From contig NIVC01000067.1 of assembly GCA_002269645.1 (NCBI GenBank), positions 1-64,000 on the forward strand: 64,000 nt of DNA. Reading direction: 5' to 3'. The stretch's first letter is position 1. Each line of letters starts with the position of its first letter. Under the pieces are notes generated by a model. The model was not told the DNA's origin. It saw only the letters and a program-made list of their open reading frames with translations, and ran no database searches. Both the position numbers and the translations under genes were made by a program. Below, in pieces: positions 1 to 64,000 of the stretch. The stretch comes from Macrostomum lignano (taxonomy: Eukaryota).

Positions 1-315
1 CTCGGTGGCCTCCCCGCCTGCAGTCCGGTAATTTCGCCGTCCTCAGCGGCCGCAGTAGCGGCATCGCTGCCACTGCTGCGCACGTCACCTTGGCAGTTGG
101 TTGCGGCTTTGGCAGCATCGTACACTCGTCCGTGGCGCGGAAGGTTGCCGGATCATCGGCTCCGGCCTCGATGCGTTCACTCAGCTGGTCTGCATGCGCC
201 AGGACGGTGCGACCGCCTTGGCGGGCGATGATGGCCGTGTTCGTCCCCTTTCTGACATAGAAACTCGGCCGGTTCGCGCTTGAGCCCTGCGCCCGGTGCG
301 TACCAGATGTTGGCT

Positions 316-2828
316 CTAATTGGCGTCTTCATCGTGGCAGCTGCCGTCCCATGAGCTGTGCTGGACTCTGGGCCCGACCAGCGTGCGGAATGCACCTGTA
401 ATTGAGTAGGAGTCTGAACAGGAACGAGTCATACAGCTCCGACGCTTGGTCCCAGGCCGCCGACGCCCTCTTGATCGAGCCGACCATCCGTTCGCGAGTC
501 CGTTCGATTGCGGATGCCTTGGAGGAGTTTTGAGGGCTCGACAGCCGGTTCGCTCAAGCCAGGACAGCAGTCCAGCGTCGTAGTACTCAGCGGCATTATC
601 ACTAACTAGGACGTGCGGGACACCGTTTCTAGCAAATACTGACTGAAGAGCGGCCTTAACAGTCGCAGCATCGCGGTTTGGTACTCTCAGGACCTCAGGC
701 CATCCCGACATTGCATCGACTAGAATGAGCACCAGTCCAACTTTCGGGATTGTGGCGTGGTCCATGTGCACGCGATGCCACGTCGTCTTCTTTCGGCCAC
801 TGATGTACCGTAACTGTGCCAGAGGGCCGAATTCGCGTGCAGGTGGGGCAGTTGGGCACGTGCTGCTCCACGTCCGTGCAATATCCTGGCCACCAGGCCG
901 AGTTGCGGATGAGTGCGCGAGTTTCCATGGTTAACTGATGCGAGTCATTGTGTACCTGATCCAAGACGCGCTGTCTGAGTGTCGCAGGAATCAGCGGTCG
1001 ATCGCCGTAGCAGAGAATGCCGTCGTCTATCACCAGCGCATAGCGAACTGACTTGTACGGCCTCTCAGCTGGGGAGCATCCTGACCATCTGCTTGATGCG
1101 ACTCGCTAAGCAATATCTTGGAGTAGACGATCGCGCTGGGTCTCCGCTTGCAGCTCCTCCCATGGAATCACCGGGCTGCCAGCCCAATGAACCAGACATT
1201 CCAAGGCAGCAGGTTCTGATTCAGATAGTTCACCGTCGCATTCAAGGCGAGAGAGAGCATCAGCATGTGGAATGTGCTCGCCTTTTGTGTAGATCGTGTC
1301 AAAATCGAAGGCCATTAGCTTGATCGCCCAGCGAAGTAGTCGAGCGTTCGCCACCTTTGGAAGTTGCCGCCGTGCTCCAAAGAGAAACTCTAGAGGCCGA
1401 TGATCTGTCCGTTGAGTGAATCGGGCACCGAGAAGGAACTGCTTGGCGCGTTCATTCGCCCAAACGATGGCGAGGGCCTCTCTTTCGATATTCGAATAGT
1501 GCGACTCCGTGGTGCTCAACCGTCTGCTAAGGTATATAACCGGGTGGCCGTTTTGGGTGAGCACAGCGGCGATGGCCCTCTCACTGGCATCTGTGGTAAG
1601 AGTCGTCTCCTTAGTTTTGTCGTAGGGCTGTAGGACTGGCGCTGCTAAGAATGGCCTTGATTCGCTCGAAGGCCTGAGTCTGATCGGGTCCCCAACTGAA
1701 CTTTTCGTTCTTGGCTCGTAGCCGGTTGAGTGGCTCGATGATCTGTGAGTAGTTGCGAATGAATCTACCAAAAAAGTTGGCAAGGCCAAGAAAAGATTCT
1801 AGTTGCTTCTTGTCTCCAGGAGTCTTGACGGCGCGGATCCGATCGACTAGATTTGGATCAGGAGAAATTCCTCTCTCGCTGACTCTGTATCCGAGAAATG
1901 AGACCTCCCTAGCATTGAGGGTTGATTTTTCCAAGTTGGTTGACATTCCTGCCTTCTTTAGGGTAGCTATGACAGTTTAGACCTTTGAGTCGATCTCTGA
2001 GTCAGATTTTCCGTCGAGAAGAATGTCATCCTGATAAACTATCTTGCCGGTGATATCGGCAAGGACTGATTCCATTGCCTTTTGAAAGATAGATGATGCT
2101 GATTTGAGGGCTGGAACGAGACGCTTATAGCGATAGAGGCCCAAAGTCGTGGCGATGGTGGTGATCTCTCTGCTGTCTTCGTCAAGCTCTATCTGTAAAT
2201 AAGCATCTGAGAGGTCGATTTCGGACAAGTGTGACATTCCAGAGGTCTCCGCGAAGATTGTCTCCATCTCAGACATCGGGTACGTATCGTTGCACACTTG
2301 ATGATTAACTCCTGCTTTGAAGTCAGCACAGACGCGCACCTTTCCGTTAGGTTTCAGCACACTGACAATTGGTGAGGCCACTGGCTCCCTCCGGCTGGAA
2401 CAGGTTCAATTATCTGCTCAGCCTCCATTCGCTTGAGTTCCTGGTTAACCCTGTCTCGCAGGTGAATGGGAACGGGCCTAGCTGCGCAGTAAAACGGTTT
2501 TGCTCCGTCAACAAGGCGAATCTTGGCTTTGAAGTTTTTGAGACATCCTAGCTGGCCGACAGCGTTGATTGTAATAGCGTCCCCTTGCAGCCTTGCCCTT
2601 GCAGCTTCCCAGCAGTCCATGTGGCTTGCTTGCCTCAGTGACGATTAAGTCCAGTGTGACAAAGTTGGTGTCGGTTTCTAGGGAGGCAGTGAATTCTCCT
2701 AGACAGGAAATGCTGGATCCGTCGTACTGCCTGAGTGTTCGCCTGCACTTCCTGAGAGAAGGGCGGCCGAGCTTGACCCACAGATTTTGCGGAAGTAGAC
2801 TCACCTCGGCGCCCGTGTCAATCTGCAT
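316..2828 (-). pseudogene. Gypsy pol polyprotein (PR-RT-RH-IN) broken into at least 6 overlapping ORF fragments
   Basis: Consecutive domain fragments lie in different reading frames (ORFs 2508-2828, 2354-2620, 1977-2381, 1611-1946, 1106-1789, 695-1033, 316-771). Confidence 0.9.
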
Positions 2829-3489
2829 AGGCAGGGACTTGGCTGCTGCACCAGTTGTTCTTGGTTGCCCTGCAAAAGCGATCTCTAGGGGACGGGCGCG
2901 CCTGATGAAGCGCTGTTGGTCGTGCCTTTGTTGTATTGTTGAATTTGCTCGAGCTGCTGCAGGTTTTGCAGAATATCGTCAAGAAGTTTTTCTTCGCCTT
3001 GAAGCTGCTCCAAAATTCTCTTTTGTGTTCGGGAGAGGCAAGGCCGTCGATCAGTCTCATTGCGATGAGGACGTTTTCCTTGGACTGCTTGGCCCCAAGT
3101 TCCTCGAATTCGCAGAGCGCCGCCGCTGCTCGAAGCCGACGGTAGTAAGTGCTGATCGATTCACCTGGCTCTTGTTTGAGGCTTAGAAATCTGGTGCGCT
3201 CAGCGATGACCAGCCTCTTCTTAGGCCGGATTGTTGCTGTTACTAGTGTCTCGATTTCGCTAAATTTGAGTGCCTCCAGCTTTTTTGGTGCAGCCATCAG
3301 AGAGAGCGTCCGGATCGCCTGTAGTCCAACCTTGGACAGGAACAAGTCAGTTTTATCCCGCACTTTGTCCGTGTCCGTAAGTTTCTTAATGCGGGCCGTG
3401 GCGGAGAGCTGCTGCATCCATGCCTCAGCGAGTTCAGGATCGTTGAGGTTGAGTTCTTGACTCCTAATTTCGCCTGCTTGCGACGCCAT
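2818..3489 (-). CDS. Gypsy gag-like protein (frameshifted at C-terminus, no CCHC knuckle visible)
   Basis: 223-aa ORF with the typical Gypsy gag motif ER..F....Q..GES...Y..RLR..A..CEF. Confidence 0.8.
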   Translation of the reverse strand: MASQAGEIRSQELNLNDPELAEAWMQQLSATARIKKLTDTDKVRDKTDLFLSKVGLQAIRTLSLMAAPKKLEALKFSEIETLVTATIRPKKRLVIAERTRFLSLKQEPGESISTYYRRLRAAAALCEFEELGAKQSKENVLIAMRLIDGLASPEHKREFWSSFKAKKNFLTIFCKTCSSSSKFNNTTKARPTALHQARPSPRDRFCRATKNNWCSSQVPAYAD

Positions 3490-3516
3490 TGCGTGACGCG
3501 AAAGTCAGGAATCGAA

Positions 3517-3819
3517 TGTTGTTTAAGCGAGTATAAATTCTTGCGATATATTTGCAGTAGTAGAGTAGTCTAAGTTGCTTGACGAAACACTTGAATATTG
3601 TGAATATTGAACTAGTGCATTACATGGCTGAGTAAGTGGAGAGACTTAAGGCGAGGCAAGGCTAGCGCAATGATGTACACTGAATTGCGCAGAGTACGCA
3701 TTGGTTTACAGAGTACATAGAAGTTTGGAATTGAATGAAGTTAAGTGACTAAGTTAGCAGAATAAAGTCTAATTGAATAAAGCTAAGCAACAAACCGAAC
3801 ACAGTTACCCATGCTAACA
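3517..3819 (-). repeat. Candidate 5' LTR of the Gypsy element
   Basis: 303-bp segment directly upstream of gag bounded by TGTT...AACA termini. The partner LTR is outside the window, so this is unverified, and no canonical TGG PBS follows it directly. Confidence 0.3.
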
Positions 3820-6462
3820 AACCAACGAAACGTCACTTCAGTCTTGTTTGTGCGCGTTTCAGTTATCAATCACGGTAGAGCGACGGACTTTTAGTTGGAA
3901 CTTCTACAGAAAATTTGAAAGCAGAAAACTTCCAAGGCGTTTTGATTTAGACAATTCCGTTTTGATAAGCGGGGTTTCTTAGCTAACTGCAGGGCACGGG
4001 GGAAGAGAGGAGAGAAAAGAAATGACCAAGAATAATAATTACAACAGATTAGATCTGCAAAGACTTACCTCAAAAGCGTGCAGGGGGCTCAAGGTACCGT
4101 ATTGTTTATCTGCGTGAGAATTTACTCGAATTTCAAATACAAATATCAATTAGGGAGTCTGCGCTTTACGTTTCAAAAATAGATTTTAAGCTATTGTTTT
4201 TATCAATCGCGCGATGAGGTTCATAATAATCTGAGTGGGAGAATTAGTCTATGTGATTGTTATAACGCAGCTCTCGATTAGCCAGGTTTCTAAGTTGAGA
4301 CATATATTTAGACAAACCATAGAAATAACTCATCTGCGGAATCATCACATGCAAATTTGCATGGATTATCAAACAGGCCAGCTGTACCTGCTGTATGTAA
4401 TCAGATAGGGGTAGTAGACAATAGTATTTATAGATAGTATATTGTATAATATGGATTTTGCTGCATGGTCGTCTATAGTAAGGCTTTTTAAATTATTTCG
4501 ATCAACTCGAGCATCAACCTCGGACAAAACGATTACATGTAAACACTTGTAAACACTTGTAAACACTTACATTTACGAGTGCAGCTGACTTAAGTTCTAT
4601 TTGTGTCGTGACAAGGGGCCTTTAATAAGGGCCATTTTACTAATGAACATGTTTTAAGCAATCGTGAAGTTTTTTACTTATCTAACATTAAACGCAAAGT
4701 GCTATGCAAACAAATATTATTCTCTTTGAAGCGAAAATTATCTATCGTAAAAGATTTATAAGGTGCGTGTATATAATTATAATAATTGTCGAGTTTTGTG
4801 AGTTATTTAACCTTCTAAGCTATAGTTCTAAGTGCAAATATTATAATTAAAGCTAATACAGCTACATATTACTACCAGTGCTTATATTCCAATGCGAGTA
4901 TGGGCACCATCGACAATCATGCATCGCATTAATTGCATCGCATTAGCAATTGACAGCGCGCATTGAATTGAATTTTATTGAATAGAAGGTGGCAATTAAT
5001 CAAACGTTAAAATTTTAATAATATTGTCACGCGCTTAGGTCGAATTAGACCATGCATGTTCAAACGATTTATATGGAGTAATTAATAGATGAAGGAAATC
5101 TGCTAGTCAATATATTATTTTTTATTTGTGCTGAAACTTTCAAAAAAACTAATTAGCAAAATACAACTAAGAGCTTGGATCAGGACTTCTATCGGAAAAG
5201 ATCAGAAGACCATGTAGTAAATAAAGGATCGTTAAAATTAAAAGCTAACTTAAGTTCCAATTAAGCTTATTATTAGAGCAGAAAAATAATTTTAATTTTC
5301 TTCCCCAACCGCCATTCAATCGAAATCAATCGAATATTAAGACTAAAAACTGCATTCAGAATCGATGTACTCCAAACGCAAACCGTACAATGAAACACCA
5401 GGTAAAAATCCGTCAAAAGGAATTTGAAGTTATCAAAGGTAAAACAAATTTTTACTTCATGAAAGCTGGAATCAATGAAAACTTTTTTGTTTCTCGACAT
5501 CAAAAAGAAAAAAACGAAATAACTTCTGCATTTTAACTGATTATAGCATTTCAGACTTGAATTGCGCTTAGCGGCAGTTTAATTTTGGTTGCCAACATAC
5601 ATTTTCGCAGCATACCATTTGTGAAAATAATATATGATCCTTTAAAACTTTACCTGATTCTTCTTAGATATAAATTCTAGCTCGTATCTGTTAATCTAGA
5701 ACTGCTAAATAAAATCTTGCAATATCTTCCCGTCTGCCCTATCTTGCTTCCTATGTACTAAAATCTATGTACGATATAGATAAAGAATATTGTAGGAGCA
5801 CTCGTATCTAGCTAGGACACATACCAATTACCTAAATTGTGTGTTAGAATTTATAGAAACAGTTCACTTTACTATATGAAATACTGCAAAATTACTTTAC
5901 TTTTTTAAACTGTCAAATTTTTTAATTCAAAATGAATAGTATTTAAAGTTCTAAACAATTATGACAAGTGATTGGTCTTTTTTAGCTCGTATTCACGTTT
6001 CAAAAAATGTAATAGATACAAAATATTTGATCTATAAGACAACTTAATACCATAGCTGTAGTGAGACTGACTATCGCAGTAGTAGCTTAGTTATAAGATA
6101 AATTCAGTTTAAAATTTAGTTATTAAATTTTATTTGGATGGGTAAACAAAAAATAAATTCCACAAATGATTGAGACATAATGGCTTTTAGCTTTTCATAC
6201 TATATTTGTGTTTTTCAACTAGTGAAAATTATATGATTTTGAAAATCTCGAAAGTTATTATGCGAATAAGAGGCATAAAATTTCTGCATGGCCCATTATA
6301 ATACCAACAGTCTGTAATTTCATATAGTGTGTTAGGAGATAGATACAGATATGTCATTTATTATTTATTTTAGCCTAGCTAAGATTGTAAGAGTGCTTTT
6401 TCCTTATTTATTTTATAACATTCTAAAACCTCATTAGTACTTTATTATGGTGTAGTTTTTTA

Positions 6463-9809
<3,347 letters not shown>

Positions 9810-10454
9810 CGCCAATGTGCTGGTCAGCCGATATGTTTTGAAAATAAACTTTGCGTTGTCGCTAAGGAGCTTAAATGAAACTTGAAGTGTGGCTTCTGGC
9901 GCCTCCCCTCCCTCTAAGCGGCATCGATCAGCGCCGATATGTGTCGATAAAATTGCTTTTCTTGTGTTTTGGAACCGATATGTATCGAAACTAAATTTGC
10001 TTCAGGGGTAGAAAGTTTCCAACCACGTGACGAATTGAAAATTGTGCATTCGGATTAAAAAGGACACCCAGTAATCGAAGACAGAAATTGGATCGATTTT
10101 GTTTTCTTACAAAGTTTTTGCTGGTAGAGGGATTCTGCACAATTTCGCATCCAAAAAATCGAATTTAAAAAAACTCCCGAAACTGGACAACCGTTGGTTG
10201 GGTTATTGAGCTGCGCGTATTTTTATTTCTGCCGGCCATCTCAGCCGCAGTCTCCAATGACGAGTATTTGTTGTAAATCACTTGCTGCCACCAACCAACT
10301 GGTGTCACGGGCTTGAGGAATGAACTCCTTCACCCACCCTGCGCTTTGCCGTCCCGCTCTGCGATGCTTAAATTGTGATTTTACTCATTACGTCATCGCA
10401 CACCTTTTTTGTCACTGAGTTTTTCACTGCTACTATAATATCATTTTTGACGGT

Positions 10455-10745
10455 CTCTGTCAGACTCTATCAGTCTCTATCAGTCTCTATCAGTCTCTAT
10501 CAGACTCTATCAGTCTCTATCAGTCTCTATCAGACTCTATCAGTCTCTATCAGTCTCTATCAGTCTCTATCAGACTCTATCAGTCTCTATCACTCTTTAT
10601 CAGTCTCTATCGATCTCTATCAGACTCTATCAGACTCTATCAGACTCTATCAGACTCTATCAGTCTCTATCAGACTCTATCAGTCTCTATCAGTCTCTAT
10701 CAGACTCTATCGATCTCTATCAGTCTCTATCAGACACTATCAATC
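10455..10745. repeat. 10-bp tandem repeat (CTCTATCAGT/CTCTATCAGA)n
   Basis: Directly visible. Confidence 0.95.
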
Positions 10746-10820
10746 TTTGTCAATCGCTATTTAATCTTTCTAATGTCTAATTTATCGTCATGCTGAACTT
10801 CCTTTTCATTTCATATCAGA

Positions 10821-10885
10821 AATCATAAATCAAATCATATCATAAATCAAATCATATCATAAATCAAATCATATCATAAATCAAA
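10821..10885. repeat. 17-bp tandem repeat (ATCATAAATCAAATCAT), about 4 copies
   Basis: Directly visible. Confidence 0.85.
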
Positions 10886-10994
10886 AGCGCTTTGAGCTTC
10901 AAGTTTGTTTAACACAAAATTTAATGACTATGAAATCTGCTTTCTAAGACGCTGCCTTATTTTGTTTAAATGTAAAGCTTTAATAATCTGACAA

Positions 10995-10996
<2 letters not shown>

Positions 10997-11078
<82 letters not shown>
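10997..11078. repeat. (AG)n microsatellite
   Basis: About 41 perfect dinucleotide units. Confidence 0.98.
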
Positions 11079-11080
<2 letters not shown>

Positions 11081-11467
11081 GTGCCTTAATCCCGTTTCTA
11101 GACCCCGCTTATCTGCGCTTTCACTGCTAGACATGGAATTAGCTGGACACTGCTGTGACCCTGTAGTCCCAGCAGTTTATCCTTTTGCTCTGCTGTCTCA
11201 CTGCTGGCATCTTTTAATCGATTATTCTTGCACTGACAGACAGGCCAGCATTGAAACCAGATGGATTAATCTGTCAGTAGCTTTGTTCCTGACCGGAGTT
11301 TCAGATTGTATTTTGTTTTGAACAATATTTTTCACAACGCTAATACCAATTGTGAAGGAGAATGACTCAAAAATACACAGAGTTTAAAATTAATCTTTTT
11401 CACTGCTGTTTTGTGCGATGCCTATTAAGACTCAAACCGGCCTTTTGCGTTAAAAATCATTTCAGCG

Positions 11468-11736
<269 letters not shown>

Positions 11737-11804
11737 TGCTTATTTAATGTGTTAGCAATTTAAAAAGAGCCTCCGGCCTCCGCATTCCATCCAATGCATT
11801 AATA

Positions 11805-13115
11805 CGAGGGGTGCTTTTAAGTTCCCGGAAAATGCAGCTTAAAAATGCGCCAATCAAATGAAACCTAACCAGCAGTTAGGGTTGGATGTTCTACGTTTGC
11901 TTGTAAAATTCAAGCTCAATCGGTCGCAATGTTCTGCCGCAGTGGCCAAAGTTTGGCTGAAAACGTGTCCCCCTGCCGCAGCTGACTGAATGCGACAGGC
12001 GAGTGGCGATGCAGGTCCAGTTTCGGCTGGGCAGGTCTGCGGCCGCCTGCCTCCAGACGCTGCGTGAGGCTCTTCGGGATCAAGCGCCATCCCAGTCGAT
12101 GGTGTATGAGTGGTTTGCGCGCTGCGGCTCGGCCACTCTTGACGGCGATCCTCGCGAGGGGCGGCCGAGTTCGGCCGTGTCCGACGGAGTCGTTGCTTCT
12201 GTTCGACGCCACGTGGACGAAGATCGGCGAGTGACGATTTGCTGATTGGAGCAGCTCTTCGGGGTATCGAATTCCACCATCATTAAGATCCTGCACCAGC
12301 ACCTCGGCATGAGGAAGCTGTCCGCTCGCTGGGTGCCCCACCAGCTCAGCGCTGACCAGATGCGAGCCCGAGTTGAGTTCGCCGACCTCATGGCGGCCAG
12401 GTTTGACGGAGGCCGCGCAAAGTTGGTGGATAACATCCTCACTGGTGACGAAACCTGGGTCTACTTCTATGACCCAGAGACCAAAGAACAGAGTCGGCAG
12501 TGGGTTACAAACGAGGAAGATGCTCCTCTCAAATTTCGTCGCGAGCGCAGCGTCGGAAAAGTGATGGCGGCCATTTTCTTCCGACGCAGCGGCATCCTGC
12601 CGCCAGTGCTGCTGCAGCAAGGCGCCACAGTGACGGCAGAATGGTACAGCACCGTCTACTTGCCTCAGGTTCTGCAGGTGCTCGCACAGCAGCGGCCGAA
12701 GACGCTCGACAAAGGCATCTTCCTCCATCAGGACAACGCTCCCGCGCACCGGGCACGAGTGACCCAGGAGTTCCTTCAGGCGACCCAGCTAGTCCAGCTG
12801 CTGCATCCGGCATATTCGCCGGACCTGGCGACTGCTGACTTCTTCCTCTGTCCCAGGATGAAGAAAAATCTGAAGGGGAAGCGCTTCGTCTCGAGGGAGG
12901 AGCTGGTTGTTGCGCTGCAATCTGAGCTGGACAGCTTCACCAAAGCTGATCTCAGGGGTGCTTCGATGCATGGTTCCAGCGCCTGCAGAAGTGCTCCCAT
13001 TTGGGTGGAAATTATGTTGAGAAGTTATAATAGACTGCAGTTGCTGCAGGTAAAATTTCGCACAGATGCGATCATCAGAATTGAACTTTTCCGGGAACTT
13101 AATAAGCACCCCTCG
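11805..13115 (+). mobile_element. Mariner (Tc1/mariner, D,D34D) DNA transposon, full length (1311 bp)
   Basis: TIRs CGAGGGGTGCTTTTAAGTTCCCGGAAAA (from 11805) and inverted CGAGGGGTGCTTATTAAGTTCCCGGAAAA (ending 13115). TA target-site duplication at 11803-04 and 13116-17. Confidence 0.96.
11975..13031 (+). pseudogene. Mariner transposase, inactivated
   Basis: HTH region, WVPHQL, TGDETW, HQDNA, YSPDLATADFF; 34 residues between the 2nd and 3rd Asp. In-frame TGA at 12243-12245. The C-terminus (FDAWFQRLQKCSHLGGNYVEKL*) lies in another frame after about 12958, and no clean start codon is present. Confidence 0.9.
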
Positions 13116-13532
13116 TATTTGATCTTTCAGCAAGCTAGTCTGAGAGATATGGATAAGTGACTAGAGATCCATTCTGTTTTGCGTGGGCTATCGAGCCAAT
13201 GAAATTACCAGGTTACTCTAAAATGATGGCAAACATTCATCCGTCATGCATGGAATTGAATTAGCCGTATTTGAAATGCCAGAAGCTTTCTAATTGATGT
13301 AGCCAGGGCACTCAATAGTGTTTTAGTTTGCCTAGAAATCAATTAGCTACCATAGCAGCAAACCTTTCTAGGAACTTATTAAGTCAAGTGCTCCATTCGG
13401 GGGCGTACTGAACTGGTGTACCTCGGTATCTGCTCACAAATTTGCATAAAAAGCAAAATTCCACTCACGGATGCGTCTTCGCTGTCGCTTCACAAAACTG
13501 TATTTTGTTAATTTTATGCAAATAAAATTTTA

Positions 13533-16500
13533 ATGATGGAAACTGCACGCATGCTGCTGCTGCTGCTGCTGTTGTTGTTGTTGTTGCTACTCACGCTACC
13601 AACGGTGAGGGCTGCTCCAGTGGTGGGTGACTCCTATACCACCGCCAGAACTTGCTGCTGCTGCTGCTGCTGCTCTGCTGCTGCTCGTGGGGTGAGTTGG
13701 CCTGAGCGGCCGGACTTTCGCATAGCAACCCAATTATCCGAATAGCCAACAATAGGGCCAGTATGCTCACTTGTGACGTCTTGTCTGACGCTTTAATTGA
13801 TCATCCATGGAGCCTAATGGTCATCGATGGATCCTAATGGGCATCGATGGAACCTAATGGTCATCGATGGAACCTAATGGTCATCGATGGAACCTAATTG
13901 TCATCGATGGAACCTAATGGTCATCGATGGATCCTAATGGGCATCGATGGCTTTGATTGGTCATCGATGGCTTCGATTGGTCATCAATGGCTTCGATTGG
14001 TCATCGATGGCTTCGATTGGTCATCGATGGAGCCTAATGATCATCGATGGAGCCTAATGGTCATCGATGGAGCCTAATGGGCATCGATGGAGCCTAATGG
14101 TCATCGATGGAGCCTAATGGGCACCGATAGAGCCTAATAGTTAGCAATGGATCCTAATGGTCATTAATTGAGTTTAATGGGCATCGATGCCATAATGGCC
14201 ATCGGACAATCCGAAAGCTGATTCTGTTTCCAGCCGCCAGCGCTGGCTCAAACGTGAACCAGGCCGAGCTCACCCTAACCGACTCGGTGGTCATCGACAA
14301 TGTGACAAGCAGCTTCGAGCTGAATGTGACCGGAGTCCGGTCCGAGATCGAGTGCGCCACCGCCTGCATGCAGAGAGGCTGCTCAGTTGTCAGCCTAGCC
14401 AACGGTTCTGAACTCTGCCGAATGATTTTTCTGGTCGACGACTCGACCAAATTGCTGCCAAATTCGAACCCGAGCCGCGTGCGGCGGCACGTTGAGGCCG
14501 GGCCGTCCGATCGGCTGTGGAAATTGGCCGACTTGGAGCTGCGGCTAGCCGCCTTGCTGCCGCCGTTTGAGAAGACTTTTTCTGGTGAGTAGCTTCGAAG
14601 AGTGTCCGTGTCTATGGCTCAAAGGTTTGCCCCAATCATATTGCCTCCATCCTGCCGATGGCCAATTCCATCTATGCCTCAATTCTGTCTATGACCTAAT
14701 TCCGTCTATGACCCGATTCCATCTATGACTCAATTCCGTCTATGACCAGCTTCAATTTATGACCCGATTCCATTTATGACCCGATTCTATTTATGACCCG
14801 CCTCTATTTATGACCCGCTTCAATTTATGACCCGATTCTATCTATGACCCGATTCCATTTATGACCCGATTCTATCTATGACCCGATTCCATCTATGACC
14901 CGATTCTATTTATGACCCGACTCTATTTATGACCCGACTCTATTTATGACCTGACTCTATTTATGACCCGATTCTATTTATGACCCGATTCTATTTATGA
15001 CTCGCCTCTATTTATGACCCGCTTCAATTTATGACCCGATTCTATTTATGACCCGATTCTATTTATGACCCGCCTCTATTTATGACCCGCTTCAATTTAT
15101 GACCCGATTCAATTTATGACCCGATTCTATCTATGACCCGATTCCATTTATGACCCGATTCTATTTATGACCCGATTCTATCTATGACCCGATTCCATCT
15201 ATGACCCAATTCTATCTATGACCCGATTCTATCTATGACCCGATTCCATCTATGACCCGATTCTATTTATGACCCGACTCTATTTATGACCCGATTCCAT
15301 CTATGACCCGACTCTATTTATGACCCGATTCTATTTATGACCCGATTCTATTTATGACCCGATTCTATTTATGACACGGTTCTATTTATGACCCGATTCT
15401 ATTTATGACCCGATTCTATTTATGACCCGCCTCTATTTATGACCCGCCTCTATTTATGACCCGATTCTATTTATGACCCGATTCTATTTATGACCCGATT
15501 CTTTTTATGACACGGTTCTATTTATGACCCGATTCTATTTATGACCCGCCTCTATTTATGACCCGATTCTATCTATGACCAGATTCCATTTATGACCCGA
15601 TTCCATTTATGACCTGATTCTATCTATGACCCGATTCTATTTATGACCTGACTCTATTTATGACCTGACTCTATTTATGACCCGTTTCAATTTATGATCC
15701 GATTCTATTTATGACCCGCCTCTATTTATGACCCGCTTCAATTTATGACCCGATTCCATCTATGACCTGATTCTATTTATGACCCGATTCCATCTATGAC
15801 CCAATTCTATCTATGACTCGATTCTATTATATCTATGACCCGATTCCATCTATGACCCGATTCCATCTATGACCCAATAATATTCTTGACCCAATTCCAT
15901 CTATGACCCGATAATATTCTTGACCCAAATCCATCTATGACCCAATTCCATCTATGACCCAATTCTATCTATGACCCGATTCTATCTATGACCCGATTCC
16001 ATCTATGACCCGATTCCATCTATGACCCAATAATATTCTTGACCCAATTCCATCTATGACCCGATAATATTCTTGACCCAATTCCATCTATGACCCAATT
16101 CTATCTATGACCCGATTCTATCTATGACCCGATTCCATCTATGAGCCGATTCCATCTATGACCCGATTCCATCTATGACCCGATTCCATTTATGACCCGA
16201 TTCCATCTATGACCCGATTCCATCTATGACCCGATTCTATCTATGACCCGATTCCATCTATGACCCGATTCCATCTAGGACCCGATTCTATCTATGACCC
16301 GATTCCATCTATGACCCGATTCCATCTATGACCCGATTCCATTTATGACCCGATTCCATCTATGACCCGATAATATTCTTGACCCAATTCCATCTATGAC
16401 CCGATAATATTCTTGACCCAATTCCATCTATGACCCAATAATATTCTTGACCCAATTCCGTCGATGACCCAGCTTCATCTACAGCAAAATTTATTCTAAA

Positions 16501-18228
16501 TGTTTTTTTCTATGTTTCTCAGCTTCAGGTCCGAGCTCCGTACGCACCGGTTCGGTTCAGACGGTGCAGCTGCCGTTCACCGCCTGCTACCGCATCGAGG
16601 TGCTGGGTGCCGATGGCGGCACAGTAAACGGTAGAAGTGAAGGCAATGGCGCTAAAATGAGCGGCAATTTCAGGCTGACGGCCGGCACAGTTCTGTCTGT
16701 TGTTGTCGGGAAGAGGGGCGGCTACTTAGCATCATCGGCGTTGTCTTCCAGCGCTGGCGGCGGCGGGGGCAGCTTTGTCTACAAGGAGGCCGGCGACACT
16801 CTGCTGCTGGCTGCCGGAGGTGGCGGCGGAGCCAGCAAAGACCGTGATGGTAAGCCTAATTAGCCCCGAGGGACTGGGGATTTGTGAGGCTTGGCCTGCT
16901 GGTTCGGAGAATAAATGAACTGGCGCCAGTTCTGCGGGACTGAGGGCATTGGCGCCAAATCTGAAGGACTGAGGGCATCGGCGCCAAAGCTGAGGGGACT
17001 GAGGGCATCGGCGCCAAATCTGAAGGACTGAGGGCATCGGCGCCAAATCTGAAGGGACTGAAGGCATCGGTGCCAAATCTGAAGGACTGAAGGCATCGGC
17101 GCCAAATCTGAATGGACTGAGGGCATCGGCGCCTAATCTGAATTGACTGAGGGCATCGGCGCCAAATCTGAGGGACTGAGGGCATCGGCGCCAAATTTGA
17201 AGAAACTGAGGGTATCGGCGCCAAATCTGAATTGACTGAGGATATCGGCGCCAAATCTGAGGGACTGAAGGCATCGGCGCCAAATCTGAGAGACTGAAGG
17301 CATCGGCGCCAAATCTGAGGGACTGAGGGCATCGGCGCCAAATTTGAAGAAACTGAGGGTATCGGCGCCAAATCTGAATGGACTGAGGATATCGGCGCCA
17401 AATCTGAGGGACTGAGGGCATCGGCACCAAATTTGAAGGGACTGAGGGCATCGGCGCCAAATCTCAGGGACTGAAGGCATCGGCGCCAAATCTCAGCGAC
17501 TGAAGTCATCGGGGCCAAATCTGAGAGACTGCAGTCATCGGCGCCAAATCTGAGGAACTAAAGGCATCGTCGTTACATCTGAAGGACTGAGGCTGAAGGG
17601 GGGAAATCGGGGCCAAATTTGAAGGGACTGAGGGCATCGGCGCCAAATCTCAGGGGCTGAAGGTATCGGTGCCAAATCTGAAGGACTGAGGGCATCGGTG
17701 CCCCATCCATGAATGCCGCCATCAATCTCAAGCCTGTCCCCAACCGCAGGCGCGGACGGCCAGGCGGGCACCAGCGGAACGAACTCCCAGCCGGACTCGC
17801 ACAACTACAGAGGCTTCGGCGGCTCCAACGGCCAGCCGGGATTCACGAAGACGGACGCGGTGCCCTCGGGTGAGCACCACGGCGGCTCCGGCGCTGGCTG
17901 GCTCGGCGGGCCCAACATGACGCGGCGCAAAGACGAAGACGGAGGTCGCGGCAGCGGCCTCTCGAACAACTGGGTCGGCGGTGAGGCCGGGTCCGGCCAC
18001 GACTACATGGGCGGCTTCGGTGGCGGCGGCGGCGGCGGCTACAAAGGAGCCAGCGGCGGCGGCGGCGGCTACAGCGGCGGCGGAGCCGGGCTGGCCGAAG
18101 GCCTGGCGGGAGGCGGCGGCGGCTCCTACTGCGGCGGCAGCGGCTGCAGCGGCATCACGGGCGGCAACACCAAAACAGGCATCAGTCACGGGTCGGTGAA
18201 GATTACACTGCTGCATGTGCCGTGCTAG
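13533..18228 (+). CDS. Secreted protein: signal peptide + PAN/Apple-like domain + ALK/LTK-type glycine-rich domain (about 420 aa, no TM or kinase)
   Basis: Exons: 13533-13604/13691 (poly-Leu signal peptide; 5' splicing ambiguous, possible mini-exon 13649-13691); 14234(or 14263)-14584 (ECATACMQRGCSVVSL...C, PAN-like); 16529-16849 ([53 protein letters not shown]); 17750-18228 (GGFGGGGGG...GGGGGYSGG...GGGGGSYC...HGSVKIT). The motif set matches the ALK/LTK glycine-rich extracellular domain. Confidence 0.8.
13800..14195. repeat. 20-bp minisatellite (AATGGTCATCGATGGAGCCT)n, intronic
   Basis: About 19 units, each with palindromic CATCGATG. Confidence 0.95.
14665..16470. repeat. 17-bp minisatellite (TATGACCCGATTCTATT / TATGACCCGATTCCATC)n, intronic, 1.8 kb
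   Basis: About 100 units, with variant blocks shifting along the array. Confidence 0.97.
16935..17700. repeat. 29-30-bp minisatellite (GAGGGCATCGGCGCCAAATCTGAAGGACT)n, intronic
   Basis: Directly visible. Confidence 0.95.
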
Positions 18229-18671
18229 CAGAGTGATGTTATAATAACTTATGACTGAAACTGCGGTCTACATTTACATGTTATGGCAAACTATAGGCTA
18301 GAAAAATCACCGTTTAATTTATTTTATTCAATCAGCGCAAAATTTTTTTTTATTATGTAACGTAGAGCAGCAGTCTTCATGGCAGTCTTGATAAAATGCG
18401 ATTAGTTTTATCGGCTCTTATAAAAATTCCTGGGATTTGGTTGTTGGTGGATTCAACAGCTGGCTCTCGTTCGAAGTCGTGCGCGGCCAAATTTCAAGAA
18501 ACTTGAGCCTTTAATACAAGTACTTTTCAACTGCCTCATCTTCTAGTTTTAGTTCTTTTGATCCGTGTCAATCCGTCTCTAAAGCCCCTAAATTTTTTAT
18601 CAGACTTATTCTTGCTCGATAAAGGATAAATATGCTCATTTCTAGCAGCCAATCAACTTTAATGCATTCTG

Positions 18672-19235
<564 letters not shown>

Positions 19236-19453
19236 AATTTACATGCAAAAATCAATTTTATAGCCGATTCTCTTCTAACTGCAAAATACTCAGTTGATTA
19301 TATTTCAACCACAGACTAAAAGATGCAGCTTTGACTCAAGATTGATCGGAACTGTGATAAAGGGCAGAGCGCCGCACCTCAAGCGCAGCCTGATAAGGTT
19401 AGGTACACCGCGCCAGAGCTAAAGCAAGCAAGATTAGGCCATCGCAGAGAGCC

Positions 19454-21926
19454 ATGTCCCACCTGTGCAGCTTGTCCGTCAATTCGCTGTTCCGCCTGAC
19501 ACCGGCTCAGCCTGATGTCGGAGTTGCCGCTTTTGAACGGGTGAGTGCGAGCTGTTCGGGTTGGCACCTGTTTATTGTGCTGATGCTGAAGTGGTTAAAG
19601 GCCAGGTTAAACATCCACTCAATTGAAATCCAATTATCAGGCTGAGGCAGAAGCGCCTGCAAGCACGGAGCTGCGCCAGCACAAACGCAACGACTGCGGC
19701 AGAACTGGTGGCAGAGCACCTGACATTTGCAGCAGTAACACGGATTTCATGATCAGCCTGATGAACATGTGCAATAAGATGATTCTGCCGCTGACTGGTG
19801 AGAGCTGAGCATTCTAATTTTATTCTCATTTGGATTCTCATTTGGATTCGTTTGGATTCGTTTGGATTCTCATTTGGATTCATTTGGATTCTCATTTGGA
19901 TTCGTTTGGATTCTCATTTGGATTCTCATTTAGATTCTCATTTGGATTCTCATTTGGATTCTCATTTGGATTCTCATTTGGATTCTCATTTGGATTCTCA
20001 ATTGGATTCTCAATTAGATTCTCATTTTGGATTCTCATTTTGGATTCTCATTTAGATTCTCATTTGGATTCTCATTTGGCTTCTTATTTTGGATAATCAT
20101 TTATGATATTTCGACCGCACACTACCAGCCCTGCAGCAGGACTGCTCCCTCTGGGACCACCAGCTGGATACGTCTTTAACACTGGAAAATACACAACAAC
20201 GAAAGCGGAAACACCAAACGCCAGAGCAGAAGCAGAAGCAAGAGCAGCAGCAGAAGCAAGAGCAGCAGCAGAAGCAAGAGAAGCAGCAAAAGCAAGAGAA
20301 GCTGCAAAAGCAAGAGAAGCTGCAAAAGCAAGAGAAGCAGCAGAAGCAAGAGAAGCAGCAAAAGCAAGAGAAGCAGCAAAAGCAAGAGCAGCAGCAGAAG
20401 CAGATGGCCTGCAAGCAGACTAACAATCAGTTTAAGCTGCCCACACCGGAAGTTTTGGCGGGTGATCAAAAGCAAAAAAATTCCAACAATGCGGTGAGTG
20501 CATCAGCTCATGAGTGGTTTTATGGGTGATCTCATATGTGAGATAGTGAACGAGTTCATGGGTGATCTCATGGGTGATTTTATGAGTGAGTTCATGAGTG
20601 AGTTCATGAGTGAGTTCATGAGTGAGTTAATAAGTTAGTTCATGAGTGAGTTCATGAGTGACCTCATGGGTGATTTCATGAGTGAGTTCATGAGTGACCT
20701 CATGGGTGATTTCATGAGTGAGTTCATGAGTGATCTCATGGGTGATTTCATAAGTGAGTTCATGAGTGAGTTCATCATAAGTGAGTTCATGAGTGAGTTA
20801 ATAAGTTAGTTCATGAGTGAGTTCATGAGTGACCTCATGGGTGATTTCATGAGTGAGTTCATGAGTGATCTCATGGGTGATTTCATGAGTGAGTTCATGA
20901 GTGACCTCATGGGTGATTTCATGAGTGAGTTCATGAGTGATCTCATGGGTGATTTCATGAGTGAGTTCATGAGTGAGTTCATCATAAGTGAGTTCATGAG
21001 TGAGTTAATAAGTTAGTTCATGAGTGAGTTCATGAGTGACCTCATGGGTGATTTCATGAGTGAGTTCATGAGTGAGTTCATCATAAGTGAGTTCATGAGT
21101 GAGTTAATAAGTTAGTTCATGAGTGAGTTCATGAGTGACCTCATGGGTGATTTCATGAGTGAGTTCATGAGTGAGTTCATCATAAGTGAGTTCATGAGTG
21201 AGTTAATAAGTTAGTTCATGAGTGAGTTCATGAGTGATCTCATGGGTGATTTCATGAGTGAGTTCATGAGTGAGTTCATCATAAGTGAGTTCATGAGTGA
21301 GTTAATAAGTTAGTTCATGAGTGAGTTCATGAGTGACCTCATGGGTGATTTCATGAGTGAGTTCATGAGTGAGTTCATGAGTGAGTTCATGGGTGAGTTG
21401 ATGAGTGAGTTCATAGATGAGTTTATGAGCGAGTAGATAAAAATTTAAAAAATTTACATGGACAAGGAACTTTAAAAAGTTGTCTACCACTACTACGACT
21501 ACTATCCAAACTGTACAAGTCAGTAGTCAAGCGCGCATCAGACAGCCCGATTTCCCGCTCTAGAAGCAATCGCAGCAGCAGCAGCAGGACAAGCAGACGG
21601 GACAGACCCAGCTGTCAAAAGTCAGCCAGTCGTCTGTCAAGTTGGCCACTCCGGTGCTGTGCGTCGACGAAGCAGCAAAGCAGGTCGGTGCAGAGGGCGG
21701 TCAGAAGCCGCTGCAGCAGCCCCTGCTGACTGCGCATCACGGAGTGCCCTACTGGAGTCTGGCCAGGTATCACGACTTCCGCGCGATGTCGGTTGACGCC
21801 CCCAGCCAGATGGTGGAGCCGATGATTGACCCCAGCCGGCACAGGCAGATGATCATTCTGGACTGCCACAGGCGGCTCAAGGACGCCGTGCCGAAGTTCA
21901 GCTCGCATGTCTACCTGCCCTACTGA
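19454..21926 (+). CDS. Uncharacterised 4-exon protein (about 323 aa) with central Gln/Lys/Glu hexapeptide repeat
   Basis: Exons 19454-19540, 19641-19797, 20129-20493, 21564-21926. Donors are GTGAG(T/A), acceptors are YAG, and phases 0/1/0 join into one ORF ending ...MIILDCHRRLKDAVPKFSSHVYLPY*. Exon 3 encodes (QKQEKQ)-type repeats from an 18-bp unit. No family recognised. Confidence 0.7.
19815..20080. repeat. 12-bp minisatellite (TTGGATTCTCAT)n, intronic
   Basis: Directly visible. Confidence 0.95.
20505..21430. repeat. 12-bp minisatellite (ATGAGTGAGTTC)n with variant blocks, intronic
   Basis: Directly visible. Confidence 0.95.
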
Positions 21927-22029
21927 GTGAGGAAGGGCTGCGGGACACCCGGCTGCGTCCGGCTCTCACTGGGTGGTCCCATGCCGAGATCAGGGCGGCC
22001 CTTCCCTATTTTTACTATATCTACTAACC

Positions 22030-23165
22030 TCGGGTTTGACCCCTCCTCAGGTATTGTGACCCCTCCTCGGGTGTTGTGACCCCTCCTCGGATGTTGTGAC
22101 CCCTTCTTCGGGTGTGACCCCTCTTCAGGTATTGTAACCCCTCCTCCGGTGTTGTGACCCCTTCCTCGGGTGTGACCCCTCTTCAGGTATTGTAACCCCT
22201 CCTCCGGTGTTGTGACCCCTTCCTCGGGTGTGACCCCTCTTCAGGTATTGTAACCCCTCCTCCGGTGTTGTGACCCCTTCCTCGGGTGTGACCCCTCTTC
22301 AGGTATTGTAACCCCTCCTCCGGTGTTGTGACCCCTTCCTCGGGTGTGACCCCTCTTCAGGTATTGTAACCCCTCCTCCGGTGTTGTGACCCCTTCCTCG
22401 GGTGTGACCCCTCTTCAGGTATTGTAACCCCTCCTCCGGTGTTGTGACCCCTTTCTCGGGTGTGACCCCTCTTCAGGTGTTATGACCCCTCCTCGAATGT
22501 TGTGACCCGTCCTCAGGCGTTGTGATCCTTCCTCGAGTGTAACCTCTTCTGGTGTTGTGACCCCTCCTCGAATGTTGTGACCCGTCCTCAGGCGTTGTGA
22601 TCCTTCCTCGAGTGTAACCTCTTCTGGTGTTGTGACCCCTCCTCGGGTGTGACCCCTCTTCAGGTGTTGTGACCCCTCCTCGGATGTTGTGACCCGTCCT
22701 CAGGCGTTGTGATCCTTCCTCGAGTGTAACCTCTTCTGGTGTTTTGACCCCTCCTCGGGTATTGTAACCCCTCCTCCGGTGTTGTGACCCCTCCTCGGGT
22801 GTTTTGACCCCTCCACGGATGTGAACCCTCTTCGGGTGTTGTGAACCCTCCTCGGGTGTTGTGATTCTTCCTTGAGTGTTGTGACCCCTCCTCGGGTGAC
22901 TCCTTTTTGGGTTTTGTGACCCCTTCTCGGGTGTTGTGACCCCTCCTCGGGTGTTGTGACCCCTCCTCGGGTATTGTAACCCCTCCTCCGGTGTTGTGAC
23001 CCCTCCTCGGGTGTCGTGACCGTTCTGCAGGTGTTTTGACCCCTTCCTCGGATGTGAACCCTCTTCGGGTGTTGTGAACCCTCCTCGGGTGTTGTGATTC
23101 TTCCTCGAGTGTTGTGACCCCTCCTCGAGTGTTGTGTCCGTTCTGCAGGTGTTGTGACCCCTCCA
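22030..23165. repeat. About 20-bp minisatellite (GTGTTGTGACCCCTCCTCGG)n including a 58-bp higher-order block
   Basis: 58-bp periodicity at 22141, 22199, 22257 and onward. Confidence 0.93.
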
Positions 23166-23974
23166 TGGTTTCGCTTGAGTGCTCCCTATATACATTCTAA
23201 ACTCGCAATAGTCTCAATCTCAACCCACAGCCAATCGTTAAAACGAAGTCCCACCGCATTCTACAGTCGTTCTATATTGGATTAATTTTGTACTTTATAT
23301 TGAACAATTATTACACTCTAACTAATTAAATTTGTATCATATTTCCATTCGTCACTTAACAATTTAATTGGAAATATTTTGCACTTAAAAAATAACACGC
23401 CGCTATTTAGTTATGCAAAACAAAAGACCAAAGCAGTTATTATCATCAGTTTTACTGCGTACACAACAAAAAGTAAACTTGTTATTTGAGAAGGCTGTCG
23501 CGGAATTACGCGAATTTTAATGCACTCAAAAATCTGAGCTCTTTCCTTTTTACGTACTCATTGTCGATGCAATAAAAATGTGTCTAAACGAGTACCGCAT
23601 TGTATTGCGCATTACACTTTGCGCCATAAAGTTGGTATAAATGCAGATATTCATAAATAATTATAGCAATCAGATTTGCACTGGCCGACTTTATTGTTGA
23701 TCCATTTTGTACTTTTTGAACCTGTCACCGAGCTGAGCCATAGACAGTGTAGAGGGGAGTTACTGGGACCTCCGATCCCTTCTCCCTGTGCTACTTTAGT
23801 AGGCCTTGCACATGTACGAAATCCCAACAGCCGGCATTTCCACACAATGAATAACTCAGTATACCCAGAGTTCCTGTAGAGGCGAGGCCATGAGGCGACG
23901 ACAGCAGGCCGAAGCTAAAGGAGGGGGCTTGGGGGGGGGGCGGGGGAGAGAAGCTGGGGTGAGGGAAGAAGTGG

Positions 23975-24565
23975 AGATGGAAAAATGGAGAGGTGAAGAT
24001 GGGAGAGGCGAGAGGTGGAGATGGGAGAGGCGAGAGGTGGAGATGGGAGATGGGAGGGGTGAAAATGAGACACAGAGGGGTGGAGATGGAGGATGGGAGG
24101 GGTAAAGATGAGAGACGAGAGGGGTGGAGATGGGAAGAGGTGGAGATAGGAGGGGTGGAGATGGGAGATGGGAGAGGTGGAGATGGAAGAGGTGGAGATA
24201 GGAGAGGTGGAGATGGGAGAGGTGGAGATGGGAGGGGTGGAGATGGGAGATAGGAGAGGTGGAGACGAGAGGGGTGGAGATGGGAGATAGGAGAGGACGA
24301 GAGGTGGAGATGGGAGATGGGAGAGGTGGAGATAGGAGAGGTGGAGATGGGAGAGGTGGAGATGGGAGGGGTGGAGATGGGAGATAGGAGATGGGAGATA
24401 GGAGAGGTGGAGACGAGAGGGGTGGAGATGGGAGATAGGAGAGGACGAGAGGTGGAGATGGGAGATGGGAGAGGTGGAGATAGGAGAGGACGAGAGGTGG
24501 AGATGGGAGATGGGAGAGGTGGAGATAGGAGAGGTGGAGATGGGAGGGGTGGAGATGGGAGGGCA
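23975..24565. repeat. Purine-rich low-complexity repeat (GGAGAT/GGGAGAGGT)
   Basis: Directly visible. Confidence 0.9.
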
Positions 24566-25280
24566 AGGCGGGGGATGCGGAAAAGGGAAAGAAGAGGGTG
24601 TAGGTGAATTCTCATCCTCAGAATCCAGAGTTCATGCATGCGATCTGAATTCAGAATCTTAAGAATACTTCGAATTGTGAATTCTGCAGGAAACATGCAC
24701 CCTAGAGAAAGTTGAAACTAATTTCTAGATTTTTAATAACTTAAAATAAAATAAGTCACATACATGGATTACAGTTGGAATTTGACCAATGCCAAAACAG
24801 ACAGTCACTTGATGACTGTTAAATTCTGAAACTGTTTATTTTGCAACAATCTAAGCAAATTACTTACTCGCATTAAGATCGAACAGATCTAAACGATTCC
24901 GGAATGACCTACAGGTAACAATTAAAGGCACGGAAGTTGAATCAATACATTTTTTACGAAATTAGATAGATGCGCAATCGCACTACTAGCGCATATTTCT
25001 AGTAAGTAGCATTTAAAATCTCTCATTAAAAAGTGGCTTGATTGAGTTATTTTTCAATCAAATTAATCAAAAACTTTGTGTGAGACTCCGAAAACACACA
25101 GAGAGAATGCTCAAAATATTAACATACTCGTAATAGCAACTAGTACCGCGCCATTGACCAGAAGCCTAGAAATTTTAGGCTTGGCTACGTCTACAAACAA
25201 TAGTTAATAGCAGTAAGGAAAAACAAGTAATACAAGTATAAATTTAATGCGATCAAACAGTTTCGGTCAAATGAGTTCAT

Positions 25281-28200
25281 TTATTCGTCACTGTAAGCCA
25301 GAATTGTGCCCAGCTGCCGCTCGGCTTCATCAACGCTGATGCCCTTGCGACTGGCGTAGTCCTCCACCTGTGCAAGTAGGGGAGAGGTGAGATAGGTGGG
25401 TGAGATGGATGTTGAGATTGGTGAGATAGATTTCAGTTGGGTTGGGATAGATCTGAAATAAGTGGGATGGATTCGAGAAGGGTGAGATATAGATTCGAGA
25501 AAGGGTGAGATAGATTCCAGAAAGGTTGAGATATAGATTCGAGAAAGGGTGAGATAGATTCCAGAAAGGTTGAGATAGATTCCAGAAAGGGTGAGATAGA
25601 TTCCAGAAAGGGTGAGATAGATTCCAGAAAGGGTGAGATAGATTTGAGAAAGGGTGAGATAGATTCCAGAAAGGGCGAGATAGATTCCAGAAATGGTGAG
25701 ATAGATTCGAGAACGGGATGAGATAGATTCGAGAACGGGATGAGATAGATTCCAGAAATGGTGAGATAGATTCCAGAAATGGTGAGATAGATTCCAGAAA
25801 TGGTGAGATAGATTCCAGAAATGGTGAGATAGATTCCAGAACGGGGCGAGATAGATTCAAGAACGGGGTGAGATAGATTCGAGAACGGGGTGAGATTGAT
25901 TCAAGAACGGGGTGAGATAGATTCAAGAACGGGGTGAGATAGATTCGAGAACGGGGTGAGATAGATTCGAGAACGGGGTGAGATAGATTCGAGAACGGGG
26001 TGAGATTGATTCGAGAACGGGGTGAGATTGATTCAAGAACGGGGTGAGATTGATTCGAGAACGGGGTGAGATTGATTCAAGAACGGGTGAGATAGATTCC
26101 AGAAAGGGTGAGATAGATTCCAGAAAGGGTGAGATAGATTCCAGAAAGGGCGAGATAGATTCCAGAAATGGTGAGATAGATTCCAGAAATGGTGAGATAG
26201 ATTCCAGAAATGGTGAGATAGATTCCAGAAATGGTGAGATAGATTCCAGAAATGGTGAGATAGATTCCAGAACGGGATGAGATAGATTCCAGAAAGGGTG
26301 AGATAGATTCCAGAAAGGGCGAGATAGATTCCAGAAATGGTGAGATAGATTCGAGAACGGGATGAGATAGATTCGAGAACGGGATGAGATAGATTCCAGA
26401 AAGGGTGAGATAGATTCGAGAACGGGATGAGATAGATTCCAGAAATGGTGAGATAGATTCGAGAACGGGATGAGATAGATTCGAGAACGGGATGAGATAG
26501 ATTCGAGAAAGGGTGAGATAGATAGATATAACTAGGTGAAATATAACTAGCCAATTTTTGATGTAGAGTACACAGTGAGAAGCAGTTACAGTCAGGAGTT
26601 GAACTCAGACAATCCAGTTTAATAATAATCTGCAGTCGCGGTGGAATCCGCACAGGGCGCGGTGTAACCCGTTCTTATCTCTTTATCTAAAGGAATATTT
26701 GTACGGAAAGTTTCTTCAGCGTACAGTCAGTCAGTAAGTCAGTCACTGTTTTCCAACAGGCGGCCTGTGACAGAGAATTTCTAAGAATCGCGGCGGAAAA
26801 TTCCGGCCAGACGCGTGGCTAAAAATTCACACTTAGCAAGAGCGGGAAGACCCCCGGCCAAACACACGCACTGACCTTCGCTATCAACTGCGTAGAGGGC
26901 ATTCCAAACTTTCTTGTTATAATTTTAACCGAATTTTTTTGCAGGAGCGGTGGAAAACCGGTTTGACTACACGCGGTGGGTTATTTCACCAATAAATTCC
27001 ATTGGAAATAAGGGCAACAAAATTTTGCAAACACTTTTACGCTTACAAGTTTTTTTGCGCCTAACCCCAAAGGTATTATAATTTGAAGAAATTCTAGTTG
27101 CTAAACATTTTGTAATTTGGGTAAGGATTTTAGTGATGACGGGGTTAAGACATCAACTCTCTTCTCACAGTTTCTATGTCTACTTCTCCTACCCTCACTC
27201 TACCTTTCTCCTACCCTCACTCTACCTTTCTCCTACCCTCATTCTACCTTTCTCCTACTCTCACTCTACCTTTCTCCTGCCCTCACTCTACCTTTCTCCT
27301 ACCCTCACTCTACCTTTCTCCTACCCTCATTCTACCTTTCTCCTACCCTCATTCTACCTTTCTCCTACTCTCACTCTACCTTTCTCCTGCCCTCACTCTA
27401 CCTTTCTCCTACCCTCACTCTACCTTTCTCCTACCCTCATTCTACCTTTCTCCTACTCTCACTCTACCTTTCTCCTACCCTCATTCTACCTTTCTCCTAC
27501 TCTCACTCTACCTTTCTCCTGCCCTCACTCTACCTTTCTCCTACCCTCACTCTACCTTTCTCCTACCCTCATTCTACCTTTCTCCTACCCTCACTCTACC
27601 TTTCTCCTACCCTCCCTCTATCTTTATCCTACCCTCATTCTACCTTTCTCCTACCCTCACTCTACCTTTCTCCTACCCTCCCTCTACCTTTCTCCTACCC
27701 TCACTCTACCTTTCTCCTACCCTCACTCTACCTTTCTCCTACCCTCACTCTACCTTTCTCCTACCCTTCCTCTACCTTTCTCCTACCGTCACTCTACCTT
27801 TAAGTACAGCGGCAACCTCTCCCACCCCAGACTCACCTGATCCTTCTCAATCTTGCCAACAGCAAAGTAGTAGGACTGCGGATGCGCCAGGTAGACGCCG
27901 CTGACAGAGGCGGCCGGCATCATGGCCAGAGTGTCGGACAGCTCAATGCCCACCTGCTCAGGCTTGGCCAGTTCCCACAGTGTCCGCTTCTCAGTGTGGT
28001 CCGGCTGCGACGGGTAGCCCGGGGCCGGCCGGATGCCGTCGTAGCTGCAAAATTTCCAGCGGGATCAGAAACTGGGTCAGGTGGGATCAGAAACTGGGTC
28101 AGCGGGATCAGAAACTGGGTCAGGTGGGATCAGAAACTGGGTCAGGTGGGATCAGAAACTGGGTCAGGTGGGATCAGAAACTGGGTCAGGTGGGATCAGA

Positions 28201-31200
28201 AACTGGGTCAGCGGGATCAGAAACTGGGATTAGCAACCCAGATCTCTCACCGCTGCCTGAGCAGTTCCTGCGTTGCGTCGGCGCTCAGATTGTCAATCTC
28301 TGTCGCGGTTGCGGCCTCCGCGCCACCTTCAGCGTAGCCCCACAGTCGGTGGCGCACCAGTAGGTGCATCCTCTCGGCCAAGGCCTCGGCCAGGCGGTCG
28401 GCCAGGGCCTTGGCCATGATGCTGTTGTAGTCATCGCTGGCAGCCTCGAATTCAGCGCACAGCTGGTCGCAGCCGAGGCCGGCGGTGACGGCGAAAACGC
28501 CGACGTAGTCGAGCGGCTCGGCACCGGACTCGGGCGGGCCTGGAGAATAGTTTACAGACTATATCCCTTGTGAGAAGATCTACCTGTGCCGTCTAGGCAA
28601 GTCAAATACGAGTACCATCTTCATCTTCTTTATCGACGAAGATCATAATAGACAGAATCTTTCAATCAGAAATATCCCCTTACAGATAGAAATCCCAACA
28701 ATCCGAAATATCCCCTTACAGATAGAAATCCCAACAATCAGAAATATCCCCTTACATATAGAAATCCCAACAATCCGAAATATCCCCTTGCAGATAGAAA
28801 TCCCCACAATTAGAAATATCCCCTTACAGATAGAAATCCCCACAATTAGAAATATCCCCTTGCAGATAGAAATCCCCACAATTAGAAATATCCCCTTGCA
28901 GATAGAAATCCCCACAATCAGAAATATCCCCTTGCAGATAGGAATCCGCACAATCAGAAATATCCCCTTGCAGATAGAAATCCCCACGATTAGAAATATA
29001 TATCCCCTGACAGATAGAAATCACCACAATCAGAAATATCCCCTTGCAGATCTAGAAATCCTAAAATAAGAATCGACCTCAAACAATTCGATACTTCCAT
29101 ATTTCCCAATAATCCTCCTAATCAGGATAATATCCTATCTAGGCAGAAATCCCCGAAAATAATTCCCCCACCCGGCACTAACCTGGCCGCACAAAGTCGC
29201 TGATAGAGGCGCAGGAGTCGTGCTGCTCTCGCACGGCCTGCTGTCGGAGGCCACGCAGGCAGGCCAGCCGGTCGCTTGAGTCGCCCTCCGGCTTAGTCAG
29301 CACAATGTCGTCGCCTTCGGCGTAGGCGGGATAGAAGGCTACGCTGGCGGCGGCTCGGAGCAGCTTCTCTTTGATAATTCTGGCTAGCAGGGCCTGGCAA
29401 TTAGGGGGTGGGGATTTAACATTTAGCCCGATGAAAACAGTACCTAGGCCAAAAAGCGCGACAGAGTTGTTGCAGGTAACACCTGGGTAAAATAGGAAAG
29501 AAGCGACTCTAGACGACTCTAAACGACTAGATGTCTATTGGACAACTTTTTCGAGACTATTTTAAGATTCTACAACTCACGTGATGCGCTCAGTCGTTTG
29601 AGTCGCTAAAGTCACAAGAGTTGCCTTGGAATTGCTAGAGGTCAACTAGTGAATTGTTTGTTTGCCATCACTCTTTAGCAGTTCTTGTCACAGTAACGTT
29701 TTTAATCAGGGGGTCGGCGAACTTATTTACCACAAGGGCCAGATAAAGAAACCAGCTCATGGCTGCGGGCCAGGTGAGAGAGGAAAAGAGAGGGAAAACG
29801 AGCTCGTAGAAAATAAGAGATTAGAGAACAGAGGAGAGAAGAGGGGAGACAGGAGAGGGGAGAATGAAGGGAAAGAGGGGAAAAAGGAGAGAAGATGGGA
29901 GACAGGAGAGGAGAGAGGAAAGAGAAGGGGGAGAGGGGAAAGAGGAGATAATAGAGGGGAGGAGAGAGGAGAGGGGAGAGGAGAGAGGAGACGAGAAGGG
30001 AGAGGGAAGAGAGGGATGGGAGAGGAGAGAGGAGAGAGGAGAGGGGAGAAGGGATAGAGGAGAAAAGAGAGGAGAGGGGAGAGTGGAGAAGGAAGAGGGG
30101 AGAGAGAGGAGAGAGGAGAAAGGACAGGAGAGAGGGGAGAGGAGAGAGGGGAGAGGAGAGAGGAGAGAGGAGAGGAGAGAGGAGAGGAGGGAGAGGAAAG
30201 AGGGGAGAGGAGAGAGGGGAGAGGAGAGGAGAGGGGAGAGGAGAGAGGGGAGAGGAGAGAGGGGAGAGGAGAGAAAAATCTGAAAAGAGACATACATAAA
30301 CATTGAGCGGGCCGTATTACTCTTGTGAAGACTCAAAGGACCGGCTTTGTGGGCCGCATGTGGCCCGCGGGCGTAAAACCTACATGTAGATGCCGAAAAC
30401 CCACATTGGACTTCATCTATGAACCAAAGCAAGGATTAGGACTTCATGGTTGATTAGTTCTCTCACCTGGGCATCGTCGAACACCTGCTTGGCCTGTGCG
30501 CCAACTCTTTCGTCGCGGAAGATGGCCGGATAGCCTCGATTAGGATAGCGGCCGCGAAGCTGCCAGACGTCGAAGAACGGCTTCCAGTCGATGTAGGGCA
30601 GCAGCTCATTGAGGTCCCAGTCGGACCAGTGGCGCACGCCAAGGAAGGTCGGGCGAACTGGTGAGTGGCTGCTCCAGTCAATGACCGGCTTGCGCTGTCT
30701 GGCGTCCTTCAGACTGTAGTAGCGACGCTCCTGTGGGTAAGCAGCAGGAGTAACTATGTCTGTCTTACAAAAGCCAAATGCCTCGTCATCTAAATAGACT
30801 TAGTTTCCTATATCGTACTGGGTAAACAGCAGGAGTAACTATGCCTGTCTGCTATAGTTAAAATGCCTCGTCACCTAGTTGTACTAGCACTAAACAGCAT
30901 GTAAAAAAGATCAGAATGTACTTTTATTCATACCTGCAGTCCGGCATAGTGCTCATCCCGAATAACAGCGTACTCTTCGGCCGTTTCCTCCGCAAAGTCC
31001 AAGCTCATCTGACTATCTAGCAGGGCTCCGACAACCACAACAGCTTTAGAAGCGTCGGCCACGTGCACAACTGGCGAGGTAGTGTAGCGGGGTGCAATTT
31101 TCACAGCCGTGTGCTGCCGGCTGGTGGTTGCACCGCCAATTAATAGAGGAATTGTCATGCCGCAGCGTTGCATCTCTCTGAAAATTGTGTACAAAATACA

Positions 31201-32011
31201 AAATTGTTTGTTCTTTTTTATTCCGACAGACCAAATCATAAATGCATCAGGTAAGCAACGGGAGCAACTTGATTGTTAACAGATCTTAAAGTGCCTCGTC
31301 AGCTTATTAGAATAATCAAATCACATACTTCGGGTAAGCAGCGTGAGTAACTATGACTGTAAACAGATACTAAAGTGCCTCGGCATCTTATTAGGACAGA
31401 TTGCAGCACGTTGTTGGGTAAGCAGCGAGAGCAACTTTGACTGCAAATGGACACTAAAGTGCCTCGTCATCTTATAATTCAATGCAATGCTTGCAAAAAC
31501 TCCATCTTACCTAGCAACGTGAATCATTTCATCTAGCGACGGAGTGATTAATCCGGACAGGCCAATAATGTCGGCCCGCTCGCTCATCGCCGCCTCTAGA
31601 ATCCGTTCGCACGGCGTCATAACGCCGAGATCGACCACTTTGTAATTATTGCAGCCAAGCACCACCGACACAATATTCTTGCCAATGTCGTGCACGTCGC
31701 CCTTCACTGTCGCCATAATCACGGTCCCGGCGTACTTTGGCTGGCCATCGTCTTCCACTCCGCTGCTGGCGCAGGCGGCGAGCCGCTCAGCCTCCATAAA
31801 TGGCACCAGATGGCCCACGGCCTTCTTCATCACCCTGGCCGATTTGATCACCTGCGGCAGGAACATCTTGCCAGAGCCGAACAGATCGCCTACTATGGAC
31901 ATGCCGCGCATCAGGGGGCCTTCGATTATGTGCAGCGGTCGCGAGTATCTGGGCGAGGCAAAAGGTAATTAGCTGGTTACAGCTGGGGTGATGGACTGTA
32001 TGGGTAGGCAC

Positions 32012-32050
<39 letters not shown>

Positions 32051-32053
32051 CTA

Positions 32054-32086
<33 letters not shown>

Positions 32087-32115
32087 CTAAGACAGACAGA
32101 CACTAAGACAGACAT

Positions 32116-32184
<69 letters not shown>

Positions 32185-32233
32185 GAGACAGATAGAAAGA
32201 CAGACAGACAGACACTAAGACAGACAGACACTA

Positions 32234-32294
<61 letters not shown>

Positions 32295-32357
32295 CTAAGA
32301 CAGACAGACAGACAGACAGACACTAAGACAGACAGACACTAAGACAGACAGACACTA

Positions 32358-32390
<33 letters not shown>

Positions 32391-32442
32391 GCCAGGCAGG
32401 CAGGCAGACAGACAGACAGATAGACAGACAGACAGGATACTA

Positions 32443-32519
<77 letters not shown>

Positions 32520-32590
32520 GGACACTAAGACAGACAGACAGACAGATAGACAGACAGGACACTAAGACAGACAGACAGATAGATAGATAG

Positions 32591-32624
<34 letters not shown>

Positions 32625-32712
32625 AGATAGACAGACAGATAGAAAGACAGACAGACAGACACTAAGACACACAGACAGACAGACAGACAGACACTAAGAC
32701 AGACAGACAGAC

Positions 32713-32747
<35 letters not shown>

Positions 32748-32854
32748 TAGACAGACAGACAGACAGATAGAAAGACAGACAGACAGACAGAGGCAGACAG
32801 ACAGACAGACAGACAGACAGATAGACAGACAGACACTAAGACAGACAGACAGAC

Positions 32855-32885
<31 letters not shown>

Positions 32886-35800
32886 TAGACAGACAGACAG
32901 ACAGATAGAAAGACAGACAGACAGACAGAGGCAGACAGACAGACAGAAAATACGGACACTGAAACAGTCCTACTCACTTCTCCGTGCAGAGCCTGGCCTC
33001 TTCAACGTCCTGCACCACGAACCGGTCGATACCGTGCACCAGCGCGTGCTCCAGCCGGGTCTCCACGTCGCCGGAGCGCCAGGCCTCGGCGGCGGGGTCC
33101 TCGTCCCGACGGCCGCCCGGACCAGCCTGGAGGCTCTGGGCGTACGTCAGCATCCGCTCGGTGGCTTCCGGTCGTCTATTGAGAATGAGATCCTCGCAGA
33201 GCTCCAGCAGGTCGGGCTGGATGTCGCTGTATAGCGGCAGACAGCCGGCATTGACGATGCCCATGTCCATGCCTGCGGCGATGGCGTGGTACAGGAACAC
33301 CGAGTGCATGGCCTCCCTCAGGCTGTCCTTGCCGCGGAAGCTGAAGCTGAGATTGGAGACCCCGCCGCTGACCCGGGCGCCCGGCAGGGTGGATTTGATA
33401 AACCGGCAGGCGCCGATGAAATCCATGGCGTAATTATTGTGCTCGTCCATGCCGGTGGCGATGGTCAGGATGTTCGGGTCGAAGATGATGTCGTTCGGAT
33501 TGAACTTGATCTGCAGCCGGTCATCAATTATTGTTTATGACAGCTATTAATAAGCTTACCGAATGCGATTAGTGCCACAAACAATAGACTACAAACTGCC
33601 CACCGATCCAAAACTACGTGATATCCGAATTCTGAAATCTTGAAATCTACCTAAAATACCATCCTAAACCTACCTAAACTAGCATCCTAAATCTACCTAA
33701 ACTAGCATCCTAAATCTACCTAAACTAGCATCCTAAATCTACCTAAACTAGCATCCTAAATCTATCTAAACTAGCATCCTAAATCTATCTAAACTAGCAT
33801 CCTAAATCTATCTAAACTAGCATCCTAAATCTACCTAAACTAGCATCCTAAATCTATCTAAACTAGCATCCTAAATCTATCTAAACTAGCATCCTAAATC
33901 TATCTAAACTAGCATCCTAAATCTACCTAAACTAGCATCCTAAATCTATCTAGACTAGTATCCTAAATCTACCTAAACTAGCATCCTAAATCTATCTAAA
34001 CTAGCATCCTAAATCTATATAGACTAGTATCCTAAATCTACCTAAACTAGCATCCTAAATCTATCTAAAATACCATAATAAATCTACCTAAGCTAGCATC
34101 CTTAATCTACGAGTACCTAAATTACGACCTTAAATCTACCTAAAAAGTCCTAAAACTACCTAATTTACGATCCTAAATCTACCTAAAAAACTACCTTAAT
34201 CTAATTAAAAATCTATCTAAAATACCATTCAAAAATACCTATAATACCACCTTAAGTCTATTCAAAATACCATCTTTAAATCCATCAAAACTATTCTAAA
34301 CATATCTAAAGTTACCATGAAGCAAGCTACCACCTGAAACCACCCTAAGCTACCATCTCAAGCATCAATATCGCTTGAAAGGATTCCAGATCTCATAGAC
34401 TTGTCCTTATACGCTAACTAGAGCCACAGAGTCACATCCACTATTTGAGCATCACCTTCTCTGTTAGCAACCGATACGAGCGCTGGCAGATCTCCACCTT
34501 CCTATCCAGATCAGCCGCCTGGCCCTGCTCGTCAAATGCCATGACAACAACGGCGGCGCCGTATCGTTTAACAAGCGACGCTTTGCGCAAGAAATCGTCT
34601 TCGCCTTCCTTCAGGCTGATGCTATTGACGATGCATTTGCCCTGGCAGCAGCGGAGGCCGGCTTCGATAATCTCGAAATTTGACGAATCAATGCACAGAG
34701 GCAGCACAGCGACGTCGGGCTCGGAGGAGATCAGGTTGAGAAAGCGGGTCATGCAGGCCGGCCCATCCAGCATGCCGTCGTCAACGTTCACGTCCAGCAC
34801 CTGTTTTGTATGGGGTTTGGGTGTGGTATGGGGGCGATTCTGGGTGTGGTATGGGGGCGATTCTGGGTGTGGTATGGGGGCGATTCTCGATGTGGTATGG
34901 GGGCGATTCTGGGTGTGGTATGGGGGCGATTCTGGGTGTGGTATGGGGGCGATTCTGGGTGTGGTATGGGGGCGATTCTGGGTGTGGTATGGGGGCGATT
35001 CTCGATGTGGTATGGGGGCGATTCTGGGTGTGGTATGGGGGCGATTCTGGGTGTGGTATGGGGGCGATTCTCGATGTGGTATGGGGGCGATTCTGGGTGT
35101 GGTATGGGGGCGATTCTCGATGTGGTATGGGGGCGATTCTCGATGTGGTATGGGGGCGATTCTGGGTGTGGTATGGGGGCGATTCTGGGTGTGGTATGGG
35201 GGCGATTCTGGGTGTGGTATGGGGGCGATTCTGGGTGTGGTATAGTGGGGATTCTGGGTGTTGTATAGTGGGGATTCTGGGTGTGGTATGGGGCGATTCT
35301 GGGTGTGGTATAGTGGGGATTCTGGGTGTAGTGGCGATTTTTAATGTCATAATAGGGATTTTACACTAACAGATTAGCCCTAGTAACACAATAAATGACG
35401 AAACAAAGGAAACTGAGCTGTCTCACCTGGGCTCCATTCTCCACCTGCTCCTTAGCCACACTAAGTGCCTCATCAAACGCGTTAGTCTTAATTAAGCGGC
35501 AAAACTTCCTACTGCCAGCCACGTTGCAGCGCTCGCCAATATTGAGAAAATTCGTCTCCTTAGTAACAATGCTGGCCTCCAGGCCTGACAACACCAGAGC
35601 ATTGGGGTGCGGATTTGGCCGAGTTCGCGGCATGTGCGGCCTCACAGCCTTGGCGATGGCGCTGATGTGAGCCGGTGTGGTGCCGCAGCAGCCGCCAACC
35701 AGATTGACCAGGCCGTCCTTGGCGAAGGTCTCCAAATTGGCGGCCATCATAGCCGGGGTCTCATCGTATTCGCCGAACGTGTTTGGCAGGCCGGCATTGG

Positions 35801-37596
35801 GGTAGCACAGCACGTAGGCCGGGGTGGCCAGGCCCAGCCTCTCGATGAAGGGCCGCATCTCGGAGGCGCCGAGGGCGCAGTTCAGGCCGAGGCAGAGCGG
35901 CCGGCCATGGGAGACGCTGGCTACGAAAGCCTCGGTGGTCTGGCCGGACAGTGTCCGACCGCTGCGGTCCACAATGGTGCCGGACACAAGCAGGGGGACA
36001 CGGTCGTAGGCGCCAGAGTCGAATAGCGACTCAATGGCAAAGATGGCCGCCTTGGCGTTGGCGGTGTCGAAGATTGTTTCTACTAGGAGCAGATCGGCTC
36101 CTCCGTCAAGCAGACCGCGAGTCTGTTTGGTGTTTTTTCATTTGTTTAAATTATTGCTAGAAAGACGCGAATTTTATGCTTGCCTAGCACAAGTTTTACA
36201 GGCTTCGAACCAAGGACTAGTTAAAGTAGTAGAGCGGGAAGCTACTAAGTTTCTTGGAGAATTCTAGGAGGGTTTTACCGAAACAATACACTACTGACAA
36301 TGGAGGCTTTCACTATCATACATGCGATTATGATCCCGCCGGCTGGCGAGGGTCCCAGCCAAAAAAAGTCGCAAAATGCCTACCCGAAAAAATACAGGCT
36401 TTAGTACTTAATAGACTACGAGGCATTTAGCCTTAATAATACAGTCATAGTTACTCTTTTCGTTTACCCATAGTACGTTAATTTTAGCTTTTAAAGGTAA
36501 TCCACACGGCCGGTGTGAATCAGGGGGTTGCGCATGTTCATTATCATAGGGTCCTAATTTACTGAACAAAAAGCTTTGCGAATCTCAATAGAGCTATAAA
36601 GATGAGCATTAGGTCTGTTTGCTATCAATGGCAACAGCAAATTTTGTGCTAAAAAATAAAAATCTCCATTCTTGGTAAAGTAAAGTAGTTTCGCAACCAT
36701 CTACTTTGACCTTGACCCCCCGAAATTACCTGGTCAGAGTAGGCCTCAACGAGCTGTTCAAATGTAATATTGCGGTAGTCTGGCCGCTCCACTGAGGGCG
36801 AGATGGACAGAGTGCGGTTGGTCGGGCCCAGGGCGCCAGCTACAAAGCGGGGCCGGGCCGGGAGACCGGCGGCTAAGTCGGCGGCTTCGATGTCGTCGCA
36901 GGCTCGCCTAGCGATGCGGGCGGCCTCGGCGTTGAGGCGGTAGGCCAGGTGAGAAAGGTCATAGTCCGCCTGGGCGATCGACGTAGCTGAGAATGTGTTG
37001 GTCTCGATAATATCGGATCCGGCGGCCAGGTATTGCTGCCAAGTGGGTGGAGCGATTCAGTTGTGACAGCTTAAAGGATGATGTTGATGTTCCATGGCTC
37101 AAGGGGGATGCTGAGGTGCCATGGCTCAAGGGGGATGCTGAGGGCCATAGCTCAAGGAGGATGCTGAGGGGCCATAGCTCAAGGGGGATGCTGAGGGGCC
37201 ACGGCTCAAGAGGGAAGGCTGAGGGGGCCACGGCTCAAGGGGGATGCTGAGGGGCCCCAGCTCAAGGGGGATGCTGAGGGGCCATGGCTTAGGGGGAAGC
37301 TAAGGTGCCATGGCTCAAAGGGAAGTTTCTAAGATAGTTAACATTACATTGAATGTATATACAATAAGTAAATAACATTGAAATTATACCTTGTGAATGT
37401 TATAAACTGCATCTGGCTTGACAAGAGTCAGCAAATCATTGTTGCCCTTTAGGGACTTTGAATGTTGGGCAAATTCTTCTCCACGAAAATCATTCTCTTC
37501 AAGATGTAGCTGCTGAACCATGGTGCCCATGGCACCATCCATGATAAGGATGCGCTCTTGCAAGGCATCTTCTAGCATTTTTGATACTTTGCCCAT
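25281..37596 (-). CDS. MTR: Cobalamin-dependent methionine synthase (about 1275 aa, 12 coding exons)
   Basis: Exons (-): 37596-37390, 37035-36730, 36122-35427, 34800-34456, 33510-32978, 31948-31511, 31177-30934, 30730-30467, 29393-29183, 28539-28251, 28044-27837, 25367-25281. All GT-AG and phase-consistent, 3828 nt. Motifs: [26 protein letters not shown] (Zn/Hcy), [10 protein letters not shown], pterin domain [14 protein letters not shown]12 motif [11 protein letters not shown] and GLSGLITPS, AdoMet domain [14 protein letters not shown]. Confidence 0.97.
25425..26525. repeat. 21-bp minisatellite (GAGATAGATTCCAGAAAGGGT)n in MTR intron 11
   Basis: Directly visible. Confidence 0.96.
26678..26760 (+). 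mobile_element. Possible 5' end of a non-autonomous Helitron
   Basis: A|TCTCTTTATCTAAAGGAATATTTG followed by a CAGT microsatellite, resembling Helitron-N 5' ends. No convincing 3' hairpin-CTAG end was found. Confidence 0.25.
27180..27800. repeat. 22-bp pyrimidine-rich minisatellite (CTCCTACCCTCACTCTACCTTT)n in MTR intron 11
   Basis: Directly visible. Confidence 0.96.
28062..28228. repeat. 21-22-bp minisatellite (GGGATCAGAAACTGGGTCAGGT)n in MTR intron 10
   Basis: About 8 units filling most of the intron. Confidence 0.95.
28655..29050. repeat. 36-bp minisatellite (AGAAATATCCCCTTACAGATAGAAATCCCCACAATT)n in MTR intron 9
   Basis: About 11 units. Confidence 0.95.
29707..30402 (+). mobile_element. 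hAT/Charlie (MER58-like) MITE with internal purine-rich expansion, in MTR intron 8
   Basis: Left end CAGGGGGTCGGCGAACTTATTTACCACAAGGGCCAGATA...GCGGGCCA resembles MER58-type ends; subterminal GGCCCGCGGG near 30362; right TIR degenerate. Shares ATAAACATTGAGCGGGCCG with the copy at 43703-44085. Confidence 0.7.
30735..30882 (+). repeat. Two tandem 28S rRNA-derived 63-bp units (helix 69 / R2 insertion-site region) in MTR intron 7
   Basis: Copy A 30735-30797 matches 53/63 and copy B 30820-30882 matches 45/63 to the conserved eukaryotic 28S segment GGGTAAACGGCGGGAGTAACTATGACTCTCTTAAGGTAGCCAAATGCCTCGTCATCTAATTAG (hand alignment to a remembered consensus). Confidence 0.85.
31249..31478 (+). repeat. 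Three tandem 28S rRNA-derived units (about 84-bp period) in MTR intron 6
   Basis: Copy C 31249-31310 (one deletion), copy D 31332-31394 (48/63), copy E 31416-31478 (42/63) against the same 28S segment. Confidence 0.8.
32010..32946. repeat. (GACA)n microsatellite in MTR intron 5
   Basis: Directly visible. Confidence 0.97.
33660..34260. repeat. 23-bp minisatellite (CCTAAATCTACCTAAACTAGCAT)n in MTR intron 4, decaying rightwards
   Basis: Directly visible. Confidence 0.93.
34810..35330. repeat. 23-bp minisatellite (GGGTGTGGTATGGGGGCGATTCT)n in MTR intron 3
   Basis: Directly visible. Confidence 0.96.
36407..36469 (-). repeat. Inverted 28S rRNA-derived unit (copy F) in MTR intron 2
   Basis: Reverse complement GGGTAAACGAAAAGAGTAACTATGACTGTATTATTAAGGCTAAATGCCTCGTAGTCTATTAAG matches 47/63 ungapped to the 28S segment. 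Confidence 0.8.
37085..37320. repeat. 27-bp minisatellite (CCATGGCTCAAGGGGGATGCTGAGGGG)n in MTR intron 1
   Basis: About 8-9 units. Confidence 0.93.
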
Positions 37597-40500
37597 AATT
37601 TTTTTCAATCCTGAAATCATTTAAAATGATTTGGCTTTTAGTCAAAAATAAAAAAAGAAATTTATTATGTATATTTCTATAATTAAAAATGTTGTAACTA
37701 ACAAAATACCTTGAATAAAACCTTGATTATATTACACATGGTTTTGATATAAAAAGCAGTAGTACTTTAATTTTCATGCCTACTAAATTTAAACTGGTTG
37801 AATGAAGCTATAATAACAAATACTAAAGATAAAAATAAAATCAATGATAATATAGGCTTACCTAGGATTCATTTATAAACATACTTATAAATTAGTCAAT
37901 TAAAAAATAAAGAATAATTACTATTTAAGATAGGGCATAAGGCCAGGGATGCAAGAATATTGAAATTTCTATAGTCTTGGACACATACTAGAATAACTAG
38001 ATAGGCGACTCAGCACATTTGTCTGCCAACTACTTTCAGTACAATAATAAGTTAAACTGAAACAGTTTAATATGATTTTTAAAGACAAGGCTCACTTATT
38101 GGCTCTTAAGCTTAAACTTTAAAAACCTTTAAACTACATATTTGGTTTGATAATTTGATAATTTTTGGTTATGGTTGAAGATTACTGATTAATTAAAACT
38201 TTGATTTATCACAGTGCCTCTATGCTTCAATCATTTGCTTTAAAATTTTTATTATTTTTTATACATGTCTTAGCTTTGCAATGACACTTAGACGAATGAT
38301 TGTCTTTTATATTTTTAAGGGATATTTGCTCTGGCGTCAGATTAGGCCCACTGGCCTAAGGAATGTATCCCGAAACAGGAATTCATTTTTTGCTTGAATT
38401 ATCCGTTTAAAGGAGAAAAAAATCTGCCGGGAAACCCAACATGTAATATACACTAATCTGTTTAGTTAATCGATTTAGAAAAAAACAAAAAGATCTAATA
38501 AATAAAGTTGAATGGAACAAGATATCAGTTTTGTAGTCCAAACTTCAAACAAGACAATACATCGTCGTCACTCGTCAGTTCATAAATAAAAAAGAAACAT
38601 ACAAAAATTCTGTTAATTGGCTTACCTAATGTCCTGAGCGAGAGTACTTCTAATTTAGGAATTCGAAAAATAATAAAAACAGACGGTGTTAAGACCACTT
38701 ATATATGTATGAAGCCTTATGATATTGTACGACCATACAACAAACCACGTGGGAGACATATATATAGGCGACAGTTCCTAGAATTAATATGGGCAACAGT
38801 ATTAACAAATAAATAACTCTCATCTGTATCAAAAGAAAGTAAGTATAAGTATAGTAGACGCGCTTTAAACTAAAATAAAAAATAGGTTAAAACACAAAAA
38901 CACCTACGTAAGAAACAGTTAAGAAAATTACAACGAGGTGCTAACTTTTCTTGGACAGTCCGCGTCGATGACAACCATTTCAATTTCTAACAGCGTGAGT
39001 AGTGTTGTGACTGTGTTGCTGTATAACGTACACAGTGTATGAGACATATTTGCATCCACTGAATTATGCAACGTTTCTATTCACTCTGATTATATCTCTT
39101 AATGGGATCTCGCTTTATAGTGAAAGATGTCGCAATTTATAGGGGAGGTTGAACATATGTCATCCAGACCAGTCTTCACACACAAACCGGTTGAGTTCTG
39201 TCGAACAGGTTGAGCAGGAAAAATCGACGATTTTATTAGAAACCAATTACTGGCCCTCTATTTGTTACAGTGGAACGCGTCAATTCTGATTGGCTGAGCC
39301 GATTCGTGTAAACGGACGTGGAATTCTCTGATTCGCTGGGCTTATTGCTACAAATCGTCAAAAAGGGCCCGGAGAACCCTCAGAAAGTGACAGTTCGATC
39401 ATAAATCATCCCATTTCTGTACAATTGATTGAAGAATTTCAGCCACGCCAAAGTTCAAAAATATAAATATCCAAAAATATATACATGAACATGTGGGTAC
39501 TGCATTGATTGGGGATGAAAAGCAGAGTGCAATGAGATATTCTGTGAGAAGATTAGGATTGAAACAAATATACTTCTCAAGGACTACTCAAACTGTTTGA
39601 GTAGTCCCTGATACTTATTTCAAAATATCTTCACGCTTGGAAAAATCCAAAATAATAGCCAACCAATCTCATACCGTAATGGATGATGGCCTGGCAAAAT
39701 AAGAGAAAAAGTGCTTGTCACGTAATTTTCCCAGACCATCTGGCGCCTGTATACTCTCAGGTCTGCATGCCAGGTGGCCGCCTAAAACCTTAAAAATCTG
39801 ATTATCTATGAGTCAAAAGTGTACTGCATGGTATAGCTAGAATCCCAATAGAAAGGGAAAAAAGCATGAAAGAGAGATAAAATAAAAATTAATTACAACG
39901 AGGGTATAGTAGACAAAGGATAATTGCTGGGAAGGGAGAGGGAGAAAGAATGGGAAAGATAAGAGAAAATGCATGTCTACTGGCAGTAGTCGGTACAGTA
40001 CAGGGGAGCAAAACTCAATAGTTTAAAAACACGGTTCAACATAAGGAAATTTAGCAAAGCATATGTACATGGTGTGCGTGTAAGTTCACCGACGACATTA
40101 GTAGCGCAAGCGAAACCGCTAAATGGAGTTTCGCCATAGACAAATCGGTCATTGACAAACTCTCCACGCTAGAGACAGAAACAACTAAAACTTTGCCGGA
40201 ACTTGCTTGCAGTTCATGAAAAATAGCTTGATATCATGAACATCTTGCTAAAAGTACATATCTGGAATTTCCAGTTTATTTACCAGATGTTTCGCGTTTC
40301 GTATAAAATATTTCTGGAATTGACAGGAACTGGAATTGACAGGGCGGTTGGCATATCCAAGCTATTCTTTTGCTGGGATAGAATTTTCAACCTGAGCACT
40401 GCTGCTATTGCAAACGGTATGTATGTATTTATCTGGGCGTACATTTGCATAGAGTTTTGTTAACTTATAAAATTTACGGCATGAATAAGCATGTACAATG

Positions 40501-41369
40501 ATGAATATGCCGCTGAATATTTGATGAGGTCATGCAGGGAGGTACCACTGTGCTTAGCTGACTTTCACGCTAAGTGATGGATGGTAGGCTAATGCAGATT
40601 TTGAATAGGCTGCCTACTGAAACATGATTCAGCAAAAAACTATCTATACTAAGCAGAACTTGAATTTCCCAAAATAGGCCTGAAGGTCTTGGCAAGTTAG
40701 GGCTAAATCAATCAAGTATGCAAGTAGATTGGCAGGTCCGCACATTCACCCGTTTTTCTGCTAGACATTCTATAGCTGACGCACTGTGCTTTCATTTATT
40801 CAAGTAGTGTGGGCGTTGCTAATCTACCTTGGATTCCTAGAAAAATGCTAATTAAGGTAGCTGTCAGCGAATTCCTCTTAAGTTTTGCTACTCAAGCTCT
40901 TATTTCAGCGTAGACAATGGAAAATTGGATTGCAAAACCTTGAGATCTAATTGCCAGGTTGTTTAACAGTACGCGATGTGAGCACAATAGAAAGGAAAAA
41001 TTCAACTAGACAAGGAAACTCACAGCTAATTGAAGGAATTTCTATCGTTAGCCAGGACAAAATGCAGTAAGGCTTTCACAGGACCAAAAATTCTCATTGC
41101 CTGAGAAGTTTTGGACCTGAACTTTTTTCCATTTCGGCGAGACCGACGGGTCCCCCTGCATGAGCGGCACCACTTCGATGGAATTGTCTTTGACCACCGG
41201 GGGCTAGCGGAATGGGCAGTCTCCACCGCAAAAATAAGGGCTTCGAATTCTACAAATGACGCTCGTACTTCTAGACTAAGAATTGCATAATCTATATAAA
41301 CATAGATCCATTCGTGAGATATTCAGCTTAGCTTTCGGTTTTTTAGAACATTGAACTGGTTCAATCTCG

Positions 41370-41725
41370 CCTTCTTAGTATATGCGCTTTGTCCAGGGCC
41401 GTAGTGCAGCAGCCCAGGCTCGATTCCAAGTGCATTCACATTAATTTAAGGCTAAATTGGAATCTTGGCTTGGCTCTGCTCGTGCAATTAACGCTTTTGA
41501 GGGCCAACCCCAAAGGCACAGTGAAGTGTACATGTTTAACGATAAATAAAGTTAGGGCCGCTGTACACTCCTGTGTGAGTGTGCACCTGTGAGTACGACT
41601 GCATACGTATCCTTGAGCTCGTGTGCCTGCTAAGGGGAGTCGGCGGAATGGGCAGTAATGCCTCTCGCCGGCTGTGTGACAATGTCGCTTTAGGTTTGCC
41701 AGGGTGCACACAGCCCCTGCCTCTA
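41370..41725 (+). mobile_element. SINE-like element, family 2 (diverged copy)
   Basis: Box-B-like GGCTCGATTCC at 41417. Central block GCTGTACACTCCTGTGTGAGTGTG...GGAGTCGGCGGAATGG...GACAATGTCG is shared with copies at about 46.1, 53.2 and 62.7 kb. Confidence 0.5.
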
Positions 41726-42478
41726 ACGAAAAATGCTCTTTGTCCAATGTCAATTCACATACTTCTCAATGTACTTTTTAGAAATGGGAGAAGCAAGCAA
41801 GCAAAGCTGCAGAGAAGTTTCAATCGTCCCAATGCACTCCGCATCGGCCCAATAATTGGCTTCGGCGAAGTCTTCGAAAGATGCTTAACCAAATTTGCAC
41901 GTTTGATTGACCGCAAAACTTGGGCGGTAGCTGACTTGAAGTTGGGTCTCGCTGCCATCGATGTAAAATAAGACCAAAACTGTGAAAATGATCAACCTCA
42001 AAATAGTGAGTCGATATACGACTCGTGCATGTGTATTGGACATTTGACATGTACATTATACATCTACTTTCAACCAGGCAACATGGCAATTCGTCTTGGT
42101 TATTATTCCGCAGTTGCTCGCCATGTACTTTTACCCCATGCCCGCATTTTATCACGTGACAGCTTTCCCATCTTTATAATTTATCCACCCCAGCTTATAA
42201 CTGTATTAGCGTGAAATAAGTGTAGAATAATGACAACTGTGCTGGGAAAATTATGCATAAAATGCACATGTTCAGAACAATTCATCATTGTACGGGCATA
42301 AGTGGGTAACTATAGACACGGGCGAGTACCCAACCTATTTCCAAATACCATTCCCAAAGCGTCTTTTTTCCTGACGGGTTATCCCAGACAGAGTTTCGTC
42401 TATGGTAAAACACAGCTTCGCGGTATGCAAAGAGCCAACCTTTGTGACAACCGATTAGAGGGCCCAACTGTTTCGCCG

Positions 42479-43020
42479 ATCTTCAATAGTCCTCTTTTCA
42501 AACTTGAGTGGCTCAACTCATTAATAAATCTAAGATAAAATGCGTAACTGCTCGATCTTCAATAGTCCTCTTTTCAAACTTGAGTGGCTCAACTCATTAA
42601 TAAATCTAAGATAAAATGCGTAACTGCTCGATCTTCAATAGTCCTCTTTTCAAACTTGAGTGGCTCAACTCATTAATAAATCTAAGATAAAATGCGTAAC
42701 TGCTCGATCTTCAATAGTCCTCTTTTCAAACTTGAGTGGCTCAACTCATTAATAAATCTAAGATAAAATGCGTCACTGCTCGATCTTCAATAGTCCTCTT
42801 TTCAAACTTGAGTGGCTCAACTCCTCAATCAATCTCAGATAAAATGCGTCACTGCTCGATCTTCACTAGTCCTCTTTTCAAACTTGAGAGGCTCAACTCC
42901 TCAATCAATCTCAGATAAAATGCGTAACTGCTCGACCTTCAATAGTCCTCTTTTCAAACTTGAGTGGCTCAACTCATTAATAAATCTAAGATAAAATGCG
43001 TAACTGCTCGATCTTCAATT
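42479..43020. repeat. 76-bp tandem repeat, about 7 copies
   Basis: Unit ATCTTCAATAGTCCTCTTTTCAAACTTGAGTGGCTCAACTCATTAATAAATCTAAGATAAAATGCGTAACTGCTCG; near-identical copies. Confidence 0.96.
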
Positions 43021-43702
43021 CCAAAGTTCAAAAGTTGAGATGCTACAACGAAATTTGCACGATTTCGAGCGTAACGCGAATTGACTTTAAAACTCCAGCG
43101 ACCAGTCTTCATCTATCCTAAATACTCAGAGTATCGACAATGTAGAAACCAGTTGTGAAACAGTGCCATTTCCACGTGTGGCAATTAGTGGCTTCTCATC
43201 AGATATTCGGCACAGTCTCCATAAGCTGAGCTTTCTGTATACAATTCATCGGTCGGAAAATCCTCTTTTAAGCAGCCGGTCGCTTCAGCGCCGCGCATTC
43301 ATCATACTTTAATGAGAGAAGGCATTTTGCCAACCCAATCTTTAGAGACTCACTGTTGATAAAGCTGCCAGCTCTGTCAGAGCGCTGCTTCCTAGCATCT
43401 GTCTGAGTGTTCATTGTGCTGCAGAATCTTTTATTTACTAGACAAAAATGGTTCTAGACAACTGATTGCTATAAGAATTTTTGGCTAGCAGTTTAGCTAT
43501 TTTCCTACAAAATTTAAAAATAGCTGCTTTGGCAATAGTAGAGTTGTTACCATACAGACCTGCCTGCTAAATGTAGCTCGTAGACATCAAGCTCTGTGTG
43601 TTGTCGATTTTTGATCAAGTTAAATTTTACTACTCCAATTGTATTCAAATCATTTCTGCGTTTACACAATCAGCGCACATTCTACAGTTTTATGGCCAAA
43701 GC

Positions 43703-44085
43703 CAAAGATCGGTAAAGTTTTTCACCTGGATGGATGGATGGATCATCTAGCACATGACCACAGGAGGGGAGAGAGGAGAAGGAATAGAGAAGAGGAGAGA
43801 GGAAAGACAAGAAGAAAGAAGAGAAGAGAAGGGAGAGGACAGAGAGGAGAGAGAACAGAGGACAGAGGACAAAGGACAGAGGAAAGAGGAGAAGAGAGGG
43901 GATAGAGGAGAGAAGAAAGGAGAGGAGAGAAGGGAGAGAAGAGGAGAGAAAAGAAAGAGAGTGGGGACTAGAGGGAAGGGAGCTGAGAAGAGATATAAAC
44001 ATTGAGCGGGCCGGATTGCGACTAGGGAATTGGACCCGAACAGAAAGGCTTCGCTGACCCACGGGTCGGAGTTTGCCGACCCCTG
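43703..44085 (+). mobile_element. hAT/Charlie (MER58-like) MITE with internal purine-rich tract, second copy
   Basis: Right TIR GTTTGCCGACCCCTG (44071-44085); degenerate left TIR CAAAGATCGGTAAAG; flanking 8-mers GCCAAAGC / GCCTTAGC (6/8) consistent with an 8-bp TSD. Confidence 0.7.
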
Positions 44086-44589
44086 GCCTTAGCCTTGGTA
44101 TGCGTGCGCAAGAAAACAACAAAAACTTACTAAAAACAACACACCGCTACGTTCTAGCTCGTATCATATTGATGAAGCGCCCACAGAAGATTCGTTATGT
44201 TTTCACTACGTCTGTCTGAATTCCAAGGGCTCTTTCATTGATTTTCAGCGGCAAGACAATTAATGCAAAAAACAATGTTTGGAGTAGGCAAGTCAGCATG
44301 CGGAGAGGCGCAGCTGGTGCTAGTCCAAAGACTTATGCGGGAGTTTAAAAATGTCGTCATCTGTGACAATGCCGGTTCATTAAAACAAGCGCAAATCTTA
44401 CAGCCAAGAGACTCCATTGTGCAGCTGAGTGCCTGCAAGCTATGCAACTCTTCCATACTCCACTTATTTAATTATTCAAGCGCTGCAAACTATTCAGAGA
44501 AGCGTCGCATCAAAATCGCATGGCAGGTTTGCTATAAGCATTTGGGAGTAGCTACGCAAAGCTGAGCTAATACCGGATGCGTCTCCATC

Positions 44590-44605
44590 GATTGGCTGGC
44601 CAATC
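44590..44605. promoter_or_regulatory. Inverted pair of CCAAT boxes about 290 bp upstream of the large mosaic gene
   Basis: Palindrome GATTGGC-TG-GCCAATC. A promoter role is inferred from position only. Confidence 0.35.
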
Positions 44606-44890
44606 AGGACCTCACATCAGGACCGCGCAAGCAGTTTGTAGTTGCTAATGGCAATGCTATGCCTTGAAAACACTAGCCACGCTAGGAGTCCGTCCCTCCG
44701 ATAGCATTTCAGTGCCTGCTATATACAGCAAAGAATACATTTTCTCTTTAAAAACTAAAATCTCATTTTTACAGCTATAGAAATTCAGCTACAGACAGAG
44801 GACACTACATGGAGTGGTTGTCTTGAGCAATTATTTGCACCTCAAACGTGATTTCTACTCCTACTATACACGCATTATAGAAAGTACCAT

Positions 44891-47800
44891 ATGAACTCTG
44901 GAGGAATCGTATTTGCGAGAGCCATGTCAACTATTCGGTTGAAGCCTACCGCTCTTTTCTGGATCTGTTTTGTTATTTTTCTATCAGCTGCGAACGGTAA
45001 GAATCAAGCAGTTTTATTTGTTTAAGCGCGTGTTCTAACCTTTCCATAGCTGTACAAGTAACCACTGAATGATTTATTGCTTACTGTCTTAAGCAATCCT
45101 TACCATCTTAAAGCCATGGACAGCTGAAATGGAAGGGTGCTGCACTCGAATTTCTTAAAAATAATCAAGAGGCCGGTATTGAATGCACTGGCGATACGAC
45201 AAATTAATCACAAGTTCCTTACCGGCCTCCAGGTGATTTGTAAGAAAACCGAGTGTAGTGTCCTTATTTTCGTGCTTCAGCTCTCCATGCGTCGAGCTCC
45301 ATCGATATACGCTTATATATTGAGAAATTTTGAGAAGTCAACGAATTCTACTGAGGGTGAGACAATAGTGAATTGAAAAAAAAACTCATGACTCAACTAC
45401 ACGGAGCCTGTGAGAAGTGCAGTGCAATGCATTATGGACCAGTTATAATGCTACGCTATGACGACTTGCTCATCCAATAAGCCGGTAGAGTAGCTAATAT
45501 AGAATGGAAGTCGCTGTTTAATGTGCGACTCTAAAAATTATGCTTTCTATAAAAAAATTTTAGGCAGCACAGTGTGCCCCCAGCTGAGCTTTGATCCAAC
45601 AAAAGAGATCTTCCAACTAGTGTCAAACAACGGCTCATCAGTGCAAACACTGACCAATAGTTCATTTAGCAACTATCAGCTGGGCGACTCAGTGCTGATG
45701 CAGTGCGTTAGTGGCTACGTTGATTCGCGGACAATGAAGCCCCCAGTTTCCCCCATTTCCATTGTCTGCCAATCGTCACCACCAGTGCCAGTGTGGAGCA
45801 ACTCGTCGCTGACCTGCATCCGTGAGTGCTGATTGCATTTTTATGGGTTTGATTGTTTAGTCTCTTTTTAAGTAGTGGCTATTGGTAGCTCGTACGGTAG
45901 TCCCTCCTTCTATTGCCCGAATCTAAAAACGGTTTCGTTAAAGCAAAAGTTTGCCTAAATCCTTCGGTAGAGCAGCTCAACGATAAATTGCGTCTGAATA
46001 CAGCGCCAAAACTCCTGGTTCGACTCAAGGCTTGTGAACGAAACATTGACCGGAGGTGGTCGTGCGCTTCACACTTATGAGAGCCAACTCCCCAGGCACC
46101 GAAAGTGTGCATGCCAGATTGATTAGAAAGCTAGGGTCTGTGTACACCCTTGTGCAAGTGTGTGTATGAGTGCGTGCCTGCATACAGTATTGGCGCGCTT
46201 GCGTGTGCTCTGGAGTCTGCGCAATGGACAGAATTGCTTCACCTCTGGTTGTGAACGATGTCGTTGAAGAGTTCACGCCAGGTTTAGTTTTATTAAACGT
46301 AAAAAAAATCTCTATATTTTCAAATTAAAAGGTTAAGTTTTGAATTCTTTCAAATTCGAATTTTCCGCTTTAAGGCTACCGTATGAATAGCCACTCCCTT
46401 GCACTGCAACAGAACTTTATAACAGTATTCAGCAAACCAACCCGATCTGACGAACCCACCTTAACAGTTCACGCATGTCTGGCAATCTCAGCTTCTGACT
46501 CTTCGCTGAATGTGTCGCTAGTAGCAGCAGGCATGGACCCGGCCAACCAGCAGTCATACGGCGCTACAGTGTCCGTGCGCTGCTCGGCTTACGGACACAT
46601 CCTGCCGGGAAATCCGTACGAGGCTGACACTGCCACTCTGCGATGCAACTACACTGGTTGGGATCTAACCTATTCTATCGATTCTGCTGGTCGCACATCG
46701 CAAACTTTCCCTGTGATTGCGGCAGTTCCCGGTGCAGCTGCTCCATCGTTTGGCGCATGTATTCGTGAGTTGCGATTTTCTTTGAGCCTGAGCCATTTAC
46801 GCTGGTAGTCAAATTACTTTGCAAATTGTAAAACAAGCAGCGCTACCATAAAAAATTGAATATTTTACATTTATTTAACCGAATCGCTTCCAGCACTGAC
46901 GTGCACCAGCTTTACAAAGAACTCTGCGGAGCACCAAACAATTTCTACTACACCCGGGATAACCGCAGTTGACTTCACTTTGCATTCGGCTTACAACGTG
47001 ACCTGCAAAAAAGGCATTGGCTACTTGTTCTCCGGCGCAAATGAAGCTAACCGGCTCAACCTGCAGTGCAACTTCCTGGGTTGGAAAGCCACGTTTTTTA
47101 TCGAAGGAGACGGTCGGCCAACGTCGTGGCAGTCGAGTGTGCAACTAAATTGGACTGCCCTGCTGACGATTCCCGCCTGCTATGGTAAAAACTGTGCTTT
47201 GGTTAACACAGAAAACAAACAAAATCTTCACAACAAAAGAAAGGGGAAATTTTTTGTAGTCTTTAGAATTTTGGCCTTTGCTCAAAAACAAGAATGTAAA
47301 TGCTTTTGTAAAAAAAGAAACGTAGACTTAAGCAGCGACGCAAATGAGCCACAATCATATAGCTCCGAACCAATCCGACTGCAATGAATAACTTGTCAGG
47401 ACAGTCGAATAGAAATCCAGGGAACCCGTGGTTGAGACTTGGATAGAATAGGTTCTGCCGCTTCTACGAGTTAGCTGATACAAGTTTCTCACTGCAGTCA
47501 GTTTTGACCGTCGCTTACGTTGGCGTACCCCTTCTAGAACCAAGTTTGTTTAGTATTCTGGAAGTTTTTATCTCATGATTCACGAAAATTCAAATGATAA
47601 TAACATCTGAAATGAACTATTTTCAATCGTACGTTACAGCTTTCAATTGTCCAAGCCCAGAGTTTACTGGTAGCGCGCCAACGCGAAAGACGGACAAAGC
47701 CGGTGCTGATCCTGCGGCTTACACAAGCTACGGATCCAACGTTACCTTCACCTGTCCAACGCCATACGGGCACAAGTTTGCAGACCATGCAGACGAGGCA

Positions 47801-50800
47801 GATGCGGTATCTTTAGAGTGCACATTCTCTGGCTGGAATGTAGTTTACTCCATTCAGTCTGAAGGCCGAGTTCCGAAGACATTTGCTTCGAGTCTTCTAC
47901 CGAGACCAAATCGACCAGAGATCGGACCTTGTGATGGTAAATCGATCTGGAGGGGCGCTAAATGGGCATTCTAATATATTTACTGCTTCATCCAATTTCT
48001 CAATTATTTTAGCGGTTCTCTGTCACAATCCGATCGATTGGGATCCTGAGACTCAAACAATGTCCCTAATGACTGCCGGGGTCAACGCATCGAATAACCT
48101 GTCAGTCGACACGGTACTGGAAGTTGTCTGCACAAATCAAAGCCTGGAGTTTTATAGGTTCAATGATAACAATCCGCCCAACAAGGCTGTCATCACCTGT
48201 TTGCCATCGAGCAACTGGCAGGTTTACCTGTTTGCTGTTGGTCCTGGCTTTAATCTAAGATTTAATGGTCCATGGTGGTTTGTTGATTCAACTATTGTCC
48301 TAAATCCTTGTCGTGGTAAGTGGTACAGCTCGAGTACATGTATACTCATATATATTCGTACATTATGCATACAAATTTATGTCTGATCCATAGGCGCTGA
48401 TTAGCATAGCGGAAATGCGCATGGCTGTCGCACGAAAAAAGCTTTTCAAAAATGCGCACGGCCTCTTAAAGATGAGGTATCGTAGATTTAACTTGACTTC
48501 GAGCTTGTCAAACGATTCACGCCTTCTTTTATTACTTTACTTTATTACTTTATTACTTTATTACTTTTTATCACGCTGATCTGGTGATAAAAAGTCAGAT
48601 CAGCGTAATATGGCGAACTTCTTGAAGGCTGCTAATCGACTGTCGCCATAATGTCGACAGTAATCGCTATTAGTCAAGAGCAGACGAAGACTTTAACAAT
48701 GGACAGATGTGAACAGCCCAAGCAACAAATATTTTCTTAGTCTTGCCGACTAAAGGATTGTAGAACTTATAGTTCGACTCATAATAAAAAGGACCTTCAT
48801 AAAGGCGTTACAGACTGTAAAAGTGTGTATTTAAGACCGTCTCTGTCAGATGAATTCACAAGACTAAAAATACCAAAATAGCGTGAAAATATCCATTTAT
48901 GTTAGGATTTTTTATGTCCATTGAATTCGAAGTAAGTTTTTCGAATAGGAATAGGACTGAAGTCTCTGGCTGCGTGAATATGACATTAAGTCGGTCGGGA
49001 AAGACGAAGGAACTATACTAGTGCATTGCCGTCACACACCCCCCTCTCCAGAGCGCATTTGCTGGAGCTCCTATTCACGTCCGGGAACTCAGTCAGCTTT
49101 AATCTCTGCGCCACCTTCGTCGAACCGCTATGAAGTCGTACAAGATTGGTCAGTTGAGTTCAAGTGTCTCAGCGGATATCGGGGTGTCAAGTTTCAGCTG
49201 ACTGTTAAGAACACCTGCAGCGTTGGTCTCGACTATCGCAAGTAAATAACATTCTTTCCAACTAAAAAGCACGAACGTTTTATCTGTCGGACAGATACAG
49301 TAAAATTGCATATATTTGGCACAAATTTTCAGAAAGCTGGTGAAATCCTGGAACAAAAACAAGGAATTCGACGACGGCTCAAACATTTGCAAATGTAAGT
49401 AGCCCATTCATCAAGTGATTCTGATTAGGTTCCTCCATAGTTAGTTCGGGACGCTTTCATAAGACCTAAATTTCACAACGCCTAAATTTCATATCGCCTA
49501 AATTTCACAACGCCTAAAATCTTTGCTTCTCTCCTTCACATTCAGTTTTAGGTGTTGTGAAATTTAGGCGATATGAAGTTTAGGCGATATGAAAGAGCAT
49601 GCAGGTTTTTAGGCGTTGTGAAATTTAGGCGTTATGAATTTAGGTGATGTGAAGTCATGTGCTTTAGGCGTTGTGAAATTTAGGTCTTATGAAGCGCCCC
49701 CGTTAGTTCTTATTGGTAGATGAATGTATCGTTAGGCTAGTAACAGATTGGCGTTGAAATCTAATGTATGCAGCATTGTTAGTTTGAAGTTTACAAGCTA
49801 TACTGTGCAAGTAAATTAATGTGTCAACTAGATCAAAACTACTACCGCGGCTGCTTCACCATGGCGGAGATCGACGCTCGACTCAATGGCGGCGATCAAA
49901 TCTTACTGCCAACCAGCGAGAACACGGTGGACTCTTGCAGGGGCGAGTGTTATACTAGAAATTACACACTGGCTGCTAAGAACTCCACAAGCTGCCTCTG
50001 CATGCTGCCCAACACTACAGATGTGATTGCAAATACAAACGACAATGCCACAGAGATTTTGCCGTTCGTACTAGCGACCGCTACTCGGGAGGAAAAGAAC
50101 TTCAATTGTATGACTCAGTGCTCCGATGGCGAGTACTGTGGCGGAAACAACAGCTTCTATTCTGTATTCGATTCTTTTGGTGAGTTTATAAAACCAAGGG
50201 CAATATTTAGGCTAAGGTAGGCTTGAACTTCAGGTGAGAACACTAGTATGTTCAGAAAAGGTAATCATTGCAATAGCATGAAGGCGTTTCGGCAGCATTA
50301 AATAAAAAACATTTGCCTCTACAAAAATTTGACCATGAAAAACTAAAATTTAAGGGAGATTTATACATTTAAGGGAGATTCAGGAAAATTTTATTTTATT
50401 TAATTAATGCCGATAGTATGACTAGGAGCCGATTCCATGAAGAAATTACAAGTGAAAAGTGACAAAAATTCCATTTCATGAGCAGCTTGTCTAATTGAGA
50501 AGGAGAACAACCATTAAAGCTTTTTCAAGGCTTGTGCTTCCTTCATGAAATCGGCCAAGGTAATATGTTGAGAAGGTAAATTAATTGTCGATTTTGTAAA
50601 CTTGCTCACACTTTTCTATTAACAACTATCCATCTAGATGGCTGCTATCGCATGGCTAAAATCGATGTCGAAAAGGTTGTTGACAATATCACCATGGGAT
50701 TAATAAGTTCAACGGCTTGCAAAGCGCACTGCAAAATGTTTCCATTGGCTGCCTACGCTGTCCTGCGGATAAATCAATGTACCTGCTTAAACGGCGTGTT

Positions 50801-53800
50801 AGATACTGCAATGGTGGCTATTCCTGGCCCAACTACATGCAACGTGTCATGCCCAACCACGGAAGAGACCTGTGGAGGAACTGCAGATTACTACAACGTG
50901 TATGCACTGTCAACCTACCTTGACAAGCCTAAGACATGCTACGAGTACAATGCAAAGAAGAACATTTTTCAACCCGGAAAATATTTAGTTTATGGAAACA
51001 TCAATGAGACTGGGACGCCAGATAAACCAACTGCGGTTTACTGCTACATGATTGGTAATTTTTAGGACTAGTTTTATATTCTTTGTTATGATACTATGTT
51101 ATGTTATTTTATGTTATGTATGCTATTTTATGCTATGTTATGGTATGTTGTTTTATGCGTCAATGTTCTTATTATAAAATTTTTCGTTCCAGACGGCACA
51201 GCATGTCCTGCAGGCTGGATTGGGTATCAGGGCTCCTGCTATTTGCTGAATTTCCGGCCGGAGGAACTCCGAAGTTGGAATGACTCCGTTGAGTACTGCG
51301 CGAGCCAAAATGCTGTCCTGTGGGCGCCAGACGATTTGGATTACTTCTTTTTGCATTCGAAGTTTCTAAAAAGTGAGTGCACCAAAATGTGGAAGCTCTT
51401 TTAGAGATCTGCAGCCACATTTACATCTTGACAGCTTGTAAATGTTACACTACCAATACGATCTTACATTTGTAAATACAAGAGCAGCATGTGGTCCCAT
51501 ATTTCAGAAAAGGGTTTCTTCGGCAGAGAATGGAACATTGGACTTCATAGTTGGAAAAGTATCGTGCCACTTATGCTGGATGGAAACATTGCACCTGCCA
51601 ATTACGAAAACATTTATAACAAATCGTCGGCCCGTCAGCTGAACGACCGAAGCTGTTTTATTTATGACGTGGAGTTTAAAAAACAGCTCAACTACAAAGA
51701 AAAAGTCGACGTTGGCATAATCTATATCCGGATTAACTGCAGCGGGAACGAGGAAAGAAGATCTATTTGTGTCAAGCGTAAGTTCCGCCTCTCTTTGTTC
51801 CCTTTGTCAGATTTTATCCTAATTTTAGCCATTTTCTTCACAAACTCTCAACATTTGATTGGCTTTTCTTTTCACCCGGGTTCATCAGCTTCCAAGTTTA
51901 AATTTATTCAGTCAACTTTTAAGCACTCGCTTCTCTGACACTGAAAGTCTTACTTTGTTGAAGAACTTCTGTGGTAGCCTAAGTATACTCAGGCGCCATT
52001 GGAACTCATTGTCAATAATTGAACAACCATTGAAGACTGAAACTTTCAACCATGTCACGAATGCGCATCATAATTTTAACCCAAATTTAGGTAAAAACTT
52101 CCCCGGATGCCACAAGTACAGCCTGGCTCTCAAAGCGCAAATATACCAGCGAGGGAGTTCGTTCCTTATGCAAACACAGACATTGCAAGAGTGTCACCAG
52201 GTGTGCAGTCATCTCGGGCTTGCGGCTGGCATTGTGGAGGGACAAAATTGCACTTGCTTGGACAGTGACGAGCTGATGGAGAGCTTCCAACTGGTGACGA
52301 GTGAAGCTGAAATTCGCAGCCAGTGCATGGTGAAGTGCCATCCAGATTCCTATCAGTTCTGCGCGGGGACACAACTTGGCGACTTCTCATACGCTTATGT
52401 CATTCTCAGTAAGATCTAAATTGAATCTTTGCACTCCACTGCATCTAAAGGTTTACAAGTACTGTCTATAAAAACTATTTACGGAGAATATTTACGGAAA
52501 AACTATCTCGATTTGCATTATATTATAGTCTAACTTGACCTGTAGAAAACAAATTTAATGAATGATCAGCATAGTATCGATTAAAAATTACTGCGGTAGT
52601 CGGCTGTACAAAGCTACGCCTTTTCTAAAGCAAATTTCAGGCACTTAAAAATTGCACTCCATTACAGTTAAAGCATGGTCACTGGCGGCCAGAATTGAGA
52701 ACCAGTTGCCAGTACTGTTCGGCGAGGCGATAACGTCAGTGTACGACATGCTGCTCAACTCTGGAAAGAGTTTCGGTAAAGACAACGACAACGGTGACAA
52801 TCGAATGTACGGCGCCAGGTCGCCTTTGGTGCTGCTACCCTGGCAACCGCTGAATTTACCCGACCGGATGTTCCTGCACAATCGATCGGACATAAACATG
52901 AACTACTTCAACGTGCTGTGGCGCCAGATGAACACGGACAAAGGAAACATCACTGAACTGGTAAATGTCACATTCGAGAACAACGATGGCACATCCTGCT
53001 GGCTGCTCTTTCATGGCACGGGCAAAAGCTGCTACGATTTTTTCTCTCCTAGCACCCTATTGAACACGTCTAATGGAACGCTGGACACAGGACTGTTTAA
53101 CGTGGCCCAAAAGTCTTCAAGCCCTTTGTAAGTCAAACTATTTGTTGACATCTTGTCCGATCGGTACTAGGTACAAAAAACAGAGTGTACATTCCTGACA
53201 ATTAGAAATCAGGGTTGCTGTACACCCTGGATGAGCGTTTGCATGCTTCCGTGCCTGCATGCAGTATCGGTGCACCTTTATGTGGTCAGGAGTCAGTGGA
53301 ATGAACAAACTCGGCTAACCGCTGGTAGTGGGACGACGTCGCTTAAGTCGTTGCGTCAGGGTGCTCACAGCTGTCCTGCAATTATTAATATTATTAACCC
53401 TCCCCAAAATGAAAGAAGTCGAATTAAAAGTACTTCGTACATTCTGCGTAATGAATATAGGCTGTGAATTAAAGAATGGAGGAAAAAGTTAGAGCATAAA
53501 AGAGCAGAATATTACGTAGACCCTACTATGCACGCAGCCAAAAACGCTGAGCGAACAGCGCACATAAACACGACAACGCCACCCGCTAAAGCTCACCCAA
53601 GACCACCACCCATACGCACAGAGCCAAGCCCTCAGCGCGGACACAGAGGGAGAGAGGTCGTACGCAAGTTGGCACTGGGCAGGGAAAAGAGAGGGGATCT
53701 AAATGTGCTTTAATACGCAAGAAATATTTTTGCTATTCGTGAACGGAAAGTACGTCGTAAACCACCCCAAACCCCAAATCCGGTGCTGAAACTTGGCCTG

Positions 53801-56800
53801 AACCCCGAAAACTTATAGGCTGAACAAAAATAAAGATGATAGAAACTCAATGCAAAGTAAATTGTTAATTTTTTTCAGCGAGAGACTATTCAGCATCACC
53901 AAGGGCAGTTCTGGCTTAATCACCTGTGACGGTTACAACCCAGTTTCAAGCCAGACTTTCCCGCTTGTTTATTTCGGAGTGCTGGACAACCAGCGTCCCA
54001 GCTGTGCCTGAATGCGTCCAAAAACCTCGACTATTCACCGCTGCCACTGCTGTTTTCAAGTTTCGATTCACCCGTGGCCTACTCGGATGCGTCAGCGGCT
54101 ACAGCAAAAAGCATGAAGGTTTATTCAAAAGCTATCTCTACCAGCCCTCCACTAGCAGGAGTCTGTCCTGCGTAGAGGCAAATGTGCTGCAGTTTTCGGC
54201 GCCGAATGTCACGATTGTGGATTCGACTGGATCAGCTGTTGAGAGCGTGCCGTGTCTAATGGCTGATGGTACGAGTCTGACAATAATGGCTTGAAATGCA
54301 TGCACTCCGATTTCTATATGTACTGCAATTGTTCTTCCATTACAGCTAGTCTCCTTACAGCTTCAATAATTAATAATTAACTACACTCGTAGATCAACTT
54401 AGAAGCTGCCTTAACTTAGTACTCTACCTCTCTAACCTGCAGTGCTACTGTATTGAACAAGTCAGCTTAAAAATAATGAGAGATGTAAACTTAAGGAAAA
54501 GAGAGTAGGTGTAGCAGAATTTCAATTAAATTAAGACAACAATTTCTCCTTGAATAGAAGCCGCGATCGATTGCCAGTTTCTGCATTGTTCCTCTTATTT
54601 TTTATTAATTTCTTTAAAGCAACATTGGCGAGTTGTGGCTACGGTCTGTAGAACTTAGTACGAGTATTATATTTTCATTCCTAGAGAGCTGAGCTTTAAT
54701 GAGAAATGTTGGAAAACTAGCGGCCAGGGGAGAAAGACTCACAGATCAGATCAAGGCATATAGCCTGCCTTCTTTTGGAGCCTAGCGCTCTATAATTGTA
54801 GATCAAGATCGAGAGATTGCCCTAAAATATTTATATTTACAAATATTATACACTAACCTAATTGACATCTTATTTCGAACGCTGCTCATCTTCAGGAGAG
54901 CCAGTAGTACCGCCGAAACAAGTGAACGAGACCTGCGACTTCGGCTGGTTCCACGTGAACGGCACCTGCTTCCAGCTGACGGCCATGGCGATGACCTACG
55001 CTGAGGCCAAGGCATTCTGCAACTATTTCAACGCGACCCTGGCTGCGCCGGAAAGTCCACTTGTTCTCCAAGAGCTCAACAAGGCAAGGAAGTTTTATGG
55101 CTACGGCCGGTTTGGCGGCGCCTCTCAGGGCTACGGCTTTTGGGTCGGCGTGGCCGACAGAACCGGCATAAATCAGTTCGACTCAGCAAACGGCGCACCG
55201 GTCACCCACTTGCCCTTGGCGTGCGACCTGGCACTGAGTCAGTTGGACTTTCGCAGCCAGGACTCCAAGCTAAACTGCTTCGAAGCCTTCACAGGCTCGG
55301 ATCAATATAGTTCGGACTTGGCAATGGCAGCGAACTGTTCAGTCTACACTCGACTCGTATCGAGCAGCTCAAATGGCAGCTCAGACGGTGACCAAGTCAA
55401 AAGCCAAGTCGATTACCGGCTCCAGAATTGCAACGAGCCGCTTGCTGGGGCACTTTGCGAGAAGCCCCCGTCAAAGCCAGGTACACCATAAAACAAAAAA
55501 CAAATTTTGAGGAAATTTTAAGCACTAATCAAAAGGGGAAATATCTACCTACATTCGTGTCTACATGTACATTCCAGAAGTTTGATTGCAGCATAAGTCA
55601 CATTGATCTAAAAAGTGGAAGTAGTTAGTACTTCAATTCATTACAGCGTAGCTTCATTGCAGCAATTTTTCTATCTTTAATCAGATGCAAGAATCCTCGT
55701 AAATATAGCGAGCATAGAGAAAGATCCATGTATGTGGTTTGAAAAATCAGACAAAAACGCTAGGTTGTAATTGAACATGTCCCTAAAAGAGTCCTTTTTT
55801 AGGGACTTCTAGAGCTATCATCACTAGAGCTAGTGATGCTATTTTTAGGAGTCTCTGCATCTATTAGACTTTTTAACCACCCTATTCCCGCAGTTTACTA
55901 CGGGTGCTACGATATCAATTGGAAGGGTCTGACTGGCGAAAGCCTGCCCGAGTCTGACCAGTGGCTGCACGTTCGCCAGTGTCTTTCTGTGTGCCTCGCC
56001 AGCTTTAAAGAGTTCGCGGCCCTCACTCCGGACCGGTGCGTGTGTCTCGACCAGAGCCAGCTACTGAATTCCGTCTTTGTGCAACGCGTCGACACCGAAA
56101 TTTGCTCCAGCACTTGTCTGGGCAATCGCTACCAGTCGTGCGGCAGAAGCGGTGCAAGTTTGAATTTCACACAGATTACCACATCGGTTTACCGGATTGG
56201 TACGAGCGCTTTTCGTCAATGAAATAGCTTTTTCTTCAGTTATTAACATTTTTTCAATGTGAATTTTCGTCCAAATGAGCATTTTGGTTGCGTGACTGAC
56301 TCAAAATAATAGAAAGCATAGAATTGTCAAATTATTCTGCCTGCAAATTGATTTGAACTTATAATTCAATTAGTTACAAGATTGCGTTGTAGTAATGTGA
56401 CAACTGTCAGCCTCTACAATGGATTGTCAATGTTCTTATTCGTTGTAACTACCAAGAAGTTGCAGATGAAAGTTTTTTTTCAAACTTTTTAGATCCTCAA
56501 CTGCAGCAGCTGTCAGCCACTTCCTGCCTTGAACTGTTCAAAAGAGGCATTTACCGCTCTGGCTATTACATCGTCAATGACGAAAGGCAGTTCTGCTATC
56601 TAGCTGGTGAGTAACATTTATTAGTGACAGACTTAGTGCTTTTTATCGTTGCTTAATTCAAAATAAAAATATTTTTTATTAATTCAAATCGATTTACCAC
56701 AGCAGAAGGTTTGTATCTTTCCTAAAGGCAGTTAAAAGCCTTACGAATCAAAAAATCAAAGCCCGTTCTGGCAGGTTTTCAGTGTAAATTTGTTCGCCTC

Positions 56801-59800
56801 AATTTTGCAGACAATTCCACCGCGTGCAGCTCCGGATTCGCGTTTAACGGCTCGTGCTACGAATTCGTCTCCCAGTTAGTGCCATTCGAGGTGGCTAAAA
56901 ACTCGTGCACGGTACGGGGCGGCCATTTGGCCAGCTTCCCGACTCCTGAGCACCTGGACTTCCTCACCTCCATCCTCTCGGGTAAGTATTTAATACATTC
57001 AATAACATCTTTAATTGTATGCTCAGTTTTTCACTAAAATATTCGCTTCCTGCATCCAAGTAGCTAAAAATTAAATCTCATTCAGTGCTTCTTGTGTACC
57101 AATATACGAGTACAAGCCATCGATATTAGCGATCTGCTTAAATCCATCAATTGTTTCAAACGTTGTACTTTTTAACTAAAATCGAAGAGACTAGTCTAAG
57201 CAGCGAAATGCACGTATTATAGTTTCACTACTTCGTTGCTAGTCACATACTATATCTTGCTGTTGTCTGTTTTTAGGCTCCTACTGGCTGACCAACGCAT
57301 CGCACTGGTGGCTTGGCCTGACCGATCCCCGGGGTCTCAAAGCTCCGATGTGGCTGAACGGTCGACTCTACCTTGACAGCTATTCACTGCGAAGCAACAG
57401 CCACTATCTCTTAGTCCGAGCGGAAAACTTCACTGTAAAAGATGTGGCACTTAACTACACAGGCGGCGTCAGCGGTAGCGGCATCAAAGCACAAGATGGC
57501 TTGTTTGTTGATGCGGACACATCGAAAATTGTTGGCGCGTTCGCCTGCCAAGTGAATAAAAAAGACCCCGGCTGCCTGTTGAAACAGTGGAATCCAGACG
57601 TTAACAACGTCAGCAGCAGAACGTTCGTTTCCAGCTTTATGACGCTGAGCATGTGCAGGTACTTGTGCTTCTCAGCCGATTTCCAGTACAGTTCAGTGAG
57701 CAATCGTACCTGTATGTGCATCAGTCAACTGGACAAGGTGTTTGGAAATGCTACGGCGGTAAATTATTTGCGAACGCCTGACAATGAGAATGGAACCGTG
57801 TCTGTGAACTGCGATCTGCCGTGTCCGGGCAATGAAGATCAGTTTTGCGGCTCCTCCTCGGGCTATTGGAATGTGCACTTCACGGGTGAGACGCTGTCCA
57901 ATAGACATTTAAATATGCTCAGGCCTTGACAATCCAGAAAGCTTAATTATCTAAATCTATCTGCAGATATCCTCGCCGCTGAGAACTGCTCAGTATTGTA
58001 CGCCAACGACATTCATTTCCGAAGCACGTACAAGCTCTACAATTCATCTGCAGCTGACCACTACTATGCCGAGTGTGGCTTTACAGGTACACTGTGTAGC
58101 TAGCAGTTCACAGTTACTAACAATCATAATCACGATAATTTATGTATTGGTTTCGAAGCGAAACGTTATAGCATGAGATTTTTGTAAAAAGTCAAATAAA
58201 ATACAGCCACATATGCATGTACTGGTAGCTTTGGGTTTATAGAACCTCAACTAAAAGGAATGCGCTGGAACCATGGCAAATGAGTGATTAAAATTGCCTA
58301 CAAAATTCATTCAGACGAGACGCCATGCCCCAACGCCTGGTACGCATTCAACGGAGCCTGCTTCGCCACTGGGAACGCGTCAGTGTCGGACCTGGAGGCC
58401 TGGCAGTTTTGCCTCGACAACAACAGCTTGCCAGCGACATTTCGAACCAACATGGACTACGACTTTGTGCGAAACTTGACTTCTCTATTGCCGTACCATG
58501 CAAAGTTTAACCCATGGCTTCTAGGCTACGCCAAGCTAAATCAGCAACAGACCCAATCGCCTGTGATCAGTGCCGCTGGAGACTTTGTCCTGTATTCAGG
58601 CGAGCCGGGCGCGGTGCAGCAAAGTCCGTATGAATCGGGCACATTCGCCAGATACTACTTTAACAATGGATCCGTGTATCCTTCGAAAGATAGTTGGTCC
58701 TCTACACCGCTATGCTTGATTCCTTATGGTAAGTGTTTAACTTTCCTATCTCGTAGAAGGATATATAATCGAAAGTAACAGCACAGAGTTCCATGTCAAT
58801 AAAGTTAAAATATTTTTTGCAAAATTTCATCGAAAATGGTTGACTAACAATTAGACGTTCTTTAAATGGGCACAGCATGTAAATCGAATAAAATATTTTG
58901 ATTGAGAACAACCGTCAAATAACTAGATTTACGATAGAATGCAATGCAGCTCTGAGATGCACTCCGCTACTGGCATGAGAAATTTCCTTCGTCGCACAAA
59001 AAGCCATAAAAGCCGGGATTTTTTCTCCACAGCCTTCGTCAGCTGCAGCCCAGTCTCCGACCCAAACAGCACGGTGCACATGCCGCTGCCGATCGCTGGT
59101 ACTCATTTGCCGCAGCAGTGCTTACAAATGTGCCGAACAGCGGGCTATAAATACGCAGGCCTTGCGTCCAGCCAGTGCAAGTGCACCAATTCCAGCCTCT
59201 CCGGGGGCGCTCTGTCACAATGCAGGCAAAACTGCGACAAAGTACAGTTTTCTTCTTGCGGTTCGGCATCTGGAAAATTTTCCTGGTATGACACAGGTGA
59301 GCTGATGAGATTTTATTAGCTGAAAATTGTGCATAAAGAGTCATAATAATTTATGAGGTACAAACTTTTCCACCAGAAATCGTTAAAAATGGAATTGCAA
59401 GCTCCTGTCACGATATTCTCAATTTGTTTATGCAAACTGAGGGGCCTCAACGGCTTCAAATCAGAGAAACTGGAGCGCTGTATACTGCAACCTGTTTCGA
59501 CTATGAGTGAGTTGCTTCTCTTGCTTCGTTTTGTTTGTCTAAAATAAAAAAAATATCAACAACGCTTTAAAATGCATTTAATTAAGACAGAATGGCCTTG
59601 AATGTTAACTTGAATTCGCACAGCTGTGATTAAGCTATAGAATGCGGCAATGAGTTACAAACAGCTGACCATTGTGTCGCTTTTTTAGATTGAACGAGAC
59701 GGCAGAATATTTATCGAGTGGAAAAAAATTAACTGTCACGTTCGACAACGAGACAGTGGTCATCGGTTACATTTTAAAAGGTAGAGTAAGACGAGTTTCT

Positions 59801-62800
59801 CACTTACCGTTTGCTATGAAACTGCGATGGGTAAAAATAGTTTGAATGTTCTTTTAGATTACGATGAAAAAATTAGATCCGATGTAAAGCTGGAATTCAA
59901 AAACTGGGTGCTTCTCGACTCTTCGGTAACTGCGACGGCATTCTACAAGCAGGTCAGATACTTAGTGATCCATTTATTTAAAATATAATTAGCTTTTTCA
60001 GGCTGTATTACGAGCATAAACGATTTAATGATTTCAGAACTACCCTGAGTTGGGAACTTTCTTTATGCCGAAAATGGTGCTCCTACCAATGCCGGTGCTA
60101 ACGCGTTCAACTGTTGGTGTTAGGACCGAATGGACTTCAAGATTCACAAATAAAGCTAAGCTTCAGCTAATTGGCTATTCGTATTCCTCCTTCAATGGTA
60201 AATATTCGAATAACTCAATCTGAGCGATACTCAATGTTCATTTTGTTTGTTACGCTTCTACACGAAACTTATTTACCGAGTAACCAACTCGCGCTTCCAG
60301 TAACCAACAGTTATATTGGCTGCCACTATCTGCAAGAGGACATTTTGGTGCCGGACACGATCATGCCTTATTTGGGACCGCACGGTGCTCAGGCCGCTTC
60401 GGCAAACGAAAGCGCTTGCATCGAGGCTTGCAAAGAGTGGGGTCTGCCCTATGCTATGATGCAGCAGCGACCGAGCGACCTGTTAAATGGTAAACAGCGG
60501 CCTCAATTCTTTTGTTTTAAACGACGCGTTACTCGTACATGCCCAATTGTAAAGTTCTAATAGCCAACGTCTCTATTTCTATTTTCAGGCCAAGAGGCGT
60601 CCAATTATGAACACTGCGGCTCGACCAAGTGGAATTACGTGCCACAAATGAATATCTGCGTCACAGTTCACAAGAATATTAAACTGGCTAACACAAGCAT
60701 TTTAACATCGCATTCGTCAGGTGTGTACTTTTATTCAGCTGCAGCTCGCGAACTCTGCCAAGAGATTGGTGGCTCCTTGTTTGCTCTATCCGACTCCGAC
60801 ATCGAATTAAGCCAATTCTTTTTCAGTGAGTTCAATTTCGACATTTTTTCTAGCAACGATTTTTTTCATAGATTTGATAGAAAGGCATAATGTGCATAAA
60901 AACTATTAATCGCTTGCAGAGCAACTCAATCGAGTTCATCGAGACCCGTGGGTTTTCCTGTTCAGCAACCCAGGTTGGATAAATATTGCTAATTTTAGTT
61001 TTATATCATCTTTTGGGCGTAACGCGAAAATAATATAATGAAAATGCTTTATTCATACAGATAATAAAGTCAGGGCATTCTTTTCCGGACATAGCGGTAC
61101 TGTCTCTTTGTTCTCACTGGGGGACAGCGCGTCCGTCAACCTAAAAATCGACGCTTCTGTACTCAAATTGGTCAGGGAAATCTCCTATCCTGTAATCTGC
61201 CAGAAACGTAAGAATCCACATATTCTGCATTGCGAAAATCAGTTGGGATTAAAAAACGCATCAAAAAAAATCACAACTAAATTTCAGCGGAAAATCGGAG
61301 CACCTACAGTTCTCTAGTGGCCAGTGCAGTTTACTCTGGTGAGCATTTTCTACAATAAAATTTCCCATTTCAAAGATACGAGCTGAAACCCAAGATGAGT
61401 ACCTTTAATAACCAAACATTACTACTCAAATCCATCTGTCAGAAAAGTGCTTTTGCGCTGTGAACTACGCCTACTATGGTCGGGCACTCACGGAAGATGT
61501 CTGCTCAACCTCTTGCACTGAAAACCTGGCCGAGTGTCGCAACTTTGCTGCTCGAGTGCATCGAACGTGGAGTGAGTGGATCGATTGCTTTTAGACGATT
61601 TACCTCTCGAATCAAAGTACGCATTTAGATTAAAAGAACCGTGGAACGTTCCTACTATTTTTTAAAAAGCATATTTCTTCCCACGTGTTTACCTGAACCA
61701 ATCCAGTAAGTCGAGAAAAGTAAAATTGAACTACTAAATTTGCGTGGCGTCAGTGGGATTGAGTAGAGTTGAGGTAGCGTTTCTTTTAACTTTAGTTTAA
61801 CTCCCAGGGTTCAATAATTAGGGTACGATAATGCTGGGGTTTTTTATAAAAATCAGATGAGGGCTTGTCGTGCGATTCACGACCACATGGGCCGACCCCC
61901 AAGTCTGTATCGATATGTAGAGCCTGTAGATGATGAAGCCTCTGCCGCTGCACGTGTACATGTACGTTCGTCTTCTTAGGTTTAGCGAATACGTAGAAAC
62001 AGTCAAAAGTTCCATTCTTGCCGTTTGAGAGTGTGGTGCTCGCCTCCTCACTGGCGCGCGGATAAACTATTGCTTTGATTTTTGACAGCATCAAAACCCC
62101 TCTTATACTCTACTCGCTCTGCGTGTGCTATTTTACTTCTTCTGTACGAGCTACATTGAGTATGCAGTGTTTAGTGTGATAAATGCTCAAGCCGGTGTTA
62201 TACTTTCGGATATCCGTGTCTGGTGTTATCCGCCCAGATAGTACAAGTGCTATCTGATCTCCCCCCAAACATTTTAAGGATCTTAAAGTATCCGGTCTGG
62301 ATATCTCAAGCTGCATTGCGTTCTCCGGAACTGGACATTTGTCTTGCGATGTCCGATCAGACGGCAAACGCACGGAGATAGCAAAACCTAACACCGGGGC
62401 TAACGTCCGATTTACGAGTATTTATCTCCGCCAAGGGGGTTGCGGTGTCTCTAACGACCAGTCACTACAGCCTCCTTGGAACTAACAATTAGCTAACTAA
62501 AGTCAGTACTTTAGTATTTTTGATATAAAAATAGTGAAAGATTTTGTCAAGGTATCCAGGTGGCGGGGCAGAGCAGCTCAGCGGTAAACACGTTCGACTT
62601 CCGTGCCACATTCGTTTGGGTTTTTTTCGCGAAAATAAGCCGGCGGGTTGTCTTGCGATTGCCCGTCCCCAAGCCACTAGAAGTGTACACGCCTGACGAT
62701 TAGAAAGTCAAATTGCTGCTGTACACCCTGGGTGAGAGTGTATATGAGTGCGTGCCTCATACAGTATTGGCGCGCTTGTGTGTACTCAGGAGTCAGTAGA

Positions 62801-63195
62801 ATGGCGCAGAATTGTGGACGATGTCACCGAAGTGGTTGCGCCACGGTGTCCCCAACCCTCCTGCAAATGTTTATTTTTTATTCGGTTCCAGCTCCCATGG
62901 TCCCAAGATCCTAAGATTCCCAAGATTGAGTTTTTTATAACAGCTGAACCTATCACCCTTTCAACTTAAGACCTGGCTTGCTTCAACATCCCGGTGGTGA
63001 TGAACGCAACTCTAGTGGGTCCAGTACCCCCGTACAAGCGAGTCGGTGAATTCATTCAATTTGACTGCGCTTTTGGCTACGAATTTCTGCCGGAAGTGGC
63101 CGACGCCAGGAACTACACGTGCGACCAGACTGGGAAGTACGTCTACGTGACCAGCAGTGGGTGGCACTATGAGAAGGAGGTGGATAGCTGCGTTC
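44891..63195 (+). CDS. Very large mosaic extracellular protein (Sushi-like x6, WSC x7, C-type lectin x5-6, short fibrinogen/collagen-N-type Cys modules, F5/8C-like, Sushi); 3' incomplete
   Basis: 34 GT-AG exons: 44891-44996, 45564-45821, 46468-46764, 46894-47184, 47640-47936, 48013-48315, 49052-49241, 49333-49394, 49832-50179, 50638-51054, 51193-51372, 51508-51777, 52091-52408, 52668-53127, 53955-54268 (acceptor uncertain), 54896-55480, 55894-56199, 56493-56606, 56811-56981, 57277-57885, 57967-58086, 58315-58728, 59033-59296, 59377-59506, 59689-59780, 59858-59952, 60038-60197, 60301-60489, 60589-60825, 60920-60973, 61061-61207, 61288-61338, 61443-61571, 62971-63195. Total 8203 nt in one frame. 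Signal peptide in exon 1; WSC (YYGCY..C..C..C.C..C...C.GN..Q.CG) and CTL (CP.GW..F.GSCY..A..FC..LA..W.G..LCEK) patterns. Confidence 0.85.
46090..46262 (+). mobile_element. SINE-like family 2 central domain (intron 2 of mosaic gene)
   Basis: GATTAGAAAG...GTACACCCT...TATGAGTGCGTGCCTGCATACAGTATTGGCGCGCTTG is nearly identical to 62700-62780. Confidence 0.6.
48565..48661 (+). mobile_element. Possible Helentron-associated (DINE-1/HINE-like) short element
   Basis: 15-bp inverted repeat TATCACGCTGATCTG / CAGATCAGCGTAATA after a T-run and (TTTATTAC)n microsatellite; downstream stem-loop ACTGTCG..CGACAGT (48639-48661). Confidence 0.35.
49448..49701. mobile_element. Foldback-type MITE (254 bp) with 8-bp TSD in intron 8 of mosaic gene
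   Basis: Perfect 29-bp inverted repeat CATAAGACCTAAATTTCACAACGCCTAAA near both ends; GGG termini; arms built of 16-bp subrepeats (CCTAAATTTCACAACG); exact TSD GTTAGTTC at 49440-49447 and 49702-49709. Confidence 0.88.
53200..53375 (+). mobile_element. SINE-like family 2 central domain (intron 14 of mosaic gene)
   Basis: TTAGAAATCAGGGTTGCTGTACACCCTGGATGAG...GTGCCTGCATGCAGTAT...CAGGAGTCAGTGGAATG aligns with the other copies. Confidence 0.55.
62565..62865 (+). mobile_element. SINE-like family 2 copy with partial tRNA-like head (intron 33 of mosaic gene)
   Basis: Box-A-like CAGCTCAGCGG at 62574, then the shared central domain GCTGTACACCCTGGGTGAGAGTGTATATGAGTGCGTGCC...CAGGAGTCAGTAGAATGG. Confidence 0.6.
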
Positions 63196-63379
63196 GTAAG
63201 TATATTTTCTTATCAGCTCGCCGACTTAGCAGTGTGTAGCTCGTTTTGCATACAGGTAGGCTTATTTACGATTTTCCTCAAGTAAAACCCTTGGCTACAA
63301 GAAAGACTAGAATATCACCTTATGTCGTCTTATATCTAAAGCTGAGTGGATCGACCGGTGGGCCGGGTTTAACGCGGAG

Positions 63380-63960
63380 AGAAAATAGGTAAGAGAAAAG
63401 GGGAGATGAGATAGGAGAGAGGAGAGGGGGTAAGAGAGGAGAGAGAGGAGAGAGAGAAGAGAGGAGAAAGGAGAGGGGAGAGATAAGAGAGAACAGGATT
63501 GGAGGAGAGAAAGAGACAAAAGGAGAGGAGAGATAAGATAGAAGAGAGGAGAGTAGAGAAAATAGGAAACAGAAAAGGGGAGAGATGAGATAGGAGAGAG
63601 GAGAGGGGTAAGAGAGGAGAGAGAGAGAAGAGAGATAAGAGACGAGAGATAAGAGAGGTGAGATAAGAGAGGAGAGAGTAGAGGGGAGACAGGAGGGAGT
63701 AGAGACCAAAGACGAGATTGAAGAGATGAGAGGAGAGAATGGATGAAAGAGGAGAAATGAAAGAGTAGGGAGGAGAGATGAGAGAGTAGAGACGAGAAAG
63801 AGAGTAGATATGAGAGCGCAGAGAGGAGAGATGAGAGATAAGAGATAAGAGATGAAAGATGAAAGAGGAGAGATGAGAGCAGAGAGTATAGAGGAGAGAT
63901 TAGAGATAAGAGACCAAAGAGGAGACAGGATACAGGAAAGGATTTGGAGAGGATTTGGAA
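63380..63960. repeat. Purine-rich (GA) low-complexity tract
   Basis: Directly visible. Confidence 0.9.
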
Positions 63961-64000
63961 GATGGGATTCGGGTTATGGGATTCAGCTGACGGATTTCAG

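Follow-up and report, generated by a model that had tools for sequence, protein, structure and literature searches.

The 28S-like repeats in the introns of the Macrostomum lignano methionine synthase (MetH/MTR) gene are very probably copies and tandem remnants of a MITE that captured about 63 bases of 28S. In all likelihood the element is class II and non-autonomous, of hAT- or P-like type, and the 28S-like core is a module inside it. The material read comprises a 64-kb window, which is the whole stretch of DNA analysed and contains one MetH copy (L005), together with 32 kb of L004, where the locus occurs a second time in the genome. The spliced MetH product of the window matches M. lignano PAA49610.1 at 100% identity, and the gene and the introns that house the window copies are as follows, the intron limits being those of the gene model:

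25281–37620, minus strand: methionine synthase (MetH/MTR) gene of Macrostomum lignano, 12 exons, 1283 aa
36123–36729: MetH intron 2, which houses core copy F
31178–31510, minus strand: MetH intron 6, 333 nt, GT-AG, about three quarters of it occupied by units E, D and C
30731–30933, minus strand: MetH intron 7, 203 nt, GT-AG, nearly all of it made up of units X, B and A

Comparisons by blastn and nhmmer with 28S (a reference of 264 nt) and with the R2 target as published (an 84-bp duplex) give exactly six matches to 28S in the window, each about 63 bp long and 69–84% identical to 28S (E from 1e-13 to 2e-4), and the segment matched is H69–H71. The earlier note had placed five array units with a period near 84 bp in introns 6 and 7, and an inverted sixth copy beyond them, as sequences resembling 28S; all of this is borne out, with three units (C, D, E) in intron 6, two (A, B) in intron 7 and the inverted F in intron 2, a TRF period of 84 (2.7 copies at 31250–31475), and an A–B spacing of 85. 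A seventh copy, G, lies in the second MetH gene copy, and alignment of L004 with L005 reveals a decayed third unit, X, in the intron 7 array:

30735–30797, plus strand: core copy A, 84% identity to 28S, E 1.8e-13
30820–30882, plus strand: core copy B, 77–80% identity to 28S
30888–30921, plus strand: decayed unit X, third of the intron 7 array
31249–31311 (31250–31310 in blastn and nhmmer), plus strand: core copy C, 69–71% identity to 28S, in the TRF period-84 array
31332–31394, plus strand: core copy D, 77–78% identity to 28S
31416–31478, plus strand: core copy E, 72–74% identity to 28S
36407–36469, minus strand: core copy F, 75% identity to 28S, E 9e-9
L004:13696–13758: core copy G, 85% identity to 28S

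Unit X gives a weak nhmmer match at L004:16739–16719 and has suffered a 26-bp deletion in the window relative to L004. A 16-mer of the core is found at the six sites and, with three mismatches, at one further position (18529), which is at chance level (0.83 expected). Cores A–E are antisense to 28S in the MetH pre-mRNA, as is core G on its transcribed strand, and core F is sense. The distant MetH loci L001–L003, with 63–67% protein identity, contain no copy of the repeat.

In all six window copies the homology to 28S ends at essentially the same points (reference positions 70–134 in blastn), and in agreement with the earlier note no flanking rRNA sequence was found by blastn; the nhmmer match of copy F extends weakly about 15 nt upstream, and there is no Rfam LSU match. 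Core position 28 reads G instead of C in every copy (CTC to CTG), the change that had been noticed as a shared derived state. G is the closest of all copies to 28S and is 81–84% identical to A, B and F. The common derived states and boundaries uphold the proposal of a single, diverged repeat of 28S origin as ancestor of all copies, in place of independent pseudogenes.

The G core lies inside a 293-bp insertion (L004:13589–13881) that is missing from the same intron of the window. The insertion has perfect 14-bp TIRs (CATACATGCGCAAC, 14/14 complementary, at L004:13589–13602 and 13868–13881), is flanked on either side by TTTAGGAT, and contains subterminal direct and inverted repeats (TCGGCCGA, AAGTCGCAWWWWTG) typical of transposase-binding arms. 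In L004 it interrupts a minisatellite array that is unbroken in the window:

33643–34187, no strand: 23-bp minisatellite of MetH intron 4, the empty site for G

Deleting the element together with exactly 8 bp gives 23/23 periodicity of the minisatellite, whereas every other offset gives 4–9 of 23; because this removal restores the interrupted array, we read the 8 bp as a target-site duplication (TSD). The two MetH copies had already separated when G entered this array, in intron 4 of one of them. A duplication of 8 bp suggests that a transposase of hAT or P type acted in trans; G and F, at 293 bp and 220 bp, are too short for a transposase ORF, and the only such ORF seen is mariner-like. Among the origins that the earlier note had entertained, a non-autonomous mobile element is the one that fits an insertion with perfect TIRs and an 8-bp TSD in one of two gene copies, and a SINE-like family can be set aside, since TIRs and a TSD of fixed length mark the element as class II; G has no tail and does not display SINE hallmarks. 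The G TIR does not occur elsewhere in the window with up to two mismatches.

Core F belongs to a second, decayed copy of the same element, with the following limits:

36317–36536, minus strand: decayed MITE copy with core F, 123 bp shared with G
36309–36316, no strand: left target-site duplication of F, TTCACTAT, matching the right copy at 7/8 positions
36537–36544: right target-site duplication of F, TTCATTAT, which pairs with the left

Window positions 36366–36485 (123 bp) align with the intact G at 79% (E 4e-22), both core flanks included. Around the core, the two have 60 bp of non-rRNA sequence in common, and they also share the TIRs. F starts with CATACATGCG, in which 10 of the 14 TIR bases are kept, and ends with GTTGCGCATG, which keeps 11 of 14, the outer TATG of the right TIR being missing or mutated. 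An arm hairpin (GCAAAATGCCT / AGGCATTTAGC) is present in F and likewise in G, and a 12-nt direct repeat (TTCACTATCATA / TTCATTATCATA, 92%) flanks F. This is an older insertion into intron 2, common to both MetH copies. F and G are the two copies in which element ends are seen.

Arrays A–E contain no recognisable TIRs or arms, and their link to the MITE is therefore the shared core with about 10 nt on either side. Within the arrays, similarity is 78–84% from core to core and no more than chance from spacer to spacer; between introns 6 and 7 similarity is confined to the cores, at 70–80%. Such conservation of core over spacer is not predicted by simple recent tandem duplication. The end of core A adjoins the 3′ splice site of intron 7, with the acceptor (...GCTTACCCACAG) 2–4 nt past the core. 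In the comparison of L004 with L005 there are substitutions at 14 of 315 core sites (10 of the 14 in core B), 5 of 220 sites of other intron DNA, and 2 of 345 exon sites; there is no sign of selection on the cores, their conservation between the gene copies not being above that of other intron DNA, and unit X is in the course of being lost by deletion.

These observations suggest a history in which an ancestor of this family of non-coding class II elements, about 290 bp long with 14-bp TIRs, subterminal repeats and an 8-bp TSD, would have taken up some 63–80 bp of 28S rDNA over H69–H71, most simply as filler DNA in gap repair or by template switching, after which the core would have diverged, as with the CTC to CTG change at core position 28. 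G may be a near-master copy, as it is the youngest copy and the closest both to 28S and to A, B and F. The arrays C, D, E of intron 6 and A, B, X of intron 7 would be core-only tandem derivatives of the same family, which may have lost any terminal repeats and in which decay is probably under way; in intron 7 what is presumably the pyrimidine-rich end of the element now stands directly against the 3′ splice site. Clustering in one gene would best be accounted for by re-insertion close to the site of origin, as is typical of hAT and P elements, together with local tandem duplication. We infer a dispersed family extending beyond MetH; four loci are seen, all in MetH, in about 64 kb plus 32 kb. 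A search with a mariner transposase for further M. lignano contigs gave none, and a look-up by exon ORF was likewise empty.

Several other explanations can be weighed against a MITE with a captured 28S piece. rDNA and rRNA are abundant donors of filler DNA and the homology is short and internal, as would be the case if independent rRNA pseudogene fragments or rDNA filler had been inserted several times; this has very little chance of being correct, however, since all copies have the same boundaries and derived substitutions, and F and G share their 60 bp of non-rRNA flank plus the TIRs. An ordinary rRNA pseudogene was rejected because the homology stops at essentially the same 28S positions with no run into neighbouring rRNA. 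That introns 6 and 7 were recently gained through insertion of the repeat, in the manner of introner-like elements, is hardly more credible. The units do take up most of both short introns, the position of intron 6 is not found in any of the three other animal MetH genes compared, and most intron positions differ from those of these three relatives, but the position and phase of intron 7 are exactly those of L001, a vertebrate-like MTR gene, and intron 7 is therefore old; F and G were moreover inserted into introns already present, and the likeness between introns 6 and 7 is only 70–80% and extends over the cores. The earlier note had also considered an element built around the target of R2, Pokey and I-PpoI, or a landing pad or decoy outside the rDNA for R2, Pokey-like piggyBac elements or I-PpoI-like endonucleases. 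The segment is the published R2 target, conservation is best in two blocks, one upstream of the cut site and one downstream, where R2 proteins reportedly contact the DNA, and a role at the DNA level is compatible with either orientation. The central CTCTTAAGG/TAGCC cleavage and insertion site, however, is the least conserved part of the core, with 0–4 of seven copies matching 28S per column versus 6–7 of seven in the flanking blocks, and not one of the seven keeps it whole; none of them carries an inserted element, a point that the earlier note had raised, the carrier element's TSDs do not resemble rDNA, and the cores, to judge from the two gene copies, are under no recent constraint. It is thus scarcely to be expected that they are landing pads or decoys. 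Planarian and liver-fluke R2 families no longer show 28S specificity.

It is likewise very unlikely, if a little less so, that the cores encode intronic small RNAs antisense to H69–H71, acting as snoRNA-like guides or chaperones released from the MetH pre-mRNA. Five of the six window copies, and G, are antisense to 28S within the introns of one gene, the cores are conserved far above the spacers within the arrays, and a variable middle separates two conserved blocks which, on the yeast 25S and human 28S modification maps, cover known 2′-O-methyl sites of H69–H71. Against this, no CUGA D box lies 40–130 nt past any C-like box on either strand of introns 2, 6 and 7, and the exact UGAUGA occurs in neither orientation of these introns; the one Rfam match at E<=10, SNORA2-like, is at chance level, and none reaches the gathering threshold. 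The units, folded both ways, have no common or consistently stable fold (z-scores from -2.2 to +0.7), copy F is opposite in orientation, the cores are conserved no better than other intron DNA between the gene copies, and for two copies a location inside a transposon is demonstrated. Clusters of box C/D snoRNAs in introns resemble the arrays in lying in introns on the sense strand, with a period of about 84 nt, and in being antisense to a part of 28S that is rich in modifications, but here there are no C/D boxes, terminal stem or Rfam match, and the complementarity spans the full 63 nt and not a guide of 10–20 nt. A hammerhead-like reading of unit C, made by eye, was also discarded, since CUGACGA is present but is not followed by GAAA or by the stem arrangement.

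No function of the 28S-like sequence itself is indicated. A functional reading has one pointer, the conservation of cores within the arrays, which is much higher than that of the spacers. We consider it very improbable that the captured segment is more than a neutral passenger, with the family or the MetH arrays kept through complementarity or mimicry of its two conserved blocks. Such a reading could take either of two routes, intron RNAs antisense to H69–H71 that meet pre-rRNA, or DNA sites still bound by an R2-type protein; if true, the latter would form a sink outside the rDNA for rDNA-specific elements or their proteins.

As a MITE carrying a piece of 28S, the element can be compared with several known systems. 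It has much in common with hAT and P MITEs, being 293 bp long, non-coding and intronic, with perfect TIRs, subterminal repeats, an 8-bp TSD and an insertion polymorphism. The usual hAT TIR begins YARNG, however, whereas the TIR here begins CATAC, no autonomous partner came to light in the sequence read, and the internal segment derived from 28S rRNA sets the element apart. In bivalves, MITEs with tandem repeats and the satellite arrays of Helentrons (DTC84, pearl) have 1–5 internal units that are dispersed in genes by a non-autonomous element and, like the arrays here, are also found without recognisable element ends; they differ in superfamily and TSD, and their units are not derived from rRNA. 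The Pokey and mPok piggyBac elements of Daphnia are likewise of class II (or MITEs) and contain a repeated module taken from rDNA, in their case from the intergenic spacer (IGS; 2024 review, Table 2). The module here, in contrast, comes from 28S coding sequence, and unlike Pokey, which makes TTAA duplications and targets this 28S region, the element has 8-bp non-rDNA TSDs and no rDNA targeting is seen. A fish R2 lineage with 28S rRNA-like sequence in its 3′ UTR (Kojima et al. 2016) is also a mobile element with an acquired 28S piece, but it is an autonomous site-specific non-LTR retrotransposon whose 28S piece is tied to target choice, a tie that is not seen here. SINE28, the only 28S-derived mobile-element part in the 2024 review, is a mammalian retroposon from the 3′ end of 28S rRNA, a part other than the one captured here, and is unlike the present element with its TIRs and fixed-length TSD.

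Because that review of rDNA-derived transposon parts gives SINE28 alone for 28S, the 28S fragment described here appears to be undescribed, while the kind of thing it represents is known. We found no published description of the repeat in the literature, and a pattern that fits the repeat and excludes true 28S has no match in metagenome contigs or viral contigs.

For annotation, a look-alike of rRNA in a housekeeping gene is here a transposon passenger, and recognising it as such averts mislabelling as a pseudogene, a snoRNA or an R2 landing pad. The 293-bp element and its TIRs can serve directly as a query when the family is assembled and an autonomous partner sought. For transposon biology, a fragment of 28S coding sequence is added to the short list of rDNA pieces in mobile elements. 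For M. lignano, a model for regeneration with a genome that is rich in repeats and poorly catalogued, G provides a dated case of recent class II transposition.

The earlier note had placed five 28S-like units with an 83–85 bp period at 30735–31478 and an inverted sixth copy at 36407–36469, and all of these are present. Against a 264-nt 28S reference (checked against the 84-bp rDNA target duplex of an R2 structural paper) the six window copies have identities of 69–84%, with E values of 1e-13 to 2e-4, which bears out the proposed similarity. A 16-mer from the core has seven matches in the window, namely the six copy sites and one chance-level site with three mismatches (shuffled sequences give 0.83), and searching the 64-kb window with an HMM of the six copies gave no further match. 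As had also been proposed, no rRNA sequence flanks the copies; homology breaks off at nearly identical 28S positions in all of them, with no rRNA reported by Rfam, and the window copies are therefore isolated fragments and not parts of a longer rRNA pseudogene.

The host gene encodes a cobalamin-dependent methionine synthase (MetH); the 12-exon model has GT-AG junctions throughout, and the spliced protein of 1283 aa is 100% identical to M. lignano PAA49610.1. Matching coordinates would make the window the first 64 kb of contig NIVC01000067.1 (assembly GCA_002269645.1). Because MetH lies on the minus strand, its pre-mRNA carries units A–E in antisense orientation to 28S and the inverted copy, F, in sense orientation. 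Nearly every MetH intron is dominated by a tandem array of its own (introns 1–11, window 25368–37389), as listed here with other features of the window.

MetH introns and other features of the window
MetH intron 7, 203 nt: nearly all units A and B and a decayed third unit, X
MetH intron 6, 333 nt: units C, D and E, occupying about three quarters
MetH intron 2: houses copy F; no called tandem array
MetH intron arrays, examples: 27-mer x8.6; two different 23-mers x22–24; (ACAG)x232
MetH intron arrays, further examples: 36-mer x11; 22-mer x7.7; AG-rich 7–12-mers; 84-mer
316–3489, minus strand: fragmented Gypsy-like LTR retrotransposon, with gag-like, protease, RT, RNase H and integrase-like ORFs in several frames (RT_RNaseH E 1e-27)
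7902–9809, plus strand: DYRK-like kinase gene
12246–13160, plus strand: apparently intact mariner/Tc1-type transposase ORF (Transposase_1, DDE_3, HTH_Tnp_Tc3_2)
16564–18228, plus strand: glycine-rich protein gene
44000–63300, plus strand: large multi-exon gene with repeated WSC and C-type-lectin-like domains

In MetH, introns full of repeats are the norm, a conspicuous trait of M. lignano introns at the level of the genome. An introner-like origin was considered and rejected, as the position and phase of intron 7 are also found in a vertebrate-like MTR gene; the intron 6 position is unseen in the three other MetH genes compared. The nearest relatives of the mariner/Tc1-type ORF are 72–82% identical and lie on short Logan/ENA contigs, and the collection searched has no M. 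lignano protein annotated for it.

The M. lignano genome has the locus a second time, in L004 (contig NIVC01003831.1), which is 91–100% identical to the window and contains all six window copies together with a seventh, G, at L004:13696–13758. G lies within a 293-bp block that splits the 23-bp minisatellite of intron 4 in L004 and is missing from the window. The block starts with CATACATGCGCAAC and ends with GTTGCGCATGTATG, a perfect 14-bp inverted repeat, and is bordered on either side by TTTAGGAT; removing it together with exactly 8 bp leaves the minisatellite in perfect phase (23/23 lag-23 matches, with 4–9/23 at other offsets). Such features are the hallmark of a transposon that moved in by cut-and-paste and duplicated 8 bp of its target site (target-site duplication, TSD), an event that postdates the divergence of the gene copies. 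It contains subterminal repeats (three TCGGCCG-type 9-mers and four AAGTCGCA-type motifs) and an arm hairpin in which the 28S-derived GGCATTTTGGC pairs with GCAAAAATGCC. Of all copies G lies nearest to 28S, at 85% identity, and nearest to A, B and F, at 81–84%, as would be expected if it is near the family master. We note that the second locus copy is mosaic, with 99.5–100% identity over the 5′ part and upstream (window 34910–43801) but only about 91–92% to window 25398–33829, the 3′ part of MetH; M. lignano is a hidden polyploid, and its alleles or homeologues may have undergone recombination or conversion here.

With terminal inverted repeats (TIRs), a TSD of fixed length, small non-coding sequence and insertion polymorphism, the element has the features that define a MITE. 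The suggestion of a non-autonomous element was thus right in substance, and the TIRs and fixed-length TSD speak against the SINE-like family offered beside it. The 8-bp TSD points to either the hAT or the P superfamily, although the TIR differs from the usual hAT start; no autonomous partner was found.

Comparison with G shows F to be an earlier insertion of this element. G aligns with 123 bp around F (79%, E 4e-22), and the alignment takes in non-28S sequence on both sides of the core, about 18 bp upstream and about 45 bp downstream; the arm hairpin of G is also present in F. The F element has recognisable ends, CATACATGCG... and ...GTTGCGCATG, flanked by the 8-mers TTCACTAT and TTCATTAT, and since F is found in both gene copies it is older than their split. 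In both elements the 28S-derived GGCATTT(T)GGC pairs with the arm motif GCAAAA(A)TGCC, 39–42 nt apart (L004:13658–13668/13711–13721 in G; window 36371–36381/36421–36431 in F), and the GCATTTTTG motif of the hairpin arm is found again in the opposite one. The element may have retained the captured rRNA piece because of this likeness to its subterminal repeats. A SNORA2/SNORA34-like Rfam match at window 36534–36657 (plus strand; 20.4 bits against a gathering threshold of 70, E=6) begins at the F element end, antisense to MetH, and is probably due to chance.

The core with its boundaries and derived substitutions, and some 10 nt to either side of it, are common to units A–E, F and G, the consensus at the core edges being ...ACGTACT|GGGTAA... 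and ...TAG|TACTA. No arms or TIRs were found in the A–E arrays, which would be internal segments of old family members amplified in tandem. A 26-bp indel between the gene copies (L004:16704–16729 against window ~30900) removes part of X and reveals it as a third, decayed 28S-like unit of intron 7. The arrays are decaying. Changes between the gene copies affect 14/315 core sites, compared with 5/220 sites of other intron DNA and 2/345 exon sites, which gives no indication that purifying selection acts on the cores today. Unit B differs at 10/63 positions and by an indel (A, C, D and E at 0–2), and may contain an ectopic gene-conversion tract. Within arrays the cores are 78–84% alike, whereas the 20–22-bp spacers are at chance level; possible accounts are ectopic conversion among family members, as the burst of changes in B hints, or divergence of units already in a master element.

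That A–E might be intronic snoRNAs is suggested by their place, their ~84-nt spacing and the fact that they run antisense to a 28S region with many modifications, but this reading fails: C-like boxes are not followed by a D box on either strand, Rfam gives no matching family even at E<=10, and there is no shared or consistently stable fold. The segment is the R2 target, as claimed, matching the 84-bp rDNA target duplex of the R2 structural paper. Conservation within the family is lowest in the stretch around the cut site, CTCTTAAGG|TAGCC, where 0–4 of 7 copies match 28S per column; for the blocks GGGTAA, GAGTAACTATGACT and AATGCCTCGTCA the figure is 6–7 of 7. Because the site is kept in none of the seven copies, none carries an insertion, and the target sites of the carrier element are unrelated to rDNA, the proposed role as landing pads or decoys for rDNA-specific elements finds no support in these sequences.

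All four independent family loci lie inside the 12.3-kb MetH gene, and none occurs in the other ~52 kb of the window or in the sequence flanking the gene in L004; once one locus is there, the probability that the rest would all fall in MetH is about 0.007. The simplest account of this clustering would be local re-insertion, a familiar behaviour of hAT and P elements. No copy of the repeat was found in three MetH loci from other animals, and metagenome and viral contig scans with a pattern excluding true 28S found nothing.

Other mobile elements have captured different parts of rDNA: intergenic-spacer repeats in Pokey/mPok, the 28S 3′ end in SINE28, a 28S-like 3′ UTR in a fish R2 lineage, and 5S-derived parts in many others. 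A MITE with the H69–H71 segment is missing from that list, and belongs to a general kind of element that is already known.
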